Shown: piece by piece, positions 1 through 64,000 of the stretch
How positions within the stretch are numbered: the first letter of the stretch is position 1
Layout: every line of letters starts with the position of its first letter
Assembly: GCA_026066175.1 (NCBI GenBank)
Contig: GCA_026066175.1_4721.1
Source of the DNA: a phage
Reading direction: 5' to 3' (one strand)
Length of the DNA: 64,000 nucleotides
The notes under the pieces: generated by a model
The model's database searches: none
Told to the model about the DNA's origin: nothing
The model's input: only the letters and a program-made list of their open reading frames with translations
Program-made: the position numbers and the translations under genes

Positions 1-1217
1 GCAGCCGGTGTACCCATATCGTCGGTAACACGTTGTGGGCTATCCGCAACCAGTTTCGCCATCGCGTTATACCCGTAAGCAGAAGTCACCATGTCGATCG
101 TGATATTGCTTTCCTTATTACGCATGATGCGTGTATAATTGCTGGCTTCAAGTGTGCGTGCAAAGAACTCGGGTATATTCGCGTTCTGTTCTAACATCGC
201 ACCGACAATGACATCGTCAGGAAGTTTATACAACTCGTGGATGCGATTATGCTCGAAGGTCAAATGCGTTTTCAAGCCGCTATCACGGACAATAACTTCC
301 AACGTTAAATCGCGAAGTGATTCAGCACCATCAGCACGTTCAACGAAATAGCTGACGTAATCAACAGGAATCCCGTAATCACGATGCGTAAGCATGCGGA
401 TACTATTTTCCTGGTTGGTGTGGTAGTAACGTCCTTTTCCGTTAGGGCCTTTCACGTAAATATCGACATCATCACGATACTGAATCTTAATATCTTTCTC
501 ATCTTTCGGTGGATGAATCAGATACTTCACTTTCTTGTCCAGATCGCTGTTATACGTTTTAAGGTCTTCGACACGGAAACTGTAACGATGGACAACCGTA
601 CCGTCGTAAACGACCTGAATGCTATCACCGATCTTAAAACTTGACGGCGGGATATCTTCAACCGCTTCACCGTTGATGCTACAATGCGTCCAACCGATTC
701 CGGTTTCCTGGATCTTTTTACGCCATGCGTATAGCTGACGTTGCCACTGCAGAACCTGTGTGGAACTCGTCACGATACCGCCCAGGATATGCACTTCACG
801 ACCCGTCGGTTTTGTATACGCTGGATAACCTTCAGCGAAGTCTGCGTTGAGATAGGTACGCCAGTAATAATCACCAACGCCAAGATCGGCGATATTCGGT
901 TGATCCAGTACGCAGATCAACATCGTTTCATTTTCCAGGTTACCGGTCCACGTCAGTGTTAACGGGAATTCTTTACCGTCTTCGGTATAGATGTTGTAAT
1001 AAGACCCTTTCACTTCGCAGAACTTGCTCAGTTCTCGCCACCATAACCGACCCGCCCCGACATTAAAATCCTCCCCCATATGGCGTCCGATAACAAACAC
1101 ATGGAACGTATTCGTATCGTCAGGAAGATTGAAGGTTCGATGCCATGCGGTAAAATTTTTTACAGCGCCGGTTTTTCCGGTGATACGACGCATCTTGATA
1201 CGATGCTGGTTGTCCAT
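1..1217 (-). CDS. hypothetical protein, partial (3' end lies beyond the window start)
   Basis: Manual reverse-strand translation from ATG (revcomp of ~1215-1217) gives >400 sense codons with no stop to the window edge (MDNQHRIKMRRITGKTGAVKNF...). Absent from the ORF track because the stop is outside the window; the plus-strand ORFs listed here are short. Start codon not certain (frame stays open further upstream). Confidence 0.5.
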   Translation of the reverse strand, partial: MDNQHRIKMRRITGKTGAVKNFTAWHRTFNLPDDTNTFHVFVIGRHMGEDFNVGAGRLWWRELSKFCEVKGSYYNIYTEDGKEFPLTLTWTGNLENETMLICVLDQPNIADLGVGDYYWRTYLNADFAEGYPAYTKPTGREVHILGGIVTSSTQVLQWQRQLYAWRKKIQETGIGWTHCSINGEAVEDIPPSSFKIGDSIQVVYDGTVVHRYSFRVEDLKTYNSDLDKKVKYLIHPPKDEKDIKIQYRDDVDIYVKGPNGKGRYYHTNQENSIRMLTHRDYGIPVDYVSYFVERADGAESLRDLTLEVIVRDSGLKTHLTFEHNRIHELYKLPDDVIVGAMLEQNANIPEFFARTLEASNYTRIMRNKESNITIDMVTSAYGYNAMAKLVADSPQRVTDDMGTPA

Positions 1218-1275
1218 TAACGGACGGCAGTTCACGTTCAGCGCAGCATGATTGATCAAGTATTGCGCGGTAGGA

Positions 1276-2223
1276 TTAGAAGCGTTCAACACCACGGCAT
1301 GCCTCCAAGAGGTATTTCATATTGGCTTGGAAATCATTGACGTCACGCGCCATGCGACGCTGATCCGCCATGAGACGAGCCAACACGGTATCACGATAAC
1401 CACGGTCGTGGTCAGCAGAAGAGCATAAAAGGATAAATGTTGGCGGATGCTCTAAAGCGATCCCGGCAACTTCTTTACTGTATCCCCCAACCCAACTGTA
1501 GGCGGTAATCTCAAACAACAGCGCTTGCGTTAACGTGTTCAAACGTGGGCTGATATTGCTTTCTTTTAATGCGGTAACAAAAGCCGCCATGTTAGGGATA
1601 AAGCCCAGGTTCTCGGTAACGATTCCGATGCTCGCAAAGTCGTAACGAAGCGTTGTCTGGATGGTACGTACCATCGTGAGTCTTTCATTATTTGTAAGGC
1701 TATCTTTAAATAAGCAAAGATAGTACCACGCTGTTATGATGGCAACATCACGACGCTGTTGGAGATCCAAACCTAAACGTTGAGTAATTTGTCCGCTGAT
1801 CCAATCGCAGAAGACACGCATCGGGATAGGACCAAGACGTTCAAAAGGGCGTGTGCCCAAGGATTCCCATCCTACCTGAAGATACGCACGTGATTGAAGA
1901 AAGTTATATTCACGTTCGTTAACGACGGTAGTACGCGATCCTGGGCGTGAAGTGTCGGTTGGTGTGCGAGCATAGGCACGCTGGTCGATGACGACGCGTT
2001 GTCCATCCATCACCGTTTTAATCACCAGCGGATGACCGAAGGAAGGAATATCGTCTAACGTGTTTTTGTTACCGATAACTTCTAAGACGGGGGTGTTTAC
2101 ACCATTTTCTTCTCCGGGTGCGCTTAACAACCCACCGACATAAGCAACCTCGATGGCGGTGCGAATACGGTCAATCCCTTTGAGTTTTGTTCCAACAGTT
2201 GTGTCGTAAGGAGAGATGAACAT
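1276..2223 (-). CDS. hypothetical protein
   Basis: ORF track 1276..2268 trimmed to internal ATG (MFISPYD...) preceded by AAGGAA Shine-Dalgarno; no recognisable motif. Confidence 0.6.
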   Translation of the reverse strand: MFISPYDTTVGTKLKGIDRIRTAIEVAYVGGLLSAPGEENGVNTPVLEVIGNKNTLDDIPSFGHPLVIKTVMDGQRVVIDQRAYARTPTDTSRPGSRTTVVNEREYNFLQSRAYLQVGWESLGTRPFERLGPIPMRVFCDWISGQITQRLGLDLQQRRDVAIITAWYYLCLFKDSLTNNERLTMVRTIQTTLRYDFASIGIVTENLGFIPNMAAFVTALKESNISPRLNTLTQALLFEITAYSWVGGYSKEVAGIALEHPPTFILLCSSADHDRGYRDTVLARLMADQRRMARDVNDFQANMKYLLEACRGVERF

Positions 2224-2368
2224 AGATAATTCCTTTATTACGGCATAGTAAGAAAACGGGTTACGCACACAGATTTAAGCATAATGGTAATATTTTACGT
2301 AATGCCTATGACATTGTGTCACGTGTGCAATTATGTCATACAATTTCCTTAATTTAAGGAGAGTTATA

Positions 2369-4447
2369 ATGAGGCTCAAAAACAGTACGCCTCGCGCGAT
2401 TTTCACGGGCTTTAAAGAGGGTCTCACTACGGATCCGGTAACCGCCCCTGAGATCACGCCCATTCACCTCCCGTATGTATACATTCAGGGTGGTCGTGGT
2501 AAAGAGGATACCTTGCTTTTAACAGGGGACGCCCTGTCCACCGTTTACGGTGACGAAATGTTGAATTACCGTAGTAAGTATGCTTCTCCTGCAACACTGA
2601 TTGCACGTCAAGCGGCTTCAACCGGTAGCGCAATTTTCACCAAACGTTTGGTATCACCCGATGCAAAATACGCACGTATTCGTATCGGCGTAGAAGTGGT
2701 TGACGATGTTCTTCCGGTATGGCAACGTAACCCCGACGGCTCCTATAAAAAGGATCAGGACGGTAACCGTATTCAGGATGCAGACAAGACCACAAACAAA
2801 GTTAAAATGCGTTGGGTCGTTAACCACGACAAAGACGCTGACTCACCGCATGAATTCGGTAAAGATGAGGTCACTATCGGATCAATGACCGCAACCGCGG
2901 ACGACGCGCAGAGTAACTACTATCCGATTCTGGATGGCCTGGTAAGCTGGCGTGGTGAGGAAGGCAACAATATCGGTCTGCGTTTAGAAGCGCCTACCGC
3001 ATTGAGCAGCAATCCGACCCGCACCGACATCATCGAACGCATCGGTGCATTCCTGTATCGCATTCAGTTCGTTGAACGTAAATCGGCACGTACTGCGCCA
3101 ACTGTCGTTCGCACCATCAGCGGTATGGAACAAGAAACGTTCGCATTGCAGACAGGTGTTATTCACCCGGACGACGAAACCGATCTGTCCTTTGATAAAG
3201 TCGTTGTTGATGCCTACGAGTACAATGAAACGGGGAATACCCCGATCTTTGCACCGATGGATCAACTTCACATTTATCAGAAGAATATCGACGAGCTGAC
3301 TAAGCGTCTGTATGATGCTGAGAAAGCGGAAGCCGGAAACCATCTGCTGACCGACGTGGAATTCGTTGAAGGTCAGATGAACATCCTTACCGGTGTTGAC
3401 TACAACGGTATTCCGTACTACGCGGTGGAAGTCCTGGATGCGGACGAAGGCGGCGTTATCTTTGATGGTAGCAGCACCTTCTACGCGATCGACGGCAGCG
3501 ATGGCACCGTTGACTGGGATACCTTCGATGCGTTAGCGCAACAGCAGTTCGCGTCGTTCGGTAACATGGGTGAAGACCTGGAAGACATGGCGTATTATCC
3601 GTTCTCTATCGTGTACGACATTGGTTACAAAGTCGATACGAAGAAAGCAATGGCTAACGTCTTGTCCCTGCGTCCAGACGTCATGATTATTGCGTCAACC
3701 CATACCTGGAAAGGTGTGGAACTGAACGTCGACGAAGAAAGCTCCATGGGTGCAATGCTGCGTAACTATTATCGCCTGCATCCAGAAAGCGTGCTTTATA
3801 ACACCCCAGCGTGTCGTGCTGCTGTGTTCATGCAGTACGGTGAAAGCATCGAAGCGCCGAGCTTAGGTAAAGTTCCATTAACCATGGAAGTGGCTAACAA
3901 GCTGGCAACCTACATGGGTGCTTCCGATGGTGTTATTCGTGGAACCCGCATCGATAACAACCCTGGTAACGTTGTCACAACGATGCGTAAAATCAACAAG
4001 ACGTATCGTAACGCAACGGTTCGTGATCGTGATTGGGAAAACGGTTTGAACTATGTTCAGACTTATAACCGTAATTCCAACTTCTTCCCGGCGTGGGGCA
4101 CGATCTACAACAACGACCGTTCGGTATGGCGTTCGTTGATCAACGTGATCATCGGTTGCGATCTGACTCGCGTATGCTATCGTCTCTGGGCAGAAACCAC
4201 CGGTACAACAGGAATGGATGAAACCCTGTTCCTGAAACTGATGGGCGAACGCTTCCTGGAATACACCACGGGTCGTTATAACGACCACGTGACCGTTAAG
4301 GGACGTTTCTACCTGGATAAAGAAGACGGTTATAACGGCTTCAGCTATCATGGTGATATTAGCCTGATCGGTGATCCGGGTATGACCGTGGGTACGTTTA
4401 CCATCACCGGGCTGCGTCGTAACACCGAAGCAGCTGAAGCGGCGTAA
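2369..4447 (+). CDS. putative tail sheath protein (by size and context only)
   Basis: ORF track 2333..4447 trimmed to ATG at 2369 with AAGGAG SD. ~692 aa, immediately followed by a ~296 aa gene and a strong hairpin terminator; size pair resembles the sheath/tube pair of phiKZ-like myophages. No motif-level confirmation. Confidence 0.4.
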   Translation: MRLKNSTPRAIFTGFKEGLTTDPVTAPEITPIHLPYVYIQGGRGKEDTLLLTGDALSTVYGDEMLNYRSKYASPATLIARQAASTGSAIFTKRLVSPDAKYARIRIGVEVVDDVLPVWQRNPDGSYKKDQDGNRIQDADKTTNKVKMRWVVNHDKDADSPHEFGKDEVTIGSMTATADDAQSNYYPILDGLVSWRGEEGNNIGLRLEAPTALSSNPTRTDIIERIGAFLYRIQFVERKSARTAPTVVRTISGMEQETFALQTGVIHPDDETDLSFDKVVVDAYEYNETGNTPIFAPMDQLHIYQKNIDELTKRLYDAEKAEAGNHLLTDVEFVEGQMNILTGVDYNGIPYYAVEVLDADEGGVIFDGSSTFYAIDGSDGTVDWDTFDALAQQQFASFGNMGEDLEDMAYYPFSIVYDIGYKVDTKKAMANVLSLRPDVMIIASTHTWKGVELNVDEESSMGAMLRNYYRLHPESVLYNTPACRAAVFMQYGESIEAPSLGKVPLTMEVANKLATYMGASDGVIRGTRIDNNPGNVVTTMRKINKTYRNATVRDRDWENGLNYVQTYNRNSNFFPAWGTIYNNDRSVWRSLINVIIGCDLTRVCYRLWAETTGTTGMDETLFLKLMGERFLEYTTGRYNDHVTVKGRFYLDKEDGYNGFSYHGDISLIGDPGMTVGTFTITGLRRNTEAAEAA

Positions 4448-4462
4448 TGAGAGGAGTCCATA

Positions 4463-5353
4463 ATGCGTCCTGATAATACCCTACTCGGTGAACAGGGTGT
4501 TGGTGCTCTTAGCAACGCGGCTATGGTCGATATTCGTGCAGGTGCCCAAAACGGGTACATCAGCAATATCGGTACGTACGTTGCTAACGCCAACTACATT
4601 CCGAACCAAATGTTCTGCCTCCTGCTGGAGGCACCACGTGGTTTCAACTACCTGCCTAACCCGGATGTCCAGATCGGCTATCTGAAAGCGCTGGTAGAAG
4701 AAGTTGCGCATTCGATTACCGGTCTGCAACGTGGACTGGAAGTTGAATTCGTTAGCGTCCCGGTTTCTGGTTCCGGTGAAATCCAGGAAGAAGTCTCTGA
4801 CGTTAAACGTCCTCGCTCTAACCCGACCTTCGGGATCTATGAGAAAGAAGGCCGTTCTGTCAGCTACTTCCTGGAGCAATGGATCACGTATCTGTTGATG
4901 GATCCGGATGCCAAGTATCCGATGCTGTCGTCTATCGTATCCACTGGTGGTCCAACCGACCTGCTGGCGGATTATCGTAGCGCAACAATGCTGTTCGTTG
5001 AGCCAGACCGTCAACACAAGAAAGTGGTTAACGCCTGGCTGTGCACGAACATGATGCCTCACGGTACCGGTGACTGGACATCACGTCGTAACAAGAACGA
5101 TGCGCCAAACGTGGTAGAATTGAGCATTCAGTTCACCGCGTTAACACAGACCAACTACGGCGTGCGTGCTTTTGCACAACGTCTGCTGGATAAGATGAAC
5201 CTGCTTAAAGTGAACCCGGATTTCCGTCCGGCATACTTAAGCGACATCGATCCGGCTGTTGCTGCACAGAAGGTGGGTTACACCTTCGACTTTGATAACA
5301 ACGATACCTTCGAGGTACCGAGCGCTTATCAAAACGTAACACCTCGCGTGTAA
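4463..5353 (+). CDS. putative tail tube protein (by size and context only)
   Basis: 296 aa ORF with GAGGAG SD, 15 nt after the upstream gene, followed by an A-run and a 12-bp-stem hairpin; context-based call. Confidence 0.4.
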   Translation: MRPDNTLLGEQGVGALSNAAMVDIRAGAQNGYISNIGTYVANANYIPNQMFCLLLEAPRGFNYLPNPDVQIGYLKALVEEVAHSITGLQRGLEVEFVSVPVSGSGEIQEEVSDVKRPRSNPTFGIYEKEGRSVSYFLEQWITYLLMDPDAKYPMLSSIVSTGGPTDLLADYRSATMLFVEPDRQHKKVVNAWLCTNMMPHGTGDWTSRRNKNDAPNVVELSIQFTALTQTNYGVRAFAQRLLDKMNLLKVNPDFRPAYLSDIDPAVAAQKVGYTFDFDNNDTFEVPSAYQNVTPRV

Positions 5354-5374
5354 CGTAAAAAAAAAACATATTAC

Positions 5375-5412
5375 ATCCTCCTTCCCCGGCCTGATGGCTA
5401 GGGAAGGAGGAT
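5375..5412. terminator. GC-rich hairpin, likely bidirectional intrinsic terminator (ATCCTCCTTCCC-loop-GGGAAGGAGGAT)
   Basis: Perfect 12-bp inverted repeat with 14-nt loop between convergent genes, flanked by A10 and T-rich tracts; same arms recur at 52920-52957 with the loop reverse-complemented. Confidence 0.6.
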
Positions 5413-5422
5413 TATGGTTTAT

Positions 5423-5962
5423 TTACTGTTGGTTCTTAGCTTCACGAATGAAAATGACATCAGGGTATTCTTGGGATTCAATGAATTCAGGATTACGATA
5501 ACGACGAATATGACGCATTGTCGTACAAGCAAGTTTGTAAAGATGTTCCTCCTCACGTTGTGTTAATAACATCAGTTGCGCGTCTGGAATCACGAATGGG
5601 AGTCTTTCATTCACGTATTCCCGAAGGTCATCGAGATCATCGTGATGAATGCCCTCTGAGAGCTTATATAACGCTTCCAGCAATTCTAATCCACCGAACT
5701 GGTAACTTCCTATTGTCGTCTTAAACAATGCGCCAGAACGCGTGGTGGATGCTCTATCGGCGACATCGTATTGTTCTAACATATATCCGTAGACCATGCT
5801 ACGTCGATCCAGTGTATCCGTAACGAGATTACGCCACCGTTCCAGTCTTTCGAGCGCTTTGTCGATAGAGTAAACGATCATGCCATGTTCATCCAACTCT
5901 TCCGCAATACCCAATAGTTCATTGTTGTTAGGTTTTGCTGCACCGATAAGAAAAACACTCAT
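5423..5962 (-). CDS. hypothetical protein
   Basis: 179 aa ORF; start ATG overlaps the stop of the upstream gene (TAATG), suggesting translational coupling. Confidence 0.65.
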   Translation of the reverse strand: MSVFLIGAAKPNNNELLGIAEELDEHGMIVYSIDKALERLERWRNLVTDTLDRRSMVYGYMLEQYDVADRASTTRSGALFKTTIGSYQFGGLELLEALYKLSEGIHHDDLDDLREYVNERLPFVIPDAQLMLLTQREEEHLYKLACTTMRHIRRYRNPEFIESQEYPDVIFIREAKNQQ

Positions 5963-6375
5963 TACTCAAACTCCTTATTCCAAAACTCGATTAATGAATC
6001 GAGCTGTTCCTTACTGGTTATCTCACCTCCCCTAACAAAATGAAATCGTTCCTGAATGGCGATCTTTTCAAGGATATCGGTAAGCAAATGACGGTGACAG
6101 AAATTTCCTGCAGGACAATAACACCCTAACACCACAACAGGATGGGAGAATAAAACCAACCATTCCGGTGTATGATCAACAAAGCTTTTGCGCATAAGCG
6201 CGTAGTAGCCTGTGGTATATTCATCCTCGGTTAACGTTTTTGATTTGATTCCTGTAACAAGTTCCCATGAAGGTGCGAAGAGTGGGTTACCTGTTTTCAC
6301 CGTCGTGTCCAGTAGGAACGCTCGTGTGTCTGAAAGCCAACGATGTTTGGCTAATTGAAGGGTGTATAAAAACAC
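5962..6375 (-). CDS. DUF488/DUF4326-like protein (conserved C-x-C...CHRH motif)
   Basis: 137 aa ORF containing VVVLGCYCPAGNFCHRHLL, resembling the LLC-x-C...CHR signature I recall for DUF488-type proteins; not database-verified. Confidence 0.45.
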   Translation of the reverse strand: MFLYTLQLAKHRWLSDTRAFLLDTTVKTGNPLFAPSWELVTGIKSKTLTEDEYTTGYYALMRKSFVDHTPEWLVLFSHPVVVLGCYCPAGNFCHRHLLTDILEKIAIQERFHFVRGGEITSKEQLDSLIEFWNKEFE

Positions 6376-6414
6376 AGCGCTAACCCCAAAGGATAAAAAT
6401 AAAACCTTGACATA

Positions 6415-6450
6415 ACCACCACCGCAACCCCATACAGGGCTACGGTGGGG
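6415..6450. terminator. imperfect GC-rich hairpin downstream of minus-strand gene 6481..6960
   Basis: ACCACCG...CGGTGGGG inverted repeat followed by T-rich tract on the transcribed strand. Confidence 0.4.
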
Positions 6451-6480
6451 TTTATACAGAGAGACGAGTTAAATTACAAA

Positions 6481-6960
6481 TTAGCCTTTCAGCAGCTCAG
6501 CTGCATATGCACTGATGTTATCGCGAATATGCTTAACCTGAGTTGTTGGGAAGGATTTCTTATACGCGGTAGTCAGACGTCCGTAAACCTGTTTCTTCTC
6601 GTTAGAGCCGAAACCAACTTCAGCGCTACGTTGAACGGTTGCTGATACAACGTCTTTACCCAGCGGCAGCGTAACAGAAACAACGTCAACCTGCTTGTTG
6701 TCTGCCATGAACTGCGCACCAACGCGACCCACTGCCAGGCCATGAGCCAGACCGATGTCTGTTGTCAGTTTCTGTGCTTTTTCCAGGATTTCTTTTTCTT
6801 CTGGTGTTACCAGCGTACCAATGAAATCACTGCCCAGCTTCTGGCTACCTGATTCGTCCAGTTTGAGACCAGCAGCGATTTTATCAGAAAGAGCCTGAAC
6901 TTCCGGACGTACGTTAGAAGTGGTTTCAGTCGCTACGGTGGTTTCTACTGCTTCAGACAT
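6481..6960 (-). CDS. hypothetical protein
   Basis: ORF track 6481..6993 trimmed to ATG (MSEAVETT...) with GGAG SD; lies ~120 nt downstream of a TATATTAC-type motif on its strand. Confidence 0.65.
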   Translation of the reverse strand: MSEAVETTVATETTSNVRPEVQALSDKIAAGLKLDESGSQKLGSDFIGTLVTPEEKEILEKAQKLTTDIGLAHGLAVGRVGAQFMADNKQVDVVSVTLPLGKDVVSATVQRSAEVGFGSNEKKQVYGRLTTAYKKSFPTTQVKHIRDNISAYAAELLKG

Positions 6961-7080
6961 GTTAGTACTCCAATTAGTTTTTCGATCGATCAAAAGGATA
7001 AAATCAGAAGATTCTTTTCTTCATAGGGAAAACACAAGTCGGTTAAGGTTTACTTCTCAAACTCCTTGCGTTCTATCAGT

Positions 7081-7095
7081 TAGGTAATATAGACC
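7081..7095 (-). promoter_or_regulatory. candidate phage early promoter motif (GGTCTATATTACCTA on the transcribed strand)
   Basis: Plus-strand TAGGTAATATAGACC; one of five copies of GTAATATAG(C/T)C, all placed so that TATATTAC reads toward a downstream minus-strand gene start. Confidence 0.45.
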
Positions 7096-7893
7096 TCAAC
7101 TTTTTTCCAATAATGCCGCAACGGAACGGGCGAATCGGATAACCTTGTAGTTGCGTGTCTGTGTGACATCTTCCCCATCGCTGTCCTCTTCGGACGGATC
7201 TTCCCACGTGAACTCTTGTTCCTCCGCTTTCTGGAGGTAACGATACAACTGCACCATACTGCGGGCTGTCGGAGAGATCGCTTGAAGTTCAGTTAAGTCA
7301 TCTTCCGTCAACAACACGTGCGGTGAACGCAGCGGTTCCATCGTGGTATTGCATAACAGACGAATCAGAAGATCCACGCATGGAATAATCGAACCTGGTG
7401 ACGCGATTTCAGGATGCAGCGTATACTGCCAATATACAGTGTTGTAATACGTCAATACCGCAGGTAACGACGGGTGTTCCATTACACGTGCGATTTGCTG
7501 TCTTACGATTGATGCGCGATCATTCAGAACATCAAGCGTGATCTGTTGTGGTTCCATCACCGCCATTGAAATGCCGTATGCGTCAGCCACGCCCAGGATT
7601 TCATGAAGGGACTGATGTTCTTCTTCAACAGATGTTGTTCCAACGGCTTTACGTCCAGCCAGCTCAATAAGCATGGGTGTAACGGTCTCTTTAACCGCGT
7701 TAAAAGAAGCCTGGTAAGCATGCTTGTGGAGATACAACGTCCAGGCTAATGCACGTTCTGCCGTATGCAGAAGATCAACATAAGACAGATCTTGATAACA
7801 AGGTCCGTATACGCTTACGGCAAGCTTGGTGGCTTTCTCGGATGCAGCCATAATAGCATCCGGTGATTTAGGCATATCGCGTTCTTCTTGCAT
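7096..7893 (-). CDS. hypothetical protein
   Basis: 265 aa ORF from track; no motif recognised. Confidence 0.65.
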   Translation of the reverse strand: MQEERDMPKSPDAIMAASEKATKLAVSVYGPCYQDLSYVDLLHTAERALAWTLYLHKHAYQASFNAVKETVTPMLIELAGRKAVGTTSVEEEHQSLHEILGVADAYGISMAVMEPQQITLDVLNDRASIVRQQIARVMEHPSLPAVLTYYNTVYWQYTLHPEIASPGSIIPCVDLLIRLLCNTTMEPLRSPHVLLTEDDLTELQAISPTARSMVQLYRYLQKAEEQEFTWEDPSEEDSDGEDVTQTRNYKVIRFARSVAALLEKS

Positions 7894-7904
7894 CTTTTTA
7901 ATTC

Positions 7905-7994
7905 CTACTCAACAAAAGGTTCGTGTTCGACATCACGTGTCATGTATCCGTAGAATAATGAGTCCTGGTAAGCTTTTACATCAAAAGACGGCAT
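7905..7994 (-). CDS. possible small ORF (29 aa, MPSFDVKAYQDSLFYGYMTRDVEHEPFVE)
   Basis: Found by manual translation; ATG preceded by GAGGAGG SD at ~10 nt spacing; too short for the ORF track. Confidence 0.2.
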   Translation of the reverse strand: MPSFDVKAYQDSLFYGYMTRDVEHEPFVE

Positions 7995-8177
7995 AAAAAG
8001 TACCTCCTCACCCACAAGGGGCAAGGAGGTTCGTCCATCACGACGGAAGGACGTTATGTGACGCGGTGTCCATAACGGCCCTGGTAGCAGGCATTAAAGA
8101 TAACAAAAAGGATGTAAGTTGAGCTAAACCACCTAAATACGGTAACGATGACTTCCGTACACAATATACTGCAACAC

Positions 8178-8987
8178 TTACCACTGGTTAAAGCTACCCG
8201 CTTTAACGACATCGCAACGCAGATGGTTACGTAACTGATCCAGGAAGACAACCGGGCTATCGCCGGATAGCATGGTCAGGGCATGTTGTCCACCGGAACG
8301 AACAACCAGCTCATCAACCATCGGTGCGGTAATCGGAAGATCGTACGCATCCATGATGGCTTTAGCTTCCTGTTCGAGGTCTTTCTGGAAGCCTTCCATC
8401 GTTGGAGAGTCGTATTTGGTTGCAAACTCGATCCCCGGTAAGTTGACATAATCGTACGTCATAACGCGGGTCATTACACGACGTCGCTCATGTTGCCAAA
8501 TCTGAGGATCGGTTAACGCGCGTACTGAAAAACACACGTTCACCAACGGCGTTTCAAAGTCTTTACGTAACGCATCACCATACGGACCACAAGGAATAAC
8601 ATCCCCCATCACCATCACGACAGGACGACCACGACGGTCGCGTCCTGATTCCTCTAACCAAATCTTAGAAAAGCAATGGCTTACCTTGGTTTCTTCGATT
8701 CGTAATGCACGCTGTAAAAAACTGGTTGCATCCTGACCAACTTCTGGTTTCGGATGACCGTACTCACCTTTCAATGAACGGTTACGTGCATTCGTTTGCA
8801 ATAAGCTGTTTTCTAAGAACAGCGGTTTCGAACGTTCAAGTTCGTAATATTCTTCGGTATTGTTAAAGCAGTTAAATCCGCCTATGACACAGGTGTAGGC
8901 ACCGTCGGCGTTAGGACGGATAATGCCTTTCTTATTTACACCAAGATAACTGGTGCAAACAAGATTACTAATTGGTGGTTGCATCAT
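8178..8987 (-). CDS. hypothetical protein
   Basis: 269 aa ORF with AAGGGG SD. Confidence 0.65.
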   Translation of the reverse strand: MMQPPISNLVCTSYLGVNKKGIIRPNADGAYTCVIGGFNCFNNTEEYYELERSKPLFLENSLLQTNARNRSLKGEYGHPKPEVGQDATSFLQRALRIEETKVSHCFSKIWLEESGRDRRGRPVVMVMGDVIPCGPYGDALRKDFETPLVNVCFSVRALTDPQIWQHERRRVMTRVMTYDYVNLPGIEFATKYDSPTMEGFQKDLEQEAKAIMDAYDLPITAPMVDELVVRSGGQHALTMLSGDSPVVFLDQLRNHLRCDVVKAGSFNQW

Positions 8988-9020
8988 AACCCCTTAATAA
9001 GCAACTAAATGAAAACACGA

Positions 9021-9752
9021 TTACCACGCATACGATCCAGCGCTTTGATGTCCTAAAAGGACCAACGCATCATCTTTAGCAGCCAGGTATTTATCCATTG
9101 TAATTTTCGTTACCGACACATTGGAAAAATCCATAACCCCCAACCGATGATCGTAATGGTTAATTTGCATTCGGTAATACCCTTTCTTTACAACCAGGAA
9201 CTCACCTTGACGCAACCATAACGGAACATCATCGACTTCCGCATGAATGTAGAACACAGGACACTCTGTCGATACGGAGCTGTCTTTTCCGTCTTTGTCC
9301 TTGATCTTACCCTTGGGTATAGCCGCAATAAAACATTCACCGATACGTTTGGTGTGGTAACCTTCCGGGTATCGTGGGTCGTGAAATAACCAATGTTCGT
9401 CACTGATATCAACATCGGATAACAGCGTACGATGAGGACGTAATGCAAGATCGAACGGAACCCGATAGATGACATACCCACCTAACCAGTGCGCGAGATT
9501 ACCCCCAGAGTAGTACTGCTTAATGGCGGTGCTGTAGCCGTATATGCAACCCATCAGACTGCTGGATACACAAATCCGTGGAAACGAACCATCCTCCATC
9601 CTCAAGGTACGCTGAGGAATACGAGGTGTCATCGTTGTCAATTCGGTATCGGTGCTGATGTGTAATAAGCCGAACGGTAACGTTCTGCTGGGTACCCACG
9701 CACAGCGTTCCATAATCGCTCTTGGGACAATTGTCTCGATAGTCGATAACAT
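9021..9752 (-). CDS. hypothetical protein
   Basis: 243 aa ORF with GAGGGGG SD. Confidence 0.65.
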   Translation of the reverse strand: MLSTIETIVPRAIMERCAWVPSRTLPFGLLHISTDTELTTMTPRIPQRTLRMEDGSFPRICVSSSLMGCIYGYSTAIKQYYSGGNLAHWLGGYVIYRVPFDLALRPHRTLLSDVDISDEHWLFHDPRYPEGYHTKRIGECFIAAIPKGKIKDKDGKDSSVSTECPVFYIHAEVDDVPLWLRQGEFLVVKKGYYRMQINHYDHRLGVMDFSNVSVTKITMDKYLAAKDDALVLLGHQSAGSYAW

Positions 9753-9753
9753 A

Positions 9754-10464
9754 TTACCCCCTCAGAATCGCTTCTGTTTCGCTGATCGTATCCGCAGGAT
9801 AAACCAAACTACTGTCGATGGCGTTATTGACATAACCACCCATTAAGTTGGTGATGGTGTTTGTACCGCTATCGATGATGTTTCGTAATCCGATATCGAT
9901 GGCTTTTAACGTGCTGCGTTCCTCATCCGAAAGCAAACGCCATGCCCGACGACGGTCGTTGGGATCACGCGTGGTGATAGACGCCAGAACAGAATAAATG
10001 CTGCTGTCTGCGTTCAGCTTAACTCCGGCTAATTTTGCAGAGGTATACAACAACTGGTATTTCTCTTTCTCGGTATACCACCATGGTACCTTACCGAGTG
10101 TGTAGATCTCGTTATACATCAACCAAGGAAAAGAGTTGCGCATAACAACATCGGTCGATACCAACACGGTATCACCTGGAAGAAAGACAAATTCATAAAA
10201 CGGTTGACCATCCATGGTAATCTCACGGATGTCGGACGGGTCGATATGGAGCTGGGTCAATGCGTGGCTGACACCATACTGACCATCAGGAAGAAGAATC
10301 GGGCAGCATGCACATACCCGGTTCTCGCTCCCGATGATAGATAAACCCAATCCTTCGTAACGGACGGGTGTCAGAATTGAACACCCGCCTCGTGTCACAA
10401 CGGATTTATCTTCTTGTATGTCCCAGTCCGCCAGTACCGCAGCACCGTTGCGGACAAGCGCCAT
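9754..10464 (-). CDS. hypothetical protein
   Basis: 236 aa ORF; ATG immediately after the TAA of the upstream gene with GAGGTG SD. Confidence 0.65.
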   Translation of the reverse strand: MALVRNGAAVLADWDIQEDKSVVTRGGCSILTPVRYEGLGLSIIGSENRVCACCPILLPDGQYGVSHALTQLHIDPSDIREITMDGQPFYEFVFLPGDTVLVSTDVVMRNSFPWLMYNEIYTLGKVPWWYTEKEKYQLLYTSAKLAGVKLNADSSIYSVLASITTRDPNDRRRAWRLLSDEERSTLKAIDIGLRNIIDSGTNTITNLMGGYVNNAIDSSLVYPADTISETEAILRG

Positions 10465-11985
10465 TTACACCTCGCTAATCTGAATAACGTAAAGCTGCTG
10501 GGCCACGTAATCGGTGGTCAGATGCATCGTTGCGATCGTTGCCGCTTCGAAAACGGTAAGCTCGGGACGTTCGCGCATGATCAAATCGATTTCATCGATC
10601 AAACGGTTAACGCCCTGGGCGTCTTCATGATGCATGACTTTGACGTATAGCGTACGGAAGTATTGCTGGAAATTAGCCACGTCGGTATCGGTCAGATTAG
10701 CCACTTCACCGCGTACGATTTCCAACACTTTCTTACGGGTGTCTTCATCGAGGTCTACCGTAATCAAATCAGCAAATACACCCTGCAGCGCCAACGCGTA
10801 TGCGCGTAAGCGGTTTGCAGCTTGCTGGCTGGCTTTCATGTTAATGTAGTTACGATAGTGCTGCATGAAGCCTGCACCGTTCGCTAACAGTTCATCTTTG
10901 CTTATGAGTTCACGTTCCAACAGAACCGCTGCGGTTAATGCTTCTGGTGAACCACCTTCTTGCAGATAACTCATGTAGACATCGGCGTTAACGAAGATCG
11001 TCATCGTTGATGCATCTTCGGCACGTTGAATCTGAGATGCGGATGGCGCAGAAAGAATCAGTTCACCACGCTCCATACGCAGGATACGATCACGACCAAT
11101 ACGTGCCATCCCGTTGATCGCTGCACTACGGGCCTGTTGCATCTTCGCACGATAGTTCTCGAGCATCATGTCGTTACCGTCCTGGATATCTTCCAGTAGG
11201 TTAACCGCCCACATATAGCAGAGGAAAGCCGGGGTTGCAGCGGCACGTGAACCCTGGAAGGCGACGTTGTCGCTATCCGGATACGCGATCAGGAAAACGT
11301 TGTTGGTAGCGGATGCCGAACCACGGAAGAAATGGTTGTAAATATCTTCCAGTGCTTGATCGCTCATTCCTTCGGTTGCTTGCTGGACGAAACGGTCCAG
11401 GTTTTCATTACCGGTATACAACAAAGTGCGGAGTTTGTCGCCGGTGATATAGGCCAGCTTCTCGGTTGGGGTAAACTCATTGTTAACATCGATCAGGCCG
11501 TTAAGGTTATACTCACCCACCAACGCCTGATATTCTTCAGAGTTATAAAACTCAGGATAGTAACTCAAACTTACTGTCGGGATCAGTTTAGGTGCCAGGA
11601 TGATCGCGTCGATGCGTTTTTCCAGTTCCGGGTACAAGGCACGGCATTTCGGCAGGATGGTATTACGCGCCAGCTCTTTGGCATACACCACCTTTTCCAC
11701 CACGTCTTGAACTGCGGTCTGTAAAACTTCATCATGAATATAAACCTCGCGTTCGCCAGCAGGTCGTACGACACCGTCCTCGGTTTCATCAAGGGTTTCA
11801 GCGACCACCACACGCTCAGCACTCAGCTGTACTAATGCATCAGCATCTTCTGGCGGTTGGTTCCAATGCATAGTTTCACAAACCGCAGCAAGCGGGGTAC
11901 CTGGAATTGCTGCAACGATCTGGTTGCGTTTAATAAACCCTTCAACGATCGGCTCAACGGCATAAACGGTTTTATTGGTAATCAT
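10465..11985 (-). CDS. hypothetical protein (506 aa)
   Basis: Long ORF in the same operon as 9021..12218; no convincing motif. Confidence 0.65.
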   Translation of the reverse strand: MITNKTVYAVEPIVEGFIKRNQIVAAIPGTPLAAVCETMHWNQPPEDADALVQLSAERVVVAETLDETEDGVVRPAGEREVYIHDEVLQTAVQDVVEKVVYAKELARNTILPKCRALYPELEKRIDAIILAPKLIPTVSLSYYPEFYNSEEYQALVGEYNLNGLIDVNNEFTPTEKLAYITGDKLRTLLYTGNENLDRFVQQATEGMSDQALEDIYNHFFRGSASATNNVFLIAYPDSDNVAFQGSRAAATPAFLCYMWAVNLLEDIQDGNDMMLENYRAKMQQARSAAINGMARIGRDRILRMERGELILSAPSASQIQRAEDASTMTIFVNADVYMSYLQEGGSPEALTAAVLLERELISKDELLANGAGFMQHYRNYINMKASQQAANRLRAYALALQGVFADLITVDLDEDTRKKVLEIVRGEVANLTDTDVANFQQYFRTLYVKVMHHEDAQGVNRLIDEIDLIMRERPELTVFEAATIATMHLTTDYVAQQLYVIQISEV

Positions 11986-12218
11986 TACTGCGCTCCCTCC
12001 AACGCGTTGTTACGTACCGGCTCTTTGGTTTCCAGACGGCTGTTCAAGCGCGCAGCAACCGCATCTTCCAATCCCAACGGCATAACCTTTTTATTCACAT
12101 CAGGATCCGCTGCATCGTTACCGACGGTCTGACGGACGACCTCAGCAACCAACGTTACCGCGTTCGTCAGCGCAACAAAGCTCGCTGCCCGAGCCGTATT
12201 AAGTTGTTCTTGGTTCAT
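11985..12218 (-). CDS. hypothetical protein (77 aa)
   Basis: Short ORF from track, first gene after the terminator hairpin at 12253-12278; 1-nt overlap with the downstream gene. Confidence 0.45.
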   Translation of the reverse strand: MNQEQLNTARAASFVALTNAVTLVAEVVRQTVGNDAADPDVNKKVMPLGLEDAVAARLNSRLETKEPVRNNALEGAQ

Positions 12219-12252
12219 TCACTTTTCCTTTACCACGTTCAGCGAAATAAAT

Positions 12253-12278
12253 GAGCAGGGGCATAACGCCCCTTGCTC
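12253..12278. terminator. hairpin terminator after the RNAP beta-like fragment
   Basis: GAGCAGGGGC-ATAAC-GCCCCTTGCTC stem-loop, followed by a U-rich tract on the minus-strand transcript, directly after the stop at 12279. Confidence 0.55.
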
Positions 12279-13409
12279 TTATTTGGCTTCATTAAAATAA
12301 ATATCAACGGCACGTTCCGTTGCGTAGAGAAGACCCAGATTCACGGTCCCTACCACTTCCGGTGAACCGATGATACGGTTAGCGATACTGGTGCCACTGA
12401 AGATAGCATCAAGGGTGTGCCCGTCTTCGGTTTTGTTCACACCATGACCCACGGAAGAGACAACGGATTTCGCCTGTGCGGCGAAGGTACCTTTATCCCC
12501 CATTCCCGCACCAAGGTCGTAACGCATGAAAATACGGATCGCGATCTGGTTCTCACCTAACGGATTACCGTCTATTCTCACGTTACTGTTATTGATGCGT
12601 CCCGTTGTTGCTTCGTTGAGTTTCAGTTCCTTAACACGTTTAGCTCGCGCCTTATCAGCGTCACCCACAAGTGCTGCCATGGTTTCGCTCATGTCTTCAA
12701 TCTGAGCGCGGTACAACACATCGATCTGTACGACTTCACCATGCACGTCAGCGCGTGGGTTATACTGACTCATACGGCGTAACGCTTCAACCGCTTCCTG
12801 ACTTTCATCGCTCAGATCGGTTGCAATAGGTTCTTCCAGTGTTGCCAGGATCGTCCGAGGTTCAACATGATCGCCGATTTTCACCAAACCACGAATGTTG
12901 AGATGAGCGTCAACAATGAGCGTACGGCTCTTAATCGATGGGGTTACGAGACGATCGGCAAGATTGTCGAAGATATACGAACTGTCCTCGTGCGTTTCTG
13001 GAATATCCAGAATACCAACCAGAGACAACACGCCTGCGCGCCAAACAACCTGACCTGGGTTCCACCAATCCCGTTTAAAATAAAGACGATGGAAAACCAC
13101 TACATCCTGGTCCTTAACGCGATCCCCGACTTTATAATCGGTAATGAGATCGTGAGGATAATACTTACCTGGTCCTTTCCCGATTATCGTACCGAGTTGG
13201 AAAACCTCTTCCCCTAATTCTGGATCGTCGTATTGTATCGTAAGCGCTGTTTTGGTGACCTTCTTCACAACACCATCGCCTTGAGCAGCTGCTGCGAAGA
13301 GTTTACCAACACGATGCGCGATAACAGTCTCGCCACCAGTGCGCCATGGTTGTACGTCGTAACCTTCAGCGGCTATCATGCGGTTGTGTTGGATGCCTAT
13401 AAACACCAA
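12279..13409 (-). CDS. multisubunit RNA polymerase beta-like subunit, central fragment (possible downstream exon)
   Basis: By-eye alignment to bacterial RpoB: FIGIQHNRMIAA resembles the conserved ANRALMG segment; IRIFMRYDLGAGMGDKGTFAAQAKSVV resembles [26 protein letters not shown]. Track start is TTG with no SD and the frame is open for 8 codons upstream, consistent with an exon. Not database-verified. Confidence 0.5.
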   Translation of the reverse strand: MVFIGIQHNRMIAAEGYDVQPWRTGGETVIAHRVGKLFAAAAQGDGVVKKVTKTALTIQYDDPELGEEVFQLGTIIGKGPGKYYPHDLITDYKVGDRVKDQDVVVFHRLYFKRDWWNPGQVVWRAGVLSLVGILDIPETHEDSSYIFDNLADRLVTPSIKSRTLIVDAHLNIRGLVKIGDHVEPRTILATLEEPIATDLSDESQEAVEALRRMSQYNPRADVHGEVVQIDVLYRAQIEDMSETMAALVGDADKARAKRVKELKLNEATTGRINNSNVRIDGNPLGENQIAIRIFMRYDLGAGMGDKGTFAAQAKSVVSSVGHGVNKTEDGHTLDAIFSGTSIANRIIGSPEVVGTVNLGLLYATERAVDIYFNEAK

Positions 13410-13733
13410 TCTCTTGGGCGAATTTAGTTCTTATTCAGTATTAACATACCGTTACCGAAATAAGACTGAGATTAGATTGTTCAGATAAGGTCGTTAATCT
13501 TATCCCGGAGGTGATGATAGGCACATCACCTCCCGCTTACGTTCTCACGCAAGAGCAGACTATATCACATCTCGTTTCAAACGGTGCTTCTTCAGCACCT
13601 CAACGAGAGTTCACTTCTTCCCAGCGCATCCAGCGCCATTCTCTTATCCAAGGAGAATGCCTCACTCGAGGGGTACAGGGGGATGAATCCCTTAGTCGTT
13701 GAACCGTCACCCTAGAACGTTTCACAACGATCC

Positions 13734-14945
13734 TTAGGCGATTGGCTGCGGATTACCCTTGGCCTGCGGACCACGAACTTTTGTCGCGGTCAACTCTTCA
13801 TTTTTAAAGCCTGCTTCACGAGCAATACGTCTCGCTTCTCGCACGTCTAACGTTTCCGTTTCCGCTTTGGCTGAAGGCAGCATTGGGCGTCCCCGCAATT
13901 CAATGAATCTCGTCCATACGTCACCGTATAAACGGACCCGCTCTTTGTAAACAGAATAGTAGATATAACGTTTTCCGTCAGGAAATTTAGTCATTCCATC
14001 CGACTTTAAACGGTAATTGAGTAACGTAGTAGATATACCCATTTCTTCAGCGCAATCGACGGCCGAAAGGTACAACAGAGGTACATCATTTTCAGGAATG
14101 ACGACAATAGCACGTTTGTTGGTTGTCTTCTCCAACTCCAGGATACTATCTTCGACTTCTCGCCATGGCGTCTCATCAGTAACCCACTTAACTTGATAAC
14201 AACCATTAACGACAGGTTGGTTCTTGTCGTTAACGTACATCGACGCAGTGGATAACTTAACACCAATGTGATTCGCGAATTCAGTCAATGATTCGAAAAG
14301 ATGAATCTCTTTTGTTATCGTTGACCTTGCAATCACACCCTTACTTCCCGTATCCGTCAACGTTGCTAACTCGTATTTGGTGGGAATACGCCATGGTTCA
14401 TCGCCGTAATCTTTGCGGTACTGCTTACGTTCAGGAAACGCTCGCTGTTTGCCTCTATAGACACGATGATGAATGAAGTCGATATTCACACCAAGATCGC
14501 GTGCCGCTTCCGTCATGGATGGATATCTGGTTACAACACCGGTATCAACATCACGAACCTGAATAGGTTTACCGTAGGCAGCAATTGAACGTTTACGCAT
14601 GTTCATAATGCGAGCATGCTGATTGTTCTCTTTCTGCGTAACCCATTCAAGATTGTCATTCTCGGCGTTACCGTCGGGATCAAGGTAGTTATTAAGTCTG
14701 TTGCCGTCCTTGTGGTTCACATGGAGCAAATGCGCATCATCGATGTTACGGAACGTTAACATTAGAAGCCTGTGCATGGAACGGTAAACCAATGTTCCAT
14801 CGTGACCTCGAAACGAATAACGATAATACCCAGCAATGATGGTGGGCAAATATTCAAACTTCGATTCCTTGTTACGCAATGTTCCATCTATGGATATCTC
14901 CAGGAACGGGAATTCCGGTACGGTCTTAAATACCTTCTCACTCAT
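13734..14945 (-). CDS. HNH homing endonuclease with NUMOD-like DNA-binding repeats
   Basis: HVNHKDGNRLNN...NLEWVTQKENNQHA HNH motif near the N-terminus; three helix-turn-helix-like repeats (TEAARDLGV, TEFANHIGV, VDCAEEMGI). AAGAGGAA SD before the ATG and a TATATTAC-type motif ~45 nt upstream. Confidence 0.8.
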   Translation of the reverse strand: MSEKVFKTVPEFPFLEISIDGTLRNKESKFEYLPTIIAGYYRYSFRGHDGTLVYRSMHRLLMLTFRNIDDAHLLHVNHKDGNRLNNYLDPDGNAENDNLEWVTQKENNQHARIMNMRKRSIAAYGKPIQVRDVDTGVVTRYPSMTEAARDLGVNIDFIHHRVYRGKQRAFPERKQYRKDYGDEPWRIPTKYELATLTDTGSKGVIARSTITKEIHLFESLTEFANHIGVKLSTASMYVNDKNQPVVNGCYQVKWVTDETPWREVEDSILELEKTTNKRAIVVIPENDVPLLYLSAVDCAEEMGISTTLLNYRLKSDGMTKFPDGKRYIYYSVYKERVRLYGDVWTRFIELRGRPMLPSAKAETETLDVREARRIAREAGFKNEELTATKVRGPQAKGNPQPIA

Positions 14946-14985
14946 TGACTATATTCCTCTTGTGCAGTGAAACTAACTACACTTT

Positions 14986-14997
14986 CGTAATATAGCC
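14986..14997 (-). promoter_or_regulatory. candidate early promoter motif upstream of the HNH gene (GGCTATATTACG on the transcribed strand)
   Basis: Plus-strand CGTAATATAGCC in the 75-nt gap between the beta-like ORF stop and the HNH start. Confidence 0.4.
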
Positions 14998-15020
14998 TTA
15001 ATTCTGTTTACATTGAAGCC

Positions 15021-18000
15021 TTAATCATCTCTATCAGCAGCAGGTACTGCAAGTGCTGATGTACTCATTATTGACGAGCTACCATCCGTTTTCTCGTCGT
15101 AGGGTTTCGTTTCACCGTATACAGACACAATGTTTGCGTTAGGTGCGAGGTAAGCAGAAATACCTACGTCCCCACTATCCTTCGTACCTTCGGATACAAC
15201 ACCAATGTCCGACTTGTCGTACTCACGATCGCGTGCGCGTCGAAGCGATGTTTTCGAACGACCCCCGATACCGGTCATCGTTGCTTCTTCACCCTGCTTG
15301 ATATCCAGCATCGGGTTGGTTTCATCGATGACGATAGAAGCACTGTCGTCAAGGATTTGGTTCCAAACGCTCACCGGACTGATTGAGATCTTCTGTCGGT
15401 TGCCTTGGCTGCTGTTCTCGTTTTGACGAATAGCACCAACCAGATCCTTATACACCAACTCAGCGAACTTATCGTACGTTTTGAAGCGCTGGTAGTTCAC
15501 GTCGTTCGTGTTAGGTGCCCAATCGTCCAGAAGCAGTTCAACCGCACGTAATAACAACATGGCGAAATCAGTCGGTTCGCCCATGTTCTGTAATAACGTA
15601 CGACTTACCGGGTCGACGAAAAGACGCTCCATGAGTTCAAGTTCGCGAAGATGACGAACCTTAAGACCTGCACCATCGACAACGTTAAAATAGATATCCC
15701 GATTGTCGAAAGCACCTCGAGCGTAACCAATGTAGTTACGGTATTCGTTGAATCCGCCTAACAACAATGTCGTCATTCGATCATCTTTACTGAAGATCAA
15801 ACTTTCATCGTCGAAGCTCACCGCGAATTCATCCGATGCTAATCCCATACGAGAACCACGAGGTACCGTACGGTAGTTCGCTTTAAGATGTTCTAATAAC
15901 GGTGTAAGACCACCTAAGTAACTTAACACAACACCAACCGGAATACGTACGCCCATGAACTCAAGGTCAGCGGCTTCGATGGGCATCTTCGCGGCATTGA
16001 TACCGAAGAAATCAGGGAACGTTCCAACCGGCGTTGGGGTTTGATTCGGTTCGTAAACGTATAACTGATTCTGACCATCCACCGCCAGGAATTCGCCGTT
16101 GGTGTTTTTGGCGAACGTTAAGAATCCACCCGCCAGCTGTTCGGTGAATAAATCTTCACCGATGTGTTCCGGCAACGTTTTGATATCGAGGCGTATGTCC
16201 CAATCCGCAAATTGGATTTGGGTGTAGTTACGTGCAAGCACCGCGAAGTAATACGGAACTTTGACAGACGGATCAAAGACGTTACCACGTTTTAAGGTGG
16301 TTAAGGGCGAGGTTTTATCGTAATACATCGCTGTGAGTTGACGTGTTAACCAACGACCAGCATTATTAACCACGCGTTCTGAACGCTTAACGAACACCTT
16401 ACCGTAGGCGGTACTCAACGCAACTTCGGATGACGATACCTTTCTGATTGGTTTATCGACACGTTGTTTACGCATTCGATATTTAATGCCGTTAACGACA
16501 TAAATGCCGTCCTTACGAACCTTCGGTAACATCACCGGGAACGTGGTCGGAACACCGCCTACCGGAGCCAGCTTGATCGTGATGACCTGGTAATCACCCA
16601 TCACGTCAACAACATCTTCAACTTTATATCCGGTAACAGGATAGCCCGCTTGCTGCACCGCCACAACGGCTGCTGCGATGTCCTTTTGCATGACATGTTC
16701 GACGTAGTGTTTATCCCATACGGCAAGCGTCGATTTGCACAAGCTCTTATCAACGATAACGTCCGCTTCCGGCATCACCTTCTCAGGTGCTAATTTCGCG
16801 GCTTTTGGTTTAACCTCAACGTATTCAGCAAGCGTGAGTCCAGAACCGTCAGGTGCTTCAATTTCATGAATCGCGTCAGCGTTACGCATCGCTGCTTTAT
16901 ATTGAACGCCGCTTAATTGACCAGCATCCGCGAGGTCGCTTGCACGTACCAGCACTGCATCGGATAACGACTGAATATATTCACCGTGCGTTTTCGGTAA
17001 CGTTGCCGCATCGAAGACATCAACTTTTTCTTCCGGCATGTCATCGTTGACAACCTCAAAGAGATCATCGGTGATGTCTTGATCTTCGTCCGGTTGAAAA
17101 TCGGGCTGAACTTCAACGCCAGGGACTTCACGAACATCTTCAAACGCACGTTCAACAACCGCGTTCCATGCTTCAGCGTCGTCATCTTCATCCGATCCTC
17201 CGATCAACTCGCTTTCCAGTTCATCGGGGTCAAGAACGGTATCAAGGTCCTCACCGTTAGGAAGCACGACATCACGTTCATCGTACTCCGCATCGGGACT
17301 GTCTGCGAGAATATCACGCTCTTGACGAAGAACCTGCTCCTCTTCTTGTTTCTGTTCTTCTTCATTGGCGCTCTGCGACCACAGACGGGTTACCGCCATC
17401 ATCCAACGACGCTGGAACGTTTCAAGCGTTGTCTTATCAAGTTCCTCGCCTTCCTTCGCTAAACCCGAACGCCATTCTTCCATTAAACCAAGATTCAGAG
17501 TAAAGAAATAGACGCCGTCCGTAAATACAACGTTAAGCTTATCCAGCGAAGCACGGTCCAATGATACCATCGTGCTGTTCTCACGATCGACACCTAACCA
17601 ACGGAAGAAGTCAAAGAACGACAGCTCCTCGGAGGTGGCAAAATTCATGAGGTTATTACGGGTTGGGGCTTGTTGTGTCGTACGCATCAACGATATCTTC
17701 GGTAACGTCGACGGGATACGGAATAACAAGAACTGCTGACGGTCGCTTTGTTGGGCGATCTCGTTTGCTTGCGTCCAAATCGTTTTACGCACGTTGAACC
17801 ATTCATCATACCAACGGGTCAGTGTCGGACGATAGATGTACATGTGGTTAAGATGCGCATAGTTAGCCACGATCTGGGCGTTGATGTTCTTCTCAACCTT
17901 GCTAAGATCGGTGACCAAACGAAAACGACGATGCGATGCACGGTAATCCAGTTTCGCACGCGGTAGCTGGAATCGCTGATCGCGTCGAGGTGCGCCTTGC

Positions 18001-18230
18001 TTGGTTGCAAGATCATCCGCGAATGATATCCAAAGCTGGGCGCTTTCTTTGCTCAGCATGTATTCGTTTTCAGGAGGACCGATTAACGAAGGATCGGTTG
18101 CTGTATAATGATAAACCGCATAACGCGGCAGCTGCAAAAGCTGCACCAAACGCAATCTAGGTGATAATAACTCTTGATAACGTCGTACACCGAATTGTCT
18201 GTAGTAATCAAGGTATTTAAGTTTTGCCAT
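15021..18230 (-). CDS. multisubunit RNA polymerase beta-like subunit, N-terminal fragment (possible upstream exon; ORF tail may be intron-encoded)
   Basis: 1069 aa ORF starting 4 nt after the beta-prime fragment stop. C-terminal RSKTSLRRARDREYDKSDIGVVSEGTKDSGDVGISAYLAPNANIVSVYGETKPYDEKTDG resembles the RpoB segment ...[44 protein letters not shown]. Contains a strongly acidic insertion around 17030-17380. By-eye comparison only. Confidence 0.5.
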   Translation of the reverse strand: MAKLKYLDYYRQFGVRRYQELLSPRLRLVQLLQLPRYAVYHYTATDPSLIGPPENEYMLSKESAQLWISFADDLATKQGAPRRDQRFQLPRAKLDYRASHRRFRLVTDLSKVEKNINAQIVANYAHLNHMYIYRPTLTRWYDEWFNVRKTIWTQANEIAQQSDRQQFLLFRIPSTLPKISLMRTTQQAPTRNNLMNFATSEELSFFDFFRWLGVDRENSTMVSLDRASLDKLNVVFTDGVYFFTLNLGLMEEWRSGLAKEGEELDKTTLETFQRRWMMAVTRLWSQSANEEEQKQEEEQVLRQERDILADSPDAEYDERDVVLPNGEDLDTVLDPDELESELIGGSDEDDDAEAWNAVVERAFEDVREVPGVEVQPDFQPDEDQDITDDLFEVVNDDMPEEKVDVFDAATLPKTHGEYIQSLSDAVLVRASDLADAGQLSGVQYKAAMRNADAIHEIEAPDGSGLTLAEYVEVKPKAAKLAPEKVMPEADVIVDKSLCKSTLAVWDKHYVEHVMQKDIAAAVVAVQQAGYPVTGYKVEDVVDVMGDYQVITIKLAPVGGVPTTFPVMLPKVRKDGIYVVNGIKYRMRKQRVDKPIRKVSSSEVALSTAYGKVFVKRSERVVNNAGRWLTRQLTAMYYDKTSPLTTLKRGNVFDPSVKVPYYFAVLARNYTQIQFADWDIRLDIKTLPEHIGEDLFTEQLAGGFLTFAKNTNGEFLAVDGQNQLYVYEPNQTPTPVGTFPDFFGINAAKMPIEAADLEFMGVRIPVGVVLSYLGGLTPLLEHLKANYRTVPRGSRMGLASDEFAVSFDDESLIFSKDDRMTTLLLGGFNEYRNYIGYARGAFDNRDIYFNVVDGAGLKVRHLRELELMERLFVDPVSRTLLQNMGEPTDFAMLLLRAVELLLDDWAPNTNDVNYQRFKTYDKFAELVYKDLVGAIRQNENSSQGNRQKISISPVSVWNQILDDSASIVIDETNPMLDIKQGEEATMTGIGGRSKTSLRRARDREYDKSDIGVVSEGTKDSGDVGISAYLAPNANIVSVYGETKPYDEKTDGSSSIMSTSALAVPAADRDD

Positions 18231-18233
18231 GAG

Positions 18234-19913
18234 TTAGGCTCCACGAGGTCCCGTTAAGTTGCGTAATAGGAACGCAACCGTATCGTAACCAATATCAATG
18301 TTGAATTTATTTTTACCGCTTACCCAGAAAGCACGCTTCTTGTGCGAGTTGGTAATTTCGTCGATGGCTTCCATGGAATAAAGAACGTTAACAGAGACCG
18401 TATCACCGTCGAAATCGGCCCCGAGCCCGGCGAGAAACACTTGGCCGACTTGGGTCGTTTCTACGAACGATGCTTTTAATGACCAATCTGGGTATTCCCA
18501 CGCCATATAACGATAGCCTTCCATCGGTTGCCAGCTATCGTCGAGTTCTATTCTCGGTTTTGTATTAACCGTCGTTCTCACATAGCAAGTTAACGGTATA
18601 ACTGACTGCATCCCGGATACCGGATAACGTGTAACCATCGCACCGAGTTTATTCCAAAGATGGTAACCACTCAGATAAATCAACTCGCAATAGGTAATTG
18701 GGTGAACATTCGCACCAGGTTTGTTAAGCATCTCTGGTGGTAATTCACTCATACCACGGAACAGCCGGAATGAGTTGTTGTTCACATAGACCAAACAGAG
18801 ATAGCGACCATTCACCATGATAGGTTCGTTACGTACACCAGGATCGCTTAGGGTGTTTAATAAACGTTCGATGCCGTCCCAGGTTGTAAAGTCATCGATG
18901 GTATCTGGGTCTAGCGTGACACGTTCACGTTCCATCGTTTCGGTATCGATAAGCTCAGCTTCAGTAACATCGCGAACAAAGATTTCTTGTAATATCCCTG
19001 TACGTAACGCATGTTGCGTTATCGGAAGGGCTGCTTTGCTCATCTGGTATAGGCCGAGCTGTACAGACGTACACGATGTTTGGTTTGGAGAGCCAAGAAC
19101 TTCGGTCGTTGGAATAACTGCTGAAATAACGTTACGGGTTGAGTTCCAAACACGACGTGAACCGAACTTACCTTGGAAGATCCCTTTCTTACCCTGGAAC
19201 ATATCCAACAGCAATGCGTAGATATCATTGAAGGTTCTTTGCAGGCTCCAGCGCTGTCCGTCGTAGACAGGATCGTTGTAGTCCTTTAACCCATCGGGAA
19301 CGGTATTGGAGATAGCAAGGAAACGACGATAAAGCTCCGTGATTTCTTGTTCGCTTTCATACCCGCCTTCTTTTACTTCTATTTCACGAAGACCAGCAGG
19401 TAACACCAATAAATGACGGGTCATCGCTTTGAACATGTTTTCTTCGACAACTTTAATACGCAGTTCTCGTTGCGCTGAACCTGTTGAAACGAACATGATC
19501 TCCGCAACGTGTTGTGCGAAGAAACCGTAGCCGGTTTGTCCCGTTAACGCATCAGCGGCAACGAAATCACGTTGTTCTGGATCCCATCGCGCATAAGCTT
19601 TACCGGACATGATATCGCCATAAAGGTGTTTCAATCGAATAAGGCGATCGTAAATGACCGGATGCAAGATTTCCACTTTACACTCGATGACCGCAAAGCG
19701 GCGATCACGATCTTCGCTTCCCGCGCTCCCAAAAATGGTGTACGAATAAAAACCATCGTCATGGAAATTACCCGTGCTCGGGTCGCGGATACTCATGCTG
19801 GTAATCTTAGGAAGGAAACGCAACTGCTGCTTATCAAGATGCAGTATACTGATATTGAACGGCTCTCTGACTTTAGCCATGGATGCACTCCTTAAATAAG
19901 GCGGCGGTATCAT
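18234..19913 (-). CDS. multisubunit RNA polymerase beta-prime-like subunit, N-terminal fragment (virion RNAP-like)
   Basis: Contains GADFDGDTVSV (universal beta-prime catalytic NADFDGD motif), GIFQGKFGSRRVWNSTRNVI (cf. RpoC [20 protein letters not shown]) and LVLPAGLRE (cf. VLPPDLRP). The ORF ends ~50 aa after DFDGD, as expected for the split beta-prime of phiKZ-like phage RNAPs. Confidence 0.8.
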   Translation of the reverse strand: MIPPPYLRSASMAKVREPFNISILHLDKQQLRFLPKITSMSIRDPSTGNFHDDGFYSYTIFGSAGSEDRDRRFAVIECKVEILHPVIYDRLIRLKHLYGDIMSGKAYARWDPEQRDFVAADALTGQTGYGFFAQHVAEIMFVSTGSAQRELRIKVVEENMFKAMTRHLLVLPAGLREIEVKEGGYESEQEITELYRRFLAISNTVPDGLKDYNDPVYDGQRWSLQRTFNDIYALLLDMFQGKKGIFQGKFGSRRVWNSTRNVISAVIPTTEVLGSPNQTSCTSVQLGLYQMSKAALPITQHALRTGILQEIFVRDVTEAELIDTETMERERVTLDPDTIDDFTTWDGIERLLNTLSDPGVRNEPIMVNGRYLCLVYVNNNSFRLFRGMSELPPEMLNKPGANVHPITYCELIYLSGYHLWNKLGAMVTRYPVSGMQSVIPLTCYVRTTVNTKPRIELDDSWQPMEGYRYMAWEYPDWSLKASFVETTQVGQVFLAGLGADFDGDTVSVNVLYSMEAIDEITNSHKKRAFWVSGKNKFNIDIGYDTVAFLLRNLTGPRGA

Positions 19914-20053
19914 CTGAACACATGAGAGACGTAATGGGTGAAGCCATCACCCATCGCTTCCCTGCTTGATGCGAGGAAGGTATTAAATTACGTACCTGTT
20001 CGACAGCATCGAACAGGCGATGTATGAAGCTATGCTTCAATTTGGAGGTATAC

Positions 20054-23000
20054 ATGGTAGATAAAACCCGTGTTGAGGGTGATGATAATTGGGATAACTG
20101 GGATGATGACTTCTCCCTGGATCTCGATTTTAACGAACCCAAAGACGATCGTAAACCGATAACACGCTTTGCGGTAGGCGCGGTTAAAGGTGCTGCTGAG
20201 GATCTTACTTCCTACGAAAGAATGAAGGAGATCGCCAGAAACGCATTACCTAAGGGTTATAGCGACGGTATGGATCTTATCGATTCCGCCGTCGGATCCA
20301 CGAAGGAACTATACAATGAAGCCGTTCGTGACATTCTTCCGAAGGTACAAAGCTCAAAACGGTTAGCCGCACAACTGACGAAAAAATACCGTGCGAGCAT
20401 GCCCGATTTCTCGAAGAAAATCATCGAGCGTTGGGAGCAGGAAGCCAAGGAAGAAGACGAACGTAAGCAGGCGGAAGCCGATCTCAAACAACGCATGGCG
20501 AATGCAGGTGATGAAGAAATCGCTCGCAAGGTCGCTGAAGCGTTAGGCGAAGCGGCTAACCAGAACGCGGATCAGTTTGCGGAACAACAAGCAAAAGAAA
20601 GTATCCGTGACGATATTGCTGATAAACGTTATAATGTCACCAACAAACAGATGAGCGCGATGCAGGAAGGCATCGCCAAGATGGTTGGTTTCAATAACGA
20701 ATTCGCCGCACGCTATATGCGTAAAAGCCTGGAACTGAAATACCGTTCTTTGGCGATACAACGCGCGAGTTTCGATCAGCATAAAAAGTTAGCCGAAGTC
20801 TATATCGGTTTATTACAGAACATCCAAAAGAACACAGCTTTACCGGATGCGGCTAAAGCAAAAATGTCGGAAGAATTTCGTCGTACGGCGTACCAACGTT
20901 TCTTTGGTAACGCATTGAATGCGATGAGTTCTTTCGAGAACCGTTTCTTTGCTGATGTTAAGAAAAACCTTGCAACCAATGCACTGGGTGCGTTAAAAGG
21001 TGTTGCGTCTGGTGCGCACGACGCCCTCTCTGGTTTAAACGAAGCACGTGACTCGATGTCCATGATGGACGGCATGGGGTCAGAAGGCGATATTAAGGAA
21101 ATGCAAGGGAAGATGTTGGGTCAGTTAATCGGCTCAACCGTTGCACCATGGATGGCTAATAAAGGCATGACGGCATTGCGGGATTTAGCAAAACGCCATC
21201 CTAACGCTAAATTCGCCAACGCGTTAAAAGCGGTCGATCAAGGCGGTGAAGCTGCCGCTTATACAACGCGTAACGTCGGGAAACTGCTGCAAGAAGATAT
21301 TCGTAAAAACGAATTCAACCTCAGCGATCCTTTCTACAAACAGTTCCTCCGTGGAGCTGGACGTTGGGCCTTCAATCTGGACGGCGGTCGTAACTTCCGT
21401 GTAATGAACGACACCGCAGAGACATTAGCCGAACAAACGTCTTTCGATGGTTTAACCTATCGTAGCATCAACGAGGTCATTCCTGGATTTCTTGCTCGGA
21501 TACTGAAAAGCACTGAAGGTATCCGTACCGGTGAAAGCGATCCTGATTACGAGGTCTATGATGGCATCAGTGGGCAATTCGTTGCTCAGCGTACCCGCGA
21601 GCAAGGCGTAACCGACACGCTCTTTAACAAACGCTCGTTCGGTTATTACGCCGGTCGTTTTAATGAAGTTATCTCGGTTATCGATCCTGATAAACAGCTG
21701 TCAGAAAAGGCAAGGAAAGCCTTGGCTAAACAGCTGGCACGCGACAGCGATGCGAACATGGCTTTCGATCCTGCTCGATATACCGACGAAAGTAACTTTG
21801 ATCGCAGCATCGATAGAGACGCCATTAAAGAACTTTCTGCGTATTTCAAAGATCGTTACGGTATTCGTGATGATGTTGATGATGAAGGTAACCGTCAGCA
21901 GGTTATTGAAAACCGTGGGCAGTACTACACGGAACGTAACCGCGCTGACCTGCGGTACGGTAATCTGAAATCATTACAGCCGGATATCCAACGCAACCTT
22001 AACCTTCTGAAGCGTACCGGTGATATTCAATACCTGGAACGTATCGGGATCGTAACAAGAAACAGCGATGGCAGTTATTCGGTTAATCACGATCGTTACT
22101 TCTCTGAAATCGATCGATACATCGACCGACCGGAATATGCTGACCGCGGCGATGTTAACACGCGACTCAGTGCCCAACAGACCAGGGCGTTAGCGTTAGG
22201 CTATCGTGATGACGTTGCATCAAACACTGACGTACAAAATCGTGCGTTACCAAACCTTGATCGAACAACGGTCGGGACGGTAAACATCGATGAGAACATC
22301 GGGTACGAGAAATGGTGGAACGACGCGGGTGTTATCACCACATCGCTTGAAGACCAAAATCGCGCATGGCAAGAACTCTATCTTGAAGCGCTTCAGGAAG
22401 CTTCACATCAGCGTGAAACAATGCTGGAACTTCTGAAAGCGATCTCAGAAAAAGAATGGGGTGGTAACGGCATTGGACTCCAGGGCGAACCTGGCGGGGA
22501 AGAAAGTGATGATCGCTCTATGTTAAGTCGGATCTCCGACTTAACACTGGGTAAAGCCGGTAGCTATGCCTGGAAAGGTGCGAAAGGGGCTACCAAGTTC
22601 GGATGGAAATGGGGTCGAAAAGCGGCAACATGGGGCGCGAAACGTACATGGGGAAGCTTCGTAAACTCAGCGCGTCGAATTATCAACTTCAACCGTTTTG
22701 TGTTTGGCGCATTATCTAAGGTCGATCAAGTTCCGTTTGACATTTACGTTAAAGGTGAAGATCGTCCACGTATCTTAGCTGCGAAACTTCGTCAAGGTCT
22801 TTATTTCGATGAAGCCACCGGCAAAGCCGTCAAACGGATGAAGGATATTAAAGGTCCGTTAGTTGATGCTGATGGCAATATCGTCATCAGCGCTGAAGAT
22901 ATCGAGAAGGGCTTGATTACGCGTGCTGGACGCGCCTTCGAAAACTCCGGTTTGAAAGCATGGGCACGTGAAGGTATTAACGGTATCACCACGGTCTTAA

Positions 23001-26000
23001 GTTTACCAAGACTTTTAAAGCGTGGTGCTACGGAGCTGTACAAGCATTTCGATAAAACACCTGATGTATACGTGGCCGGTGAATCCACCCCACGTTTGCT
23101 TTCTCTGGTGATGGCAGCTGGCGGTTATTTCCGTAAGTCCGATGGGAAAGTCATCAAGCATCTGGAAGACATCGACGGTGATGTGGTTGACGCACAAGGA
23201 AACGTCATCCTGACCCACGCTGATATGCAGAAAGGGTTGGTCGATAAATACGGTAAGAAGATACGTCGCCTGAAAGAAAAGCTGATCAACTTCGGTGTGA
23301 AAGCTTTCACCTTACCGTTAACCTTATTGCGTAAGACAAAAGACATCCTGAAGAATCTCCCCACGAAAGCCATGAACGGGTTGCGTCGTATGGGCCTGAA
23401 CTTCCGTTTACCGGAAGAGGTGCTTATCGGTACAACCGCAGGCATGGTGGATCGTCTTGACGCTATTTATCAGCTTCTTGATAAACGCATGCCGGGTGGA
23501 GATAAGGATTATCGTGATTGGAACGGTGACGGTGTCCGTGAAGGATCGCTTGAAGATCTGAAACGTAAACGCGCTGAGAAAGAAGGAGAAAAAGGAGAAG
23601 GTACAGGTAAAGGATCCGGGAAAGGAGAAGAGAAGGAGAAGAAAAAAGGAATTCTTGGGAGCCTTTTCGACATGCTTGGTGACACCGCACTTGGTAAACG
23701 TTTAATGGCGAGTCCGCTTGGAAAGATTCTGGGTGGCCTTGGATCCATTCTCAGTGGTGGTGCATCATTAACGGGGTTACTCGGGAAAGGTTTGCTTAAA
23801 GGCTCAGGCGCACTCCTCAGAGGGGGTTTAAGTGCTGCGGGTTGGTTAGGGCGCGGTGCTCTGATGGCGGGCGGTGCTGCGCTTAATGCGGTAGGAGGAT
23901 TATCCGGGCTTGGTGCTGCGCTTATCTCCCCGGTTGGGTTAGCGATTGCCGGTGGGGCATTAGCGGTATACGTAGGCTGGAAGATCTATCAGCATTATGC
24001 TGAGAAACCTGACCCGATGCAGAAGCTTCGTCTTATTGCATACGGTGCAAAAGGGGATGACAAGGACTTCAACAAGAAGTTATTACAAACTGAAACCTAC
24101 CTTACCGACCATGTGGTCATGACGGGAGATACCATCGGATTCAATCCAAAAGCGGATTCTGAAAAGATTCTTGAAATCTGGGAACTGTCATTGGAAGATA
24201 CCGACCGGATGAATGAATGGAAGCGCTGGTATCTGCATCGCTTTATCCCCGTTTTCGCTCGTGCGTATAAGCTCTGGAAAGAGCATATGCCGGACGAGAA
24301 GAAGTACATGGAGATGGACGACTACCCCAACGGTGAGAACAAGGTCAAATGGTCGGAAGCCTTCATCTGGCCATCGGACAGTCCAGACAGCCCGTACTAT
24401 GTTGAAGCTAACCCGTTAGGTTCGGCTGGCGCAACGTTATACATCGCAGGGCAAGATGTTAAAAAGCTCATGGAGAGCCAACTGGAAGTCATCAGGAAAG
24501 AATATCAAAACCAGATCAAGAAATACACGCACGATGAAGCGATTAAAGACTGGTCGAAGATGTCTGACGCTCAGCGTAAATCTGTTGCACCTAACGCGTT
24601 ACGTGGTCAGAAAGCCTCTTTACGTTTCAACGACAAACGTTATAACAGTGCGGGTGTTAAAGGTCGTCAGAAACTGGACGCTACCGCGGTTGTTGAAAGC
24701 GTGGATCGTCGCGGTAAGAAATGGATGGCCGGTGGGTATATTGATGAACTTACCAGTTTGCGTATCCGTGCGTATGGGTTAGAGGTTCCGCTGTTAAGCC
24801 AAATCAAGGTATTGATGGAACTGGAAGACGCGGTTGAACCTGGCGTTGTTGCTGAAGGTAAAGGCGTCAAATACGGCGGTAATCTCGCGGAGCTGTATAA
24901 GAAGTTCGCGTCTAAGTTCGGTCGGGATGTCAACGGCAAACAAGACCAGAACATCTGGTTCGCCTGGATGAACAACCGTTTCTTGCCGGTCTTCTTAACG
25001 TACTATCAGCAAGTTGGCGAGATGGGCGGACAAGGGCTGTTATCAGATGTTGTACAGAATCTGAAAGACAGCCAGCGTTGGGAAATCGGTGAGGCGTTGG
25101 TTGCTGCGCAATACAAGGATGAGAAGGGTGCGCTACAGCCGGTATGGTCGTGGAACAGTTGTGGTTTCTCTGGCACCAAAGCAAACATGTCCAGCAGTTC
25201 AACCAAGAGCCAACTCGATCTGTTAAAAGAATACGCAGATAAAGAGAAGGTTCGTGAGAAGAACGCTGAAGCATCGCAGGAGGATGAAGATAAATTATCG
25301 AAAATCCAAGAGCAGTTGATGAAGCAAGCGGGATATGAGAAGAAGGACGGTGTTTGGCAGAAGAAATCACGTATCACGGGTGGGATGAGCAACGCGGAGG
25401 CGAACTACAATCCGAACCGTAACGAGGTTGGCAGAAGTAGCTTTACTGCTTCAGCAACCTCCAGCGCAGGTTTGGGTAGTGGTGGACCGGATATCACCGG
25501 GTTACCGAACATGGGACTGAAGAAACCCGCATCAGGTCCTGGTCCAGAAGCGGGTCGTCGTGCGGCAATTAAATCAGCGGTGAAGCACGGTATTACCGAT
25601 CCGATGGAAATGGCGATGTTCTTATCGAACCTCGAACATGAATCCGGTAACTACAGGTATGTCCGCGAACTTAACTACACAAAACCCGAAAGTCTGAAGA
25701 AAGCGTTCAACCGGAAATTCAGGGATGAACAAGACGCTGCGCAGACCATCAGCATGGGTCCAGAGGCTGTATTCGAACGTGTTTATGGCATGCGTAAGGA
25801 CCTGGGAAATACCCAGAAAGGTGACGGAGCGAAATATCTGGGGCGTAGTTATATCCAGGTTACAGGCAAAGCCAACTACGCACGATTGTCGAAGATCCTG
25901 AATAAAGATCTGGTTAGCGATCCATCGTATTTGGAAACCCCAGAAGGTGCAGCCGAAGGGAGTGTTGCATGGTGGCTTAACAGGGGTAACGTATTACGTG

Positions 26001-26725
26001 ATCCTGCAAAGCGTGGCGATGTGCGCCAGGTTCGTTATCTGGTTAACGGAGGATATAATGGGCTACGCGATGTTGAGCAACGTTCAGCGTATTGGATTCA
26101 AGCTGCTAAAAGCGGCACGTTGAAGAAAATGATGGATGAGGTTGCGGGTGCAACCTCGGACGATCAAGCTGAAGGTCCGTCTACCGCCAGCCAAGTGAAG
26201 AACGAGGAGGCGCAAGAAACCAACAGCACGCCAACGTCAAGCAACGATCCGCAAGCACCGACGGCGACCACGACGCCTGAAGTCAAACCATCAGCGGCCT
26301 CCGGCACTGCACCCGCACCCGGAACGGCAACACCGACACCAGGAAGTTTCGATACCGCAAAAGCTGCTGCTGGACAACCAGCATCAACACCAGCACCTAG
26401 CGATTTACCGTCAAACCCTGGTGCAAATCGAGGAATTTCAGTTCCAAATACACCCGCGCAGGTTGCGCAGTCCGCAACACAAACATCGGCAGCAAGTGAA
26501 AACTTCTACGGTAGTGCAGGTGAGATTCTTCGTCAGCAGTTGACCGTGCAACAAAACATCGAGAAGAACACCGGTAAGACCAACGAACTTATCTCAGAAT
26601 TGATCCAGGCTGTTAAAGGGTCAACGATCGGTAAAGGTTCGACAGGATCTTCTCAACAACAGACGATGTCGCTACCTAATCGTCCGCAAGGGATCTCTCC
26701 AACACGGACAAGGTACGCGCAGTAG
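20054..26725 (+). CDS. giant virion-associated protein (~2220 aa) with C-terminal GH19-type muralytic (lysozyme/chitinase-like) domain
   Basis: ORF track 20024..26725 trimmed to ATG with GGAGG SD. Region ~25560-26060 encodes AMFLSNLEHESGNYRY...YLGRSYIQVTGKANY...VAWWLNRGN, matching GH19 endolysin signatures. Also has tandem ~108 aa internal repeats (~22738-23390), a KE-rich tract and a ~110 aa Gly-rich segment (~23650-23990). Architecture is analogous to the phiKZ giant tail protein with a C-terminal lytic domain. Confidence 0.75.
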   Translation: MVDKTRVEGDDNWDNWDDDFSLDLDFNEPKDDRKPITRFAVGAVKGAAEDLTSYERMKEIARNALPKGYSDGMDLIDSAVGSTKELYNEAVRDILPKVQSSKRLAAQLTKKYRASMPDFSKKIIERWEQEAKEEDERKQAEADLKQRMANAGDEEIARKVAEALGEAANQNADQFAEQQAKESIRDDIADKRYNVTNKQMSAMQEGIAKMVGFNNEFAARYMRKSLELKYRSLAIQRASFDQHKKLAEVYIGLLQNIQKNTALPDAAKAKMSEEFRRTAYQRFFGNALNAMSSFENRFFADVKKNLATNALGALKGVASGAHDALSGLNEARDSMSMMDGMGSEGDIKEMQGKMLGQLIGSTVAPWMANKGMTALRDLAKRHPNAKFANALKAVDQGGEAAAYTTRNVGKLLQEDIRKNEFNLSDPFYKQFLRGAGRWAFNLDGGRNFRVMNDTAETLAEQTSFDGLTYRSINEVIPGFLARILKSTEGIRTGESDPDYEVYDGISGQFVAQRTREQGVTDTLFNKRSFGYYAGRFNEVISVIDPDKQLSEKARKALAKQLARDSDANMAFDPARYTDESNFDRSIDRDAIKELSAYFKDRYGIRDDVDDEGNRQQVIENRGQYYTERNRADLRYGNLKSLQPDIQRNLNLLKRTGDIQYLERIGIVTRNSDGSYSVNHDRYFSEIDRYIDRPEYADRGDVNTRLSAQQTRALALGYRDDVASNTDVQNRALPNLDRTTVGTVNIDENIGYEKWWNDAGVITTSLEDQNRAWQELYLEALQEASHQRETMLELLKAISEKEWGGNGIGLQGEPGGEESDDRSMLSRISDLTLGKAGSYAWKGAKGATKFGWKWGRKAATWGAKRTWGSFVNSARRIINFNRFVFGALSKVDQVPFDIYVKGEDRPRILAAKLRQGLYFDEATGKAVKRMKDIKGPLVDADGNIVISAEDIEKGLITRAGRAFENSGLKAWAREGINGITTVLSLPRLLKRGATELYKHFDKTPDVYVAGESTPRLLSLVMAAGGYFRKSDGKVIKHLEDIDGDVVDAQGNVILTHADMQKGLVDKYGKKIRRLKEKLINFGVKAFTLPLTLLRKTKDILKNLPTKAMNGLRRMGLNFRLPEEVLIGTTAGMVDRLDAIYQLLDKRMPGGDKDYRDWNGDGVREGSLEDLKRKRAEKEGEKGEGTGKGSGKGEEKEKKKGILGSLFDMLGDTALGKRLMASPLGKILGGLGSILSGGASLTGLLGKGLLKGSGALLRGGLSAAGWLGRGALMAGGAALNAVGGLSGLGAALISPVGLAIAGGALAVYVGWKIYQHYAEKPDPMQKLRLIAYGAKGDDKDFNKKLLQTETYLTDHVVMTGDTIGFNPKADSEKILEIWELSLEDTDRMNEWKRWYLHRFIPVFARAYKLWKEHMPDEKKYMEMDDYPNGENKVKWSEAFIWPSDSPDSPYYVEANPLGSAGATLYIAGQDVKKLMESQLEVIRKEYQNQIKKYTHDEAIKDWSKMSDAQRKSVAPNALRGQKASLRFNDKRYNSAGVKGRQKLDATAVVESVDRRGKKWMAGGYIDELTSLRIRAYGLEVPLLSQIKVLMELEDAVEPGVVAEGKGVKYGGNLAELYKKFASKFGRDVNGKQDQNIWFAWMNNRFLPVFLTYYQQVGEMGGQGLLSDVVQNLKDSQRWEIGEALVAAQYKDEKGALQPVWSWNSCGFSGTKANMSSSSTKSQLDLLKEYADKEKVREKNAEASQEDEDKLSKIQEQLMKQAGYEKKDGVWQKKSRITGGMSNAEANYNPNRNEVGRSSFTASATSSAGLGSGGPDITGLPNMGLKKPASGPGPEAGRRAAIKSAVKHGITDPMEMAMFLSNLEHESGNYRYVRELNYTKPESLKKAFNRKFRDEQDAAQTISMGPEAVFERVYGMRKDLGNTQKGDGAKYLGRSYIQVTGKANYARLSKILNKDLVSDPSYLETPEGAAEGSVAWWLNRGNVLRDPAKRGDVRQVRYLVNGGYNGLRDVEQRSAYWIQAAKSGTLKKMMDEVAGATSDDQAEGPSTASQVKNEEAQETNSTPTSSNDPQAPTATTTPEVKPSAASGTAPAPGTATPTPGSFDTAKAAAGQPASTPAPSDLPSNPGANRGISVPNTPAQVAQSATQTSAASENFYGSAGEILRQQLTVQQNIEKNTGKTNELISELIQAVKGSTIGKGSTGSSQQQTMSLPNRPQGISPTRTRYAQ

Positions 26726-26735
26726 TCATTAGTTC

Positions 26736-26756
26736 GGGGTGGGGAATCCCCACCCC
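26736..26756. terminator. hairpin terminator GGGGTGGGG-AAT-CCCCACCCC
   Basis: Perfect 9-bp stem, 3-nt loop, 10 nt after the stop of the giant gene. Confidence 0.5.
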
Positions 26757-26775
26757 CCTTCTTGAGGAATGGTAC

Positions 26776-28917
26776 ATGGGTATTCTTGTTCAAAACGCCC
26801 TCATCACAAAACAAGCCTTTTTATTACCCGGTGACAGCAGCACGCTTAGTGCTGACATGATTAAAGCGAGACATACACCCTATTCCTACGATAACGTCGA
26901 TGATACAACACTGGGTGGGAACTGGGTACTTAACCCGCCACCGCAATATACGAAATTTGCTGATATCAAAGAACGACGGCGTGCAGTTATGCCTGGATCA
27001 ACAGGTATGGGACGTGGGTACAGTGAAAGCATCAACAGCTTTAAAGAAGTTGTTACATTACGATTCGGTAAACCACGTTTTACAGGTGCGAGTATCTTCT
27101 TTACTGATTTCTACGACGCCGATGTTGCGGTCACCGTGAAAACCGGTCGTGACCCAGGTATTCTTTATTACGCCGCCAAAGCGTATACCACCGTGCTTTC
27201 TTATCTCACACCGTTACCTTATATCTACATGCTGGGTCGTATCGGCCGATACTTCATGGGCAAACCAACCAGTCAGTACTACTATCAAGTACCGACCATG
27301 CATGTATACTGGTCCTCGTTCCAGACGTTGGTTAACCAAGCAGCAATAAACATGGGTATCGTTGCGGGGATGGGTAAGGACAAAGGGTATGTCGAGGAAG
27401 GCGGTACCGTACTCCACCAATTCTCGATTGGTGGTCAGGATGTTGAAGAATTCATCAACTACGCTTCTAAAACGCTCCCAGGCATTTATAAGAAAGGCGG
27501 TGGGATCGATATCTATCAAATTGCAACACGTCGCCAACGCATACAGAACGCATGGGTTCGACGTATTCAATCCATGATGGAGAACGATTACGCGTCTTAC
27601 GAGGAATTCTGGAACGATCTTGATAAACGACTCGATAGCGGAGCATTTCCATCGGACGTTACCGGCCGTACGCTAACACAGTACCTTGCTGATACACAGA
27701 AGTCTGCCGTTTACAGTGCTGCAGCAGGTGATAACAAACAGACGATGGACGACCTGTTATTCGGCAGGGCTTCCTACAGCAACAAAGATGCTGATGCTAA
27801 CTTCAATATCTCTGCTGCCACCTCCGACGGCGGTACGTCAGCACAAAGTCAGGGTACGACAGCTAACGTCGGTAATTCAACATCGGGGACAACGCAAGCT
27901 TCAACCGCAGCATCAACGGCTGGAGGTGCGAACGTACAGAGCAAAGGCATCGGGCAAACGAATGCGGCTGAAGAAGCGACGTTCCTTGATCTGATGGATG
28001 CCGAACTGGCCGATGGTGCTCAGTTTATCAGTTTTCGGGTCGATTCTGTAACCAGTGTAACCGAAACATTCTCAAACAGCGCTTCGGAAAGTTCAATCGC
28101 ACAAACGATGAACAGCAAAGCGCAGGCGAACATCGAACGACGTTTTACGTTGTCTGGCGGTCAAACCGGCTGGGCTATGCTGGACGCGGCGATAAAGGGT
28201 GTGTCGGATACCATCAACGGTGCTATTTCAGGAATGGGTTTGGATGGTATCTTTGGTGCCTTCATGGGTTCTGGCTTCGCAGACATTCCAAAGTTCTATT
28301 CTGGGTCATCGGTAAGCCTTCCACGTGCAGATCTGACAATGGAATTACGTTCCTGGAGTGGAGATCGTTGGTCGATCTTTACGAACCTCATGGTACCGCT
28401 TTTAGCGATCCTTGCAGGCGGTTTACCGCAGTCTACCGGTAAATCGTCTTACGGGATGCCATTCATGTGCGAGTGTTATATTCCTGGTAAGGTCCAGATT
28501 AAAATGGGTCTTATTGATAATATCACAGTTACACGCCATGTCGGGAACGTGCCGTCAACACGTGAACGCTTACCGTTAGGTATTGATGTCAGTTTCAGTG
28601 TGTATGACCTGTCGTCGATCGTTGCAATGCCGATCACCACCACAGCAGCATCATTAGCAAAATTGGATCCTCGTGGCTTCTTAAGTGATCTTCTTGCTGA
28701 TGATACGCCGCTGAACAACTATCTTGCTGTGTTATCGGCGTTGACGCTTACCGAACAGGTTTACATGATCCCAGATTTAAGTCGTCGTATGCATAAGACC
28801 ATGGCTGATATCGATAGTTTCTGGAGCAAAGGTAATTTTGCTAACTGGTTATCGGACACCATGCCTGGCAGGATAGCATCAGGGCTGTTATGGAAACGTA
28901 CCGAACGACCGTTCTGA
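26776..28917 (+). CDS. hypothetical protein (713 aa), probable virion protein by context
   Basis: Long ORF directly downstream of the giant virion protein gene; Ser/Thr/Ala-rich central region; no motif recognised. Confidence 0.6.
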   Translation: MGILVQNALITKQAFLLPGDSSTLSADMIKARHTPYSYDNVDDTTLGGNWVLNPPPQYTKFADIKERRRAVMPGSTGMGRGYSESINSFKEVVTLRFGKPRFTGASIFFTDFYDADVAVTVKTGRDPGILYYAAKAYTTVLSYLTPLPYIYMLGRIGRYFMGKPTSQYYYQVPTMHVYWSSFQTLVNQAAINMGIVAGMGKDKGYVEEGGTVLHQFSIGGQDVEEFINYASKTLPGIYKKGGGIDIYQIATRRQRIQNAWVRRIQSMMENDYASYEEFWNDLDKRLDSGAFPSDVTGRTLTQYLADTQKSAVYSAAAGDNKQTMDDLLFGRASYSNKDADANFNISAATSDGGTSAQSQGTTANVGNSTSGTTQASTAASTAGGANVQSKGIGQTNAAEEATFLDLMDAELADGAQFISFRVDSVTSVTETFSNSASESSIAQTMNSKAQANIERRFTLSGGQTGWAMLDAAIKGVSDTINGAISGMGLDGIFGAFMGSGFADIPKFYSGSSVSLPRADLTMELRSWSGDRWSIFTNLMVPLLAILAGGLPQSTGKSSYGMPFMCECYIPGKVQIKMGLIDNITVTRHVGNVPSTRERLPLGIDVSFSVYDLSSIVAMPITTTAASLAKLDPRGFLSDLLADDTPLNNYLAVLSALTLTEQVYMIPDLSRRMHKTMADIDSFWSKGNFANWLSDTMPGRIASGLLWKRTERPF

Positions 28918-28931
28918 TATTCGCTGCATAG

Positions 28932-28967
28932 AGCCCTCCTCCTTCCCTTCCGGGTTGGAGGAGGGCT
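28932..28967. terminator. GC-rich hairpin (AGCCCTCCTCC-TTCCCTTCCGGGTT-GGAGGAGGGCT), bidirectional terminator candidate
   Basis: 11-bp inverted repeat between convergent genes 26776..28917 (+) and 28972..30039 (-). Confidence 0.6.
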
Positions 28968-28971
28968 TATG

Positions 28972-30039
28972 TTAACCTAACGTCACCGTCGGTAAATCAG
29001 GATAAAGTTTCTTCAAGCCTGCCATCGTGGTGGTAGTTGTATAATTCTTACCCATCACAGCAAGAGATGCGTATTTCCTACTGCGGGAGAAAAGAGAATA
29101 GAACCCACTGGATGTTTCCATCCACATCGTGAGACGTTCTGCATCCTTACCGTGATAGTTCGTTTTACCCCATCCCGGTTTAAACGCATCAGCAAAATCA
29201 ATTAAACGTGACGCTTCAGCGTCGTATTCTTTAAGGGTGATGTACGACGGTATACGGTAGTTGCGAAATAGCAAAGTGATGAGTTCAGGGACCACACTAC
29301 GTGCGCGTTCAGCCGTAATGAGTTCGGTAATAACGGCAGCTGTACGGAAATCACCGTTCTGACCAACGCTACTTAATGACTCTGCTAAAGTGGTTGCCAT
29401 CGCCACTTTATCTTCCGCTGATCCTGAATCATACAAACTACGCACGTCGATATAGTTGCCCGCTAATGCAGCTTGACGAATCAACGACGTAACAACAGTT
29501 TGGTTCGTCTTGTAGTCGTTATAGCTGAACGACGTACGTTCCTTTCCTTGGTCAGAAAGATACTTATCAACGATCGTAGACAGTTTGTAATACTCATCGC
29601 CAGACATCAGACTGTCGAGAAGTTTTACATTACCCTCTTTATCGATAAGCTTCCCTAGCGCACCATTAGACTGTTGGTTGATGGTGCTGTAAATCTGATC
29701 TTTGACTTGCGATAAGATGTTATCCGTTGATGTGATATTCAAGCCGGTAACATCTTTGATCTTATTCATTAACGCGTTTTCATTCAGCGAGATTTTACCG
29801 CCGCTGATGTCAATAAAGGAGTTAAGATCGCTGATGGAAATCAGGTTTCCTGTTAACGCCGATAATGTACTGTTGATGCTATTCGTAATACTGCTACGAA
29901 AACTGGTTAATGCGTCTGCTGCTGAAACAGCGGTACCGCTAACCGCTTTAAGGAGCGTATCACGCCCGGTTGAAAAATCGCTGGTGATGGTTTTGATCTT
30001 GGACGTATCTATACTCGGCAGTTTGTCGTAAAGACTCAT
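28972..30039 (-). CDS. hypothetical protein (Ser/Thr-rich)
   Basis: ORF track 28972..30090 trimmed to ATG (MSLYDKLP...) with AGGAGG SD. Confidence 0.6.
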   Translation of the reverse strand: MSLYDKLPSIDTSKIKTITSDFSTGRDTLLKAVSGTAVSAADALTSFRSSITNSINSTLSALTGNLISISDLNSFIDISGGKISLNENALMNKIKDVTGLNITSTDNILSQVKDQIYSTINQQSNGALGKLIDKEGNVKLLDSLMSGDEYYKLSTIVDKYLSDQGKERTSFSYNDYKTNQTVVTSLIRQAALAGNYIDVRSLYDSGSAEDKVAMATTLAESLSSVGQNGDFRTAAVITELITAERARSVVPELITLLFRNYRIPSYITLKEYDAEASRLIDFADAFKPGWGKTNYHGKDAERLTMWMETSSGFYSLFSRSRKYASLAVMGKNYTTTTTMAGLKKLYPDLPTVTLG

Positions 30040-30121
30040 CACGTCCTCCTGAAAAAGAAAAAAGAAATACGGCATAAAGCCTACCCACACAATGGTGGGT
30101 AGGCTAAGATCAACATCGATG

Positions 30122-30634
30122 TTAAACTTCTTCGTTTTCTGAACCTAATGATTCAGCATCTGGATCGTCAACAGGAACGGTTGCATCAAAATACCGCTTC
30201 GTATGCGTGGTTGTGTACCCTACGCTATCCGTAATGGAAATCGTAAACGTCACTTCCCTTGCACGTATTAAACGCAACTTGTTCATGAAGTTCCGAAAAG
30301 GCATGGATCCACGATTCAACTCCTTGATGACGTTTCCTCGAATGCTGGAAATGTCTTTATTCGTTTTATCGGGATGCCGTTTCTTCACGTCACGCATATG
30401 TCGGGTGATATACGAATTGAGCTGATTTGCGCCGATCCCTCTCTCCGTATAAATCTGCAACAAGAACTCCGTCAGGAAATCCTGTCTACCCGTAGGCGTC
30501 CAGAAGTTGTTACCGTGGTTATAGTTAGTCGCTCGTCCTCGATTACTTTGAGGATTTTCATCATCGCTTTCGTCACGACGCTTAAGCGGATTAATGCGTG
30601 CGCGAAAAGAGACTTCGTTATATTTATCTATCAT
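30122..30634 (-). CDS. hypothetical basic protein
   Basis: ORF track 30122..30679 trimmed to the ATG that overlaps the upstream stop (ATGA), implying translational coupling. Confidence 0.55.
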   Translation of the reverse strand: MIDKYNEVSFRARINPLKRRDESDDENPQSNRGRATNYNHGNNFWTPTGRQDFLTEFLLQIYTERGIGANQLNSYITRHMRDVKKRHPDKTNKDISSIRGNVIKELNRGSMPFRNFMNKLRLIRAREVTFTISITDSVGYTTTHTKRYFDATVPVDDPDAESLGSENEEV

Positions 30635-31146
30635 AGTACACCAGTGTATTGACTGAGTGCGAAGGTTAGGAGTTCGCAACAGTCTCTCGCTAGTTTCCTT
30701 GTTTTGCGTAATCCATAAGCCGCATCCAAATCGTCACGTTCCGCCAGCGCGTCTAACCACGTCGCAAGTATGCGTCCATACTCGATAACGTCACGCATGA
30801 GAACGTCGAACTGGATAACACGACCATCGGCATCAGCAAGCCAACGATTGAATGTAATTTGTGGTGCTAATATTGCATAGGTTCTCTCCTCTAATGTTAT
30901 TATGTTTATGTTGCCTTCGTTATCGAACGCTTGATGCCAACGGCGTAGGTCAAGCATCAACGACTCAGCATCCATATACCACAACGGTAAATACGTTTTA
31001 CGTGCAACACGTATATCGTAGATGTTGTGAACCCAGGACGTTGTTTTATAGAGCAACAAGAGTTCGTTTAACCGTTGCCTATCATCTTGAAACGTCTTCC
31101 TTTTATAACGTTGGAAAGCACGCCTCAAGAAAAAGCGATGTAACAT
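30631..31146 (-). CDS. hypothetical protein
   Basis: 171 aa ORF; first gene downstream of the TATATTAC-type motif at 31237-31249. Confidence 0.6.
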   Translation of the reverse strand: MLHRFFLRRAFQRYKRKTFQDDRQRLNELLLLYKTTSWVHNIYDIRVARKTYLPLWYMDAESLMLDLRRWHQAFDNEGNINIITLEERTYAILAPQITFNRWLADADGRVIQFDVLMRDVIEYGRILATWLDALAERDDLDAAYGLRKTRKLARDCCELLTFALSQYTGVL

Positions 31147-31236
31147 GGCATCACCTATGTATCATTCTTGCAGGTATCAATGATACCGTCACAAGAAGGT
31201 AACGTTTTACGTCGCCTCCATGACTGTTATCATGAA

Positions 31237-31249
31237 GGTAATATAGTCC
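31237..31249 (-). promoter_or_regulatory. candidate early promoter motif (GGACTATATTACC on the transcribed strand)
   Basis: Plus-strand GGTAATATAGTCC, ~90 nt upstream of the minus-strand start at 31146, in a divergent intergenic region. Confidence 0.4.
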
Positions 31250-31280
31250 TGATATTTTTTTCAATACGGAGAATAGAATA

Positions 31281-31895
31281 ATGAGCGAATACGGTGTTGT
31301 CCCCGTAGATGATGAACCGCAAGAGGCACCCGATAAATTCGAGGTCCGTCTCGATGAAACTCGTAACATCCGTCAACGATTTATTCAGCGTCTTGAAATG
31401 CTGTTAGATAGCGAATTCAAGGAATTTGAGCATAATCCCGGTGCGGATAATAAAGCCATCGTTGACGTAGAAAACGTCGACCGAATCGGGAAACTATTGC
31501 TGAAATCGTTGGGTGATAATGATAAAGTCGACTTAACGCTGAAACGCATTAGTGCTGACCAGGCCATGAACGACAGCGCATTGAAAACGGCGCAGGCCCT
31601 AACCGAAACCATGCTGCGCCGCTTAGGTCAGATGGATCAACATCCTCTCGCAGCAGGGGCTGTTTATGATGGCGAAGTCGTGCAACCGGTTACACCGGAA
31701 GAGCGCGATCGTCGACTTGGTTTTGCGTCGTTGGAAGAATTCGACAGCAAAGAGTTTTCACCGGGTATTCTCATCCAGGGACGTGTTGAAGAAACCAGCG
31801 ATGCTTTTTACGCTAGAATGGCTCAACTGACGGCGTCGGTTCGTGAAGAGGTGTCTCAGCAGATGACTGCTGAGGACGCACGCGAGGGGGAATAA
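31281..31895 (+). CDS. hypothetical protein
   Basis: 204 aa ORF with GGAGAA SD; its 3' end overlaps the convergent ORF 31813..32592 by 83 nt. Confidence 0.55.
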   Translation: MSEYGVVPVDDEPQEAPDKFEVRLDETRNIRQRFIQRLEMLLDSEFKEFEHNPGADNKAIVDVENVDRIGKLLLKSLGDNDKVDLTLKRISADQAMNDSALKTAQALTETMLRRLGQMDQHPLAAGAVYDGEVVQPVTPEERDRRLGFASLEEFDSKEFSPGILIQGRVEETSDAFYARMAQLTASVREEVSQQMTAEDAREGE

Positions 31896-32592
31896 AATAA
31901 CTGAACCATTTTATTCCAAAGAACCGCATGAACATCACGGGTGCGTTAGAAAGTTCAATCGCTTCGTAAAGTTGATCGTAAGCCAGATCGGAGTCAGGAA
32001 TGGTTTCGCTGATCCGTCTGGCTACCACCAATACGTTACAAATCGGATTATCTTCCAACAGCATTTGATTCGGGAGATGCCAACGTTTGAAATCGTAAAA
32101 GAACATCGCGTTATACGTTTTACGGATTTCTGCGGGATGCATCGTCGCCGGATGACGGTAGATAATCTCGACGATATCTTGCGCACCGAGATACTGTTGA
32201 ATACCCTCTTTTAACGCAACAGCTGCATCACCGACAAACTCAAACGGGTATGTGTTGACATGAACCGAAAAATCCGGCGATGCGATACCGGTTAATCGAT
32301 CCTTCATGTAATCCGCAACCACATAACACAACCGCCACATTAACTCCGTAGGAATGCATTTATCGAGAATGGTTTCGTCGATATTTGCTAACGCGTCCTT
32401 AAACTCCTCGTAAGTATAAGTAACGCCCGCCTGTTTCTCAGGTTCCAGGTTATAGGGCCTGTAATGCCATTTCTTTCCCCACTTCCTGATCGCTTCTGGA
32501 TCCAACGTTGTCGCTACTGCCATCTCAATGTCGAGCAGCGCTTCGAGTTCGACATAAACCGTAACATACGCTGCGCTTTCAATCATCATCAC
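31813..32592 (-). CDS. hypothetical protein
   Basis: 259 aa ORF; the 4-nt overlap of its start with the upstream gene (32589) supports it being real; 3' end overlaps the convergent gene. Confidence 0.6.
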   Translation of the reverse strand: MMMIESAAYVTVYVELEALLDIEMAVATTLDPEAIRKWGKKWHYRPYNLEPEKQAGVTYTYEEFKDALANIDETILDKCIPTELMWRLCYVVADYMKDRLTGIASPDFSVHVNTYPFEFVGDAAVALKEGIQQYLGAQDIVEIIYRHPATMHPAEIRKTYNAMFFYDFKRWHLPNQMLLEDNPICNVLVVARRISETIPDSDLAYDQLYEAIELSNAPVMFMRFFGIKWFSYFIPPRVRPQQSSAETPLHEPTPSVEPF

Positions 32593-33290
32593 TCTCCAGT
32601 ATTACCCGTTAGCATCTGCGCGTCAGGCGACGTTGCCATTTTCTTCTCGTACTCTTTGGTTTGTTTGAAGACCAACTCACCGATTTCTTCCAGTTCTTCA
32701 ACGGTGACGGTATGCAAATAGAGTAGCGGAATAATCCAGGTGTTCGCATTAAGCATGTCGCGGATATCATCAACGGATGGGAGTTCGGTAAAGAACTGTT
32801 CATCAACTGCGAATAAATCCCGTGCGATGCCGTCAACGAGTTTGTGATTGCTTTCATGGATCCATGCGAAACTTTCAGCAAGATGTTCCACGAGCATTTT
32901 AATATCATCGTCCGTTGAGAACACCGTACGACGAACATGCGTTGTAAGATCCATCGTGAATCCCATCAGCGAAGGGGTATCCTCAGAACGGAGTTCGCGC
33001 CACAAACGAAGCATGTTTTCAGGGATAAACAAATCATGGATAAAGGTGACACTGAACTTCGTCACCCAATCTCGAATCGTCGCGCCTTTCGAATACTGTT
33101 GCGGCGGGGAATACAAATACACCCAGCGTTTTGTATACGCGATGACTTCCTTTCGCATCATCGCATCTAAAACAAGCACATAACGATCGGAAGCAAGTTC
33201 TTCCAATAAAAGCTCGAACGCCGTATCGCTTTCTGGAGAGAACGATCGTTTGATCTCTGCAATACGTCGTGATAACGAACTACGTAGCAT
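32589..33290 (-). CDS. hypothetical protein
   Basis: 233 aa ORF in a tightly packed minus-strand operon. Confidence 0.6.
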   Translation of the reverse strand: MLRSSLSRRIAEIKRSFSPESDTAFELLLEELASDRYVLVLDAMMRKEVIAYTKRWVYLYSPPQQYSKGATIRDWVTKFSVTFIHDLFIPENMLRLWRELRSEDTPSLMGFTMDLTTHVRRTVFSTDDDIKMLVEHLAESFAWIHESNHKLVDGIARDLFAVDEQFFTELPSVDDIRDMLNANTWIIPLLYLHTVTVEELEEIGELVFKQTKEYEKKMATSPDAQMLTGNTGE

Positions 33291-33292
33291 GA

Positions 33293-33967
33293 TTAACCCT
33301 CGTCGAGATTATTCTGGAGATGCATTGCGGTGAGAATAACGCCAACTGCTGAAACCGATTTTGCTTTACTGTCTTCCGGAAGCTGTTCCAGACTTACCGT
33401 ACCGGTTTCTAACAACATGCGGTTCATCGCGTTGAACTTCTTATCGTCACCACCACGCGCCTGCATCAACTCTCGGTTTACGTTCGGCATCGACCGTCCT
33501 AACGTCGCCTGCATTTCTGGCTGGCTCCACGTTGAGCCTTTACTGTCACCCGTTGGCTGGTTGGTCAACTGGTCTTTGGTGTTGTTGTTCTTCGGGATCG
33601 ATATCTTAGCGCTCAACGTTTCAGCTTGGCGGCGGTTAGGAATCAAATACAATCGGGTTGGACGGTCACGAAGCACCAGCTGGCCGGTCTTCTGATCGGT
33701 AAGATAAATACGTTGGAAAAAAGGAAAACCGTATTTCTTTCCCACTTCCAAGGCACGCTTTATCGTGACCTCATTTTTGTTCATGTTGGGTACCCAGATG
33801 GGGAGGATTTCTTTCTTATCCCGACATAAACGCATATAAGCATCAAACGTCTCATCATCGATTTCAGCGAAACGTTTTTTGTAAATAGCGTATGTCGGGC
33901 TCGATTCTCCCACCAGGTCTTTGATGTACCCAAGAATGAATTTCTCTGCTGCAGCGCGGTTGGACAT
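33293..33967 (-). CDS. hypothetical protein
   Basis: 224 aa ORF. Confidence 0.6.
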   Translation of the reverse strand: MSNRAAAEKFILGYIKDLVGESSPTYAIYKKRFAEIDDETFDAYMRLCRDKKEILPIWVPNMNKNEVTIKRALEVGKKYGFPFFQRIYLTDQKTGQLVLRDRPTRLYLIPNRRQAETLSAKISIPKNNNTKDQLTNQPTGDSKGSTWSQPEMQATLGRSMPNVNRELMQARGGDDKKFNAMNRMLLETGTVSLEQLPEDSKAKSVSAVGVILTAMHLQNNLDEG

Positions 33968-33976
33968 AAACGTCTC

Positions 33977-34318
33977 CTATTGTCGTGTCTGTTGCGGAAA
34001 TACCCGAAACACCTGAACAATGATGTTCTTGTCCTCGCGGTTGGCGATGTCGATCATGTGTTTTGTTCCAGGGCTCTTAAAATCCCAGAACGCGATCAAA
34101 TGCGTAATAACATCGCCCATCCACTCATTGCGTCTGAATCCAGCACCTTTACGATAAGGACCATCCCAATCAGCAGGAAACGTGGTGTATTTAAACCCGT
34201 AATCCTTCGCGTAGCGGCGCACATGCAAATCAGCGCCTGAATGCGCACCGCCAGCAATGAGATGAACTTTGTCGTGAGGAAGGTTGTGTAACATCTGGTT
34301 CATACGCTTTTCGAACAA
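33977..34318 (-). CDS. hypothetical protein (113 aa)
   Basis: ORF from track with motif GGAHSGADLHVRRYA...AGFRRNEWM; no family confidently recognised. Confidence 0.55.
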   Translation of the reverse strand: MFEKRMNQMLHNLPHDKVHLIAGGAHSGADLHVRRYAKDYGFKYTTFPADWDGPYRKGAGFRRNEWMGDVITHLIAFWDFKSPGTKHMIDIANREDKNIIVQVFRVFPQQTRQ

Positions 34319-34371
34319 GGGATAATCATCCCAGTAGCGTGATCCTGATACCCCTACACGATAGGGTTCAC

Positions 34372-34692
34372 TTATCTTCCACCGCGCAATGACTTTACGT
34401 TGCGTGCAATAAACGGTGCAACGTAGTCGCGGAAATTATGGATCCATCCTTTAATGGGTTGGTTGTCGAGCAAACATTCTCGTACTGAGAATGTGCTGAC
34501 TTCTAATACGCCAAACTGCAATCGCCAATAACGGTTAATTTCAGCTTGGGTATGTTCTAATGTCATGTACTCAGGAACACGAGCCAGCAGGTCGTGTTTA
34601 AACTGCTCGGCAATCGCGGGTTGATGCGACGCAATCGTCTGCGTAACAACATCAATCAGTTCATGCGCGTGCTTGATAGCAGGTGCTGTCAT
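34372..34692 (-). CDS. hypothetical protein (106 aa)
   Basis: ORF from track. Confidence 0.55.
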   Translation of the reverse strand: MTAPAIKHAHELIDVVTQTIASHQPAIAEQFKHDLLARVPEYMTLEHTQAEINRYWRLQFGVLEVSTFSVRECLLDNQPIKGWIHNFRDYVAPFIARNVKSLRGGR

Positions 34693-34704
34693 TTATTTAG
34701 CCTT

Positions 34705-36195
34705 TTATTTTTTGCTCGGACGATTCAGCGCAGGCACCGGATTTTTCGGTTGCTTTGTTTTTTCATCCATCCAGTACGGGAAGTATTCACCTGTACGCAT
34801 GCGCAGTAAGTCCATGGTGGAAAGGAACGGAAGCGGATTTGGGTCGTCCAGATACGTCCAATAACCACGTGTGTTTAACAGTACATCCCAGTCGAAACCT
34901 TTTGCTTTAAGATCGTCGTACAGTTCCTGTGGAGTGCAATAAAGCTGTGGGTTCTCGTAAACTTCTTGACGCCAGAGATTATGCATCTGGCACAACTCCG
35001 AGGTAATCTCCAGAGCGCGTTGCAGATATTCATCTTCCTCGCAAAGAGAACGAATGGTTGTACGCTGTAATGCAACATCCGGATAAATATCCAAATACAC
35101 CGTAGAAGCACCCTCAGCAGGTTTACCACCGGATGCATGCATACCCCAACCACGCATCCATTCTTTATCGCGTAGGTAATGGTATTCTGTTAACGACGGT
35201 TTAACGCCTTCGCTCTGACTGACGACAATCGGAAACGGTAAACCTGTCGGTCCGTTTTTAGCACGCATGTTAAAGACTTGAATCAACTGCAGATCAGTAT
35301 CCCCGATAAGGTTGTCACCAGGCCCACGCGGATAAAGGACGCGTTTATCAGCGTTCTGAAGAATCGTCAGTTTATCGATTTTCCAGAGGTTATTCGTATA
35401 AAACGTGAAGCGTTCCGGGACGTTCTTAAACTTCTCATCGCCCTTAAACCCTTTCAGTTTTCGTACCGGTTGCTGTCCCGGCATACCACCAACGTTTACA
35501 CCGTCACCAAGGTGGGCGGTCATGGTAATGTAGATACCCGCCGACGCTGTGAGTACTGGCATCTGTGATAAAATCTGGCTTTTCGCTGCTGCGGAACGCA
35601 TCGCTTCAGCATTCAGTTTTGCACCACCTGCGGTTTCTTTATCGAACAGTGCATCAACGGCATCGATTGGTAATCCAGAGAAACTGTCAATGAGGACAAC
35701 GGTCGGTAACCACCAGGTGTAGTTCTCGCCGTGTTTATTAATAAACGGAACAGCTTTACGTTGTGACTTGTCTTTAACTTTGTCATCACGGAATTTCTTG
35801 ATTGCGTCGAACCAGATGTTGCCGCTCATCTGAACAGCGTCAGTGATAAACACACGTTCTTCTTCGAACAGGTCAACACCAGCGATATTAGACATGTTCA
35901 TCGCGAGCGTGAGGATACGGGTTGTCGTTAACGACATTTCGGTGTCATAAACGCTACTGTTACTGTTAGCGTAACGATCGATAACACGTAACAAGCGAAA
36001 CATTATGAACGTGGTTTTGTTCATGTTGCCGCGAGCGCCTGCGCCCTCAACGAGCATCATGCCGCCATTACAAATGCTTTCGCCGTGCTTACCGATGTAG
36101 TACCGACCACCAGATGTGGGAATATCCATCAAGCAACCAATGTTGAGATTAAAACGCATCTCTTCACCAGGAGAAAGGTACTTATTAAGATTCAT
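34705..36195 (-). CDS. hypothetical protein (496 aa)
   Basis: Long ORF; first gene of the minus operon diverging from 36294..37136. Confidence 0.65.
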   Translation of the reverse strand: MNLNKYLSPGEEMRFNLNIGCLMDIPTSGGRYYIGKHGESICNGGMMLVEGAGARGNMNKTTFIMFRLLRVIDRYANSNSSVYDTEMSLTTTRILTLAMNMSNIAGVDLFEEERVFITDAVQMSGNIWFDAIKKFRDDKVKDKSQRKAVPFINKHGENYTWWLPTVVLIDSFSGLPIDAVDALFDKETAGGAKLNAEAMRSAAAKSQILSQMPVLTASAGIYITMTAHLGDGVNVGGMPGQQPVRKLKGFKGDEKFKNVPERFTFYTNNLWKIDKLTILQNADKRVLYPRGPGDNLIGDTDLQLIQVFNMRAKNGPTGLPFPIVVSQSEGVKPSLTEYHYLRDKEWMRGWGMHASGGKPAEGASTVYLDIYPDVALQRTTIRSLCEEDEYLQRALEITSELCQMHNLWRQEVYENPQLYCTPQELYDDLKAKGFDWDVLLNTRGYWTYLDDPNPLPFLSTMDLLRMRTGEYFPYWMDEKTKQPKNPVPALNRPSKK

Positions 36196-36293
36196 GGGGT
36201 AAAGACTCCTTCGATTCTTCGACTAATTCTTAGTGTTCAGAGAATAACTATTTTTAGTTAAGACTGACAACCGTTATTTCCACGAGGACAATC

Positions 36294-37136
36294 ATGCATA
36301 AATTTACTATTCCTGAAGACCCGATTACGTTACAGACCCTTTGGGATTCGCATCGTGCATTATCGATGGAAGGCTTCGCACAAGACTTCGCATCATTGAC
36401 TGCGGTAACAAACCTTCGTAATATGTTCACCAACGGTAAAAAGTTCGTTACCGACTGGTTGAAGAAACGCGATGTTTCAGTCTACCCTAAAGTGTTCAAC
36501 GATCTTGATGCTATCTTCGATTATAACACGTATAGCGAGCTTATCGGCTATCGTGCTTTTATCCCTAACGGTCTGAACGTACCGATGTCGGATTATGTTC
36601 CGGCGTTAACACAAAGTCTCGATAGCGTTTTAGGTACCATCTTACCTGACCTGGATAAATTGACAACAACGTGCGCTAAAGCCGTCAACGACGTTAACTT
36701 CCGTCGTAGTAGTGGTATGGCTCAAACGTTACCTAAAAACGATCCAGAGAACGTTTTAGAGACGTTACGAACGATGTTCAAACGTGGGACTGTAACACAA
36801 ACGACAGTAGGTCGCGCGTATAAGAACGAAGATGATATTCGTTTAACCGGTAAAGACCTCGATGGATCGCGTACACGCGCATTGAACGTGAATCCTAAAG
36901 ACGTGAAGAAAGCCATCGAGCGTTTCATGGAAGTCGCGGACCGTCTCACCGAGATTCTCGTTCAGGATTATAACGAAGGTGCAGTCAGCAACGCGATGAT
37001 TCGTGATATCAGTGATGCGATTTACCAGACAGCGAAACAAGCCGAGCTGTATGCGTTTCTCGTGAATGCGTTGGCTGAAGCCATCATCGCATATAACGAC
37101 ACCTGGGACGCGGTTAAAAAGAACGCGAAAAAATAA
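36294..37136 (+). CDS. hypothetical protein
   Basis: 280 aa ORF followed by the hairpin terminator at 37145-37180. Confidence 0.65.
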   Translation: MHKFTIPEDPITLQTLWDSHRALSMEGFAQDFASLTAVTNLRNMFTNGKKFVTDWLKKRDVSVYPKVFNDLDAIFDYNTYSELIGYRAFIPNGLNVPMSDYVPALTQSLDSVLGTILPDLDKLTTTCAKAVNDVNFRRSSGMAQTLPKNDPENVLETLRTMFKRGTVTQTTVGRAYKNEDDIRLTGKDLDGSRTRALNVNPKDVKKAIERFMEVADRLTEILVQDYNEGAVSNAMIRDISDAIYQTAKQAELYAFLVNALAEAIIAYNDTWDAVKKNAKK

Positions 37137-37144
37137 CATAATAA

Positions 37145-37180
37145 CCCACCCTACTACCCCATTGAGGGCGGTAGGGTGGG
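37145..37180. terminator. hairpin CCCACCCTAC-loop-GTAGGGTGGG, bidirectional terminator candidate
   Basis: Perfect 10-bp stem between convergent genes, followed by a T-rich tract. Confidence 0.55.
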
Positions 37181-37187
37181 ATAAGGT

Positions 37188-37619
37188 TTATTTGCCGTAT
37201 AGATGTACCACTCGTTGTGTCGTAGGAACGCAGACTCTTACCAGAAGCTTTTTAATCTCCTGACGAATCGTTGCTTTATCATCATAGTAAAGCCATGGCG
37301 GAACGCGCTGCATGATACGCTGCACAGCTTCATCGTAGTTCGTCGTTTCGTTAAGTAACGTCTCACTATCCAGATCTTTCCATGCAGTGATGCCCAGTCG
37401 CGCAGCAAACATCAGCGCTGAAACTGACTCCGCTATCTCCAGTCGCTCATTCATATCCGCAAGACCTTTTAGCATGATGTAATTATCATCGTGCCGATGT
37501 AAGGTACCAAACAAACTTCCAAAGAGGAGGATGCGTTTGGCTTTTGCGGTTAAGAGGAACGACAGGAGAGCGTGTTTCAACGGTTGTTTCTCACGTTCTA
37601 CCTGTTCGACCATCTCCAT
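37188..37619 (-). CDS. hypothetical protein
   Basis: 143 aa ORF. Confidence 0.6.
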   Translation of the reverse strand: MEMVEQVEREKQPLKHALLSFLLTAKAKRILLFGSLFGTLHRHDDNYIMLKGLADMNERLEIAESVSALMFAARLGITAWKDLDSETLLNETTNYDEAVQRIMQRVPPWLYYDDKATIRQEIKKLLVRVCVPTTQRVVHLYGK

Positions 37620-37622
37620 TGA

Positions 37623-39149
37623 TTACTCCAACACATAACGTGGGTTACTGTATATGTTAGCCCATATCCCCACATCGTTACCTGATTCAATAATCACAGC
37701 AAAACGAAACGCGATATCAGACTCACGATAGGTTACTGCATACGCTTTCGTTTCGGGCGATGCTAAATAGCTCAAGTTCAGACGTTGAGGCAGGTCTAAC
37801 CCCAAGGACATGGTACACGACGTAACACCTTGTTTATCAGGGTTCAGTCTGTAGTTCATGTCCACTTTCAGGCTTTTCGTCACCTGCGTAATCGCACTAT
37901 GCACTTTGGTCACCGGTTTCCCTTTCTTGTCCTTTTCTGTTTCGAAAAGCACATCGGTAATATCAGTGACAACCAAACGCGGTGTGGATTCACGGTTATT
38001 GTCCAGCCATTCATCCAGTAACGTCTTCAAGAAGTTCAAGGAATCAATCGCACGCCAAGCAAGGTTCGGTGGATTACATGCTTCCATGAGAATCGCGGTG
38101 TTCGATCCACCCAACGGAAGATGCACGCTCTTACCGAGGCCCGTTGGACGCATGGTAAGATCGCACTCGCCCTCAAGAATATCGCGATGGTATTGACGAT
38201 GATGAAGGTTATCGATGTATGCAATATACACTGATTCCGTTGTCCCATGCTCTAATACCCGAGATGCATGCATACGCATAATCTCGACAGCATCATCTGG
38301 TTTGCTTAGATAGACAACGCTATACGCACTATCGCTGATTCTTTTCCCTAATTCAAGACGTCCTTTATTATCTTTATCGGTGTTACCACCGAAGTAGATA
38401 TAGCGACCATCTTTCGCACGTTCTTGCTGCTGGTTGGTGGTGAAGTAACAGCGCGAGAACGTAAAGAACGGGCTTATTTCCGGCTCGGGGTTCCAATAAC
38501 CTTTCGCTGGAAGCTCTCGGCGTATTTGGGTTCGTACAGCCCAGTCCTGGTTTTGTGACAGATACGTTCCACGCGTCGCCAGCATATCGGCACGCTCGTT
38601 ACCGATATTGCCCTCGTGTCCAGGAACGTATCGCAGCGAAATATCGATAGCGTCGCGCTTTGCATCCCTGATTGCACTATCGAGTTTTCGCCACCGTTCA
38701 GCATTCAACAACGGTTTATTATCGGATTTCACCCAGTTGTTTTCTCGCCAGTTAGCAAGATGGTTGGTGGTACCTACAACAACATATTGGCTATCCGACA
38801 ATAGCTGAATCCGTTTTGCCCCCTTCGCTTTTCCAAGTTCAATCGCACGAATCGCTGCGTCCAACTCCGCCTGATTGTTCGTCACGTTGAAACCTAACGC
38901 TTCTAACTCATCCACGTACTCTTTGGGTTCGACCAGCACAGCGTCTTTAGGAAAGTCGAGTTTAGGATCGACGTAACCGTATTGCGTCGGTTTGGGCTTT
39001 CCACTTTTTGAAGGTTCCAAGGTGCCTTTCACTTCTTTCATCAAATCGTAGGTGTAGCCATGTACGCCATAGCCACCGTACCCACTTGACGTTGGACGGG
39101 ATCCCCCGTCACAATAGAAAACGGCACCAAGCTCGTTATTTCCTGCCAT
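37623..39149 (-). CDS. RNase HI-like domain protein fused to a ~320 aa C-terminal domain of unknown function
   Basis: N-terminal ~190 aa carry RNase H signatures: YCDGGSR (Asp1), NNQAELDAAIRAIE (Glu), LLSDSQYVV (Asp), VPGHEGNIGNERADMLA (His/Asp; cf. E. coli RNase HI VKGHAGHPENERCDELA). Start trimmed to ATG with GAGG SD. Confidence 0.7.
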   Translation of the reverse strand: MAGNNELGAVFYCDGGSRPTSSGYGGYGVHGYTYDLMKEVKGTLEPSKSGKPKPTQYGYVDPKLDFPKDAVLVEPKEYVDELEALGFNVTNNQAELDAAIRAIELGKAKGAKRIQLLSDSQYVVVGTTNHLANWRENNWVKSDNKPLLNAERWRKLDSAIRDAKRDAIDISLRYVPGHEGNIGNERADMLATRGTYLSQNQDWAVRTQIRRELPAKGYWNPEPEISPFFTFSRCYFTTNQQQERAKDGRYIYFGGNTDKDNKGRLELGKRISDSAYSVVYLSKPDDAVEIMRMHASRVLEHGTTESVYIAYIDNLHHRQYHRDILEGECDLTMRPTGLGKSVHLPLGGSNTAILMEACNPPNLAWRAIDSLNFLKTLLDEWLDNNRESTPRLVVTDITDVLFETEKDKKGKPVTKVHSAITQVTKSLKVDMNYRLNPDKQGVTSCTMSLGLDLPQRLNLSYLASPETKAYAVTYRESDIAFRFAVIIESGNDVGIWANIYSNPRYVLE

Positions 39150-39199
39150 TGTAAACCTCATTAATCATTGTCCGTATGATAGCCCAAAGTTGTACGGTA

Positions 39200-39751
39200 T
39201 TACCGATTCTGTTCTGTTGATGTCGATTGATTGCGATTAACCTTCATTGACTGTAGTTTTCCTCCATTAATCACGCACTGATTGCGTTGTTCAACAGTAG
39301 TGAGGCTATTGCAGACATAGTAAGTATCAATGAAACGATCCACGCGTTCTTGAAACTTCCTTTCATCAGCTTGTTCTCGTTCGTAAGTTCGTAACGCACG
39401 ATCAACTTCACCCTGCAGGATCCGGTTCTGTTCAACCATACTGTCGATTAAACGGCCTCTTACTTCGTTCGATGTGTAGAGTTGACGAATCAGTTCTCGG
39501 TTGGTATCACGCGCATAACGCAATGTTGCATTCTCCTGACGTAAGCTATTAACATCAGCCATCAAGGTAATGATTTTTTCGCCAGCAAATAACGTCACGA
39601 TACCCAATACGATGAAAAAACCCGTAATCAAGAATATCGAGGACTGCCGAGCTCCATCTCGACGAGAACGTGCAGGCGGTCGCTTACTTCGCCGAAACAG
39701 CTCGCGAAGAAAAGGGAAAAGCCAGGGCAACGCCTTGAGTGTAGTAAACAT
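39200..39751 (-). CDS. predicted membrane protein with one TM helix and a coiled-coil-like C-terminal region
   Basis: ORF track 39200..39895 trimmed to ATG (MFTTLKALPW...) with AAGGA SD; IFLITGFFIVLGIVTLFAG hydrophobic helix, then a heptad-like charged region. Confidence 0.5.
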   Translation of the reverse strand: MFTTLKALPWLFPFLRELFRRSKRPPARSRRDGARQSSIFLITGFFIVLGIVTLFAGEKIITLMADVNSLRQENATLRYARDTNRELIRQLYTSNEVRGRLIDSMVEQNRILQGEVDRALRTYEREQADERKFQERVDRFIDTYYVCNSLTTVEQRNQCVINGGKLQSMKVNRNQSTSTEQNR

Positions 39752-39805
39752 GCGTGTGTCCTTGATAGTATGAAATTTCCAATACAACTTAACCGAGGAC
39801 GTCGA

Positions 39806-41146
39806 ATGATTAATATTTTTGGTTTTTATACGTACAAAGGGTACGCTAATAACCACCCAAAAACCACGGCGAAATTCGGTGAGTTCAGTCAGCACAGTGC
39901 TACGTTCAGTCGCGAGATCGGCATCTATACCAACACGGCGTACGCACGTACGACCTTATTAGTGTTGAATGCAGAAAACGAAGCTGGTGAGGCACAAACG
40001 CTGGATGACGACACCGCAGGCCGCATTCTTCAGGTTGGTCAATGGTTGCTGGAAAAAGCCTCATCGGGCGAAATCCAGGAAGACAGAGACCAAGTTATCA
40101 GCTACCTAAAAGACGACTTCACAACGTATCTGGATTCTATCGACATCCCAACACCCACCACCGATGGGAAAGTCTATCTACCGGCGTGGATCAGTTTCAA
40201 GATAACAGCCACCGGCGATGTTGTCAAGATTTGGTTGTCTGATAGCGTATTCCAAAGTCAATATCCAAAATACGAATATGAAGTCGTTCCTCCTGTTCCT
40301 AAGGATCAGTTAGATACCTTCTTCGAAGATCTGGCAACATTGAAGAAACTGGTTGACAGTCGAAGCAGCGAGAAACTGACCGAAGAAATCAACGAGGTGC
40401 GCGACCAATTCCCAGACACACAATTGTGGACGAAAACCTATAAAGCGTACGATTACACCGACGATTCGAAATACATTAATACCGATTGGACGGTGATCAT
40501 CTACGGTGCGGCAGGTAACAACATTGATAATATCAAGGAGTTCCTGCAAAACTGGATTCTTAGCAACAGCACGCACGGACGTCCAGACTGGGAAATCGTT
40601 CTGCCGGATCTTTTTATTCCGACGGAACACATCTTCATCCCAATCTGGAACCGCCACAGCGCCCCGGAAATGACCAATCAGGCACGTATCTATAGTCCTA
40701 TCTTCGATGATTCGTTGATGGATACCTACCTGAAAAACTTTGCTGATGGTTACGGTGAAACCACCGAAGTCCGTAAATCGCTTCAAGCTGTGCCGACGTT
40801 GTGGCGCTCGATCGGTTTCTTAAGCGTTGGTAACTCACGTAACCGTGACGGTAAGCTTAAGTTCTACGATCGCTGGCCGCAATACGCACTTATCAGCACA
40901 ACCAGTATCGACATTAACCGTATCGACGATGCGACACGTGAATTCATCACCTTCACTTACGAAATGCTGAAACTGGCAGAATCGCTCACCGAAGACGATC
41001 CAGTACCGTTGGGCTATAGTCGTGTTACGCGTGGCAGCAATAGCTTCTTAGCGAAAAGCCACAACGATGTTCAGTATCTCTTCTTAACAAAAGAAGCGTT
41101 CCTGAAGAAAATGCCGGATGAAGCCGACACACCTGTTGGAGGTTGA
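39806..41146 (+). CDS. hypothetical protein
   Basis: ORF track 39770..41146 trimmed to ATG with GAGGA SD. Confidence 0.6.
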   Translation: MINIFGFYTYKGYANNHPKTTAKFGEFSQHSATFSREIGIYTNTAYARTTLLVLNAENEAGEAQTLDDDTAGRILQVGQWLLEKASSGEIQEDRDQVISYLKDDFTTYLDSIDIPTPTTDGKVYLPAWISFKITATGDVVKIWLSDSVFQSQYPKYEYEVVPPVPKDQLDTFFEDLATLKKLVDSRSSEKLTEEINEVRDQFPDTQLWTKTYKAYDYTDDSKYINTDWTVIIYGAAGNNIDNIKEFLQNWILSNSTHGRPDWEIVLPDLFIPTEHIFIPIWNRHSAPEMTNQARIYSPIFDDSLMDTYLKNFADGYGETTEVRKSLQAVPTLWRSIGFLSVGNSRNRDGKLKFYDRWPQYALISTTSIDINRIDDATREFITFTYEMLKLAESLTEDDPVPLGYSRVTRGSNSFLAKSHNDVQYLFLTKEAFLKKMPDEADTPVGG

Positions 41147-41148
41147 TT

Positions 41149-41775
41149 ATGGCTGTAACACGCATGACGCCAAGTCCCGGCGCGGTCGGGGTATTCACAG
41201 TATCAGCGCCGTTCTCCGTTGGTGCATCAACGTTATATACCGTTACAGCGTTGCGAAGATTCAGCGAAGTCATCGGTAGTGGAATCGATCTATTTACGGA
41301 ACTATACGAACCGTTATCGATAGACAAATCCACTTTCGAAGCGCATCTTGAAGCAAATGCTTATCTCGTCACGTTACAGCCGGATTATGGTGCGCCAGTA
41401 CTGGTACCAGATACGTATATCACGTCGTACCCAAAGAACGATTCCTTACGGTATCGTCGCATTATTCTGGGTATTGATTTCGGGCCTCTTCCTCCCGGTC
41501 TTGACCTTTCGTATTTAACAACGATATTGAAAGGTAAAGCCAGTGATATTCTTGGTGTCGAACCTGAAGTTAAAACGATGGAAATCACTCTCGATGATAC
41601 CGTTACGCAGGAACAACATCAGATAAACGAAGCCCGTCGTCAGGCCGCGATAAAAGAGCGAGATACCATATACGCACGCTGTGAAACGCAAGAGAAGCAG
41701 ATAACGGCTTTGCTTGCAACCCAAAAGCAACTTATCAAATTGCTTCAAGACGCCGGTATCAATCCGACACCTTAA
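41149..41775 (+). CDS. hypothetical protein with C-terminal coiled-coil-like region
   Basis: Start ATG with GGAGG SD immediately after the upstream stop; followed by the hairpin at 41782-41813 and an A16 run. Confidence 0.6.
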   Translation: MAVTRMTPSPGAVGVFTVSAPFSVGASTLYTVTALRRFSEVIGSGIDLFTELYEPLSIDKSTFEAHLEANAYLVTLQPDYGAPVLVPDTYITSYPKNDSLRYRRIILGIDFGPLPPGLDLSYLTTILKGKASDILGVEPEVKTMEITLDDTVTQEQHQINEARRQAAIKERDTIYARCETQEKQITALLATQKQLIKLLQDAGINPTP

Positions 41776-41781
41776 CATATT

Positions 41782-41813
41782 CCCTCCTCCTTCCCTTACG
41801 GGTTGGAGGAGGG
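41782..41813. terminator. GC-rich hairpin (CCCTCCTCC-TTCCCTTACGGGTT-GGAGGAGGG) followed by A16
   Basis: Perfect 9-bp arms; the inner loop can itself form CCC/GGG around a UUAC (GUAA on the opposite strand) tetraloop; between convergent genes. Confidence 0.6.
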
Positions 41814-41888
41814 CTATGCCGTAAAGCAAAAAAAAAAAAAAAATGATAGTCACGAGCCCTCCAATGAAGGAGAGCCGTGACCGTCAGT

Positions 41889-42590
41889 TTAGGATGCGGA
41901 TAATCTAGCGTACTTTTGTCGAATATGGTTCTTACGGCGAACTTCGTCATCCTCGTCGCGCCATTCGAGGTAAGCTACGAATCGCCGTAACTGCGCTGCA
42001 GTCATTGTTGCTGACAGATCTTCTATTTCTAAAACAACATAGTGAACTTCGCCGACACCATCGCAGTCAGTATAACGGAATACCAAAAGATCCTTATCAT
42101 ATTCCGTGATAATAACCTTGAATCGTTTCTCGAACAAATAAAACAGTTCCGATTCGATAATCATCGGGATAACACAATTATCGTCACGTTCAATGATTTT
42201 CATCATCACACGTAACGCACGAAGCGTGTGATGGGCGAACGAACCATTAAATCGTTGATTCATTGCTTGTCCCACATCAACGATCTTTGTTCCTGGCCAG
42301 GGACGGATTACTGATTTCGGTGGTGTAAGACGGCAGCGGTACGCTTGTATAAACAACAGAATATCGGCGACATTAGGAAATTCTTCCTGGTCTTTGTACA
42401 GCTTACGGATAATATCCGGGATCGTAGTCAACAAATATTTCCTATCGCCTCCCACTTTCTCGAGATTAGCGATATGCCCTTCTACCACCGGCTGGTAAAC
42501 GAAATTATACCAGTGGTGGTATTTTGCAACGTGTTGGTATTTCGGGATGAAATTAAGAACAGCGTTCACTGCGCGTTTTAATGGGTTCAT
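41889..42590 (-). CDS. hypothetical protein
   Basis: 233 aa ORF. Confidence 0.6.
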   Translation of the reverse strand: MNPLKRAVNAVLNFIPKYQHVAKYHHWYNFVYQPVVEGHIANLEKVGGDRKYLLTTIPDIIRKLYKDQEEFPNVADILLFIQAYRCRLTPPKSVIRPWPGTKIVDVGQAMNQRFNGSFAHHTLRALRVMMKIIERDDNCVIPMIIESELFYLFEKRFKVIITEYDKDLLVFRYTDCDGVGEVHYVVLEIEDLSATMTAAQLRRFVAYLEWRDEDDEVRRKNHIRQKYARLSAS

Positions 42591-42604
42591 CAGAAGAATC
42601 CTTC

Positions 42605-43039
42605 TTATGTTTTAATATGCACATCGTCAATCCCCTCGGTAATCCAGCCGATGGGAAGGACAATCGTTGTTATCGTGTTATGTGTGTAAGGATTAAGAAA
42701 ATGGAAATAGTAATTTGTGTTAGATTGTTCGATGCGTAGGTCGAGCTGTGCGTCTTCAGGTAACCGTAACCAGGCACCGTACAGTTCATTAAACTTACGC
42801 TGAATTTTACCTGGGTTCATTGGAACCCCACGACCACGTTGATGTAGCTGACGTAATGATTCAATCAAACACTCAGAGATACCCGTTGTCGTTCCGTTAT
42901 CGCTTGTATCGACAACGATGAACTCTCGTGACCCACGACCAAGATAAAAACCAGCAACAAAAGCTGCAGCAACAAAAAATATCGTACCGATACCAATATA
43001 CCAATAGTAAGTATCCATAACGGCCTCACTTATACCCAA
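42605..43039 (-). CDS. small membrane protein (one N-terminal TM helix)
   Basis: 144 aa ORF; hydrophobic stretch IGIGTIFFVAAAFVAGFYL. Confidence 0.55.
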   Translation of the reverse strand: MGISEAVMDTYYWYIGIGTIFFVAAAFVAGFYLGRGSREFIVVDTSDNGTTTGISECLIESLRQLHQRGRGVPMNPGKIQRKFNELYGAWLRLPEDAQLDLRIEQSNTNYYFHFLNPYTHNTITTIVLPIGWITEGIDDVHIKT

Positions 43040-43557
43040 TAGTCGGCAAGCGGTTTCACCTTATTAACGGGTAATTGTACTTTACCGATATTCTCTACAT
43101 CTGCATCCGCGTAGAGAACAATTTTATCATTGTCTCTTTCCCAACGAATAATAAATCGACCAGGAAGAAGATTACCCTGTTCAAGAGACGCAGTAACCTG
43201 CTGCGTTAACACCGACAACCAAGCAGGCATCAGTGTTGCAATATCTAAGTCATTTGACCATTCAGCACGTTGCTCCACAGGGCGTAACATCCGTTGGATG
43301 GTGCGTTGAACCGTCGCAGTGATATAGCCTTTATCTTCATCACTGATCGGATCCGGACGAGACACAAAACGTTCAGTAGGCTTGTGGGTAATATGTTCAT
43401 GCAATTCGATGAGTGGTGTTGTCATAGTACTCGCTCCGTCAGAATGTAATTGGGTAACCCGCAGGGTTGTCTGCATGGTATTCAGAAGCGCAAAAGCGCC
43501 ATAAACAACAACGACACTAAGTACAACCAAAACAGAAATCATTAACGTATATTGCAT
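43030..43557 (-). CDS. small membrane protein (one N-terminal TM helix)
   Basis: ORF track 43030..43605 trimmed to ATG (MQYTLMISVLVVLSVVVVYGAFALL) with GAGGAGA SD. Confidence 0.55.
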   Translation of the reverse strand: MQYTLMISVLVVLSVVVVYGAFALLNTMQTTLRVTQLHSDGASTMTTPLIELHEHITHKPTERFVSRPDPISDEDKGYITATVQRTIQRMLRPVEQRAEWSNDLDIATLMPAWLSVLTQQVTASLEQGNLLPGRFIIRWERDNDKIVLYADADVENIGKVQLPVNKVKPLADYWV

Positions 43558-43625
43558 TGATATCTCCTCTTCATACGCATCTTGAAGATTAGTTAAAATC
43601 AACAAAAGAAAAAACGATATAAAGC

Positions 43626-43651
43626 AAGGTCCTCTGATATCAGAGGACCTT
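43626..43651. promoter_or_regulatory. perfect 26-bp palindrome AAGGTCCTCTGATATCAGAGGACCTT
   Basis: Read directly; lies between two membrane-protein genes of the same operon; could be an RNA hairpin (processing site or attenuator) or a dimeric protein-binding site. Confidence 0.4.
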
Positions 43652-43658
43652 GGATCAA

Positions 43659-44315
43659 TTAGCTTGCAGCTTCTTCATTTGTTTCAGGTTTGCTTCCCCC
43701 TAACAAACCGTCAAACAGACCCGTATGTTTCAGGTAGAAGAGAGCGATAGCGCCCATTGCTGCTGCGCTCGTCGCCGTTAATGCAACCCCTGCACGATAC
43801 TGCCATTTACGGTCAGGCTTTTGATCAAGCGCCATACGACGCATGTATTCAGCCTCTGCTTCATTCCGATGAATTTCGGATTCGGCCAAGCGGGCTAAGG
43901 TATCGCGGTCAAGGTTATCATAACGTGCGTTCATGGTGGTTTCCTCTTGTTTGGAAGTTGATTGCTTGGTAGATTCTTGGTCAACAGTCGTTTCGGTTGG
44001 TTCAAACGGCTGGTTGTTCATTTTCTGATCTTTATTGGACATGATAGGCTCCTTCGATTTTTGAGACGAAATTGATTTAAACCATCGTGGATGGCGGTAT
44101 TCGGTTTTACATGTACAGTTAAGTTTCTCATGCAGGAAGGCGTAAAAACGTTTCGCACCTACACGTAAGGCTTTCAGCATTACCCATCCACGAGCACTCA
44201 AACGGTGTAGCTGTTGCGGTATGTCGAGTTTCCTAGCCAAGCGAAAGTATCTCTCAATCACTTCGATAGGAAACCATTGTTGTTCCACATCGGTGAGACT
44301 GAAAGTCTTATCCAT
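43659..44315 (-). CDS. membrane-anchored protein (C-terminal TM helix)
   Basis: 218 aa ORF; C-terminal GVALTATSAAAMGAIALFYL hydrophobic helix; first gene after the motif at 44346-44357. Confidence 0.55.
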   Translation of the reverse strand: MDKTFSLTDVEQQWFPIEVIERYFRLARKLDIPQQLHRLSARGWVMLKALRVGAKRFYAFLHEKLNCTCKTEYRHPRWFKSISSQKSKEPIMSNKDQKMNNQPFEPTETTVDQESTKQSTSKQEETTMNARYDNLDRDTLARLAESEIHRNEAEAEYMRRMALDQKPDRKWQYRAGVALTATSAAAMGAIALFYLKHTGLFDGLLGGSKPETNEEAAS

Positions 44316-44345
44316 GAATGAAATCTCGCTGGCTTACTTCACTTA

Positions 44346-44357
44346 AGTAATATAGCC
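44346..44357 (-). promoter_or_regulatory. candidate early promoter motif (GGCTATATTACT on the transcribed strand)
   Basis: Plus-strand TAAGTAATATAGCCGTGAAA, ~30 nt upstream of the start at 44315; the same 20-mer recurs at 59607-59626. Confidence 0.45.
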
Positions 44358-44465
44358 GTGAAAAATGATGGAATAAGTTAAATACGACAACCGCAACTAA
44401 TTTTATAGGCTTTTAGCCTAAACCAATCATCTTCGGAATCATCATCTTTGAAACAGGAATCTATC

Positions 44466-45287
44466 ATGGAAAAAGTATTTGTTTGTAAGTTGTTTACCAA
44501 CGGCAATAGCCAACCAATGTATCTGACCGATCCTGTTCTAGGTAATCGGAACAGTACCGTATTCAAAGAAGCTTTCGAATACGCTAAAAATAAAGCCGTG
44601 AGAACACTGACGTCCGATGACTGTATCAACGGTATCACGTGGGCAGAGTTATTCGGTGATGCTGTTAGACACTTCGTTCAGGACGCAAGAAAACAGGAAA
44701 TCAGTCTCACGACTATCGTTGTGCGCGAAAACGCAGAAATTTTATCAAACGTTTTAGTTGATTTTAATGACGTTTGCGTGTTTAATCCAGAGAACACGTT
44801 TGAACAATATCTTACTACCCTGAACAACCAGCTCGGTAAAGATATTCATCCCGAATTCGCCAAGTTAACGTATCAAGTGCTTTTTAACGACGTCGATCCA
44901 AACACAAAGATCAACACCAGCTTATCGTCCCTGGTAAAGAAATACGGATCGGTTCTTGCTACGGCAACACCCACCACCGATGGCGGTTATGATATCGAAT
45001 TGGATGGTCCATTAAAAGAACAAGAACCTACTGGGATTCGGGCGGTACATCACAACCTCGTCGTTAAATCTGATGGATGCGATGAACATTACGCTATGAT
45101 AAACGATGAAAACAATTACCGTTTAAGTCAAGCGATTGGTGTTCTACGCTATACCGAACCCACTGTTGTAGACGATTATACATCGACAACAACACACACC
45201 ACGTGTTTCATTTTCATCTATCCCAATGAAAGTGTATACATTACCGACTGCTATGGCAATACCGTAGATAGCTTACGTCGTTATTAA
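44466..45287 (+). CDS. hypothetical protein
   Basis: ORF track 44448..45287 (TTG start) trimmed to ATG with AGGAA SD. Confidence 0.6.
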   Translation: MEKVFVCKLFTNGNSQPMYLTDPVLGNRNSTVFKEAFEYAKNKAVRTLTSDDCINGITWAELFGDAVRHFVQDARKQEISLTTIVVRENAEILSNVLVDFNDVCVFNPENTFEQYLTTLNNQLGKDIHPEFAKLTYQVLFNDVDPNTKINTSLSSLVKKYGSVLATATPTTDGGYDIELDGPLKEQEPTGIRAVHHNLVVKSDGCDEHYAMINDENNYRLSQAIGVLRYTEPTVVDDYTSTTTHTTCFIFIYPNESVYITDCYGNTVDSLRRY

Positions 45288-45292
45288 TCATC

Positions 45293-45320
45293 AAGCCTGT
45301 CCTTCGGGGCAGGCTTTTAT
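45293..45320 (+). terminator. intrinsic terminator (AAGCCTGTCC-TTCG-GGGCAGGCTT + TTTT)
   Basis: Classic stem-loop plus T-tract 5 nt after the stop of 44466..45287. Confidence 0.65.
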
Positions 45321-45395
45321 GCCGTTAAATAACTGGAATAAGAATTAACAAAATAGGAAAATGGTGTGAATATAACACAAAGGAGGGAGATGATT

Positions 45396-45512
45396 ATGTT
45401 ACTCATTCTAATGGAGAGAGCATTGCTGGCGGGTATCTGCGCATTCTCTGTTAAACACGCTGTTGCTATCATGGCTGAAGAAAGGCGTAATACGCATAAT
45501 GTATTACGCTGA
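45396..45512 (+). CDS. possible small hydrophobic protein (38 aa, MLLILMERALLAGICAFSVKHAVAIMAEERRNTHNVLR)
   Basis: Found by manual translation; AAAGGAGGG SD 7-9 nt upstream of the ATG; below the ORF-track size cutoff. Confidence 0.3.
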   Translation: MLLILMERALLAGICAFSVKHAVAIMAEERRNTHNVLR

Positions 45513-45621
45513 AAACACTGTGTGCATTAGTGTATGACGAGAAATCGTCGAGGCCCCCGTCTTCACGAGGGCCAACACCTATGCATGATTATCCACCGTC
45601 TGTTAAACAAAGGTTATAAAC

Positions 45622-45930
45622 ATGAGCAATTTGAACGTTGAGTTTACTTCAACAACGCCTGTCATGAATGGTGTTGGCACTGAAACCAAAATCGTATTAG
45701 AACCCATTCCAGGGTTACGCGATCTCGGTGATTTTTATCCACTGATGCCGCGTATACGGAAGGCCTTAAACAGTATCGATCTTGATTCCAATAAAGATTT
45801 CCAACACGATACAGAAAATACCGATCATGTATTGCTGCCATCAGGGATCGCAAAATTCACCTACACGCAAACATTGAAAGCCTCTGATGGTGAAATCCGT
45901 CGTTTTATCGTTGAAGTAGAAAGCGCATAA
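45622..45930 (+). CDS. hypothetical protein (102 aa)
   Basis: ORF with AAAGG SD, followed by the hairpin at 45935-45966. Confidence 0.55.
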   Translation: MSNLNVEFTSTTPVMNGVGTETKIVLEPIPGLRDLGDFYPLMPRIRKALNSIDLDSNKDFQHDTENTDHVLLPSGIAKFTYTQTLKASDGEIRRFIVEVESA

Positions 45931-45934
45931 AAAC

Positions 45935-45966
45935 CATCCTCCCAACCCGTAAGGGAAGGGAGGATG
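45935..45966. terminator. GC-rich hairpin (CATCCTCCC-AACCCGTAAGGGAA-GGGAGGATG)
   Basis: 9-bp arms; the loop is the reverse complement of the loop at 41791-41804; between convergent genes. Confidence 0.55.
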
Positions 45967-45983
45967 AAATATGCCGTTAAACG

Positions 45984-46613
45984 TTATTCAACAAACCCTG
46001 CGTTCAACAGATTGTCGTAAACACGATTAGCGACATCAACAGGAGAATGTGTGTTACTGGTATCTATACGCAGCGTTTTCGCGTCGCCGAGATAGTCCAT
46101 AAAATCCATGTAACGATAACGTCGTTTATTGAATGTCGCTTCATCGATGTTATCAAACATCTGATGTTTAGCGTGACGAACACGGAACCGTCTTAAATAC
46201 GTAGGATAGTCAATATCCAGATAAACATAGTAAGATGGCATGATAATCGACGGTAGGTTCGGCAACAATGCGTCAAACAACTTAACGTTAGCGTCATTAA
46301 CCTGATAAACATACGTCGAAGCAATCGAACGATCGCTAAGCACGGTCTTCCCTTCGTTAAGGGCTGGATGAATCACCTTGTTGAAGAGATGATTACGTTG
46401 CGACATCATCGCCAACAGTTCAGTTTCTGGATCGAATCTGTTCGTTGGTGTCTGATCTTCCAGGATAAGTTTACGAATGGCTTCTCCGTAGAGCGTACCA
46501 CCGGGTTCACGTACAACACAGACGTTGTTTAAACGACTGTGTAAAGACGAGATAACCGAACTCTTTCCTGAATAATCCAAGCCTTCAATAACGATATATT
46601 TATTACGAGACAT
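45984..46613 (-). CDS. tmk: thymidylate kinase (dTMP kinase)
   Basis: P-loop IVIEGLDYSGKSS (cf. Tmk IVIEGLEGAGKTT), REPGGT lid-like motif and LSDRSIASTYVYQ (DRY/DRH-type motif); start trimmed to ATG (MSRNKY...). Confidence 0.75.
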   Translation of the reverse strand: MSRNKYIVIEGLDYSGKSSVISSLHSRLNNVCVVREPGGTLYGEAIRKLILEDQTPTNRFDPETELLAMMSQRNHLFNKVIHPALNEGKTVLSDRSIASTYVYQVNDANVKLFDALLPNLPSIIMPSYYVYLDIDYPTYLRRFRVRHAKHQMFDNIDEATFNKRRYRYMDFMDYLGDAKTLRIDTSNTHSPVDVANRVYDNLLNAGFVE

Positions 46614-46629
46614 TCCCCGCTCCAATTAA

Positions 46630-47805
46630 CTACTTCGTTTTCGCCGTTATCGGCTGCGATACTGTAATCTCGACCCGATCGACATCGGTACGTTTAACGA
46701 TGATAAGGCTGCGTCCATCACCAAATGGTTCTGAAACCTTACAAGCCTCTTTAAGATTTTCGAGAATCTTGCCATATGGTTCAAACACCGCAAAACCGGA
46801 ACTAGCGTCGATTCTTATTAGACTTACACGCGTACCGTTTACGGTAATGGTGTCATCCGTCTTGAATTCACAACAGGAGGGTAGACGGAACTGGCCGGGA
46901 ATACCGGCTACGTATGCCTCACCACCGAACATTTCTATTAATGTCACCGGTTTGAATGCTTTCTCTGGGAAAGCACTATTAAGGGTATCGTTTCCATTCA
47001 CAAACCAGATCGTTACTTTATCTTCGGAATACGCTAGACGGTACGGTTGGGTTGCGGACGCTTGCGCTTTATGCTGGTTGAATAACTTTGATTTTGTCGC
47101 AATTACAGCACGACCTTGGGCATCAAAGTACAGAACTTCATACCCAACACATCCGATAAACACGCGACGGTTATTAAGTTCCGGAATTCTGACTACTAAT
47201 GCATTACCATCTTCCGTCGGTGTAATACCACGTAGAATAATCGATTCGTTATTCAATACTGAGTTGTCCACGACGATGCTTCGCATTACCGCTGGGGTTA
47301 CTGTTTTATCTGCGGTAGGTTCAGGTTGCTCAGCAATGCGGTCAAAAGGTTCGATGGATACCATGGGAACGAAGTATTCAACTATATGCTTGTTTGCAGC
47401 ACCGACGTCCATGACGGTGATCTGCAAACGCGTAGCATCCGAATTCAATGCTTGTTTCACACGTTCTGCATTAGGAGTATCACGGTCAATATGAATCAAG
47501 GCTTTTACCACACCGTCGTCTTCCAACCATCCCGTTAAAACGCGACCGACGATATCGTTCACGTCACGAATCGGGAAGCACAGTTCAGCGCCATCGAGCA
47601 CCGCTTCGATTTTACTGCTAATGACGGGCACCTTACCGTCGTTAAGATGCGCCAGCAGACCGGTTACTGCACCTTCACTAACCGGATGTTTTGTCGTCGT
47701 ACTGACCAACGGTACGATAAAACGATCTTCGCTGTATTTCTCTGCACCACAGATAACCGGGACTTGAGGACAATAATCAACCAGGCCCCATTCAACAGTA
47801 TTCAT
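46630..47805 (-). CDS. hypothetical protein
   Basis: ORF track 46630..47883 trimmed to ATG (MNTVEWG...) with AAGGAA SD, which removes the overlap with the upstream gene. Confidence 0.55.
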   Translation of the reverse strand: MNTVEWGLVDYCPQVPVICGAEKYSEDRFIVPLVSTTTKHPVSEGAVTGLLAHLNDGKVPVISSKIEAVLDGAELCFPIRDVNDIVGRVLTGWLEDDGVVKALIHIDRDTPNAERVKQALNSDATRLQITVMDVGAANKHIVEYFVPMVSIEPFDRIAEQPEPTADKTVTPAVMRSIVVDNSVLNNESIILRGITPTEDGNALVVRIPELNNRRVFIGCVGYEVLYFDAQGRAVIATKSKLFNQHKAQASATQPYRLAYSEDKVTIWFVNGNDTLNSAFPEKAFKPVTLIEMFGGEAYVAGIPGQFRLPSCCEFKTDDTITVNGTRVSLIRIDASSGFAVFEPYGKILENLKEACKVSEPFGDGRSLIIVKRTDVDRVEITVSQPITAKTK

Positions 47806-47839
47806 AACGTTTTTTCCTTCTTGGGTTTTGTACGAGTTG

Positions 47840-48454
47840 CTAACGGCGTTTTGTACCGACCTTCCCGTTTCGATGGTCATCAAGAATACGCCATTCTTCG
47901 AACAGGAGTTCAGCTGCGAAATAACCGACGGCGATGCTGTCTATTGCATGCTCATCAAGATTCGCTAACACAACACCGTTCCTAGGTGTGATGTTCATGA
48001 GGTTCAACACTTTCTGGCGAACATCATCCTTACCGACACGGGACGTCATAATCCCAACAGCGCGTTTTGCGCTTCGGTTATCAACCCCTAAGAAAGACAC
48101 CGTAGGGTCAAAATCGATAACCGTCGTCTGAATCGCTGAAAACAGCTCACTGAGCGCCATACCGCTTTGCTTGAAACGACCGATGAATGGCGTCTCACAA
48201 GCGACCGCTTGCGGCCGGTACTCTTGCAATAACGTTGTCAGCGAACGACGGTGTTCTTGGATACGTGCGGCACGATTACCGTATCCAAGCGCAATATCAC
48301 CATCGGGATCATATCGACGTGAAGCGTGCCATGTCCCCGCATACAGCAGTTCAATATCTTCGACACGCACGTCCAAACGTAGTAACGACGCACCGAGCGT
48401 ATCGGTGCCAGGGTCGATTGCCAGAATATCGTAAGCGTATTCTGGTGGGATCAT
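47840..48454 (-). CDS. RuvC-like Holliday junction resolvase
   Basis: YDILAIDPGTDTLGASLL (RuvC motif I, cf. ILGIDPGSRVTGYGV), AVACETPF (Glu) and LDEHAIDSIAVG (cf. DAADALAIA); start ATG overlaps the upstream stop (ATGA). Confidence 0.7.
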   Translation of the reverse strand: MIPPEYAYDILAIDPGTDTLGASLLRLDVRVEDIELLYAGTWHASRRYDPDGDIALGYGNRAARIQEHRRSLTTLLQEYRPQAVACETPFIGRFKQSGMALSELFSAIQTTVIDFDPTVSFLGVDNRSAKRAVGIMTSRVGKDDVRQKVLNLMNITPRNGVVLANLDEHAIDSIAVGYFAAELLFEEWRILDDHRNGKVGTKRR

Positions 48455-49266
48455 GGTGTTACAACAGCCTCTACTGACCATGGGAAGGTTTTCGCAATAA
48501 CACCTTCCAGGAAGCGTTCAACTTCCGATTGCTCATACACCGAAAGCTTTTCAAACGGCGTTTGGTCTTCGGTTAAACCCACCGCGTGAATAGGACCCAG
48601 GTCTTTAACCAGAGTAACTTCGCCTTTAACGCCTTCGCGTTTAACGATGATCGCATGATCATTAACCTTAGGATCATACAGCACACGCATCATGGTTACC
48701 GCGTCATCCGGTTCATGACCGAAATCGATGGCAACACGAGCATTCGTCCCTTCTTCGTCCAGAAGCTTGCTTAGCGCTTTACAACGGTCTTCAATCCAAT
48801 CCAACGCGACCACGGTTTCTTGGCGTAGCTGAACCTCAACCTCTTTTCCTTGTTCGTCGATACGTTTCACGGTAACAAAATCATGCAATAAACGGTCAGG
48901 GAGGAGAGAAGCAATAAGTTCAACGTTGGGTTCAGGTTTTTCGTTTTCCAGAATGATGGTCGCTTGTGCGTCCAGATGTTCTTTAAAACGGATGTAACGT
49001 GTTAATCGCAGAACTTCATCTTGGGATTTTGCGTCTTCGGGAATAATCTCCGTCATGACGTTATAAATCTTTTCAGCGAACGTCGGAATTACGGTGATTG
49101 TAATTCGTGCTGGTGTACCACGCTCCTGGTACTCATCGGCTAACTTCTTCGCCATCCCGTTAAAATAAGTCTGGAGAAACGGTTGCTGCGTTAAAAACAT
49201 TTTCTCCAGATCGGAATAGCGATGCTTGCGTGCATGGCCTAGCTTCTTCATGGGTTTTTTCATCAA
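48451..49266 (-). CDS. hypothetical protein, translationally coupled to the RuvC-like gene
   Basis: 271 aa ORF between the SbcC-like and RuvC-like genes; no Mre11/SbcD phosphoesterase motifs seen. Confidence 0.6.
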   Translation of the reverse strand: MMKKPMKKLGHARKHRYSDLEKMFLTQQPFLQTYFNGMAKKLADEYQERGTPARITITVIPTFAEKIYNVMTEIIPEDAKSQDEVLRLTRYIRFKEHLDAQATIILENEKPEPNVELIASLLPDRLLHDFVTVKRIDEQGKEVEVQLRQETVVALDWIEDRCKALSKLLDEEGTNARVAIDFGHEPDDAVTMMRVLYDPKVNDHAIIVKREGVKGEVTLVKDLGPIHAVGLTEDQTPFEKLSVYEQSEVERFLEGVIAKTFPWSVEAVVTP

Positions 49267-49284
49267 CAGAAATCCTTATTTGTC

Positions 49285-51741
49285 TTAAATAATCGTGACG
49301 TGTTCGTTATATGTTTCAGGGAGAATGATGTTCGTTTTATCAAGAACCATACACTCGGCTTTACGGAATGATGCATGGTTGATCACATAGTGACTGATGA
49401 ACCACACCTGGCTTACGCGGTGACCATCAACCAGACGACGAACAAAATCCATGGCATTAGATTGGTGCTGCGGATCAAATGTTGATGCGAATTCATCTAA
49501 CATCAACGGATAATCCGTAAACCCCTTGTAATGCATCATCGCGATGATGAACGCGATATTGATAATTTCCTTTTGTCCCTTACTCCCATAAACAATATCT
49601 TTTCGCGGTGTCGGATACTTCTCAGTTAAAAGCGGAAAACGATAGTTCAATCCTTGCGCGTCGATAGCACACGGGAGTATCTGCAGTTGGTATTCCCAAA
49701 TACTCGCAATGATGCCGTTCATGTACTCAACGAACGCGTTGATGGGACCCGCAATTGTTTCGGCAATCAGTCCGTTGGATGGACTCAACTCATCCAGAAC
49801 AAGTTGTGCGTAACTGAGCTGTTCTTCCACCTCTTTTTGTGTCGTTTCCAACTGAGCCAGAAGCTGCTGGTCGGTTTTAGCTTCCTGTAGTTGCTGTTCG
49901 ACATGACTTATTCGGCGAACTGTATCAGACATCGCAGCACGTAACGATTTCGTGTAGAGGTGTTGCAGATACTCTAACCACAGTTGCGTTAACGCTTTAT
50001 CGCTGTTATCAGAACGTACCTGATCTTCCATAATCGCCGTAATGGTTTCCAATCTACCTTCCGTAGCTGTGATGGCTTGTGTTAACCGCTCAACGGTTGT
50101 TAACAACTCTGTCCTGTTCTTATAAAGCAATTCTCGACGTTGCTGTAACGGTTCAACATCAACCGCTTGTACCCGTTCGAGCATGCCTTGAAGATGTTTA
50201 CGTTCTTGTTCGGCTTGTGTATAACGTGCGAGTTTCTCGAATGCAAGCAACCAATCATTAATGATTCCAATGCTGCGGAATCCTAATCCGTTTTTACGTC
50301 CTTCTTCCAGCAGATTGTCCCACATGGGTTTAATGGCGTAATAATCCTTCGTCCAACGTGTTAACTGACGATGTTGTTCCATCCAGAGCGTATAACGCTG
50401 AACCTTCTCGCTAAGCTCAGCTAACGATTTCTCTTGTTCTTCAACCCAAGCACGGCCTTTCTGAATGCGTTGTTCAATACTCGCTTTGCTGGTCTTTTCC
50501 GTTTCACCAACATGAAAGCGATAATTGCATTTTGGACAGCTGGTCTGGGGTTGATGATTCAGATGGTCGAGATGCGCTTCCAAATCGGCTAACGCATGTT
50601 TCGCGTTACGCAAACGCATTCTTGCTGCCTCTTCCTCCTTGATGTAAGCTTCAGCATCGTAAACATGATAGGTGTTGTCGGTATCAATCCATTCTTGCAA
50701 TAGTTCTGTTAACGGAGCCTGAACTTGCGTGAGCTGTTGTAAACAAACCGCGGCGTCCAGATTCATCGTCAAAAGCTCACCCGGATGATCTTGCTGAAGT
50801 TGTTCGTCCAAACGTGCGAGGCGGGCTTTAATCTGATCGATATCGCCTTCGCCAGACTGTTTCAACTGGTCAAGGATATTATCGATACCCAACAGCTCGT
50901 CGACCTGACTTTCAAGTTTCGCATTCGCATTCGCGAGTTGTTCTCTTAGTTCAGCCAGATTCTGCTGTTCTTGTTGCGATGTTCCTCCTTGGTAACGAAC
51001 AACCGCGCGAAGAAGTTCGCGATTAAAATGATGGGCACGTTGTGCGGATTCCAGAAGCTGTCGTTGATCAACATCACTATCGAATAACGGCAATCCCATC
51101 ATCGCTTCGAGCGCTGAGCGTTGCTGTTTTAACTCTGCTTCCAATCCCTGGTGGTCGGTTCCGGTGTATTTCGCTTCAATTCGCTGTGATGTTTCAACCA
51201 ACTTATTCAATGTATGCTCATTCACCGCTTTCAGTGAACGTACTTGTTGCTTAACCACCTGAAACAACTCAAGCGCATAATCGACGTTAACCGGACATAT
51301 TTGTGTTAATCGTTCGCGTCGTTTCATCGGTCCCATTTCGGTGAACTGGTAAGCTGTTTCGTAACCTAACAACAAACGAATGGTGTCGTCATTAAGTTCG
51401 AAATGTTCTTCGATCAGTTTCCACTGGGCTGGTTGTGTACCACCACCGTTCAGGTTCTCACTGTCGTTAACGTAGAACTCATGCTTAAACCCTTTTTCTA
51501 AACGACTGATAAGACGGTATTGCTTATTACGGTGTTCGCAGCGGTACTCGTAATACCCATCTTTATCAAAATCGGCGCGCTCGGGAACGGTTGGATACAG
51601 CAAAGGCAGTAGACTACTCTTACCCGAACCGTTGCTGCCTAAAATGAGTTGTACGGGATTATCTGGCCGGATGACCAGCTCCCGAATCATCCCGGTATCA
51701 AAACGATTGAATCCACGTAAGTGGAGATACGTACATCGCAT
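49285..51741 (-). CDS. SbcC/Rad50-like ATPase with zinc hook
   Basis: N-terminal Walker A LILGSNGSGKSSLL, long heptad-rich middle region containing CPKCNYRF (CxxC hook), C-terminal LMLDEFASTFD (Walker B/D-loop). Confidence 0.7.
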   Translation of the reverse strand: MRCTYLHLRGFNRFDTGMIRELVIRPDNPVQLILGSNGSGKSSLLPLLYPTVPERADFDKDGYYEYRCEHRNKQYRLISRLEKGFKHEFYVNDSENLNGGGTQPAQWKLIEEHFELNDDTIRLLLGYETAYQFTEMGPMKRRERLTQICPVNVDYALELFQVVKQQVRSLKAVNEHTLNKLVETSQRIEAKYTGTDHQGLEAELKQQRSALEAMMGLPLFDSDVDQRQLLESAQRAHHFNRELLRAVVRYQGGTSQQEQQNLAELREQLANANAKLESQVDELLGIDNILDQLKQSGEGDIDQIKARLARLDEQLQQDHPGELLTMNLDAAVCLQQLTQVQAPLTELLQEWIDTDNTYHVYDAEAYIKEEEAARMRLRNAKHALADLEAHLDHLNHQPQTSCPKCNYRFHVGETEKTSKASIEQRIQKGRAWVEEQEKSLAELSEKVQRYTLWMEQHRQLTRWTKDYYAIKPMWDNLLEEGRKNGLGFRSIGIINDWLLAFEKLARYTQAEQERKHLQGMLERVQAVDVEPLQQRRELLYKNRTELLTTVERLTQAITATEGRLETITAIMEDQVRSDNSDKALTQLWLEYLQHLYTKSLRAAMSDTVRRISHVEQQLQEAKTDQQLLAQLETTQKEVEEQLSYAQLVLDELSPSNGLIAETIAGPINAFVEYMNGIIASIWEYQLQILPCAIDAQGLNYRFPLLTEKYPTPRKDIVYGSKGQKEIINIAFIIAMMHYKGFTDYPLMLDEFASTFDPQHQSNAMDFVRRLVDGHRVSQVWFISHYVINHASFRKAECMVLDKTNIILPETYNEHVTII

Positions 51742-51806
51742 GCTATGATAATCCTTATTCGGTACTATTTTCTATATCGTTATTCAAATCAGTAGGAGAT
51801 TACAGC

Positions 51807-52895
51807 ATGGGTGATCAGGCAACGGATAACCGTACAAAAGGGAGCCAACTCGCTCCGGATAACAACGTCAGCGTTTTTCGTATTTTTGCCTTGGGTACTG
51901 TAGCAGCTGACTTTTCCAACAAAAGCCTGGAAGAAGACCCTAATCAAACGCTGGAAGTCTTTCTCGATGAAATGATGTCAGGCGCTGACGGGAAAGTTGA
52001 AGCAGCTGGAAGCGTTAAGGAAGTGAGTGCGACAGACGCACAAGGAAACAGCTATACAGCAAAGGCTGCAACAACAACCAGCGTACAATGTTACTGGTTA
52101 CCATTCGGAAGCAACCGCATGACCGCACCTAACTTAAGGAAAGGTCAACGTGTGGTGGTTTGGCGTACCGCGGATGAAGAACAGCTTTATTGGCAGCCTA
52201 AAGGGGGCGATAGTGAGCTGATGACCATGGAATCGGTGATTCTTACCGTGAGCGCACGTCCGAGCGCGAAGAAAGATCGTAAGTCGATTTCCACCGAAGA
52301 CTGTTACTACCTCATGGTCGACACGTTCCTCAAGAAAGCCGTTATCGGCACCAGCGCCCAGCTTGGTGAAGTCACGCAGGTATACATGGAACTGAACTTG
52401 GATGAAGGCTATCTACAGGTGGCGGATAGCGTTCATCAAAACCTGTTGTTGCTGCATTTCGTTGAACACATGCTGCGTTATCAAAACCAAGATGACAGCA
52501 TCATTGATGTAACGAAGAAAAACATCACGTTCCAATGCGAAGACACACTCAAAGTTATCGCTAAGAACGATATCCGGATGAAAGCGAAAAACATCTATAC
52601 GGAATGCGAGAATTTCGAACGGACAAGCAAGACAGAGAAAGTAACCAGTCAGAACGTTTCATTGAAGTGTGAACGCTATACCGCACAGGTCTCTGGACAA
52701 ACCACGTTCAAATGTCCGAAAACGGTATTCACTGGTGCGGTAAGCTTCACCGGTGAAGACGGCAACACCATGACGTTGAATGGAAACTTCGTGCATGTAG
52801 CGGGGTCTTGGCGTTCACCATCAGGAACCAACGTCTACACGCACGATCATGGTGGCGTAGAACGTGGTGGTGGTAAAACAGATCCGTTCCATTAA
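51807..52895 (+). CDS. putative tail spike / cell-puncturing protein (beta-helix-like repeats, C-terminal HDH motif)
   Basis: C-terminal third has repetitive short beta-strand-like segments (KNITFQCEDTLKVIAKNDIRMKAKNIYTECENFERTSKTEKVTSQNVSLKCERYTAQVSGQTTFKCPKTVFTGAVSFTG) ending in YTHDHGG, reminiscent of gp5/gpV-type spikes with metal-binding His; pattern-based only. Confidence 0.35.
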   Translation: MGDQATDNRTKGSQLAPDNNVSVFRIFALGTVAADFSNKSLEEDPNQTLEVFLDEMMSGADGKVEAAGSVKEVSATDAQGNSYTAKAATTTSVQCYWLPFGSNRMTAPNLRKGQRVVVWRTADEEQLYWQPKGGDSELMTMESVILTVSARPSAKKDRKSISTEDCYYLMVDTFLKKAVIGTSAQLGEVTQVYMELNLDEGYLQVADSVHQNLLLLHFVEHMLRYQNQDDSIIDVTKKNITFQCEDTLKVIAKNDIRMKAKNIYTECENFERTSKTEKVTSQNVSLKCERYTAQVSGQTTFKCPKTVFTGAVSFTGEDGNTMTLNGNFVHVAGSWRSPSGTNVYTHDHGGVERGGGKTDPFH

Positions 52896-52919
52896 TCAAA
52901 AAAAAAAAACAATGTTGTT

Positions 52920-52957
52920 ATCCTCCTTCCCTAGCCATCAGGCCGGGGAAGGAGGAT
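52920..52957. terminator. GC-rich hairpin, same arms as 5375-5412 with reverse-complemented loop
   Basis: ATCCTCCTTCCC-TAGCCATCAGGCCG-GGGAAGGAGGAT preceded by A12 and followed by TTATGGTTTATTTA, the same flank as the 5375 copy. Confidence 0.6.
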
Positions 52958-52970
52958 TATGGTTTATTTA

Positions 52971-53360
52971 TTAACGGATTGCGTTTTGGATGATTTCTTT
53001 TCCGATCGTAATCAAAGCAGGTATCTGTACTGCGGTTGCACCTTGATGACGAAACGCGGTCGCTAACGCGGTATCGATGCTCACAGCACGTCCGTGAAGA
53101 CGATCGAAATAGACTTGAGTGATAGCAGCGGCATACTCTTTTCGCTGTTTCTTGGTTTGGTTTACCATCGTCGCACTACTACCGACGATGAAATAAGCGA
53201 TTAAGAAGAATGCGGCTGACCGTGAGCCGGGTAGAAAGCCTTGGCGTTTAGGAAGCATTTCACAATCACGAACAGTAATACTGTTCGTGAGCTTTTCCAT
53301 GTCGACATGGCATAATTTTGCATAGGTGTGAAGATGATGGGTAAAAGTAGAATTTAACAT
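52971..53360 (-). CDS. hypothetical protein with one hydrophobic helix
   Basis: 129 aa ORF with GAGGAAAGAA SD; last gene of the minus-strand operon that starts at 59523. Confidence 0.55.
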   Translation of the reverse strand: MLNSTFTHHLHTYAKLCHVDMEKLTNSITVRDCEMLPKRQGFLPGSRSAAFFLIAYFIVGSSATMVNQTKKQRKEYAAAITQVYFDRLHGRAVSIDTALATAFRHQGATAVQIPALITIGKEIIQNAIR

Positions 53361-53464
53361 TTCTTTCCTCGGTTACAATGAGTTCAATGTATGGCGTAAA
53401 CGTCACAGAACGACGTATAACAGTTTGTTTTGATTTCTAAGGTGTTTCCCTATCTAAGAGTGAA

Positions 53465-53827
53465 TTAAAGCGTTCTGAAGAGTTCTGTGGCGTTCTCAGC
53501 ATGTAAACATGCTTCGTTCAACAACTCCGCTAACAACTTCGATCTAACTTCAACGAATGTCCTGGTACGATGCTCCCAGTCTAAACGGATGGTGTAAGTA
53601 TCATCCATGTTTCTGTGGTCAACAACAGATGTTGAACAACGTGTTTCTTGTTTATTCACAGCACTCCAGACATCACGGATAATCTTCATGCCTTTCTTGG
53701 TGCACGTAAACGTCAAGATACAACGATTATTCGCTGCTTCTTCACAAACGTGAATAAATTCGCTTCGTAGCGATGAGGTCTTGGTCAATCGATCGATAGC
53801 AAGCGATAACCCAATACGTTGTTGCAT
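53465..53827 (-). CDS. small paralog family A protein (120 aa), unknown function
   Basis: Shares LTFTCTKKGMKIIRDVW with FTFVCTALGKTLLEAAFW (53829..54242) and LGFVFSQTGKDVLENIFW (54258..54701). Confidence 0.55.
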   Translation of the reverse strand: MQQRIGLSLAIDRLTKTSSLRSEFIHVCEEAANNRCILTFTCTKKGMKIIRDVWSAVNKQETRCSTSVVDHRNMDDTYTIRLDWEHRTRTFVEVRSKLLAELLNEACLHAENATELFRTL

Positions 53828-53828
53828 A

Positions 53829-54242
53829 TCAAATTCCTTCTTTCAAAATCTCATTAAGGCCGTCTGCAACCGCGTCCAAATGGGCATCCATATCCGTTAC
53901 GGTGCCAGCGGTAACTGTCCAGACGTGCCGTATTAATGTCTCACCATTCGTACATTTTACCATTTCCATCGCCAACTTTGTTTGTCCTGACGATGGTGAG
54001 ATCTCATTGCTCCGCCAAAACGCAGCCTCGAGTAATGTTTTACCTAACGCTGTACACACAAAAGTAAATTCTACTTGACCAATACCTACCACCGAAGCGG
54101 ATAACGGTTGGATATGTTCGCGCAGCTTATCATCTTCACGTAGGAGCAGCAGTGTACGATGTAAGTGTGTACGGTGGGTAACAATAGCGTCGTAATGACC
54201 GATGCGTACATCGGCTACTGATTCAGGCCAGTTAATTTTCAT
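53829..54242 (-). CDS. small paralog family A protein (137 aa), unknown function
   Basis: See shared motif F-x-F-x-x-T-x-x-GK-x-[LI]-[LI]-x-x-x-[FV]-W; starts 2 nt after the upstream gene. Confidence 0.55.
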   Translation of the reverse strand: MKINWPESVADVRIGHYDAIVTHRTHLHRTLLLLREDDKLREHIQPLSASVVGIGQVEFTFVCTALGKTLLEAAFWRSNEISPSSGQTKLAMEMVKCTNGETLIRHVWTVTAGTVTDMDAHLDAVADGLNEILKEGI

Positions 54243-54257
54243 GTTCGATTCCTCGTA

Positions 54258-54701
54258 TTAACACTGTGTTCCATTCGATAAGCGGGTGGTATCAAAACGA
54301 TCCAGTTGGTGTACAATGCTATTAGCAACACGATGCAAATAGTGTATTTTGTCCATTCGTGAAATCGCAGAAATCGTCCAGCAAGCCTCTGACGTCCAAT
54401 AGGTGCCGTCTTCACTAAGGCTAACGTTATAAACTAACTTCGTCATCACATTTCTCGCCTTATGCTCAGCAGACCAGAATATGTTTTCTAACACATCCTT
54501 CCCCGTTTGTGAAAACACGAACCCAAGCTTCACGTCGAAGTCGGATGCTTCAAGATTAACAAAGTGAAGATGATTCTCCAAAGGCGCAAAAGAGGCTAAA
54601 CGTTCCAGCGCGTTTTGCAGCGTGGGATGATCGAGCTTTTCGAGATCATCCACAGGTTGTTCAGGTACAATCGCGATCGATTTACAGAATTTAATTTCCA
54701 T
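54258..54701 (-). CDS. small paralog family A protein (147 aa), unknown function
   Basis: Shared motif as above. Confidence 0.55.
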   Translation of the reverse strand: MEIKFCKSIAIVPEQPVDDLEKLDHPTLQNALERLASFAPLENHLHFVNLEASDFDVKLGFVFSQTGKDVLENIFWSAEHKARNVMTKLVYNVSLSEDGTYWTSEACWTISAISRMDKIHYLHRVANSIVHQLDRFDTTRLSNGTQC

Positions 54702-54731
54702 GGTAGGTTCCTCTTGATAGATGGTAGTAAC

Positions 54732-54751
54732 GGGGATACCGCGGTATCCCC
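54732..54751. promoter_or_regulatory. perfect 20-bp palindrome GGGGATACCGCGGTATCCCC within the operon
   Basis: Read directly; in the 57-nt gap between 54759..55229 and 54258..54701. Confidence 0.4.
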
Positions 54752-54758
54752 TAAGTCT

Positions 54759-55229
54759 TTATAACACGCCCCAAGCCATATTGGGTACAGGCTCGTTACG
54801 TTCGATGTAATACATCAAGCGTTCTTTAAGTTTGGTTAACGCCTCAGCAACGATGTTCTCCATGGCAATCACCTTTCCAATGTAATCCATGGTATCCTGC
54901 CACGTAAACCATTCGACGGTATTGACGATGTAAAGGGTTTCATCGTCGTCGGTCATGACCTTGGCATTTTCACGATGATCGCGGGTCGCGTATAACGGTG
55001 TTTTTAGATTCGCTCTGATACGTACCCAGAGCTTCTCCAGGAAATCGCTCGGTTGACTATCTGTCGTGATGATAAGTTCACTCCGTACTGAACGCTCTCC
55101 ACGCTTTTCAATAACAAGTAAACCATCGTAAGTGATGTTCATCAAGTTACGAAGGTCATCATTGCTATTCCAGTCTTTTACAACAGCAGGAAGTTGGCTA
55201 TTGTACTCTTCAGGTAATCTCTTAAGCAT
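54759..55229 (-). CDS. hypothetical protein
   Basis: 156 aa ORF; 8-nt overlap with the upstream gene. Confidence 0.55.
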   Translation of the reverse strand: MLKRLPEEYNSQLPAVVKDWNSNDDLRNLMNITYDGLLVIEKRGERSVRSELIITTDSQPSDFLEKLWVRIRANLKTPLYATRDHRENAKVMTDDDETLYIVNTVEWFTWQDTMDYIGKVIAMENIVAEALTKLKERLMYYIERNEPVPNMAWGVL

Positions 55230-55674
55230 CGGTTTCTGCTCCTATATCACGTTTGAGTTCGGCGACCAGTTTGTCGTAATGGTCTTTTATCACATTCGCC
55301 ATAACGAATTGCGCTTTTCTCACTAGCTGCTCATTGGCATCACTGAATGTAAAATACTCTCGCACTTCAACCGGATGTGATACGCCACCGATATCGTAGG
55401 CTTTATTCGATGTGCGTTGAGCGATCACTGGGAGCGGTTTCGCGGCGTTCAGCGCAGTACAGATTTCCGTAACGAGTTCTTGAATTTGGCTTTTCCCTTC
55501 GATGATAACGCTGCAACGATAAACATCCACCTCGTTAAGTTGTTCAACAACATCCGCCTTGATTTTGAATTGACCTACAAGCGCGCTTACTAAAGTGCGG
55601 TGCCAATTGTTCACCACTCCAACCAGCAATGGATGATTCTCAAGATCTCTTCTGTTCATTTCTGAGCTCCTCAA
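55222..55674 (-). CDS. hypothetical protein
   Basis: 150 aa ORF. Confidence 0.55.
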   Translation of the reverse strand: MRSSEMNRRDLENHPLLVGVVNNWHRTLVSALVGQFKIKADVVEQLNEVDVYRCSVIIEGKSQIQELVTEICTALNAAKPLPVIAQRTSNKAYDIGGVSHPVEVREYFTFSDANEQLVRKAQFVMANVIKDHYDKLVAELKRDIGAETDA

Positions 55675-55697
55675 TCGCTCTATAACAAACTTTTAGA

Positions 55698-55720
55698 GGA
55701 AGGGAATATGTTTCCCTTCC
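55698..55720. promoter_or_regulatory. hairpin GGAAGGGAA-TATGT-TTCCCTTCC within the operon
   Basis: Perfect 9-bp inverted repeat in the gap between 55739..56014 and 55222..55674. Confidence 0.4.
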
Positions 55721-55738
55721 TTGAGTTAGTTTATTGCG

Positions 55739-56014
55739 TTATACAACTTTTCTGTGCGCGTAGAACACCTTCGTTCCGTTGTTGATCGCCTCAACCACAT
55801 CCAGGGTTAACACAACGGCGTTATCGCTTCGCGACGACGGTGCGTAATACCCTTCACCGTTCTCGGTAATCAGGCGATAACGGACTAAGCCTATACATGG
55901 TTCAACGCGTACCACTCTTTCGAGTTTGTACTTGATGATCTTCGTCAGGCCGATAGTCTCTGATGCGTAGATGGCTTTATAAACTTTGTTCTTTGCTGTC
56001 GTTTTCATCAACAT
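55739..56014 (-). CDS. hypothetical small protein (start uncertain)
   Basis: ORF track 55739..56083 overlaps the 3' end of 55977..56873; trimmed to an internal ATG (MLMKTTAKN...), leaving ~38 nt of overlap; weak SD. Confidence 0.4.
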   Translation of the reverse strand: MLMKTTAKNKVYKAIYASETIGLTKIIKYKLERVVRVEPCIGLVRYRLITENGEGYYAPSSRSDNAVVLTLDVVEAINNGTKVFYAHRKVV

Positions 56015-56873
56015 GGTTTCTGTTTTCCTTGGTTTGTTGTGGTCCCAGGTCAGAGATATCCCAACGGATATAACCAACATCACGGATTCGCTCGGCTATT
56101 TCTTCGAATTGTGAATCACGACTGATAACCGGTAACCATTCCCCTTCTCGGGTTATCTTAACTTCGGCGATCTGTAAGCTCATGTTCCAACGAACGTCAT
56201 AAACCAGCGCGTAACCAAGAGGATGAACAAGCCCATCCTGGTTATACATCTTCAAAAGACCTCTTACGTCTTCGCTGCGCGGTAATTCCGCCATAGCAGG
56301 ACGTACACGTTGAAGTCTCTTTGTGGTATCGTATCCTAGCTCAATATCTTTCCAGCCCGTCATGACGTAAGGAACAACGTTGCGGCGACGGAGTTGATGG
56401 TTGTGAGTGGTTTCTTCGGCGGTAAGGTGTACCCAACCGAGATCGCTGTACGCCACGAACCGCGCTCCTTCTCCATCGAGCACTGTGTGCTCATCTAACG
56501 CTGCTGCAACACCATGGCCTGCGTAATACGGCGGAAGAACGTTCAGCATTTTAATACGGCTTTCTTGACCGGTATGGTCAGGGTCGATATGCGCGTAGTA
56601 ATAATTACGGCTTACCGGACGACCTTCCGCCATACGTCCACGGAAGACAGGGTCCTGCATTCCAAGCGGATGGTAATACGCGAGCTGTTGTTCGTCACCT
56701 TCCCCGATGACCAACAAACGATCTTCACGACTTGGTGTGCTAGGATCTTTCACCGTGATGTAGGTAACAATCACTTTCAGATTGTCTAAAATGTCCTGTG
56801 GAAGTTTCTCTAAATCCCGTGCGTCGTAAATACGATTAACAACAACGTTTGCAATGTGTTTTGGTAAGCTCAT
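55977..56873 (-). CDS. paralog family B protein (298 aa), unknown function
   Basis: Shares blocks with three upstream paralogs: AYYHPLGMQDPVF, GWVHL, VVPYVMTGWKD, KRLQRVRP, GLVHPLGYALVYDVRWN, WLPVIS, GYIRWDISDL. Confidence 0.6.
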   Translation of the reverse strand: MSLPKHIANVVVNRIYDARDLEKLPQDILDNLKVIVTYITVKDPSTPSREDRLLVIGEGDEQQLAYYHPLGMQDPVFRGRMAEGRPVSRNYYYAHIDPDHTGQESRIKMLNVLPPYYAGHGVAAALDEHTVLDGEGARFVAYSDLGWVHLTAEETTHNHQLRRRNVVPYVMTGWKDIELGYDTTKRLQRVRPAMAELPRSEDVRGLLKMYNQDGLVHPLGYALVYDVRWNMSLQIAEVKITREGEWLPVISRDSQFEEIAERIRDVGYIRWDISDLGPQQTKENRNHVDENDSKEQSL

Positions 56874-56953
56874 TTTAGATCTCTCTTTGTTATTGGTAAA
56901 ATAAATAACGGCATAAAGGGGACATAACTGCCCCCGTGTTAAATATCAACTGT

Positions 56954-57796
56954 TCACGCTTTCAGATCTGAAATATCCCAACGTACGTAACCGGTACGCT
57001 CAATGTCGTCAACCAGTTGCTTGGTTTGATTTTCAACACCAACGACAGGCACCCAATTTAAACGCCAGCGCCCACCGACATTAACCTCAACACGCTGCAG
57101 ATCTTCATTCCAACAAACCCCATTCGGTCTCAAAAAGCCCATCGGGTGGACGAAGTCCTCATCGTAATCTTTCAATAGCGCGAGAATATCGCTTCGGCTA
57201 TAAGTCTTCACGCTTGCTAGATGTACGCTTTGTAGCTTATCGCGCAGACCCCAACCATACTCACAATCACGCCATTCAGGCATGACAACCGGCAGTACAT
57301 TCCGATGACGGATGTATTTTGCCGCTTCAGCAATATCAGCTGGAAGATGTATCCAACCTAAATCGCTGTTAGCAATAAAATCAGGACTGTCCATTTCATG
57401 GATGTAATGATCGTAAAGCGTAGCAGCGAGTCCTTCAGCAAGCACGTTTGTTGGAAGGAGGCAGTTGGCGCTTATCTTGAAATCGAATACATCGGCATCA
57501 GGATCCACATACGCGTAAAACCCGCGTGCGAAAGCGCCGCCATGTTCTTTGAAGCAGTACTGGAATACATTGTTTTGCATTCCGATGGGGTGGTAGTAAG
57601 CCAACACACGTTGTTCGCCGTCCGTGATTTCAATGAGCTGATCTTTCGGCTTCGGCCAGGTGATCTTCTCAACACCGCAAACGCTGACGATCTTTCGTAG
57701 ATTCACCTTGATATGTTCCGGGAGATGCCCGATTTCATTTTCATGATAAACACGGGTGATAACGGTATTGATAACCGGCTGTGGTTTAGCTATCAT
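56954..57796 (-). CDS. paralog family B protein (280 aa), unknown function
   Basis: AYYHPIGMQNNVF, GWIHL, VLPVVMPEWRD, DKLQSVH, FVHPMGF, WVPVVG, GYVRWDISDL; GAGGAA SD. Confidence 0.6.
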   Translation of the reverse strand: MIAKPQPVINTVITRVYHENEIGHLPEHIKVNLRKIVSVCGVEKITWPKPKDQLIEITDGEQRVLAYYHPIGMQNNVFQYCFKEHGGAFARGFYAYVDPDADVFDFKISANCLLPTNVLAEGLAATLYDHYIHEMDSPDFIANSDLGWIHLPADIAEAAKYIRHRNVLPVVMPEWRDCEYGWGLRDKLQSVHLASVKTYSRSDILALLKDYDEDFVHPMGFLRPNGVCWNEDLQRVEVNVGGRWRLNWVPVVGVENQTKQLVDDIERTGYVRWDISDLKA

Positions 57797-57836
57797 TTAT
57801 CGTTTCCTCTTCGTTTTGTGGTTATTGATATTCGTA

Positions 57837-58703
57837 TTACGGTTTAAGATCTGCGATGTCCCAGCGGACATAGCCAACACGTTCGATTTCGCGAGCAAGG
57901 TCTTCGTTGTGAACGTCTACCCCAACAACAGGTAACCAGTTCCCATCTTTGCTGATCTTCACATGAACGATGTTTTGCGAAGTGATGAACTGATTAACAT
58001 CGTGCACCAACGCATAGCCTAACGGATGGATAAAGCCTTCAGCGCAGCATGAATCACGAAGAACGCTCAACATGTCGACGGCTGAAGGGCTAACGCAACG
58101 GACAGGGCGTACGCTTTGCAATTTGTCGGATGCCGCTTGGGCAACGCGTGCATCACGCCATCCCGTCAAGTATACCGGTTTTATATCCCGTTTTAGTAGA
58201 TGTTCGATCTGGATCGCTGTGTCATTATGAACATACACGCAGCCCTGTTCGGTTTCGGTGTCGTAGTCACCTTCATTAAACGCGTTTATTCGGGCAGGAT
58301 AAACCTTCTGGTCTATCGTCACGGCAACCCCTTCAGCGAATGTGGTCAACGGAAGAAGACGTTCTAAACACGCGATTGGATAATCCGCTGATGCTCCAGG
58401 ACGAATATGCGCCAGCATTCCCCAACCATCAGGGAATCCATGTCGGTACATGTATTGCTGGAATACCTCATCCTGCATTCCTAACGGGTACCAGCGTGCA
58501 AGCCGCTGCTGCTCACCGTCCTGAATAACAAAAAGCATTTCTTTGCGTTTAGGCCAGCGGTGATGTTCTACGGCCAAGCCCTCAACGATCGGTTTCAAAT
58601 TGGCTTTGATATGCTCAGGAAGTTGATCCACCTCTTCACGACGATAAATACGATCGATGAGGGTAACGTCGATCTTCTGGCCCATCATCTGCATTAAACT
58701 CAT
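57837..58703 (-). CDS. paralog family B protein (~288 aa), unknown function
   Basis: ORF track 57837..58844 trimmed to ATG (MSLMQMM...) with AGGAG SD; ARWYPLGMQDEVF, PVYLTGWRD, DKLQSVRP, FIHPLGYALVHDV, WLPVVG, GYVRWDIADL. Confidence 0.6.
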   Translation of the reverse strand: MSLMQMMGQKIDVTLIDRIYRREEVDQLPEHIKANLKPIVEGLAVEHHRWPKRKEMLFVIQDGEQQRLARWYPLGMQDEVFQQYMYRHGFPDGWGMLAHIRPGASADYPIACLERLLPLTTFAEGVAVTIDQKVYPARINAFNEGDYDTETEQGCVYVHNDTAIQIEHLLKRDIKPVYLTGWRDARVAQAASDKLQSVRPVRCVSPSAVDMLSVLRDSCCAEGFIHPLGYALVHDVNQFITSQNIVHVKISKDGNWLPVVGVDVHNEDLAREIERVGYVRWDIADLKP

Positions 58704-58770
58704 TTTTATTTCTCCTGCTGTTTTACGATGCATCGTTTTGCTCCTGTGGTTCTTTGTTTTCGGTATCGTG

Positions 58771-59523
58771 TTATGCCTGGCGTAGCATGGTAACGTCCCA
58801 TCGTACCAGCTTGCTTCGCTCAAGCATCCCCTGCGCATGCGCAACGCTTAAGTCCGACGGCACCACCACCGGCAACCAACGTTCGTTAAGCACCTTCGCT
58901 TCCAGCCGCTGCTTGCGTTTGTTGTAACGCACCTCGCTAACCCATGCATAACCGAAAGGATGGATAACCCGTAGGTAGTAACGTTTCAGCATGGCAAGAC
59001 GTTGCTGATAAAGCATATCGGAACCTGCGCTGACGAACAAGGCCACCCGTTCCAACCGCCTGGTGTAATACGTTCCAACGGTATGGTTGATCCAACCCGG
59101 AAGCACCAGTTCATCAGGCGTATCCGCCCATGAGGTATCGTGCACCTCACCGCTATACACCGTCCCAGTCACCTGGCCCGATGCGTCCAACAACGACCGT
59201 GGTAAATCATCCGCGGTAGGATACAACCATGCATCATCAAGTCGCTCCCCCGATGCAAGCACGCGTAACCCGCTTGCGCTTACCCGCGATGGATGCTGGC
59301 TCTTATGCGCACGCAATGACACCACAGACAGATCCGTTGGATGAGCAAGACAACACCCCCGCTGACGGAATAACCCAACCGTACCATCCACCCCTTCGAT
59401 CATGCTTCCTTCCAAACCGTCCCACCAGTAGTTTACCTGCACGCATTCTGCTTTCACTGCCTCAGGCAACAGTAAATAGTCACGTTCAATGAACACGGTA
59501 TCAAAAATGATTTTATCGCTCAT
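58771..59523 (-). CDS. paralog family B protein (250 aa), most diverged member
   Basis: VIHPFGYAWVSEVRYN, WLPVVV, LVRWDVTML align with the other three; AAGGAA SD; first gene downstream of the motif at 59608-59622. Confidence 0.55.
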   Translation of the reverse strand: MSDKIIFDTVFIERDYLLLPEAVKAECVQVNYWWDGLEGSMIEGVDGTVGLFRQRGCCLAHPTDLSVVSLRAHKSQHPSRVSASGLRVLASGERLDDAWLYPTADDLPRSLLDASGQVTGTVYSGEVHDTSWADTPDELVLPGWINHTVGTYYTRRLERVALFVSAGSDMLYQQRLAMLKRYYLRVIHPFGYAWVSEVRYNKRKQRLEAKVLNERWLPVVVPSDLSVAHAQGMLERSKLVRWDVTMLRQA

Positions 59524-59607
59524 GGATAAAGTTCCTTGTTTTCACGTTGTTTGATTAACGTACTGATTTCTATTTGACAGAAGACGAACATTGTACGCAT
59601 CTATCAC

Positions 59608-59622
59608 GTAAGTAATATAGCC
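59608..59622 (-). promoter_or_regulatory. candidate early promoter motif (GGCTATATTACTTAC on the transcribed strand)
   Basis: Plus-strand GTAAGTAATATAGCC, ~90 nt upstream of the start at 59523; 20-mer TAAGTAATATAGCCGTGAAA is identical to 44343-44362. Confidence 0.45.
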
Positions 59623-59734
59623 GTGAAAGGATTTGTATTACAGAAAGGATATTTGTTTTCTAAGAAGGGATGGTTACCAGGAAGGAGGTTATCGATAGGT
59701 GTATTTCAAGGAAGGTTTAAGAGGATAGGTATTG

Positions 59735-59905
59735 TTGTTTTGTTTATCTTAGTTTGTCTATGTATTCGTTTAATGTGTTATCTTAGTTTTAATGATCTTT
59801 TCAAAAGTGTTATCATGTTTATCTTAGGTTATATTTTAATTGCTTTAAGTTATTTGTTTTATCTATCTTGTTATCTTGTTTAAGTTGTTAATTGCTTATC
59901 TTCAA
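59735..59905. repeat. cluster of at least 8 direct repeats of TTATCTT(A/G) in an AT-rich noncoding region
   Basis: Copies read at ~59745, 59779, 59805, 59819, 59860, 59865, 59872, 59894; embedded in a ~800 nt region with no credible ORF. Confidence 0.5.
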
Positions 59906-60335
59906 AACAATGGATAACATGTGTTTACTACAACTTCAGTAACACATGTCATCTGTGCATTACACTACGTTACATGCTTATAATCAGATAACTCTAAAAA
60001 ACCATTTGTGATACTCTTCTTCACGTTGTTCATCAGAGTATCTCGTCTACACTTGCTTCGCGCGTATACGACATCACCGTTAACGCTAACGCTACGCTTA
60101 TAGCTTATAACTCTAAGGATAAAAACATAAACTCGCTTCGCTCGTTTAGTTTTTCTTTTTCTTAGAGTTATCCTGTTGCTCGTCTCTAAAGGACTTCGCT
60201 CCTCCCCCGTCCCCCGAAGGGGCCGAGGTCGTGGAAATTTTACTTTCCAAATACATTTACAACGTCTGTAAACTTTTACCGACACATACCTAATCTTATA
60301 TTTAAATATTAGAAAAAGAGAAAATACGAACATAA

Positions 60336-60367
60336 CCCTCCTCCTTCCCTGATGGGTTGGAGGAGGG
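60336..60367. terminator. GC-rich hairpin (CCCTCCTCC-TTCCCTGATGGGTT-GGAGGAGGG)
   Basis: Perfect 9-bp arms, immediately downstream of the stop of minus-strand gene 60385..61278. Confidence 0.55.
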
Positions 60368-60384
60368 GATAACAGTCTATTTAA

Positions 60385-61278
60385 TTAATCGGAAGTGTTA
60401 TAACCGAATACTGCTTTACCGTAGGTGTGAGTACCATCACTTAGTGACAATACCAATACGTGGTTATACGCATCGTTAACACCCTTGTCGGTAGAATCGG
60501 TGGTAACACCGTTGTAGACAAAGGTAGCTGATTGCAGATTGGTTTTCAGTTCATTGATGATATCATCACTTACACCAGTCTGCTCTTTAATCAGAGTAGT
60601 CAGGTTACCTGCTAAGCTTGCGTCGAGATTTACTTCGTTGCCAGTAATAGCTTGTAAACCTGAAGCGTAAGTACTGAAGTCTAACGGATAGGTTAACAGA
60701 CGTGCTGACGTTTTGGTACCATTGCCTTCATCAACGTAGGTTAAGTTACCCAGGTTGGTAACCTTGATGATGTTAGACAGATCCAGCGTTGTGTTATAAA
60801 CTTTAACTTGAACAGAACCATACCAAGCCAACGAATCTTCTTTGGCTTCCAGGGTAACGGTTTGGATACCTGACTGATCAAAGGTAACGGGATTAGATAA
60901 CGTTTCAGCTTTGATGTCTTTTGTTTTATCCAGGAACTTCTCGCCGGAAGGCGTAACCATACCGTAGCGTTGAGCTACGAGGTCGACCACGTCACCGATG
61001 GTGGTGTTTGCTTCAACACTAACGCGCACCGCGATCTTCTGGAACCATTTAGCCAGATCCAGACGATGATAGGTGACATCGCGGGTATTGAAGTACGGTG
61101 TACCATCACCCGGACTGAGTGTTAATGTTGCTGCACTATCAGAATCGCTTTTGGATTTAAGAACGTATTTGAGATCAGTGTATTTGAAACTGGCTCCCGT
61201 ATCGGCGTTAAGCTGGTTGATCTCATCAACGATAAGTTGCCACGGTGTTTTCAAAGTAAGTGATACTCGACTTGTCAT
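60385..61278 (-). CDS. hypothetical protein; distant paralog of 61420..61962
   Basis: 297 aa ORF with GAGGTAAAAA SD; segment GIQTVTLEAKEDSLAWYGSVQVKV resembles VGQVTLNAIENGLVYTGTLQVAL in the divergent neighbour. Confidence 0.6.
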   Translation of the reverse strand: MTSRVSLTLKTPWQLIVDEINQLNADTGASFKYTDLKYVLKSKSDSDSAATLTLSPGDGTPYFNTRDVTYHRLDLAKWFQKIAVRVSVEANTTIGDVVDLVAQRYGMVTPSGEKFLDKTKDIKAETLSNPVTFDQSGIQTVTLEAKEDSLAWYGSVQVKVYNTTLDLSNIIKVTNLGNLTYVDEGNGTKTSARLLTYPLDFSTYASGLQAITGNEVNLDASLAGNLTTLIKEQTGVSDDIINELKTNLQSATFVYNGVTTDSTDKGVNDAYNHVLVLSLSDGTHTYGKAVFGYNTSD

Positions 61279-61419
61279 TTTTTACCTCGATGGTTGTTAC
61301 ATCACTCTCAAAAGATGTAAATGTTTACAGAAAATAATATATTTTATATTTAATGTAAATGATATGGAGAACGACTCCGAATCTCCTTTTCGACCATCAA
61401 AATCAGAGGACACACAGTC

Positions 61420-61962
61420 ATGGCCTTAGACTTTAACAAAGCAGCGAAATCCCTTCTGCTCGATCTTATCAACACCAAAGCAACTCGCACACTGACCGAA
61501 GAAGAACTGCAGTTCGGTACTCCGGGGGCATCTTCCGAACATTCTAAGAACACCGTTATTCAGCTGGATGCTGCGGATGAAGCAGAAAACCTGCAGGGTA
61601 CTCAGCAGTTCTACTACGATCGTCTGGCTCTATCTGACGTTTTCGCTGATGTAACCGGCGATGTTACTTTCGAACTGCCGCACGGTACTGACAGCATTCA
61701 GGCTTCTGAGCTGGTAAGCAAGCTGGTCACCAAATTCGGCCTGGCTTCCCTGACCGGTGAAATCAAAGAAGAAACCTTCCAGCTGTCTGCAGGTACTGTT
61801 GGTCAGGTAACTCTGAATGCGATCGAGAACGGCCTGGTATATACCGGTACTCTGCAGGTTGCCCTGACCTATGCAGCAGCACCGAAAGACGAACTGGCAA
61901 CCGTTCTGGCGAATAACGTAGCTGAAGGTTTCGTGAAACCTGAAGTAGCTGTCGTTGGCTAA
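61420..61962 (+). CDS. hypothetical protein with strongly biased host-optimal-like codon usage (likely very highly expressed)
   Basis: 180 aa ORF with GAGGA SD; almost exclusive use of CTG, GGT, ACC, CCG, GAA, AAA, CGT codons, unlike neighbouring genes. Confidence 0.65.
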   Translation: MALDFNKAAKSLLLDLINTKATRTLTEEELQFGTPGASSEHSKNTVIQLDAADEAENLQGTQQFYYDRLALSDVFADVTGDVTFELPHGTDSIQASELVSKLVTKFGLASLTGEIKEETFQLSAGTVGQVTLNAIENGLVYTGTLQVALTYAAAPKDELATVLANNVAEGFVKPEVAVVG

Positions 61963-62161
61963 TAAGCACGTAGAGCAATAGTATGGGTTTTGTACAGCTC
62001 GGCTATTGCTCTTCTACAATTTGGTTGTAACAATCTGCGTGGTTGCACGCTTATCTTTCTCATTGAACGCTTCGTATGATGCGTGGTGTTGAAAGGGTTG
62101 TGGATCTCCTCAAGCGGCCAGGGACCCAGACCAACCTGAATAAACACAAACACATGTTAAG

Positions 62162-62195
62162 CCCCTCCTCATCCGTTATTGGGTGGGGAGGGGTC
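62162..62195. terminator. GC-rich hairpin (CCCCTCC...GGAGGGG)
   Basis: Inverted repeat ~200 nt downstream of 61420..61962 and ~60 nt from the stop of the convergent endolysin gene. Confidence 0.4.
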
Positions 62196-62256
62196 TTATA
62201 CGTCTTTATGCGTTCCGTTCGTTCTGGAGCGTTTTAGAACGGTTTACGACAGGGTT

Positions 62257-62892
62257 TTATTCAGCACTGAAACCGTTCAAACGGATAGCTTCGTAACGTT
62301 TACGTTCACGACGTTTACGCGCCTGCCAACCGTAAATGAACTTCTCGTCTTTCTCACGACGTTCAGCTAATTCGATGTAATACATGCTCTGCATATCCAG
62401 CATCGCGTCGATAAGGTAATCTTTACCTTGCTCGCCACGTTTTGCGATATAAGCGTCCAACGCACCTAAGGTTTTAGGTCCCATCCCACCATCAGCGTCA
62501 ATATCTTTCCAGTAAGTTTGACGGTTGTTCATGACGTTGAGGTAACGCTGGAGGTTCTTAACGGCAACGGATTTGCCTGCATTGATACCTAAGTCAAAGA
62601 GACGGTCAGCTAAGAACACGGAACGCTTCATGACGTCATCAAGCTTCATCTTATCCCAGAAGTGGGTTTTGTAGATGAAGAACGCCATGTCGTAGGTCAG
62701 ATTGCGCATATTACCATTCCAACCGAATTTCGTTTTCAGCGTGGTTTTGTATTGATCGGCGAGCGCTTTCGTAATTCCCATCATGGTTTCATTACCGCTG
62801 TCATCCGGGTCGTTGACATAACCTGCTTCGATATTTGTTTTATCACGAATGATGAATTCGCAGGTAAAATCTTTTTCAGTAATCTTGGTCAT
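62257..62892 (-). CDS. endolysin, GH108-type N-terminal domain with PG_binding_3-like C-terminal domain
   Basis: EAGYVNDPDDSGNETMMGITKA matches the GH108 signature EGGYVNDPxDxGGxTxxGIT; C-terminal GMGPKTLGALDAY resembles the PG_binding_3 motif; GAGGAG SD. Confidence 0.75.
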   Translation of the reverse strand: MTKITEKDFTCEFIIRDKTNIEAGYVNDPDDSGNETMMGITKALADQYKTTLKTKFGWNGNMRNLTYDMAFFIYKTHFWDKMKLDDVMKRSVFLADRLFDLGINAGKSVAVKNLQRYLNVMNNRQTYWKDIDADGGMGPKTLGALDAYIAKRGEQGKDYLIDAMLDMQSMYYIELAERREKDEKFIYGWQARKRRERKRYEAIRLNGFSAE

Positions 62893-63031
62893 TAGAACTC
62901 CTCGTTTAAAATCGTTATTTTAAAGGGATAGGAAGCCCTAGAACATAACGAACGGCTTAAGGTGAGGGTTTGCCTACCTTAAAACTTTTTTGCGTTAAAT
63001 CGTGTTCCAGAGCTTTTTAAATGATGGGACA

Positions 63032-63988
63032 TCAGGCAACCAGTTTACCGGTGCGTGCCCATTGCAACGCTTCCTCGATGGTAGCGTAACCACAACCTAA
63101 CATGAACGCGTAACTTGTTAATACGTCGTTAGGCATCCTACCATGTGAGCTAGGGTCGTACACAAGCAAATCGGATCGTTCAAAATACCGTCTTACAGCC
63201 GACGCCGTACGCTGTGGATCAAGTCTGTTGAACGTACCAACGCCTAATTGCCTCAAGAACGATTCGATTTCACTGAATCGACTATCGCTTGCGTTATTAG
63301 GACCGTAGAACGACACACGGCTACGGGTGAAGTTATACAACCGGTTGCGTCCTGTTTGTACGTTGGTTAACCAGTTCCCACTGATCATCTGCGATGCCCA
63401 ACCAGGAACAGCATTCCCTTTCGCATTCATGACGTCGGTTGCCCAGCCAGGGAAGCCTCGCTCTTGACGATAAAGCGATAGTCCGATCACCGAACAGAAC
63501 CCGTAAGAACGTGCACTGTTAAGATCGCCGCAACAACCGAATGGGAGAAGACGATCGATGTATTGTTCGACCGGTATGGGTTGTTTAAGATCCAAATTGC
63601 GGATGTAGTTAGGCACGCCATCTTTAGGTTGGTCGGAGAAGTTAATCGAGGAAATTGCGACGTTTCTTCCGATCTGGCTCCAGGGTTTGTTCCTGGGGTC
63701 GATGGAACCGGGATCCATCATGATCGGTGTTAACCACCAATAATGACGACCACTATGTTTCTGTTTGCGGCTCCAGCAGTCAAGAAGGATAGCATCGATA
63801 GTACAACCACGATACTGCTGAAGTTTGGCACGTAAGTCAACACAGAAGATTTGAATCCCGTCGTTATAATACTCACCGCCCGGTTCATTCCCATAGCCCG
63901 TGGTTAGACCCGTCCATCGTGTCTGGTTGGTGTTCGCTACCGAACTATGTTTAACCCGATCGAATTTAACCCACACCCTAGCCATCAT
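63032..63988 (-). CDS. hypothetical protein (318 aa)
   Basis: ORF with AAGGAGGG SD at the window edge; no motif recognised. Confidence 0.6.
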   Translation of the reverse strand: MMARVWVKFDRVKHSSVANTNQTRWTGLTTGYGNEPGGEYYNDGIQIFCVDLRAKLQQYRGCTIDAILLDCWSRKQKHSGRHYWWLTPIMMDPGSIDPRNKPWSQIGRNVAISSINFSDQPKDGVPNYIRNLDLKQPIPVEQYIDRLLPFGCCGDLNSARSYGFCSVIGLSLYRQERGFPGWATDVMNAKGNAVPGWASQMISGNWLTNVQTGRNRLYNFTRSRVSFYGPNNASDSRFSEIESFLRQLGVGTFNRLDPQRTASAVRRYFERSDLLVYDPSSHGRMPNDVLTSYAFMLGCGYATIEEALQWARTGKLVA

Positions 63989-64000
63989 AGCCCTCCTTGC

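Follow-up and report, generated by a model that had tools for sequence, protein, structure and literature searches.

Intron-borne nucleases have an established part in competition between related phages (Goodrich-Blair and Shub 1996, as cited in PMC11620839). The gp210 intron of PhiPA3 lies in the virion RNA polymerase (vRNAP) beta gene gp211/gp209 (Birkholz et al. 2024, Science; PMC11620839), and with PhiPA3 and phiKZ it is the intron-endonuclease system that decides the competition between the co-infecting viruses (PMC11620839). In AR9, an intron in the late gene g189 carries the early gene g190 together with its own promoter (PMC5312081).

We analysed a 64,000-nt stretch of phage DNA (GenBank assembly GCA_026066175.1, contig GCA_026066175.1_4721.1; the window). 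Its closest phage is Goslar, at 88% nucleotide identity, and it comes from a nucleus-forming, Goslar-like E. coli jumbo phage with a virion-packaged, multisubunit RNA polymerase. Among nucleus-forming phages, Goslar serves as the E. coli model. Judged from sequence, a mobile group I intron very probably resides inside the vRNAP beta gene of this phage. The intron with its endonuclease is another instance of an already known type, and not an element new in kind.

The beta gene and the limits of the predicted intron

The preliminary description had proposed that a group I intron with an HNH endonuclease gene splits the beta gene, and the three minus-strand ORFs on which it was built are present as claimed (15021..18230, 13734..14945 and 12279..13409, the last with a TTG start). 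We take the interrupted gene to be the homolog of phiKZ gp178 and Goslar gp207. In Goslar, gp207 is a single uninterrupted coding sequence of 4347 nt and 1448 aa, rather than a pair of ORFs separated by a ribosome-binding site; its 5' and 3' parts share 86.6% and 93.1% nucleotide identity with the 5' and 3' exons, respectively. The Goslar alignment blocks end at window positions 15038 and 13408, and the intron limits were set by collinearity with this intronless gene. Excising the intron in silico, so that U stands at −1 and a G ends the intron, gave a stop-free coding sequence of 4347 nt, the length of gp207, whose product is 96.6% identical in amino acids to that of gp207. Identical intron limits were found in three metagenomic relatives.

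The predicted spliced junction reads ...GAUGAU-CCCAAGAG... (hyphens mark junctions here and below). The first three bases of the intron, TAA (15023..15021), are the stop codon of the 5' ORF. Upstream of the TTG the frame is open, as had been stated, for 7 codons (ELNSPKR) and not 8; PKR is part of the 3' exon, and this puts the start of that exon at 13418 instead of 13409. DRDD-PKRLVFIG aligns with bacterial EHDD-ANRALMG in an alignment that is weak (E 0.08) and that agrees with PMC11620839, leaving the earlier assignment of beta motifs roughly right. The coordinates of all features are collected in Table 1.

Table 1. Exons, predicted RNA elements and genes at the locus (window coordinates).
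Feature	Position	Strand	Details
5' exon, beta gene	15024..18230	-	1069 codons; ends ...AADRDD; last base U 15024
Group I intron	13419..15023	-	1605 nt; 5' splice site after U15024; omega-G 13419
Extended P1, 5' side	exon GAU 15026..15024, GCUU 15019..15016 and P1a 5' strand	-	
P1a 5' strand UGUAAACAGAAU	15001..15012	-	intron +12..+23; 12-nt perfect inverted repeat with 13946..13957
Promoter-like motif CTATATTACGAAAGTGT	14979..14995	-	34 nt upstream of HNH start codon
HNH homing endonuclease gene	13734..14945	-	403 aa; GAGGAA ribosome-binding sequence 14959..14954
Extended P1, 3' side	13935..13957	-	P1a 3' strand 13957..13946; GAGC 13943..13940; guide GUC 13937..13935
P2 hairpin	13911..13934	-	10 bp; GNRA loop GUGA
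P4-P6 domain with P3 5' strand	13703..13907	-	P5 plus ~125-nt extension
P3 5' strand	13907..13902	-	covariance-model alignment; compensatory pairs in P3
P4	13897..13892 / 13752..13747	-	covariance-model alignment; compensatory pairs
P6	13746..13703	-	contains HNH stop codon UAA 13736..13734; compensatory pairs
J6/7 and P7 5' strand UCAACGACUA (R element)	13693..13702	-	
Four small hairpins at P7.1/P7.2 position, then P3 3' strand	13610..13692	-	P3 3' strand AGUGAA 13615..13610
P8	13609..13569	-	four compensatory pairs in P8/P8a
J8/7 and P7 3' strand GAUAUAGUC (S element)	13566..13558	-	
3' peripheral domain	13429..13553	-	P9 13553..13536; P9.1 13533..13507; P9.2 13505..13484; extra hairpin
Intron-3' exon helix	13408..13473	-	AAUCUC 13473..13468 / GAGAUU 13413..13408; spans 3' splice site
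3' exon, beta gene	12279..13418	-	begins CCC AAG AGA = PKR, 9 nt before ORF TTG

Predicted fold of the intron RNA

A covariance-model search, suggested in the preliminary description, gave a match above the Rfam curated cut-off: RF00028 (Intron_gpI) matches 13536..13959 on the minus strand with 51.4 bits, a margin of only 1.4 bits on the gathering score of 50; its E-value is 1.3e-11 when calculated on the region and 3.9e-10 on the window. No other Rfam family reached its threshold in the 64 kb. The structure curated over four Goslar-like copies, two of which are almost identical to each other, comprises 137 pairs with 99.1% of cells paired. Compensatory changes occur at 13 base pairs, with such pairs in P2, P3, P4, P6 and P8, a number that none of 500 shuffles matched and that slid controls (0-1) did not approach. 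These changes argue that the intron RNA structure is under selection and is kept by compensatory changes in relatives.

The R-element sequence GUUCAACGACUA and the S-element GAUAUAGUC do pair as P7 (GACUA/UAGUC), with their coordinates refined to 13704..13693 and 13566..13558. The 10-bp stem-loop described earlier also exists (13507..13516 / 13524..13533), one base off the range first given, and is P9.1, with P9 at 13536..13553. At the P7.1/P7.2 position, PhiPA3 and 2050HW have two hairpins versus four here, and the extra 3' hairpin (13465..13429) is absent from both. The helix between the intron and the 3' exon is 6 bp long in each of the four Goslar-like copies and comes in two sequence versions, AAUCUC/GAGAUU and AGACGC/GCGUCU, which differ at three positions on both strands of the helix.

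At the 5' splice site, exon GAU pairs with guide GUC beside the 12-bp P1a, leaving a U.G wobble at the site itself. This exon part of P1 amounts to 3 bp (GAU/GUC) and did not form in the minimum-energy fold of a mini-construct. Helices equivalent to P1a, of other sequence, are found in PhiPA3, 201phi2-1, 2050HW, BUCT660 and the EL-like IR-QUMS phage, and in the same introns GUC lies directly 5' of the P2 hairpin. In C-ZP2022, GUC stands just 5' of P3 with no hairpin in between, and the BONAISHI guide is GCCGUC. Exon-guide pairs vary yet stay complementary (GACGAU/GUCGUC, GACGGU/GCCGUC, UGAU/GUCA, CGAU/GUCG), the same P1 layout with differing but complementary guides being found in 7 relatives. 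P2 of the relative L012 shows two compensatory pairs and a GCGA loop, likewise GNRA. A search for P10 returned nothing convincing, at most 2 bp (CC/GG) being possible.

The endonuclease gene and signs of homing

The identification of an HNH endonuclease between the beta fragments is borne out by several comparisons. The protein matches Pfam NUMOD1 (34.4 bits; cut-off 22.8) and the I-HmuI structure 1U3E (E 3.5e-5), with sub-threshold matches to I-TevI_DNA-bd, I-HmuI_NUMOD-like and HNH_3; the last reaches 17.3 bits against a cut-off of 24.8, and an 8-residue insertion splits the HNH motif. Its best match in the phage collection is PhiPA3 gp210 (36% identity over 76% of the query, E 5e-46). In an alignment with gp210 and relatives, no sequence varies at H58, N77, H78, N98, N107 or H110, and H78 aligns with the catalytic His of gp210, H82, whose mutation to Arg abolishes activity (PMC11620839).

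The gene's own Shine-Dalgarno sequence, which had been noted, is in place as GAGGAA. The ORF had been assigned to a peripheral loop, and this can be refined: it sits in the loop of extended P1 and its last 73 codons (331-403) overlap the P1a 3' strand, the guide sequence, P2, P3, P4, P5 and part of P6. Because the ORF crosses the ribozyme core, translation could disturb folding if both were coupled. In the ORF body, synonymous versus non-synonymous codon differences number 123:78 and 129:101 among copies that are 72-79% identical, pointing to purifying selection. In the C-terminal tail of 73 codons, synonymous differences do not outnumber non-synonymous ones, and the tail shows no protein-level constraint. 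The full length of 403 aa is retained in every copy.

Upstream of the gene, TATATTAC belongs to a 17-nt motif, CTATATTACN5TGA, found at 5 sites (at most 1 mismatch) where 0.36 would be expected; none of 100 shuffles reached 5. Each of the five copies precedes the start of a minus-strand ORF by 24-84 nt and lies on that same strand, and the copy preceding the HNH gene is conserved in L011-L013, as is the intron leader. Recurrence of the motif suggests a putative promoter.

Around the exon junction, between −120 and +60, the sequence is only 70-78% identical to Goslar, and 53% within 15 nt of the junction, which ranks in the lowest 0.6% of the gene's windows; the regions flanking this patch are 90-100% identical. 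The diverged exon patch is consistent with co-conversion during homing and, together with mosaic 3' ends among relatives, suggests ongoing exchange.

Proposed mechanism, alternatives and comparison with known introns

In the mechanism that we propose, the beta gene would be transcribed as a single pre-mRNA, in which extended P1 (exon GAU/guide GUC with P1a) and then the core from P2 to P9 would fold, these helices being supported by sequence and covariation. An external guanosine would attack after U15024, the terminal G 13419 would dock, and ligation of the exons would yield the 4347-nt frame for a 1448-aa beta, restored to read ...AADRDD-PKRLVFIGIQ.... The 403-aa endonuclease, of the I-HmuI/PhiPA3 gp210 type, would be expressed from the P1a loop by means of its own promoter-like motif and ribosome-binding sequence. 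By analogy with gp210, it would make its nick close to the Asp-Asp codons of alleles lacking the intron, Goslar gp207 for example, and recombinational repair would copy the intron plus flanking exon sequence; the nuclease could also be harmful to a relative without the intron during co-infection. Both splicing and the activity of the nuclease are predicted from the DNA.

The preliminary description had offered as its alternative a free-standing HNH gene between two naturally separate genes, giving two polypeptides. Jumbo-phage RNA polymerase genes are indeed often split (PMC7598289), and the program-made ORF calls end one fragment at 15021 and begin the next with a TTG at 13409; in the nearest relative, however, the gene is continuous and has exactly the length of the spliced frame, and Rfam puts a group I core between the fragments. 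In addition, conserved PKR codons lie upstream of the TTG, which has no properly spaced ribosome-binding sequence, as had already been remarked, and compensatory changes maintain the RNA structure. The covariance match, the continuous Goslar gene, the precise excision, the structure and the same-site precedent therefore lead us to reject separate genes as scarcely credible, and uphold the proposal of a group I intron splitting the beta gene.

It is also improbable that the intron is decaying, whether it splices with an inactive endonuclease or splices inefficiently or only with a helper protein, and is inherited vertically without homing. Such decay is countered by purifying selection on the ORF body, by the invariance of all HNH motif residues and by the length retained in every copy, as well as by the conserved promoter-like motif and leader and by the signs of exchange in the exon patch and 3' ends. 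It draws on the borderline Rfam score, the minimal exon-guide pairing, the insertion in the HNH motif with its sub-threshold HNH_3 match, and the unconstrained C-terminal tail.

Under the preferred reading, a mobile intron, both beta "fragments" and the sequence separating them would be one gene; in this phage and in several deposited relatives, automatic annotation shows separate genes. The intron-endonuclease system of PhiPA3/phiKZ would extend to the Goslar lineage. Natural intron-plus and intron-minus alleles, in two polymerase genes of two close relatives, make a tractable setting for homing, co-conversion and interference, and the P1-loop ORF overlapping the ribozyme core and the covarying intron-3' exon helix are structural points of interest.

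Goslar has a group I intron of its own (Rfam 67.7 bits), which bears the HNH gene gp206 and lies in the beta-prime gene gp205, adjacent to beta. Its gp206 and the HNH protein of the window are related (27% identity, E 1e-6), and the Goslar intron occupies another gene and another site (GD-FDGD of the catalytic motif). The window is without Goslar's beta-prime intron, and Goslar without the window's beta intron. We tentatively raise, as a somewhat doubtful possibility, that the two phages form a natural two-way pair and that the overlap of ORF and core is tolerated only through splicing inside the phage nucleus, away from ribosomes. If they are paired in this way, each nuclease would nick the other genome in a mixed E. 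coli infection, resulting in reciprocal homing or mutual interference. The idea of a pair is based on the intron-borne HNH nuclease that either phage has in a different catalytic subunit gene of the vRNAP, and on the intron-less allele that each phage keeps of its partner's site.

Among more distant systems, the I-HmuI and I-HmuII introns of Bacillus phages SPO1 and SP82 are likewise group I introns in an essential gene, that for DNA polymerase, and share the nicking-type HNH homing endonuclease with NUMOD-type DNA-binding modules; they differ in host gene and phage family, and the similarity is confined to the N-terminal ~150 aa. AR9 shares a jumbo-phage intron bearing an ORF and its own phage promoter (PMC5312081), but in another phage and another gene, whereas here the promoter is predicted only from a recurrent motif.

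The closest counterparts share the insertion site. Introns (Rfam 37-87 bits) interrupt the same Asp-Asp site in 2050HW, C-ZP2022, 201phi2-1, BUCT660, the EL-like IR-QUMS phage and BONAISHI, and those of PhiPA3 and 201phi2-1 have been experimentally studied or annotated. The site corresponds to the E. coli RpoB D675 region (DRDD-PKR in the window, NDD-MKR in PhiPA3, YDD-PKR in 2050HW). The versions in 201phi2-1 (gp273/274), BUCT660, EL-like IR-QUMS-PaBa1 and BONAISHI have the same core in 330-500 nt without an endonuclease gene, and their local P1-P1a hairpin marks the insertion point of the ORF in those versions that have one. In PhiPA3, the host gene and the insertion point directly after the conserved Asp-Asp are the same (PMC11620839), as are the ORF in the extended-P1 loop, the GNRA-looped P2, the P7.1/P7.2-type inserts and a P9.2 with a UAACGA loop. 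By contrast, the host here is E. coli and the lineage Goslar-like; the intron has 1605 nt versus 1352 nt, with a larger P5 and P7.x region, the additional 3' hairpin, a covarying intron-3' exon helix and only 3 bp in the exon part of P1. The ORF continues for another 73 codons through P2-P6 and so has 403 aa versus 330 aa.

The split beta gene and its group I intron

The preliminary description placed three consecutive ORFs on the minus strand, reading them as a split phage RNA polymerase beta-subunit gene with an HNH gene between its parts, and all three were present. Within the phage collection, the region matched Escherichia phage Goslar alone, at 88% identity; near-identical copies came from metagenome assemblies only. 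Goslar supplied the insert-free relative proposed for comparison, since its beta gene, gp207 ('RNA polymerase beta subunit'), runs uninterrupted as a single CDS of 4347 nt. When the window was aligned to gp207, two blocks were obtained, the first stopping at 15038 and the second starting again at 13408. Goslar reads ...AVPAVDRDD GKRLVFVGIQHN... across the site, and its intron-less sequence there is ...GACCGTGACGAT/GGAAAACGT... (slashes mark splice sites). In the window, the first block ends with ...AVPAADRDD/UAA... and the second opens with ...UUCG/CCC AAG AGA UUG, that is, PKRLVFIGIQHN. Only one solution places the junction in frame, after a U and behind an intron-final G. The spliced CDS it predicts is again 4347 nt long, without a stop, and encodes a protein 96.6% identical to that of Goslar. 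The predicted RNA junction is GAUAGAGAUGAU/CCCAAGAGAUUG and the predicted junction-spanning peptide is AADRDDPKRLVF. With this excision, the intron opens with the triplet that served as stop codon of the upstream ORF, and the supposed TTG start of the downstream ORF becomes a Leu codon within the reading frame. Neither the two beta fragments nor the adjacent beta-prime-like ORF gave a Pfam match, and the best PDB match of the junction region reached only E 0.08; the host gene was thus identified through its phage homologs.

Positions of features in the window
Feature	Position	Strand	Remark
Upstream ORF (beta N-part)	15021..18230	-	1069 aa
Middle ORF (endonuclease)	13734..14945	-	403 aa
Downstream ORF (beta C-part)	12279..13409	-	376 aa, TTG start
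Beta-prime-like ORF	18234..19913		559 aa
GADFDGD of beta-prime-like ORF	around 18420..18440		
Predicted excision	15023..13419	-	1605 nt
Rfam group I match	13536..13959	-	51.4 bits
P1a arms	15012..15001 / 13957..13946	-	12 bp, 1043 nt apart
DPDGNAEN insertion	14646..14669	-	HNH residues 93-100
Diverged exon patch	15024..15143 and 13359..13418	-	
Inverted repeat (rejected)	14942..14956 / 14277..14291		15 nt, 87%
CTATATTACN5TGA, exact	7076..7092	-	intergenic
CTATATTACN5TGA, exact	31230..31246	-	intergenic
CTATATTACN5TGA, exact	44339..44355	-	intergenic
CTATATTACN5TGA, exact	59604..59620	-	intergenic

A covariance-model search, suggested at the outset, matched the Rfam group I intron model above its gathering score of 50 bits (E 1.3e-11 for the region, 3.9e-10 for the whole window), and this was the sole Rfam family above its threshold in 64 kb. 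Together with the frame-restoring excision to Goslar length, this match bears out the proposal that a group I intron interrupts the beta gene. The R and S elements and the 10-bp hairpin picked out earlier were also found, at most 1-2 bases from where they had been placed.

In the window, P1a (the helix extending P1) is a perfect pairing. On its 5' side, GCUU pairs with GAGC, and exon GAU pairs with guide GUC through a U.G wobble at the splice site. This exon-guide pairing is only 3 bp and is absent from the minimum-energy fold of a mini-construct; the Azoarcus intron likewise has a 3-bp exon-guide pairing. For P10, no convincing pairing emerged in the window intron, CC with GG giving 2 bp at most. 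P1 is followed, in order, by P2 (10 bp, GNRA loop), P3, P4-P6 with a large P5 extension, and P7. The P7.1/7.2 position holds four small hairpins, and P8, P9, P9.1, P9.2 and an extra terminal hairpin complete the structure. For P5, the RNAalifold register (UGCCUU with AGGGUA) was set aside, and the cmscan register (GCCC with GGGU) was kept because of its homology with PhiPA3; the metagenomic copy L012 has one mismatch in it. Another guide candidate, GUUAUAUCUA at intron position 1054, makes 9 of 10 pairs with the exon. It was rejected as not conserved in PhiPA3 or 2050HW, and a second site of equal score in the same scan was counted against it. Upstream of the ORF, the 78-nt leader held no guide candidate common to the family.

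Conservation within and beyond the Goslar-like copies

The same intron was found on three metagenomic contigs, with identical splice sites and endonucleases 99%, 79% and 72% identical, each of 403 aa. We counted pairs in an alignment of the four sequences on a curated structure including the P3/P7 pseudoknot. Standard pairs filled 99.1% of 548 pair cells, and compensatory changes on both sides occurred at 13 pairs (P2, two; P3 and P4, one each; P6, two; P8 plus P8a, four; intron-3' exon helix, three). None of 500 shuffles matched the observed covariation, and sliding the partners by 1-3 columns as a control left 0-1 compensatory pairs. With four sequences only, the covariation is modest in depth but consistent across helices. 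The 6-bp intron-3' exon pairing is kept in the metagenomic relatives L012 and L013 (AGACGC with GCGUCU, versus AAUCUC with GAGAUU in the window). Compared with window 13404..13480, two of the contigs (L012:4440-4531 and L013:4440-4544) have another terminal hairpin and other codons opening the 3' exon; the ORF of L013 is 99% identical, yet its P9.2 loop carries a 24-nt insertion. These mosaic 3' ends suggest that intron variants have recombined.

Birkholz et al. (PMC11620839) showed PhiPA3 gp210 to be a homing endonuclease of the HNH nicking kind, whose putative group I intron interrupts the virion RNA polymerase (vRNAP) beta gene gp211/gp209, the homolog of phiKZ gp178. The window intron follows ...DRDD and occupies this same position. 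PhiPA3, 2050HW and C-ZP2022 share one layout (beta-N, endonuclease, a core of about 300 nt, beta-C), the 5' site GAYGAU/ and the 3' site G/NNN-AAR-CGN (x-Lys-Arg), with Rfam group I scores of 67.8, 82.6 and 40.2 bits, respectively. A 300-aa junction-spanning peptide found matches in 294 chimallivirus records, and in 282 of these at least 80% of the query is covered at one place. Inserts at the beta junction point occur in a minority of chimallivirus records, some with an ORF and others ORF-less. ORF-less inserts of 330-500 nt are found in 201phi2-1 (gp273/274), BUCT660, an EL-like phage, BONAISHI, FishSpeaker and PS2, and five of these six have a group I core by Rfam (35-87 bits); the FishSpeaker insert had no Rfam group I match at E <=0.01. 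The exact junction in PS2 is ambiguous. In 201phi2-1, the annotation gives the gene as a joined CDS, 'interrupted by a mobile...', and mass spectrometry served to identify it.

ORF-less relatives possess a local P1 hairpin, lengthened by P1a, in which a guide (GUC in most) directly 5' of P2 is paired with the final bases of the exon. In ORF-containing introns, the endonuclease gene is located in the loop of P1a. Across the family, the exon-guide pairing varies in sequence and keeps its complementarity: exon end GACGAU has guide GUCGUC in C-ZP2022, GACGGU has GCCGUC in BONAISHI, UGAU has GUCA in 2050HW, CGAU has GUCG in BUCT660, and GAU/UGU has ACAGUC in PhiPA3 and 201phi2-1. The Vibrio-phage introns of C-ZP2022 (L004:4393-5831; DD/AKR) and BONAISHI (L008; DDG/KR) are seemingly one codon apart, and the guide follows this shift (GUCGUC versus GCCGUC).

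The endonuclease gene and its expression

The HNH homing endonuclease named in the preliminary description held up, the middle protein scoring above the Pfam cut-off for NUMOD1, with sub-threshold matches to I-TevI_DNA-bd, I-HmuI_NUMOD-like and HNH_3. Among solved structures, that of I-HmuI (1U3E) was matched at E 3.5e-5. The nuclease is of the I-HmuI type. Its best match by E-value in 50,697 phage records was gp210 (36% identity, E 5e-46), followed by endonucleases of Serratia phages 2050HW and Haymo, Pectobacterium phage ParM-25 and Vibrio phage C-ZP2022. Every HNH motif residue is unchanged across gp210 and the relatives aligned with it. H78 is aligned to gp210 H82, whose replacement (H82R) abolishes gp210 activity (PMC11620839). 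The 8-residue insertion DPDGNAEN inside the HNH motif is in all Goslar-like copies; gp210 and the other relatives do not have it.

In codons 1-330, synonymous to non-synonymous changes numbered 123:78 between the window and L011 (28% nucleotide divergence), 129:101 between the window and L012, and 110:79 between L011 and L012. This synonymous excess indicates that the ORF body is under purifying selection as a protein. The corresponding counts for codons 331-403, which overlap P1a 3' to P6, were 2:6 (4.6% divergence), 7:15 and 5:9. Conservation of the tail is that of an RNA, not a protein, and its best reading is read-through into the ribozyme core; endonuclease ORFs of relatives end about 70 codons sooner.

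An inverted repeat involving the start-codon region, a possible mask of the ribosome-binding site, was treated as chance because it is not conserved in L011 or L012. In PhiPA3 (L002:4340-4383; CUCCAA...UUGGAG) and 2050HW (L003:4430-4473; CUCCUUAA...UUAAGGAG), the ribosome-binding sequence of the intron ORF is in the 3' arm of a hairpin of 6-8 bp, which could restrain nuclease translation.

The TATATTAC-type motif reported with the HNH gene is part of a longer CTATATTACN5TGA. Five copies with at most one mismatch were found against 0.36 expected (0 of 100 shuffles reached five), all on the minus strand and 24-84 nt upstream of minus-strand ORF starts. The four exact copies also have GGC before the motif and GTGA after it, and the intron copy is kept in the three metagenomic relatives. 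A literature search for TATATTAC found nothing relevant. The motif is probably a phage promoter, and if so, endonuclease expression would be independent of the host gene. Phage AR9 provides a precedent, as one of its late genes has an intron that contains an early gene and its promoter (PMC5312081).

Mobility and relation to known introns

Nucleotide identity of the exons to gp207 is 90-100% in 60-nt steps on both sides of the junction. Between -120 and +60 it lies at only 70-78%, and within 15 nt of the junction at 53%, a value in the lowest 0.6% of 30-nt windows in the beta gene. The diverged patch is centred on the insertion site and mostly synonymous, and protein identity stays high. It resembles a co-conversion tract. 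Homing from a more distant donor would be expected to leave such a pattern, the intron arriving together with exon sequence from its flanks; alternatively, the patch could reflect selection for a site that resists the nuclease.

The beta-prime-like gene of Goslar, gp205 (L001:734-2817), is interrupted by a group I intron of its own (Rfam 67.7 bits). This intron encodes the HNH protein gp206 and splits the catalytic motif as GGD/FDGD. The beta-prime-like ORF of the window is uninterrupted and reads GADFDGD there. Each relative therefore holds an intron at the other's empty site. The segment upstream of beta in C-ZP2022 (L004:91-1411) has a further endonuclease gene and a further sub-threshold group I match (40.7 bits). 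As in Goslar, the adjacent gene presumably contains an intron as well.

For the window intron, splicing, nicking and a possible part in competition are inferred. By every testable feature, the element belongs to the family of PhiPA3 gp210-type introns in chimallivirus vRNAP beta genes, and it would work as these do. Its host lineage is new, being a Goslar-like E. coli phage not represented in the phage collection. Also new are the overlap of the ORF with the ribozyme, the helix between intron and 3' exon, the distribution reciprocal to that of the Goslar intron, and an expanded periphery, whose extra terminal hairpin sets the window intron apart from those of PhiPA3 and 2050HW.

Follow-up and report, generated by a model that had tools for sequence, protein, structure and literature searches.

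The DNA analysed here, a 64-kb stretch to which we refer as the window, derives from a Goslar-like chimallivirus, a nucleus-forming jumbo phage, and shares 85.6% nucleotide identity with Escherichia phage vB_EcoM_Goslar over positions 18200-21500; apart from Goslar, no member of the phage collection matched this region at that level. Two genes diverge at the locus under study. The minus strand encodes the N-terminal, beta-prime-like subunit of the virion RNA polymerase (vRNAP; 18234-19880, 548 aa), a homologue of phiKZ gp180 (PHIKZ180) and Goslar gp205. Its product belongs to phrog_2986 ('RNA polymerase beta subunit', E 1e-179), is 91% identical to Goslar gp205 and approximately 38% identical to PHIKZ180 in tblastn searches, and yields weak phmmer matches to the RNA polymerase beta-prime chains 7s01_d and 8qma_T. 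The phage encodes subunits of multisubunit RNA polymerases, and Goslar gp205 is one of five vRNAP subunits detected in virions by mass spectrometry; the vRNAP genes of phiKZ are middle genes (PMC4666361). The plus strand carries the gene of a giant virion protein (20054-26725, 2223 aa) with an endolysin-like domain at aa 1838-2046, homologous to phiKZ gp181 and Goslar gp204. The giant protein matches the tail-fibre PHROG phrog_3201 as well as phrog_181, and its N-terminus is similar to PHIKZ181 (BLASTP, E 3e-33), which is annotated as a tail-associated endolysin. The phrog_2986 assignment and the homology to gp205 and PHIKZ181 thus confirm the description in the initial annotation of a divergent spacer between a vRNAP beta-prime-like gene and the gene of a giant virion protein.

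The beta-prime-like gene contains a group I intron near codon 490 in Goslar and several relatives (L001 6277-6705, L003 4482-4914, L011 2982-3366, L013 2982-3450), in Goslar with the HNH-endonuclease ORF gp206 alongside; the copy in the window (18234-19880) is intron-less and contiguous. Elsewhere in the window a group I intron is present at 13536-13959 on the minus strand (Rfam RF00028, 51.4 bits), and both the 'divergent spacer' at 13410-13510 and the small plus-strand ORF at 13511-13702, which appear in a naive ORF map, are probably intron sequence within a minus-strand gene.

The intergenic spacer and its stem-loops

The spacer between the two genes measures 173 nt (19881-20053) and not 140 nt as assumed earlier, a figure that rested on ATG 19913 of the longest ORF, because the polymerase gene starts at ATG 19880, behind AAGGAG, as annotated in Goslar. 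This Shine-Dalgarno sequence, as read from the DNA, occupies positions 19888-19893 on the minus strand, 7 nt before the start codon. Its counterpart for the giant gene, GGAGG, is located at 20044-20048 on the plus strand, 5 nt before ATG 20054, and the string GGAGGTATACATGGTAGAT that extends from the Shine-Dalgarno sequence to the ATG is unchanged in all relatives, also across a 63-nt indel. An N-terminal extension or a small ORF beginning at the in-frame ATG 20024 (GTG in Goslar) was considered and rejected, as this codon lacks a Shine-Dalgarno sequence, the variation there is non-synonymous, and the Shine-Dalgarno sequence and ATG at 20044-56 are invariant. The annotated GTG start of Goslar gp204 (L001 9877; NC_048170 215417) lies inside a hairpin, the one termed H4 below, and has no ribosome-binding site; the true start is likely the invariant GGAGGTATACATG situated 93 nt downstream (215510), and the protein as annotated probably carries 31 extra residues.

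Four stem-loops (H1 to H4) are found in the spacer. Two perfect inverted repeats had been recognised in the initial annotation, which missed H2 and H4; both repeats exist, the first where it had been placed, the second at 19995-20017, about 11 nt to the left of the 20006-20028 assigned to it. H1 (19934-19954) consists of a perfect 8-bp stem, ATGGGTGA/TCACCCAT, and the 5-nt loop AGCCA. H2 (19957-19979) has an imperfect stem of nine pairs, CTTCCCTGC/GCGAGGAAG, including one mismatch and one wobble, with the loop TTGAT, and is separated by an AT-rich linker, GTATTAAATTACGTA (19980-19994), from H3 (19995-20017), whose perfect 9-bp stem CCTGTTCGA/TCGAACAGG encloses the loop CAGCA. H4 (20025-20039), a 6-bp stem TGAAGC/GCTTCA with the loop TAT, ends 4 nt before the Shine-Dalgarno sequence of the giant gene. 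Next to H1 lies an invariant, unstructured block of 33 nt, GCGGCGGTATCATCTGAACACATGAGAGACGTA (19901-19933), the putative site of the core promoter of one gene or of both. Furthermore, ATTACGT (19987-93) can pair with ACGTAAT (19929-35), and this inverted repeat may form a closing stem around H1 and H2; the stem is included in the RNAalifold consensus, and covariation is absent from it. Interpretation of the ATTACGT boxes as divergent elements resembling the phiKZ middle motif (AAanTTACc) was discarded, as Goslar intergenic DNA contains 5 such boxes versus 4.9 expected.

As estimated from dinucleotide shuffles of the window, 64 kb would by chance contain 6.7 perfect hairpins with stems of 8 bp or more, and the Poisson probability of finding at least two of them within 173 nt is 1.6e-4. 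The folding z-score of the spacer ranges from -3.3 to -4.1 on either strand; of the nine divergent spacers in the ORF-based gene map of the window, no other is strongly structured (z of the others, +1.9 to -2.9). Searches of the spacer against Rfam 15 gave no family match, the best scores being 16 bits or lower compared with gathering thresholds of 38-60, and neither a tRNA nor a tmRNA was found in it.

Conservation and distribution of the hairpin array

Scans of viral and metagenome contigs recovered nine further Goslar-like sequences and yielded nine distinct spacer haplotypes. The spacer core is identical to that of Goslar at 120 of 140 positions (85.7%), compared with 57-61% identity at the third codon positions of both flanking genes (binomial p 3e-11). 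Only one column among 33 (19923, T/C) varies over the nine haplotypes in the block 19901-33, for which neutral evolution predicts approximately 40% divergence; the consensus fold shows no stable pairing in this block. Within the array, 3 of 46 columns vary in the stems of H1, H2 and H4, versus 13 of 42 in loops and linkers (Fisher p 0.005), and on the plus strand 97.9% of the cells of the four helices are paired across the nine haplotypes, a value that falls to 35-47% if the partners are slid against each other. All 16 columns of the H1 stem are invariant, for which the probability at the neutral rate is about 3e-4, and its loop varies at three of five positions, reading TGGCG in the Goslar type. 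Paired cells amount to 96% in H2, which has a constant U.G pair on the plus strand, and to 100% in H4, whose closing pair is U.G in seven of the nine haplotypes on that strand. The fastest-evolving segment is H3, with variation in eight of 18 stem columns and in all loop columns (loop variants CAGCA, TGGCC, AAA and TTT) and with 96% of its cells paired; three of its pairs carry compensatory double changes, and the observed number of doubly changed cells was reached in none of 500 shuffles. For H3 at least, the haplotypes indicate that pairing rather than sequence is kept, by means of compensatory change. In the Goslar type, 63 additional nucleotides between H4 and the ribosome-binding site form two more stem-loops (H5 and H6), giving six in total versus four here, which shows that whole hairpin modules are gained or lost. 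Judged by these comparisons the array is functional and under purifying selection, and no decaying relic, because the spacer exceeds third codon positions in identity, the stems vary less than the loops, and the changes in H3 are compensated. It is specific to Goslar-like phages.

The initial annotation had proposed the palindromes as sites for a late regulator or the non-virion RNA polymerase (nvRNAP) common to late genes, and their recurrence upstream of other structural genes as one way to recognise this. The proposal is not supported. When up to three mismatches were allowed, H1, H2 and H3 were found at this locus only, both in the 64-kb window and in the complete 237-kb Goslar genome, so that none of them lies upstream of another structural gene; a covariance model of H1-H4 matched solely its own locus in searches covering the window, Goslar and the phiKZ, RAY and SPN3US loci, and the remaining intergenic regions show no enrichment of any 8-mer from the spacer. 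As the hairpins are single-copy they do not represent an operator common to late genes, and a global late regulator acting through H1, H2 or H3 is excluded. The pattern to be expected of an operator, fixed half-sites around a free centre, is displayed by H1 and not by H3, and a change of half-sites with pairing kept, as seen among the H3 haplotypes, is the signature of a structure and not of a sequence-specific operator. A mobile or host-derived repeat was likewise rejected, as blastn searches with the spacer returned Goslar as the sole match among the phages of the collection and no match among 5,426 E. coli genomes.

The divergent gp180/gp181 pair is conserved, and the spacers of phiKZ (75 nt), RAY (42 nt) and SPN3US (29 nt) are short and unstructured. 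We surveyed 80 chimallivirus loci, 55 of which were evaluable, and measured the spacer between the longest ORFs; so defined, it usually comprises 20-80 nt. When hairpin stability was ranked in 44-nt windows over each 4.6-kb locus, the spacer contained the top-ranking window, or one within the top 0.3%, at nine of the 55 loci, and these represent at least six lineages. Besides the Goslar-like phages these are L050 (1330-1501), L054 (1375-1483), L062 (1306-1486), L075 (1310-1411) together with L077 (1311-1435), L078 (1398-1483) and L084 (1383-1432), and they share no sequence similarity. Hairpins at the gp180/gp181 junction are hence sporadic but recurrent. Their predicted stabilities in the seven loci named range from -17 to -29 kcal/mol in 44 nt, and the hairpin of L075/L077 is flanked by tails of the terminator type on both strands.

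Promoter, terminator and strand signals

The early-type motif TATATTAC occurs at five sites in the window and at none within 19881-20053; its absence, on which the initial annotation was correct, fits a non-early class of the flanking genes. The AT-rich early (vRNAP) promoter motif, in this phage GGCTATATTAC, was not found in the spacer, nor were sigma-70 promoters or canonical T-tract terminators. The sites (G)GCTATATTAC at 14987, 44347 and 59612 and (C)TATATTAC at 7084, all on the minus strand, are intergenic and located upstream of minus-strand genes; they probably constitute this phage's early (vRNAP) promoter motif, and a single copy is situated directly downstream of the vRNAP subunit genes, before the gene at 13734-14945.

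The late element of phiKZ is TATG, with transcription starting at the G (PMC7598289, PMC12809450), and promoters of the nvRNAP are minimal, consisting of TATG (PMC7598289). This core is present on the plus strand of the spacer at 20023-20026, with a second copy at 20031-34, in the window clade only; the Goslar type shows TGTG and TACG at the two positions and lacks TATG on the plus strand within some 350 nt. If transcription began at G20026, H4 would stand at the extreme 5' end of the mRNA. TATG is thus not conserved in the spacer among close relatives, and no other recognisable promoter motif is conserved there either. Two candidate promoter features were discarded in this context. TATG followed by a 5'-terminal hairpin is no general late-promoter layout, as the sequence that follows intergenic TATG sites is no more structured than the background, in the window as in Goslar; and TCTGAACA, of which the window has three intergenic, correctly oriented copies, occurs eight times in Goslar versus approximately seven expected, mostly in coding sequence, and one of the window copies lies in a group I intron.

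Terminators of this phage consist of a GC-rich hairpin followed by TTATGCCGT, a combination counted nine times in the window and 21 times in Goslar, and in the window they are found at 5376-5419, 28943-28971, 30069-30105, 37145-37187, 41776-41822, 45293-45325, 45931-45977, 52921-52964 and 56908-56935. The phiKZ terminator motif ...TTATKYYGT is the same module (PMC10914365). TATGCCGT is found nine times in the window versus about two expected, and 21 times in Goslar versus about seven expected. The terminator tail TTATGCCGT contains the phiKZ late-promoter core TATG. Without a preceding hairpin, TATGCCGT is present at 2240-2247 of the window and at 197095 of Goslar, in both cases on the minus strand and 22 nt upstream of a Shine-Dalgarno sequence and ATG, between divergent genes (upstream of the Goslar gp219 homologue and opposite the tail sheath gene gp218). 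Because such a hairpin-less copy lies between divergent genes, where no terminator is needed, TATGCCGT may double as a late promoter and initial transcribed sequence. One occurrence, at 41776-41888, comprises a hairpin, TATGCCGT and a run of 16-17 A and corresponds to both ends of the linear Goslar record (1-60 and 237250-237307), where the sequence is repeated; the window thus spans the point at which the Goslar record was opened.

No spacer hairpin is located 3' of a same-strand stop codon, both neighbouring genes pointing away from it. The tails of the hairpins in the window are CGCTTCC for H1, GTATTAAAT for H2, CGATGTATG for H3 and ATTTGGAGG for H4, and none of them equals TTAT(G)CCGT. H2 comes closest, with a stem of the CCTTCC/GGAAGG type similar to those of the phage terminators and, in the Goslar type, the tail TTATTAGGT, which through its TTAT is a partial match only. 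With the tail GTATTAAAT found here, H2 is terminator-like and not a member of the class formed by hairpin and TTATGCCGT.

Wobble pairs and folding energies bear on the question of which strand is transcribed. G.U-compatible on the plus strand are pair 7 of H2 (the constant U.G), the closing pair of H4, three H3 cells in two haplotypes and one cell in H6; on the minus strand this applies to the H2 mismatch of the window type, to the basal pair of H3 and to a single variant of H3. The resulting tally, approximately five to six changes fitting the plus strand versus two to three fitting the minus strand, is not decisive, and we do not base a choice of strand on it. H2 and H4 of the Goslar type are predicted to be more stable on the plus strand (-15.1 versus -9.4 kcal/mol and -4.4 versus -2.6 kcal/mol, respectively), and the four hairpins of the window clade are equally stable on both strands. 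Sequence comparison and predicted stability together weakly favour the plus strand as the transcribed one. The loops also differ in orientation between lineages: at 19942-19946 the H1 loop reads AGCCA or TGGCG (the exact reverse complement would be TGGCT), and at 20004-20008 the H3 loop reads AAA or TTT. These differences suggest flips of the palindromes via template switching or recombination, a mutational signature at the level of DNA. They imply that sequence and orientation of the loops matter little, and also that the compensatory changes could in part stem from template switching instead of selection on RNA.

A proposed structured leader, competing explanations and known systems

The explanation we prefer, tentatively and with a confidence that stays somewhat short of even, is that the spacer is a selectively maintained stem-loop array which acts in cis at the RNA level, as a structured leader at the 5' end of the giant-gene mRNA. 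One or more promoters would lie in the invariant unstructured block (19901-19933), and RNA made from there toward the giant gene would begin with a leader of some 120 nt (some 190 nt in Goslar) within which H1-H4 fold. The stem-loops could then give shape and protection to the 5' terminus of this very long mRNA (6.7 kb, or approximately 9 kb with the next gene). H4 would leave the Shine-Dalgarno sequence, 4 nt further on, accessible; H2, which resembles the hairpin and TTAT terminators of the phage, might attenuate transcription and release a short H1-H2 RNA, a behaviour recorded for several 5' UTRs of phiKZ. The pattern of variation described above, with nearly complete pairing, compensated pairs in H3 and stems more conserved than loops, is that of stem-loops kept by selection on pairing. 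In addition, all hairpins are found on the giant-gene side of the invariant block, and the 63-nt indel adjoins the ribosome-binding site of the giant gene. Transcription of the hairpins, its strand and starting point, and the role of the stems are inferences. Several observations speak against a leader: the complete invariance of the H1 stem equally fits a sequence-specific site, the H2 tail GTATTAAAT is unlike the terminator tail TTATGCCGT, neither TATG nor another recognisable promoter motif is conserved in the spacer, template switching could account for part of the compensatory changes, and the strand evidence is mixed, with changes compatible with the minus strand and equal stability of the window-clade hairpins on both strands.

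The near-perfect palindromes with similar folding energies on both strands in the window clade, together with the tolerated loop inversions, would also suit bidirectional insulators, that is, terminator-like or pausing stem-loops that on either strand keep antisense or read-through transcription, once it has crossed one gene, from a mistimed, sense-oriented run into the next, with the promoters located outside or between the hairpins. Spurious transcription is plausible given how minimal the nvRNAP promoters are (PMC7598289); Goslar-type H2 is followed by TTAT as in the phage terminators, and in at least six chimallivirus lineages a hairpin that is the most stable of its locus or in the top 0.3% is found in this very spacer, in L075/L077 with tails on both strands. 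However, no same-strand gene ends in the spacer, the stems are shorter and less GC-rich than those of real phage terminators, and the TTATGCCGT tail is absent in the window. Moreover, H4 here and H5 and H6 in Goslar are too near the ribosome-binding site for any promoter downstream of them and must lie in the leader or inside the promoter itself, and neither the other eight divergent spacers of the window gene map nor most chimallivirus lineages have such an array. We regard insulation as unlikely, though worth keeping in mind. Improbable, in our view, is a locus-specific operator, in which one or more palindromes, chiefly H1, would be bound as double-stranded DNA by a dimeric phage protein whose control is confined to these two divergent promoters. 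H1 does look the part, since its arms are invariant in nine haplotypes with a varying centre, this conservation is hardly expected at the neutral rate, and H1 abuts the invariant candidate promoter block. Against this stand the single occurrence of H1, H2 and H3 in both the window and the Goslar genome, the compensatory substitutions in the half-sites of H3, the tolerance of G.U-type changes in the stems, and the fact that no candidate DNA-binding regulator was identified.

The consensus fold itself, in which ACGTAAT/ATTACGT encloses H1 and H2 as a compact unit and a U-rich or TTAT tail comes next, could be read as a stand-alone small non-coding RNA gene, and intergenic small RNAs have been reported for phiKZ and PhiPA3; alternatively the loop inversions, which show hairpin activity at the DNA level, could point to an element that works as DNA, for instance an origin of replication or a cruciform assisting the melting of a promoter. 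We consider it very improbable that the array is one of these instead of a leader. The small RNA would have neither an Rfam family match nor a recognisable promoter or canonical terminator, and its closing stem is without covariation. A replication origin was rejected because there are no AT-rich unwinding elements or iterons and the GC skew merely follows the coding strand. As to promoter melting, the other divergent spacers of the window have no such hairpins, which are thus not a general promoter feature, and structure is not tied to intergenic TATG sites. A bolder extension would take the gp180/gp181 junction as a hotspot of repeated hairpin evolution and the hairpins as a dedicated control device for middle genes including those of the vRNAP subunits, either in the form of an attenuator that releases a small H1-H2 RNA or as DNA or RNA hairpins that help the nvRNAP, or a modified form of it, to choose or insulate promoters. 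We give this little credence at present; if true, it would open a concrete way into the question of how a 4-nt consensus suffices for specificity at middle and late promoters.

The control of middle and late transcription in nucleus-forming jumbo phages is unsettled, with TATG as the sole defined late element and no working model for middle promoters. The genes of the vRNAP and the giant tail lysin need to be expressed at the correct time, and a conserved, single-copy, structured spacer between them is a tractable locus, the more so as Goslar is now used as a model phage of E. coli. Should the array merely be a stabilising leader, this would be ordinary biology, yet it would correct the annotated start of Goslar gp204 and define the untranslated leader to be considered in the design of knock-down guides.

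Several known systems resemble the array in part. Phage N4 uses hairpin promoters for its virion RNA polymerase, a single-subunit enzyme; they have stems of 5-7 bp and 3-nt loops and recur at several early promoters. The similarity lies in short hairpins in a control region of a phage with its own virion RNA polymerase. Here, however, stems comprise 6-9 bp and loops 3-5 nt (8-9 bp and 5 nt in H1-H3), none of the hairpins recurs, neither flanking gene is early, and the phage's polymerases are multisubunit enzymes, so H1-H3 are not hairpin promoters of the N4 type. Small hairpin-associated loop inversions are well known from plastid intergenic regions, and the loops of H1 (AGCCA/TGGCG) and H3 (AAA/TTT) appear to have flipped in the same manner, a mutational signature that is silent on function.

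The array has in common with the phiKZ-type terminators (GC-rich hairpin and TTATKYYGT), a module that the phage uses, the CCTTCC/GGAAGG-like stem of H2 and its TTAT tail in the Goslar type; it differs in that H1-H4 lie between divergent genes, have weaker stems and, in the window, a tail that is not TTATGCCGT. For phiKZ, structured 5'-UTR elements with premature termination have been described, with 17 candidates, for example P112/T102, a 71-nt RNA upstream of PHIKZ221 (Putzeys et al. 2024, PMC10914365). Both cases concern chimalliviruses and share stem-loops between a promoter, here a candidate, and the ribosome-binding site, as well as a terminator-like hairpin in the leader. There is no sequence similarity between them, and the phiKZ elements are defined by mapped 5' and 3' ends whereas ours are read from sequence alone; moreover, the orthologous gp180/gp181 spacer of phiKZ (75 nt) is without hairpins, unlike the spacer described here. 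The leaders of E. coli ompA and T4 gene 32 have 5'-terminal stem-loops that stabilise the mRNA and in which structure rather than sequence is conserved. As in these leaders, the hairpins predicted here would be located at or near the 5' end of a long mRNA and close to the ribosome-binding site; with four to six hairpins the array exceeds theirs, and it is a candidate leader known from its sequence. As a cis element the array has not been described before, although its general kind is familiar.

Follow-up and report, generated by a model that had tools for sequence, protein, structure and literature searches.

A giant gene beside a tail-tube gene

Which part of the virion uses a protein of 2,223 aa that carries a lytic domain close to its C-terminus? 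The question is raised by a gene on the plus strand of the window, i.e. the whole 64,000 nt stretch of phage DNA analysed here (contig GCA_026066175.1_4721.1). The open reading frame runs from 20024 to 26725 and contains an ATG at 20054 with a GGAGG Shine-Dalgarno sequence 5' of it. From there 2,223 aa and a stop codon are read (20054..26725), in agreement with the ~2220 aa given in an earlier note on this DNA. BLASTP matched the product to 17 isolate homologs, including phiKZ gp181, EL gp183 and RAY gp162, and the N-terminal body of ~1,200 aa matched phrog_3201 with an E value of 2.5e-298 over aa 11-1172. Judged from these comparisons the gene is the ortholog of Goslar gp204, phiKZ gp181 and SPN3US gp239.

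Gp204 of Escherichia coli phage Goslar (YP_009820915.1), annotated as 'tail fiber protein' or 'putative chitinase' (COG3179), is 87.6% identical at the aa level along 97% of its length and agrees in domain order, including GH19, and in its neighbours. In contrast, nt identity is only 81%, and the phage here is therefore different from Goslar. Divergence has its hot spots at aa 801-900 (55% identity) and aa 1101-1200 (74%), and the annotated start of gp204 lies 31 codons further upstream than the one used here. For gp181 of Pseudomonas phage phiKZ (2,237 aa) the BLASTP alignment covers aa 35-693 (E 9e-45) and aa 887-1731 (E 6e-34) with ~24-25% identity outside the lytic module. Size, synteny with the virion RNA polymerase (vRNAP) and gp182 genes and the distance of the lytic domain from the C-terminus are shared as well. 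SPN3US gp239 is alike by homology and synteny, both checked in this analysis, but is longer (2,372 aa), distant in sequence and seemingly equipped with an SLT-type module, as inferred from the related pSal-SNUABM-04 protein.

Downstream follows a plus strand gene of 713 aa (26776..28917), which is homologous to Goslar gp203 and phiKZ gp182 and shows 82% nt identity along gp203. According to the cryo-EM papers, Goslar gp203 belongs to the tail-tube initiator complex and phiKZ gp182 forms the baseplate spacer ring; the giant gene thus lies in a neighbourhood typical of a tape measure gene. Upstream, a gap of only 140 nt separates it from the divergently transcribed vRNAP beta-subunit gene (18234-19913, minus strand). 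Among the 18 other phages fetched, 17 keep the order of vRNAP beta genes (-), giant gene (+) and gp182-like gene (+). The exception is LAh10, where the upstream genes are present while the downstream genes lie on the opposite strand without a plus strand partner. Frameshifted tail chaperone genes of the G/GT type were not found beside the giant gene, the vRNAP beta gene being located upstream instead. Such adjacent chaperone genes are not universal among myophages.

Helical body, duplicated modules and hydrophobic block

The N-terminal body (aa 35-888, 20156..22717, plus strand like all parts of the gene) is predicted to be mainly alpha-helical and is the candidate ruler part. In the AF2 model very long helices (aa 35-500) are followed by an alpha/beta domain (aa ~500-700) and by further long helices (aa 693-888). 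Helices make up 80% of aa 1-500 and 73% of aa 1-890 and reach lengths of up to 87 residues, at a low mean pLDDT of 51.5. Confidence is higher in the alpha/beta domain (pLDDT 76-91 for aa 510-640). A search with the N-terminal model, at this overall pLDDT, returned no structural match. Within the family aa 1-700 is the most conserved region, matched by 1,612 cluster representatives (E <= 1e-3).

This architecture bears on the proposal made for phiKZ gp181 in 2007-2008, namely a central cell-puncturing device located at the tail tube tip as needle or spike. A review table lists gp181 as 'needle-like cell-puncturing device, putative trimer' (PMC5380687), the annotation of 201phi2-1 gp276 still reads 'putative cell-puncturing device', and the lysozyme-bearing spike T4 gp5 is a precedent. 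However, the N-terminal 1,189 aa are predicted as 65% helix and 5% strand with no beta-helix, and a hydrophobic block of 115 aa (see below) is atypical of a spike. Moreover the phiKZ atlas assigns the spike to gp164, the tip to gp163.1 and the hub to gp101, the Goslar atlas names gp13 and gp48, and the atlases account for all hub and inner baseplate density. The cryo-EM models have already largely refuted a puncturing device, and we regard it as very unlikely.

The body is followed by a tandemly duplicated module. Copy 1 (aa 891-989, 22724..23020) is a small beta-rich domain with an AF2 pLDDT of ~80; copy 2 (aa 1000-1096, 23051..23341) was recognised by self-alignment and AF2. Their BLOSUM62 local alignment scores 170 compared to 29 +/- 5 for shuffles, so the duplication that had been read from the sequence at ~22738-23390 is real and extends over 22724-23341. 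No tandem repeat exists at the DNA level in this region, which indicates an old duplication. The family consensus holds both copies, and since the module is matched twice by relatives the duplication is ancestral to the family.

A low-complexity tract rich in Lys, Glu and Gly, likewise anticipated as KE-rich, is read directly from the sequence at aa 1169-1198 (23558..23647) and contains short DNA repeats at 23576-23642. It leads into a Gly/Ala/Leu-rich hydrophobic block (aa 1199-1313, 23648..23992; Kyte-Doolittle >1.2 in a 19-aa window), a putative membrane-inserting segment. Over the 100 aa where they are most frequent (aa 1204-1303) Gly, Ala and Leu reach 67%, and runs without charged residues are found at aa 1225-1244 and aa 1268-1309. 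Of 18 isolate homologs 17 have an equivalent block at aa ~1200-1400, as do most metagenomic homologs. The earlier note had described this segment as resembling a glycine zipper. The composition holds, but a canonical zipper was rejected: GxxxG occurs three times in the 115 aa, below the 7.3 +/- 2.0 of shuffles of the same segment, and GxxxGxxxG not at all.

Another module, of ~190-210 aa, is duplicated in dispersed form behind the hydrophobic block; the first reading of the sequence had overlooked this duplication. Copy 1 (aa 1314-1503, 23993..24562) is a conserved family domain with the consensus LRxxQYG...WFxxRFxPV, and copy 2 (aa 1563-1773, 24740..25372) was identified by local alignment to it. 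The alignment of aa 1320-1406 with aa 1564-1652 scores 70 versus 33.5 +/- 5.8 (z 6.3), and in AF2 the secondary structure elements of both copies appear in identical order.

The lytic domain belongs to the lysin branch of GH19

The GH19 signatures noticed earlier in the C-terminal region (HESGN, GRSYIQVTGKANY and VAWWLNRGN) are all present and fall into a domain spanning aa 1824-2033 (25523..26152). By comparison with known lysins it is assigned to the peptidoglycan-lysin branch of GH19, is predicted to be muralytic, and has both the alpha-rich, lysozyme-like fold and the catalytic dyad confirmed. The predicted catalytic Glu1863 in the H-E-S motif (codon 25640..25642) corresponds in alignment to 4ok7 E64 (construct numbering) and PaGH19Lys E51. 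The predicted Glu1872 (25667..25669), nine residues further, aligns with 4ok7 E73, and the spacing equals that of E51/E60 in PaGH19Lys, where the exchange E60Q abolished activity at 1 nM. Both residues are invariant among 22 GH19-bearing family members.

The gathering threshold of Pfam PF00182, a model resting mainly on chitinases, was not reached (13.5-17.7 bits where 25.5 are required), and the match was confined to the GRxxIQ(L/V)TG core. The orthologous GH19 domains of RAY, phiKT1019, BUCTxx100, EL and others exceed it. Structures have been solved for several GH19 lysins, i.e. the SPN1S endolysin (4OK7), PaGH19Lys (9EOI), KTN6 gp46 (8P8E), TseP (8XCL) and 7R6S. These are soluble endolysins of ~180-340 aa or a T6SS effector, whereas here the domain is embedded in a giant protein of 2,223 aa.

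Names in the databases point in other directions. RefSeq and PHROGs call the family 'tail fiber protein' (phrog_3201, many records), and several GenBank records read 'endolysin' or 'chitinase', as if the protein were a tail fiber or served host lysis. A separate endolysin with GH108 and PG_binding_3 domains is indeed encoded at 62257-62892 on the minus strand, as the earlier note had stated, and the lytic domain of phiKZ gp181 is active on peptidoglycan and a documented virion-associated lysin (review PMC5380687). Both argue for an entry lysin over a lysis endolysin, in line with the preference expressed in that note, and we give the fiber and endolysin readings almost no credence.

The domain is followed by the linker already noticed, rich in Pro, Thr, Ala and Ser (aa 2034-2140, 26153..26473; A19 P17 T16 S14 in 107 aa) and probably disordered. 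One Goslar virion peptide falls in the linker region C-terminal to GH19 (Basu et al. 2026 preprint). A short amphipathic helix (aa 2158-2187, 26525..26614) and a Gly/Ser-rich end with basic residues complete the protein. This layout of linker, helix and basic end is common to GH19 and SLT members, a similarity without statistical support.

The lytic slot is fixed in position and varied in content

The lytic domain was also compared across relatives, as had been proposed. GH19 is present in 9 of 18 isolates and in 30 of 169 family members and is hence a common variant. Depending on the member, the slot is occupied by SLT, GH19, M23, VanY, GH73 or Phage_lysozyme2. Its position is constant, always ~200 aa from the C-terminus: among 126 representatives the lytic domain has its median start at aa 1847-1874, with a median of 195-201 aa remaining behind it.

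Alignments to GH19-bearing relatives continue across the lytic domain, whereas those to SLT-bearing relatives end at aa ~1731-1820, directly ahead of it. At the equivalent position of phiKZ gp181 Pfam finds not GH19 but a lytic transglycosylase of the SLT/GH23 type (PF01464), and similarity stops just before this module. The domain swap relative to phiKZ that had been suspected is thus borne out, and the lytic module is interchangeable within the family.

Proposed role in the tail

That the protein is part of the virion, as predicted from the sequence, is supported by its homologs. The Goslar ortholog (88% identical) was found in purified virions with 34 peptides and an estimated 3.4-8 copies (Basu et al. 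2026 preprint, Table S4), and mass spectrometry detected the homologs of 201phi2-1 and SPN3US in virions as well. By analogy the protein here would be a low-copy virion component, and it may be essential like phiKZ gp181, for which TnSeq shows essentiality. The literature on these homologs also supplies the tape measure label: SPN3US gp239 is named 'the tail tape measure protein' (PMC5694885), and phiKZ workers call gp181 'likely the tape measure'. We likewise consider a tail tape measure protein the probable product of 20054..26725.

The dimensions of the tail may be compatible with such a role. From published values, 46 tube rings of 37.7 A (the Goslar rise taken as that of phiKZ) add up to ~1,736 A or ~1,157 residues of extended helix, compared to 1,190 residues ahead of the hydrophobic block. 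Three copies would occupy ~14% of the 68 A lumen by the same kind of arithmetic. As the full 2,223 aa are about twice what is required to span the tube, any ruler function would involve no more than a part of the protein.

T5 pb2 and tape measure proteins of staphylococcal phages and mycobacteriophages likewise unite a long helical build with a hydrophobic segment and a muralytic module at the C-terminus, the combination predicted here. In contrast to those, the protein here belongs to a contractile-tailed jumbo phage, has about twice the tube-required length and possesses additional duplicated globular modules; sequence or profile similarity to them is not detectable. Tape measure families of Pfam gave no hit at E <= 1 and those of NCBIfam none at E <= 0.1. 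The review PMC5380687 counts T5 pb2 among the muralytic tail-tube proteins, and PMC8570332 cites a tape measure protein whose muramidase domain is active.

In both cryo-EM atlases other proteins account for spike, hub and tube initiators, and gp181 and gp204 are missing from the models, as would be expected if they lay in the lumen with mismatched symmetry. Neither virion atlas reports tube density for them, and the term 'tape measure' is absent from the Goslar and phiKZ structure papers. An ejection protein packaged in the head or associated with the neck, comparable to T7 gp16, would suit several of these observations. It would be no ruler but be stored elsewhere in the virion and ejected before the DNA, its lytic domain digesting peptidoglycan and its hydrophobic block building a trans-envelope conduit. 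Low copy number, lytic domain, hydrophobic block and absence from symmetric models fit it equally well; moreover the length is twice that needed for a ruler, known tape measure families show no similarity, and chimalliviruses inject many virion proteins. However, the gene lies in a tail and baseplate neighbourhood and directly precedes the spacer/tube-initiator gene in all but one of the other phages fetched (17 of 18). The homologs are labelled 'Tail protein' (Goslar), 'tail-associated endolysin' (phiKZ record) or, by the SPN3US and phiKZ workers, tape measure, and neither atlas names another candidate for this role. An ejection protein therefore appears unlikely.

Taken together, we favour with reasonable confidence a protein of the tail tape measure type, with a built-in entry lysin, in a nucleus-forming jumbo phage akin to Goslar (Chimalliviridae). 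The tail tube would contain a small number of copies, probably three or six, and their N-terminal ~1,190 residues with the predicted long helices would span it. The C-terminal end would lie near the baseplate hub, beside the ring made by the product of the adjacent gene. Upon sheath contraction the spike complex would be released and the giant protein expelled into the periplasm. There the GH19 domain, as a putative muramidase relying on Glu1863 and Glu1872, would locally cut the glycan strands of peptidoglycan. The hydrophobic block (aa 1199-1313) and the two following modules may insert into or act at the inner membrane and may thereby provide a route for DNA and co-injected proteins. Lumen location, expulsion at infection and membrane insertion are what we infer.

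The main elements of the interpretation are already annotated or published, and the result is correct but largely ordinary. For the family, a lytic slot that is fixed in position and varied in content fits selection for 'any wall-degrading activity' at entry.

The giant gene and its closest relative

The giant gene lies in an uninterrupted ORF (20024-26725, + strand) and starts at an ATG at 20054 with a GGAGG upstream at proper spacing. The product of 2,223 aa bears out the length of ~2220 aa proposed in an earlier note on this DNA. GC content of the region is unremarkable (47-50%). At the DNA level only Escherichia phage Goslar matches the gene (81% identity over 96% of its length), protein identity to Goslar gp204 is 87.6%, and the flanks are collinear with Goslar. 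Based on these three observations the window phage is, by sequence, a member of the Chimalliviridae close to Goslar. A search of the assembly index for the exact protein gave no record, and no match to the gene was found in complete E. coli genomes.

Identity to gp204 amounts to 88-97% in most windows of 100 aa and to 78% at aa 701-800 and aa 1801-1900. It drops to 55% at aa 801-900 (~22450-22750) and to 74% at aa 1101-1200 (~23350-23650), and blastn loses the alignment to Goslar at 22459-22631. These local peaks of divergence lie beside the tandem modules and the KE-rich tract described below. In RefSeq, gp204 begins 31 codons before the position that corresponds to 20054 (BLASTP alignment q1 = s32; Goslar locus 8908-9000), while the window ORF is extendable upstream by 10 codons only (20024-20053). 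Possibly the annotated start in Goslar lies too far 5'.

Upstream of the giant gene, the virion-RNA-polymerase beta gene contains ~1.6 kb of inserted DNA compared to Goslar (13409-15037, minus strand; Goslar locus 5244-7329). The insertion includes a group I intron (13536-13959, minus; Rfam RF00028, 51.4 bits) and an ORF of 403 aa (13734-14945, minus) that matches NUMOD1, the I-TevI DNA-binding domain and, weakly, HNH_3, and is therefore predicted to encode a homing endonuclease. Goslar has an intron with gp206 (phiKZ ORF179-like) at another site, absent from the window; mobile introns thus occupy different positions of the virion-RNA-polymerase genes in these two close relatives. No tRNA genes were found in the window.

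Internal anatomy of the giant protein

A tandemly duplicated module, noticed earlier from the sequence, is well supported: aa 891-989 and aa 1000-1096 align with a local score of 170 versus 29 ± 5 for shuffled sequences. Tandem Repeats Finder detects no repeat at the DNA level here, hence the duplication is ancient. The low-complexity segments were likewise recovered, namely a Lys/Glu/Gly-rich tract (aa 1169-1198, the KE-rich tract), a Gly/Ala/Leu-rich block of 115 aa (aa 1199-1313) in which stretches 1225-1244 and 1268-1309 are free of charged residues, and a Pro/Thr/Ala/Ser-rich linker (aa 2034-2140). The proposed likeness of the block to a glycine zipper did not hold. GxxxG occurs three times versus 7.3 ± 2.0 times in shuffles and GxxxGxxxG is missing, so that the segment is a hydrophobic block without a canonical glycine zipper. 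Its location is conserved among 17 of 18 isolates and most metagenomic members of the family.

Directly after the hydrophobic block we found a second duplication that the earlier note does not contain. A module of ~190-210 aa occurs twice (aa 1314-1503 and aa 1563-1773) with a sequence z-score of 6.3. In metagenomic homologs both copies match one and the same region, and in the AlphaFold model they share the order of secondary structure elements. These post-hydrophobic modules are found across >1,000 family clusters, and searches with the whole C-terminal model revealed no PDB fold match for them.

The GH19 domain and the separate endolysin

The C-terminal GH19 domain postulated from sequence motifs was recovered by profile searches. 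Pfam PF00182 stays below its cut-off of 25.5 bits on this domain (13.5-17.7 bits). The endolysin family phrog_181 matches it with an E-value of 1.5e-48 (PHROG), and phmmer comparison with the solved phage and bacterial GH19 lysins 7R6S, 9MS7, 9EOI, 9MS6 and 4OK7 gives E-values from 3e-22 to 3e-17. AlphaFold predicts aa 1824-2033 with a pLDDT >90. The catalytic glutamates E1863 and E1872 show the canonical nine-residue spacing and are equivalent to E64/E73 in the SPN1S construct and to E51/E60 in PaGH19Lys, a demonstrated muramidase that loses activity upon E60Q mutation. Neither glutamate varies among 22 members of the giant-protein family that bear GH19. On the basis of the lysin matches, the model and the invariant glutamates, the domain is predicted to be a lysin of peptidoglycan from the lysin branch of GH19 and not a chitinase.

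A separate GH108 endolysin had been placed at 62257-62892. The gene is real (GH108, E 6.5e-19; PG_binding_3, E 1.8e-18) but is located on the minus strand, the + strand reading having four stop codons. In the phiKZ atlas gp144, a lytic transglycosylase usually called endolysin, is structural and links the neck whiskers to the sheath. Finding a separate endolysin in a chimallivirus genome therefore does not by itself prove that only the other lysin is part of the virion.

The lytic domain occupies a cassette site

The N-terminal body of the giant protein defines a large family. Residues 1-1,170 match phrog_3201 (E 2.5e-298), and tblastn finds this part in 253 phage records across chimallivirus genera, which bear at least seven different product names. 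Word-indexed protein search performed poorly (12 matches without Goslar for an N-terminal query; for the C-terminal query none with the Pro/Thr/Ala tail and one after trimming), low-complexity words probably having saturated the candidate list. Exhaustive HMMER was used instead, by which 1,612 cluster representatives match aa 1-700 (E ≤ 1e-3), nearly all of them 2,000-2,500 aa in length.

The gene order is well conserved as well. In 17 of 18 further isolate loci the giant gene is located between divergent virion-RNA-polymerase beta-subunit genes and a gene for a protein of 630-770 aa homologous to phiKZ gp182 and Goslar gp203. Aeromonas phage LAh10 retains the upstream half of this arrangement only, with two downstream genes on the opposite strand. 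In the window, the ORF collinear with Goslar gp203 is 26776-28917 (+, 713 aa), for which no Pfam match was obtained. Goslar gp203 is part of a two-layer tail-tube initiator complex in the cryo-EM model, and phiKZ gp182 forms an essential 24-stranded beta-barrel 'spacer' ring.

A domain swap relative to phiKZ had been suggested for the lytic domain. Indeed, BLASTP alignments to relatives bearing an SLT domain stop at aa ~1731-1820, short of the lytic domain, while alignments to GH19 relatives continue through this domain. A Pfam scan of the C-terminal 800-1,150 aa of 18 proteins (the first 17 loci and the window protein; SPN3US is not among them) splits evenly into GH19 (window phage, Goslar, EL, RAY, N1M2, LAh10, phiKT1019, BUCTxx100, RisingSun) and SLT (phiKZ, 201phi2-1, pSal-SNUABM-04, RSF1, Eowyn, Moabite, SPLA10, Noxifer, KpLz-2_45). 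Local HMMs were applied to 169 members (151 near-full-length representatives and the 18 isolate proteins) and assign 114 to SLT, 30 to GH19, 10 to M23 and 15 to other content. Pfam on 24 representatives without a GH19 or SLT model match yielded M23 (9), VanY (2), GH73 glucosaminidase (1) and Phage_lysozyme2 (1). For the two major classes alike, the median module start lies at ~aa 1850-1875, leaving ~195-200 residues C-terminal to the module.

When module type is mapped on a rough neighbour-joining tree of the N-terminal body, a minimum of 26 changes is required (~52 with shuffled labels), and the GH19 members fall into 13 separate pure clades. As the tree is weak (sequences are ~25-30% identical), these values are to be read as many exchanges rather than as an exact number. 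Module classes, fixed position and exchange count together indicate that the swap is correct and general: the slot is a cassette site with GH19 as one common filling. Conservation of the extreme C-terminus between GH19 and SLT members is only an impression of common layout, since an HMM built on the final 110 aa of the GH19 group gives no significant match among SLT proteins except for a single weak domain match in Eowyn.

Role in the virion

Virion presence, copy number and essentiality, as well as the activity of the phiKZ lytic module, are taken from the literature. Virion mass spectrometry of Goslar detected gp204 as 'Tail protein' with 34 peptides and an estimated 3.4-8 copies. One peptide derives from the linker after GH19, thus some copies at least retain the C-terminal part. 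RefSeq lists gp204 as 'tail fiber protein'; its GenBank name is 'putative chitinase', with a COG3179 note. Tail fiber, chitinase and lysis endolysin, the names on most database records of the family, were rejected; a tail fiber or an endolysin is poorly supported and we give it hardly any credence.

A needle-like puncturing device has been listed for gp181 (table of PMC5380687; 201phi2-1 note), which would make the protein a central spike. This assignment is superseded by the 2026 atlases. The phiKZ atlas builds the central region from gp88, gp182, gp101, gp164, gp163.1 and gp174, the Goslar preprint from gp62, gp203, gp48 and gp13 with all hub and inner-baseplate density accounted for. Neither gp181 nor gp204 is modelled or mentioned in these two works, and the term 'tape measure' is absent from them too. 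We regard a spike, poorly supported as it is, as very improbable.

SPN3US gp239 was called 'the tail tape measure protein' (PMC5694885); SPN3US_0239 is a homolog of 2,372 aa with the same synteny. The N-terminal 890 aa of the giant protein are predicted to be 73% helical with helices of up to 87 residues, whereby only the secondary structure of this model was used because of its low pLDDT (51.5). About 1,190 residues precede the hydrophobic block, compared to ~1,157 residues of extended helix for 46 tube rings, a figure that assumes a Goslar rise equal to the 37.7 A of phiKZ and is arithmetic on published dimensions, no test. By the same kind of arithmetic three whole-protein copies would fill ~14% of the 68 A lumen. 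These features are consistent with a protein of tape-measure type. Tape-measure proteins with membrane-active and lytic parts are known from other phages. T5 pb2 is listed in PMC5380687 as a muralytic tail-tube protein.

The main rival is an ejection protein of the T7 gp16 type that does not act as a ruler. Several points count against a tape measure: the giant protein is about twice as long as a ruler requires, it shows no similarity to curated tape-measure families (Pfam, NCBIfam) and no match to NCBIfam as a whole, no frameshifted chaperone genes are found beside the giant gene, and Foldseek of the low-confidence N-terminal model gives no match (best E 0.77). We deem a non-ruler ejection protein unlikely. 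The giant gene probably encodes a giant tail protein, presumably the tape measure, with a GH19 entry lysin.

Proposed function and significance

Anatomy, homology, synteny, fold, catalytic residues and cassette behaviour follow directly from the analysis. We consider the following mechanism likely. A few copies would lie in the tail-tube lumen and be expelled upon sheath contraction, the GH19 domain would then open the peptidoglycan and the hydrophobic block would insert in the inner membrane, in the manner of other tape-measure proteins with membrane-active and lytic parts. The annotation as giant tail (probable tape-measure) protein with built-in GH19 entry lysin is settled. Specialists will not be surprised, since both the tape-measure and the lysin assignment have been published. 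The Goslar ortholog already carries an annotation of this domain, so the kind of protein is known. Modestly new are the quantification of the slot with its numerous exchanges, the identification of two conserved duplicated modules without structural match in whole-model searches, and the demonstration that 'tail fiber', 'chitinase' and 'endolysin' are misleading database names.

In a family of >1,600 sequence clusters, at least six unrelated wall-degrading enzyme families occupy the slot at a fixed distance of ~200 residues from the C-terminus. Its repeated refilling by unrelated families suggests that delivery of the enzyme is more important than the chemistry. Taken together, the members represent a natural catalogue of virion-adapted lysin modules with possible use in enzybiotic engineering.

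Speculatively, the hydrophobic block and the post-hydrophobic modules might do more than provide a general conduit for DNA: as a virion component they could remodel the host inner membrane at the injection site and seed the early phage infection (EPI) vesicle, in which chimalliviruses deposit their genome, the interchangeable lysin clearing the wall ahead of these membrane-remodelling parts. We rate this as improbable; neither gp181 nor gp204 is mentioned in the accessible EPI-vesicle and virion-structure literature. If true, EPI-vesicle biogenesis would have its missing phage factor in the giant 'tape measure'. Hydrophobic block and duplicated module are obvious candidates for the step at which chimalliviruses cross the inner membrane and form the EPI vesicle.

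Follow-up and report, generated by a model that had tools for sequence, protein, structure and literature searches.

An RNase HI joined to a sliding-clamp-like domain in a relative of jumbo phage Goslar, a probable accessory subunit of the phage replisome

Jumbo phages of the phiKZ type rely on a split B-family polymerase to copy more than 200 kb of DNA, and a processivity factor had not been found among them, a gap that was flagged in 2011 (PMC3201878). For phiKZ-like phages that survey, by Kazlauskas and Venclovas, described a split PolB whose C-terminus carries a putative clamp-binding motif; a clamp itself was not detected, and the authors allowed that one might have diverged beyond recognition (PMC3201878). 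A gene in the window, by which we mean the whole 64,000-nucleotide stretch of phage DNA analysed here, encodes a protein that begins as an RNase HI and then runs on for some 300 residues. This raises the question of what the extension is, and of what the protein as a whole does for a phage of this kind. The gene, here called rhc, and its surroundings are as follows.

37623..39149, minus strand: rhc (RNase H-clamp), 508 codons and a stop; orthologous to Goslar gp190 and phiKZ gp155 (Nlp2)
39156..39159, minus strand: GAGG, a Shine-Dalgarno-like element 6 nt 5' of the ATG at 39149 and inside the longest ORF (start 39161)
37188..37619, minus strand: 143-aa gene of unknown function (PHROG 9853) downstream of rhc, placed like phiKZ gp154; given as context
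39200..39751, minus strand: gene upstream of rhc, 183 aa according to the Goslar gp189 annotation, placed like phiKZ gp156; given as context
34705-36195, minus strand: UvsX/RecA-like recombinase, 496 aa, PHROG 97 (E 1.8e-32), no Pfam match; two genes downstream of rhc

The longest ORF over rhc in a six-frame listing is 37623..39161 on the minus strand, 512 aa, and residue numbers below are those of this ORF except where stated. Translation probably begins at the second in-frame ATG, at 39149, to give a product of 508 aa. This start, which was also that of an earlier note made from the letters alone, is preferred because of the GAGG element upstream, because the Goslar homologue is annotated with 508 aa from the equivalent Met, and because all 26 retrieved homologues start, in alignment, at the same residue. 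Only 3 nt separate the rhc stop codon from the start of the 143-aa downstream gene, and co-transcription of phiKZ154-156.1 with phiKZ155 has been reported (PMC12571901). A scan for sigma-70 promoters and terminators around rhc returned sites no more numerous than in shuffled sequence, and was set aside because phages of this type use their own RNA polymerases. The recombinase gene is the positional equivalent of phiKZ gp152 (Nlp1), likewise an imported nuclear protein, and the neighbourhood of recombinase and RNase H is kept from phiKZ to Goslar.

The first part of the protein is readily placed.

38550..39149, minus strand: RNase HI domain, residues 5-204 of the 512-aa ORF, with D18, E99, D123, H182 and D192 and with the basic-protrusion region present
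38904..39050, minus strand: insertion of ~45 residues between β2 and β3 (residues ~38-86), a gap when compared with E. coli RNase HI

By profile, catalytic residues and fold alike, the protein opens with a genuine type-1 RNase H (RNase HI) of ~200 residues, as the earlier note had read it. With the Pfam RNase_H entry (PF00075), residues 91-198 score 87.1 bits (E 1.6e-24; gathering cutoff 25.8), while phmmer retrieves around 50 RNase HI or RT-RNase H chains from the PDB sequences (best E 4.5e-16), among them the structures of E. coli and human RNase H1 at E ~5e-16. The motifs FYCDGGS and VPGHEGNIGNERADMLA are both found in the product. In a BLASTP alignment with E. coli RNase HI, which includes the basic-protrusion segment, E99, D123, H182 and D192 fall on E48, D70, H124 and D134, and the conserved β1 motif assigns D18, within FYCDGGS, to D10. 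Four of these residues, D18, E99, D123 and H182, are invariant in 27 aligned sequences reaching down to 24% identity, and the fifth, D192, is present in 26 of the 27. The full-length AlphaFold2 model is confident (pLDDT 88.7, pTM 0.83), and Foldseek matches it, through the N-terminal domain, to E. coli and human RNase H1 with E ~2e-9 and a target TM of 0.72-0.79. Judged by its residues, the domain looks active and would be catalytically competent.

Fold, D-E-D-H-D site and basic protrusion are thus common to the rhc product, E. coli RnhA and the catalytic domain of human RNase H1, and identity to E. coli RNase HI is 32% over the core. Two features set it apart from cellular RNase HI, namely the β2-β3 insertion and the C-terminal clamp-fold domain of ~300 residues discussed below; it also lacks the N-terminal hybrid-binding domain of eukaryotic RNase H1. 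The insertion is the reason that the domain measures ~200 aa rather than 155. It contains near-invariant G62, Y63 and D84, is modelled with pLDDT 86-93 in the full-length protein, and is a family-specific, conserved addition to the RNase H fold.

The second part of the protein could be identified by fold comparison alone, sequence-level approaches having failed.

37626..38519, minus strand: C-terminal sliding-clamp-like domain, residues ~215-512, in two α/β subdomains

The C-terminal ~300 residues have no Pfam match in the full protein, nor in 24 family members at E<=10, clamp families included, and a profile of the domain found no relevant match among PDB sequences. Since both searches were empty, the earlier description of an extension with no recognisable motif was right at the level of sequence. 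By sequence or profile the domain belongs to no clamp family, and it has no sequence similarity to PCNA, Pol III β, T4 gp45 or Hus1/Rad9/Rad1. It does have conserved basic positions (K273, R274, R296, K413, K419, K429, R460 and R486). An internal duplication of the two subdomains was not detected when the N-terminal half was aligned with the C-terminal half in hhalign (probability 0.1%), which is weak evidence, since duplication is often undetectable by sequence in true clamps too.

An AlphaFold2 model of residues 205-512, made from a 24-sequence alignment, is also confident (mean pLDDT 85.5, pTM 0.86). A Foldseek search with this region, which the earlier note had proposed, brought out a sliding-clamp-like fold. 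Against BFVD the top matches are chimallivirus proteins named 'ribonuclease H' (E 1e-20 to 7e-15), and the best outside the family is a phage β clamp (E 4e-3), followed by murid herpesvirus ORF59, DnaN and a giant-virus PCNA; the closest structural relatives among the search results are 9-1-1 checkpoint subunits. On the model, then, the domain has the fold of a clamp protomer, and the present analysis to that extent offers independent computational support for the clamp-fold assignment. The earlier note had also suggested a two-domain nuclease. This is rejected, because the domain matches neither a nuclease fold nor a nuclease family. Two findings had been named there as counting against its reading, a C-terminal domain that matches a common known fusion partner and catalytic Asp/Glu residues that are missing on alignment; a clamp-fold domain is not a usual partner of RNase H, and the residues are present.

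Unlike sliding clamps and the 9-1-1 subunits, the clamp-fold domain of rhc is fused to an enzyme, and the annotation of the phage includes no clamp loader. The processivity subunits of herpesviruses (HSV UL42, HCMV UL44, KSHV PF-8) resemble it in fold and in role, a resemblance from which common descent is not demonstrable, but they have no nuclease domain.

How widespread is the combination? The 5 kb around rhc are 91.4% identical in DNA to Escherichia phage vB_EcoM_Goslar, a jumbo phage of E. coli and a nucleus-forming member of the Chimalliviridae, and elsewhere in the window identity is 87-92%. Goslar gp190 ('ribonuclease', YP_009820929.1) has the same two-domain architecture and the same genomic neighbourhood as rhc, and the two proteins are 96.5% identical over their full length; no functional difference is expected from the ~18 substitutions that separate them. 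The source of the window is nevertheless a distinct Goslar relative, which differs also in its intron content elsewhere in the window (see below). The rhc product matches PHROG 3265 ('ribonuclease', 496 positions) with E 8e-104, residues 10-508 lying on profile positions 5-489, and aligns with phiKZ gp155 end to end (residues 8 to 501 in 508-aa numbering; E 3e-48). At 27% identity phiKZ gp155 is highly diverged in sequence, but it has the same architecture of RNase H and structured C-terminal domain and the same synteny, and it is counted among the core genes of phages that form a nucleus. In the gene order common to the window and phiKZ gp149-157, a virion-RNAP β fragment is followed by two small genes and the RecA/UvsX-like gene; next come a plus-strand gene and a small gene, then the RNase H itself, and after it another small gene and a virion protein on the plus strand. 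With full-length similarity and conserved synteny both found, the rhc product is a member of the Chimalliviridae Rhc/phiKZ155 family (PHROG 3265).

Beyond these phages, tblastn finds the full-length architecture (coverage at least 80%) in 204 phage records, and RAY, RSL2, phiKZ-like Pseudomonas phages and SPN3US are among the matches listed. A profile of the C-terminal domain matches 1,154 clusters at 50% identity, 702 of them at E<=1e-30. The best 150 of the 1,154 are nearly all 470-560 aa long with the domain at the C-terminal end, and in this set fusion of RNase H with the clamp-fold domain is the rule.

The fusion is already known, having been characterised in the almost identical phage Goslar: the abstract of a bioRxiv preprint of 2 October 2026 names the protein Rhc, for RNase H-clamp (PMC13648698). 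As summarised there, Rhc is the essential third subunit of a non-canonical split DNA polymerase, DNAPN-DNAPC-Rhc; it binds DNAPC and is required for genome replication, for which its catalytic activity and its clamp-derived domain are both needed (PMC13648698). Separately it supports the transcription of a subset of late genes, its depletion lowering late transcripts in a pattern that suggests R-loop resolution, and cleavage of RNA:DNA hybrids is implied (PMC13648698). The abstract gives no gp number, and we infer that Rhc is gp190 because the Goslar record has one RNase HI-type locus only and because the architecture is as described. Since a protein 96.5% identical to it is thus already published, the window contributes no more than another, slightly divergent allele. 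Likewise the earlier note's 'unknown function', which was fair from the sequence alone, is out of date given what the abstract says of the Goslar protein. Two of its suggestions have fared better: that the extension targets the enzyme to replication or transcription complexes agrees with the clamp fold in the model and with the DNAPC binding and the replication and late-transcription roles summarised for Goslar Rhc, and action on R-loops agrees with the late-transcription pattern (PMC13648698).

The phiKZ member of the family has been studied independently. phiKZ155 is essential, nuclear and active as an RNase H in vitro, and its knockdown stops both maturation of the nucleus and amplification of the genome (Gerovac et al., Nature 2025, PMC12571901). 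Complementation of the knockdown is nevertheless complete with phiKZ155(D102N), a variant that has no activity in vitro, and the authors propose that the protein's role lies in sensing and not in catalysis (PMC12571901). The protein, as Nlp2, enters the phage nucleus via Imp1/PicA (Kokontis et al., bioRxiv 2024.03.27.586873). There is accordingly a published disagreement, in that nuclease activity is reported as dispensable for complementation in phiKZ and, in the Goslar abstract, as required.

Taking the evidence together, we consider the protein to be very probably an accessory subunit of the replisome, in which an RNase HI and a clamp-derived domain are combined so as to bind DNA and DNAPC, to act as a probable processivity factor, and to remove primers and R-loops inside the phage nucleus. 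The architecture, catalytic residues, clamp-like fold, orthology and synteny are the contribution of the present analysis. The literature supplies the binding to the polymerase, the essentiality, the import into the nucleus and the role in transcription, and we infer that the protein supplies the processivity otherwise missing in phages of this type. In RNA:DNA hybrids, for instance Okazaki primers and R-loops, the N-terminal domain would cut the RNA strand. The clamp-fold domain, presumably derived from the protomer of a DNA sliding clamp, would bind DNA and DNAPC, the polymerase-domain subunit of the split B-family polymerase. By tethering Rhc to both it would make the protein a built-in accessory subunit, and the primer- and R-loop-removing activity would be held at the replisome within the phage nucleus, from which host nucleases are excluded. 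If so, the fusion fills the processivity-factor gap, and one imported protein would join primer and R-loop removal to polymerase tethering in a virus whose DNA is sealed in a protein nucleus.

The Goslar record annotates the split PolB as gp068 (PolB exonuclease domain) and gp244, both outside the equivalent of the window by that annotation, and PHROG scans of the large ORFs neighbouring rhc found no split-polymerase partner genes inside the window. An annotation-level search of the whole Goslar record, which is not proof of absence, found neither a clamp nor a clamp loader, and by analogy with herpesvirus UL42/UL44 Rhc may be independent of a loader. The polymerase-domain subunit gp244 (L009 14314-16467, outside the window) has a C-terminus ending in '...TLLAQDIAASYLPKQETAE', a hydrophobic/aromatic patch loosely like the clamp-binding-like motif TRLISDFY of 2011 and not a canonical PIP box. 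We regard this patch as a candidate docking peptide for the clamp-fold domain of Rhc.

A more specific scheme can be sketched, although we hold it tentatively and think it rather doubtful. The 9-1-1 checkpoint clamps are loaded at 5' recessed junctions. Rhc might similarly be a loader-independent 'half clamp' of a single protomer that recognises R-loop junctions as well as Okazaki fragments at their RNA-primed 5' ends, places the RNase H there and tethers the split PolB, with the β2-β3 insertion as the coupling interface. On this scheme, the disagreement between phiKZ and Goslar over catalysis would come from a second RNase H (phiKZ gp199), whose redundancy with Rhc is lineage-specific.

The phiKZ155(D102N) result is the starting point for a different account, which we judge improbable, in which the main role of the protein is structural or licensing and not enzymatic. 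It would be a scaffold at the nuclear shell or the import site (PicA/Imp1) that couples maturation of the nucleus to the onset of genome amplification, its RNase H fold serving as a nucleic-acid sensor and its C-terminal domain as a platform for protein interactions instead of a DNA clamp. Full complementation by the inactive phiKZ155(D102N), and the sensory role proposed for it (PMC12571901), fit this account, the more directly as D102 aligns with D123 in the window and hence with E. coli D70; so does the dependence of Nlp2 import on specific surfaces of Imp1 (bioRxiv 2024.03.27.586873). Against it, the near-complete conservation of the active site across diverse homologues argues for selection on catalysis, the Goslar abstract has catalysis and the clamp-derived domain both required (PMC13648698), and the fold of the C-terminal domain matches DNA clamps and not known import or scaffold proteins. 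Least likely of all, and very improbable in our view, is that this domain is an unrelated α/β domain, used for example in oligomerisation or for another partner, whose weak clamp match is convergent or an artefact of modelling.

Departures from the usual length of rhc products are seen in both directions. Four long representatives of the family (P0056, P0066, P0067 and P0163; 668-752 aa) were noted. In P0056, P0066 and P0163 GIY-YIG and/or I-TevI DNA-binding domains lie N-terminal to the RNase H core, and P0067 has RNase_H only; these three of the four suggest that homing endonucleases have been inserted in, or fused to, rhc genes. Four others (P0041, P0060, P0080 and P0131; 290-337 aa) consist of the clamp-fold domain alone and may be split or truncated genes.

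Mobile elements are also visible elsewhere in the window. Compared with Goslar, there is an insertion of ~1.6 kb at 13409-15037 on the minus strand, inside a large virion-RNA-polymerase β-like gene (the equivalent of Goslar gp207), which contains the following.

13536-13959, minus strand: group I intron, RF00028 (Rfam 51.4 bits, E 3.9e-10)
13734..14945, minus strand: 403-aa ORF with NUMOD1, I-TevI DNA-binding and weak HNH_3 domains

In its domains the ORF resembles a homing endonuclease. The window in turn lacks, at 18413-18454, the group I intron and gp206 that Goslar has (together ~2.1 kb), so that two phages ~90% identical differ in the mobile introns they contain. Finally, the window runs through the arbitrary point at which the Goslar GenBank record ends and begins. 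From about 41790 onward it corresponds to Goslar position 1 onward, and its source genome is therefore permuted with respect to that record.
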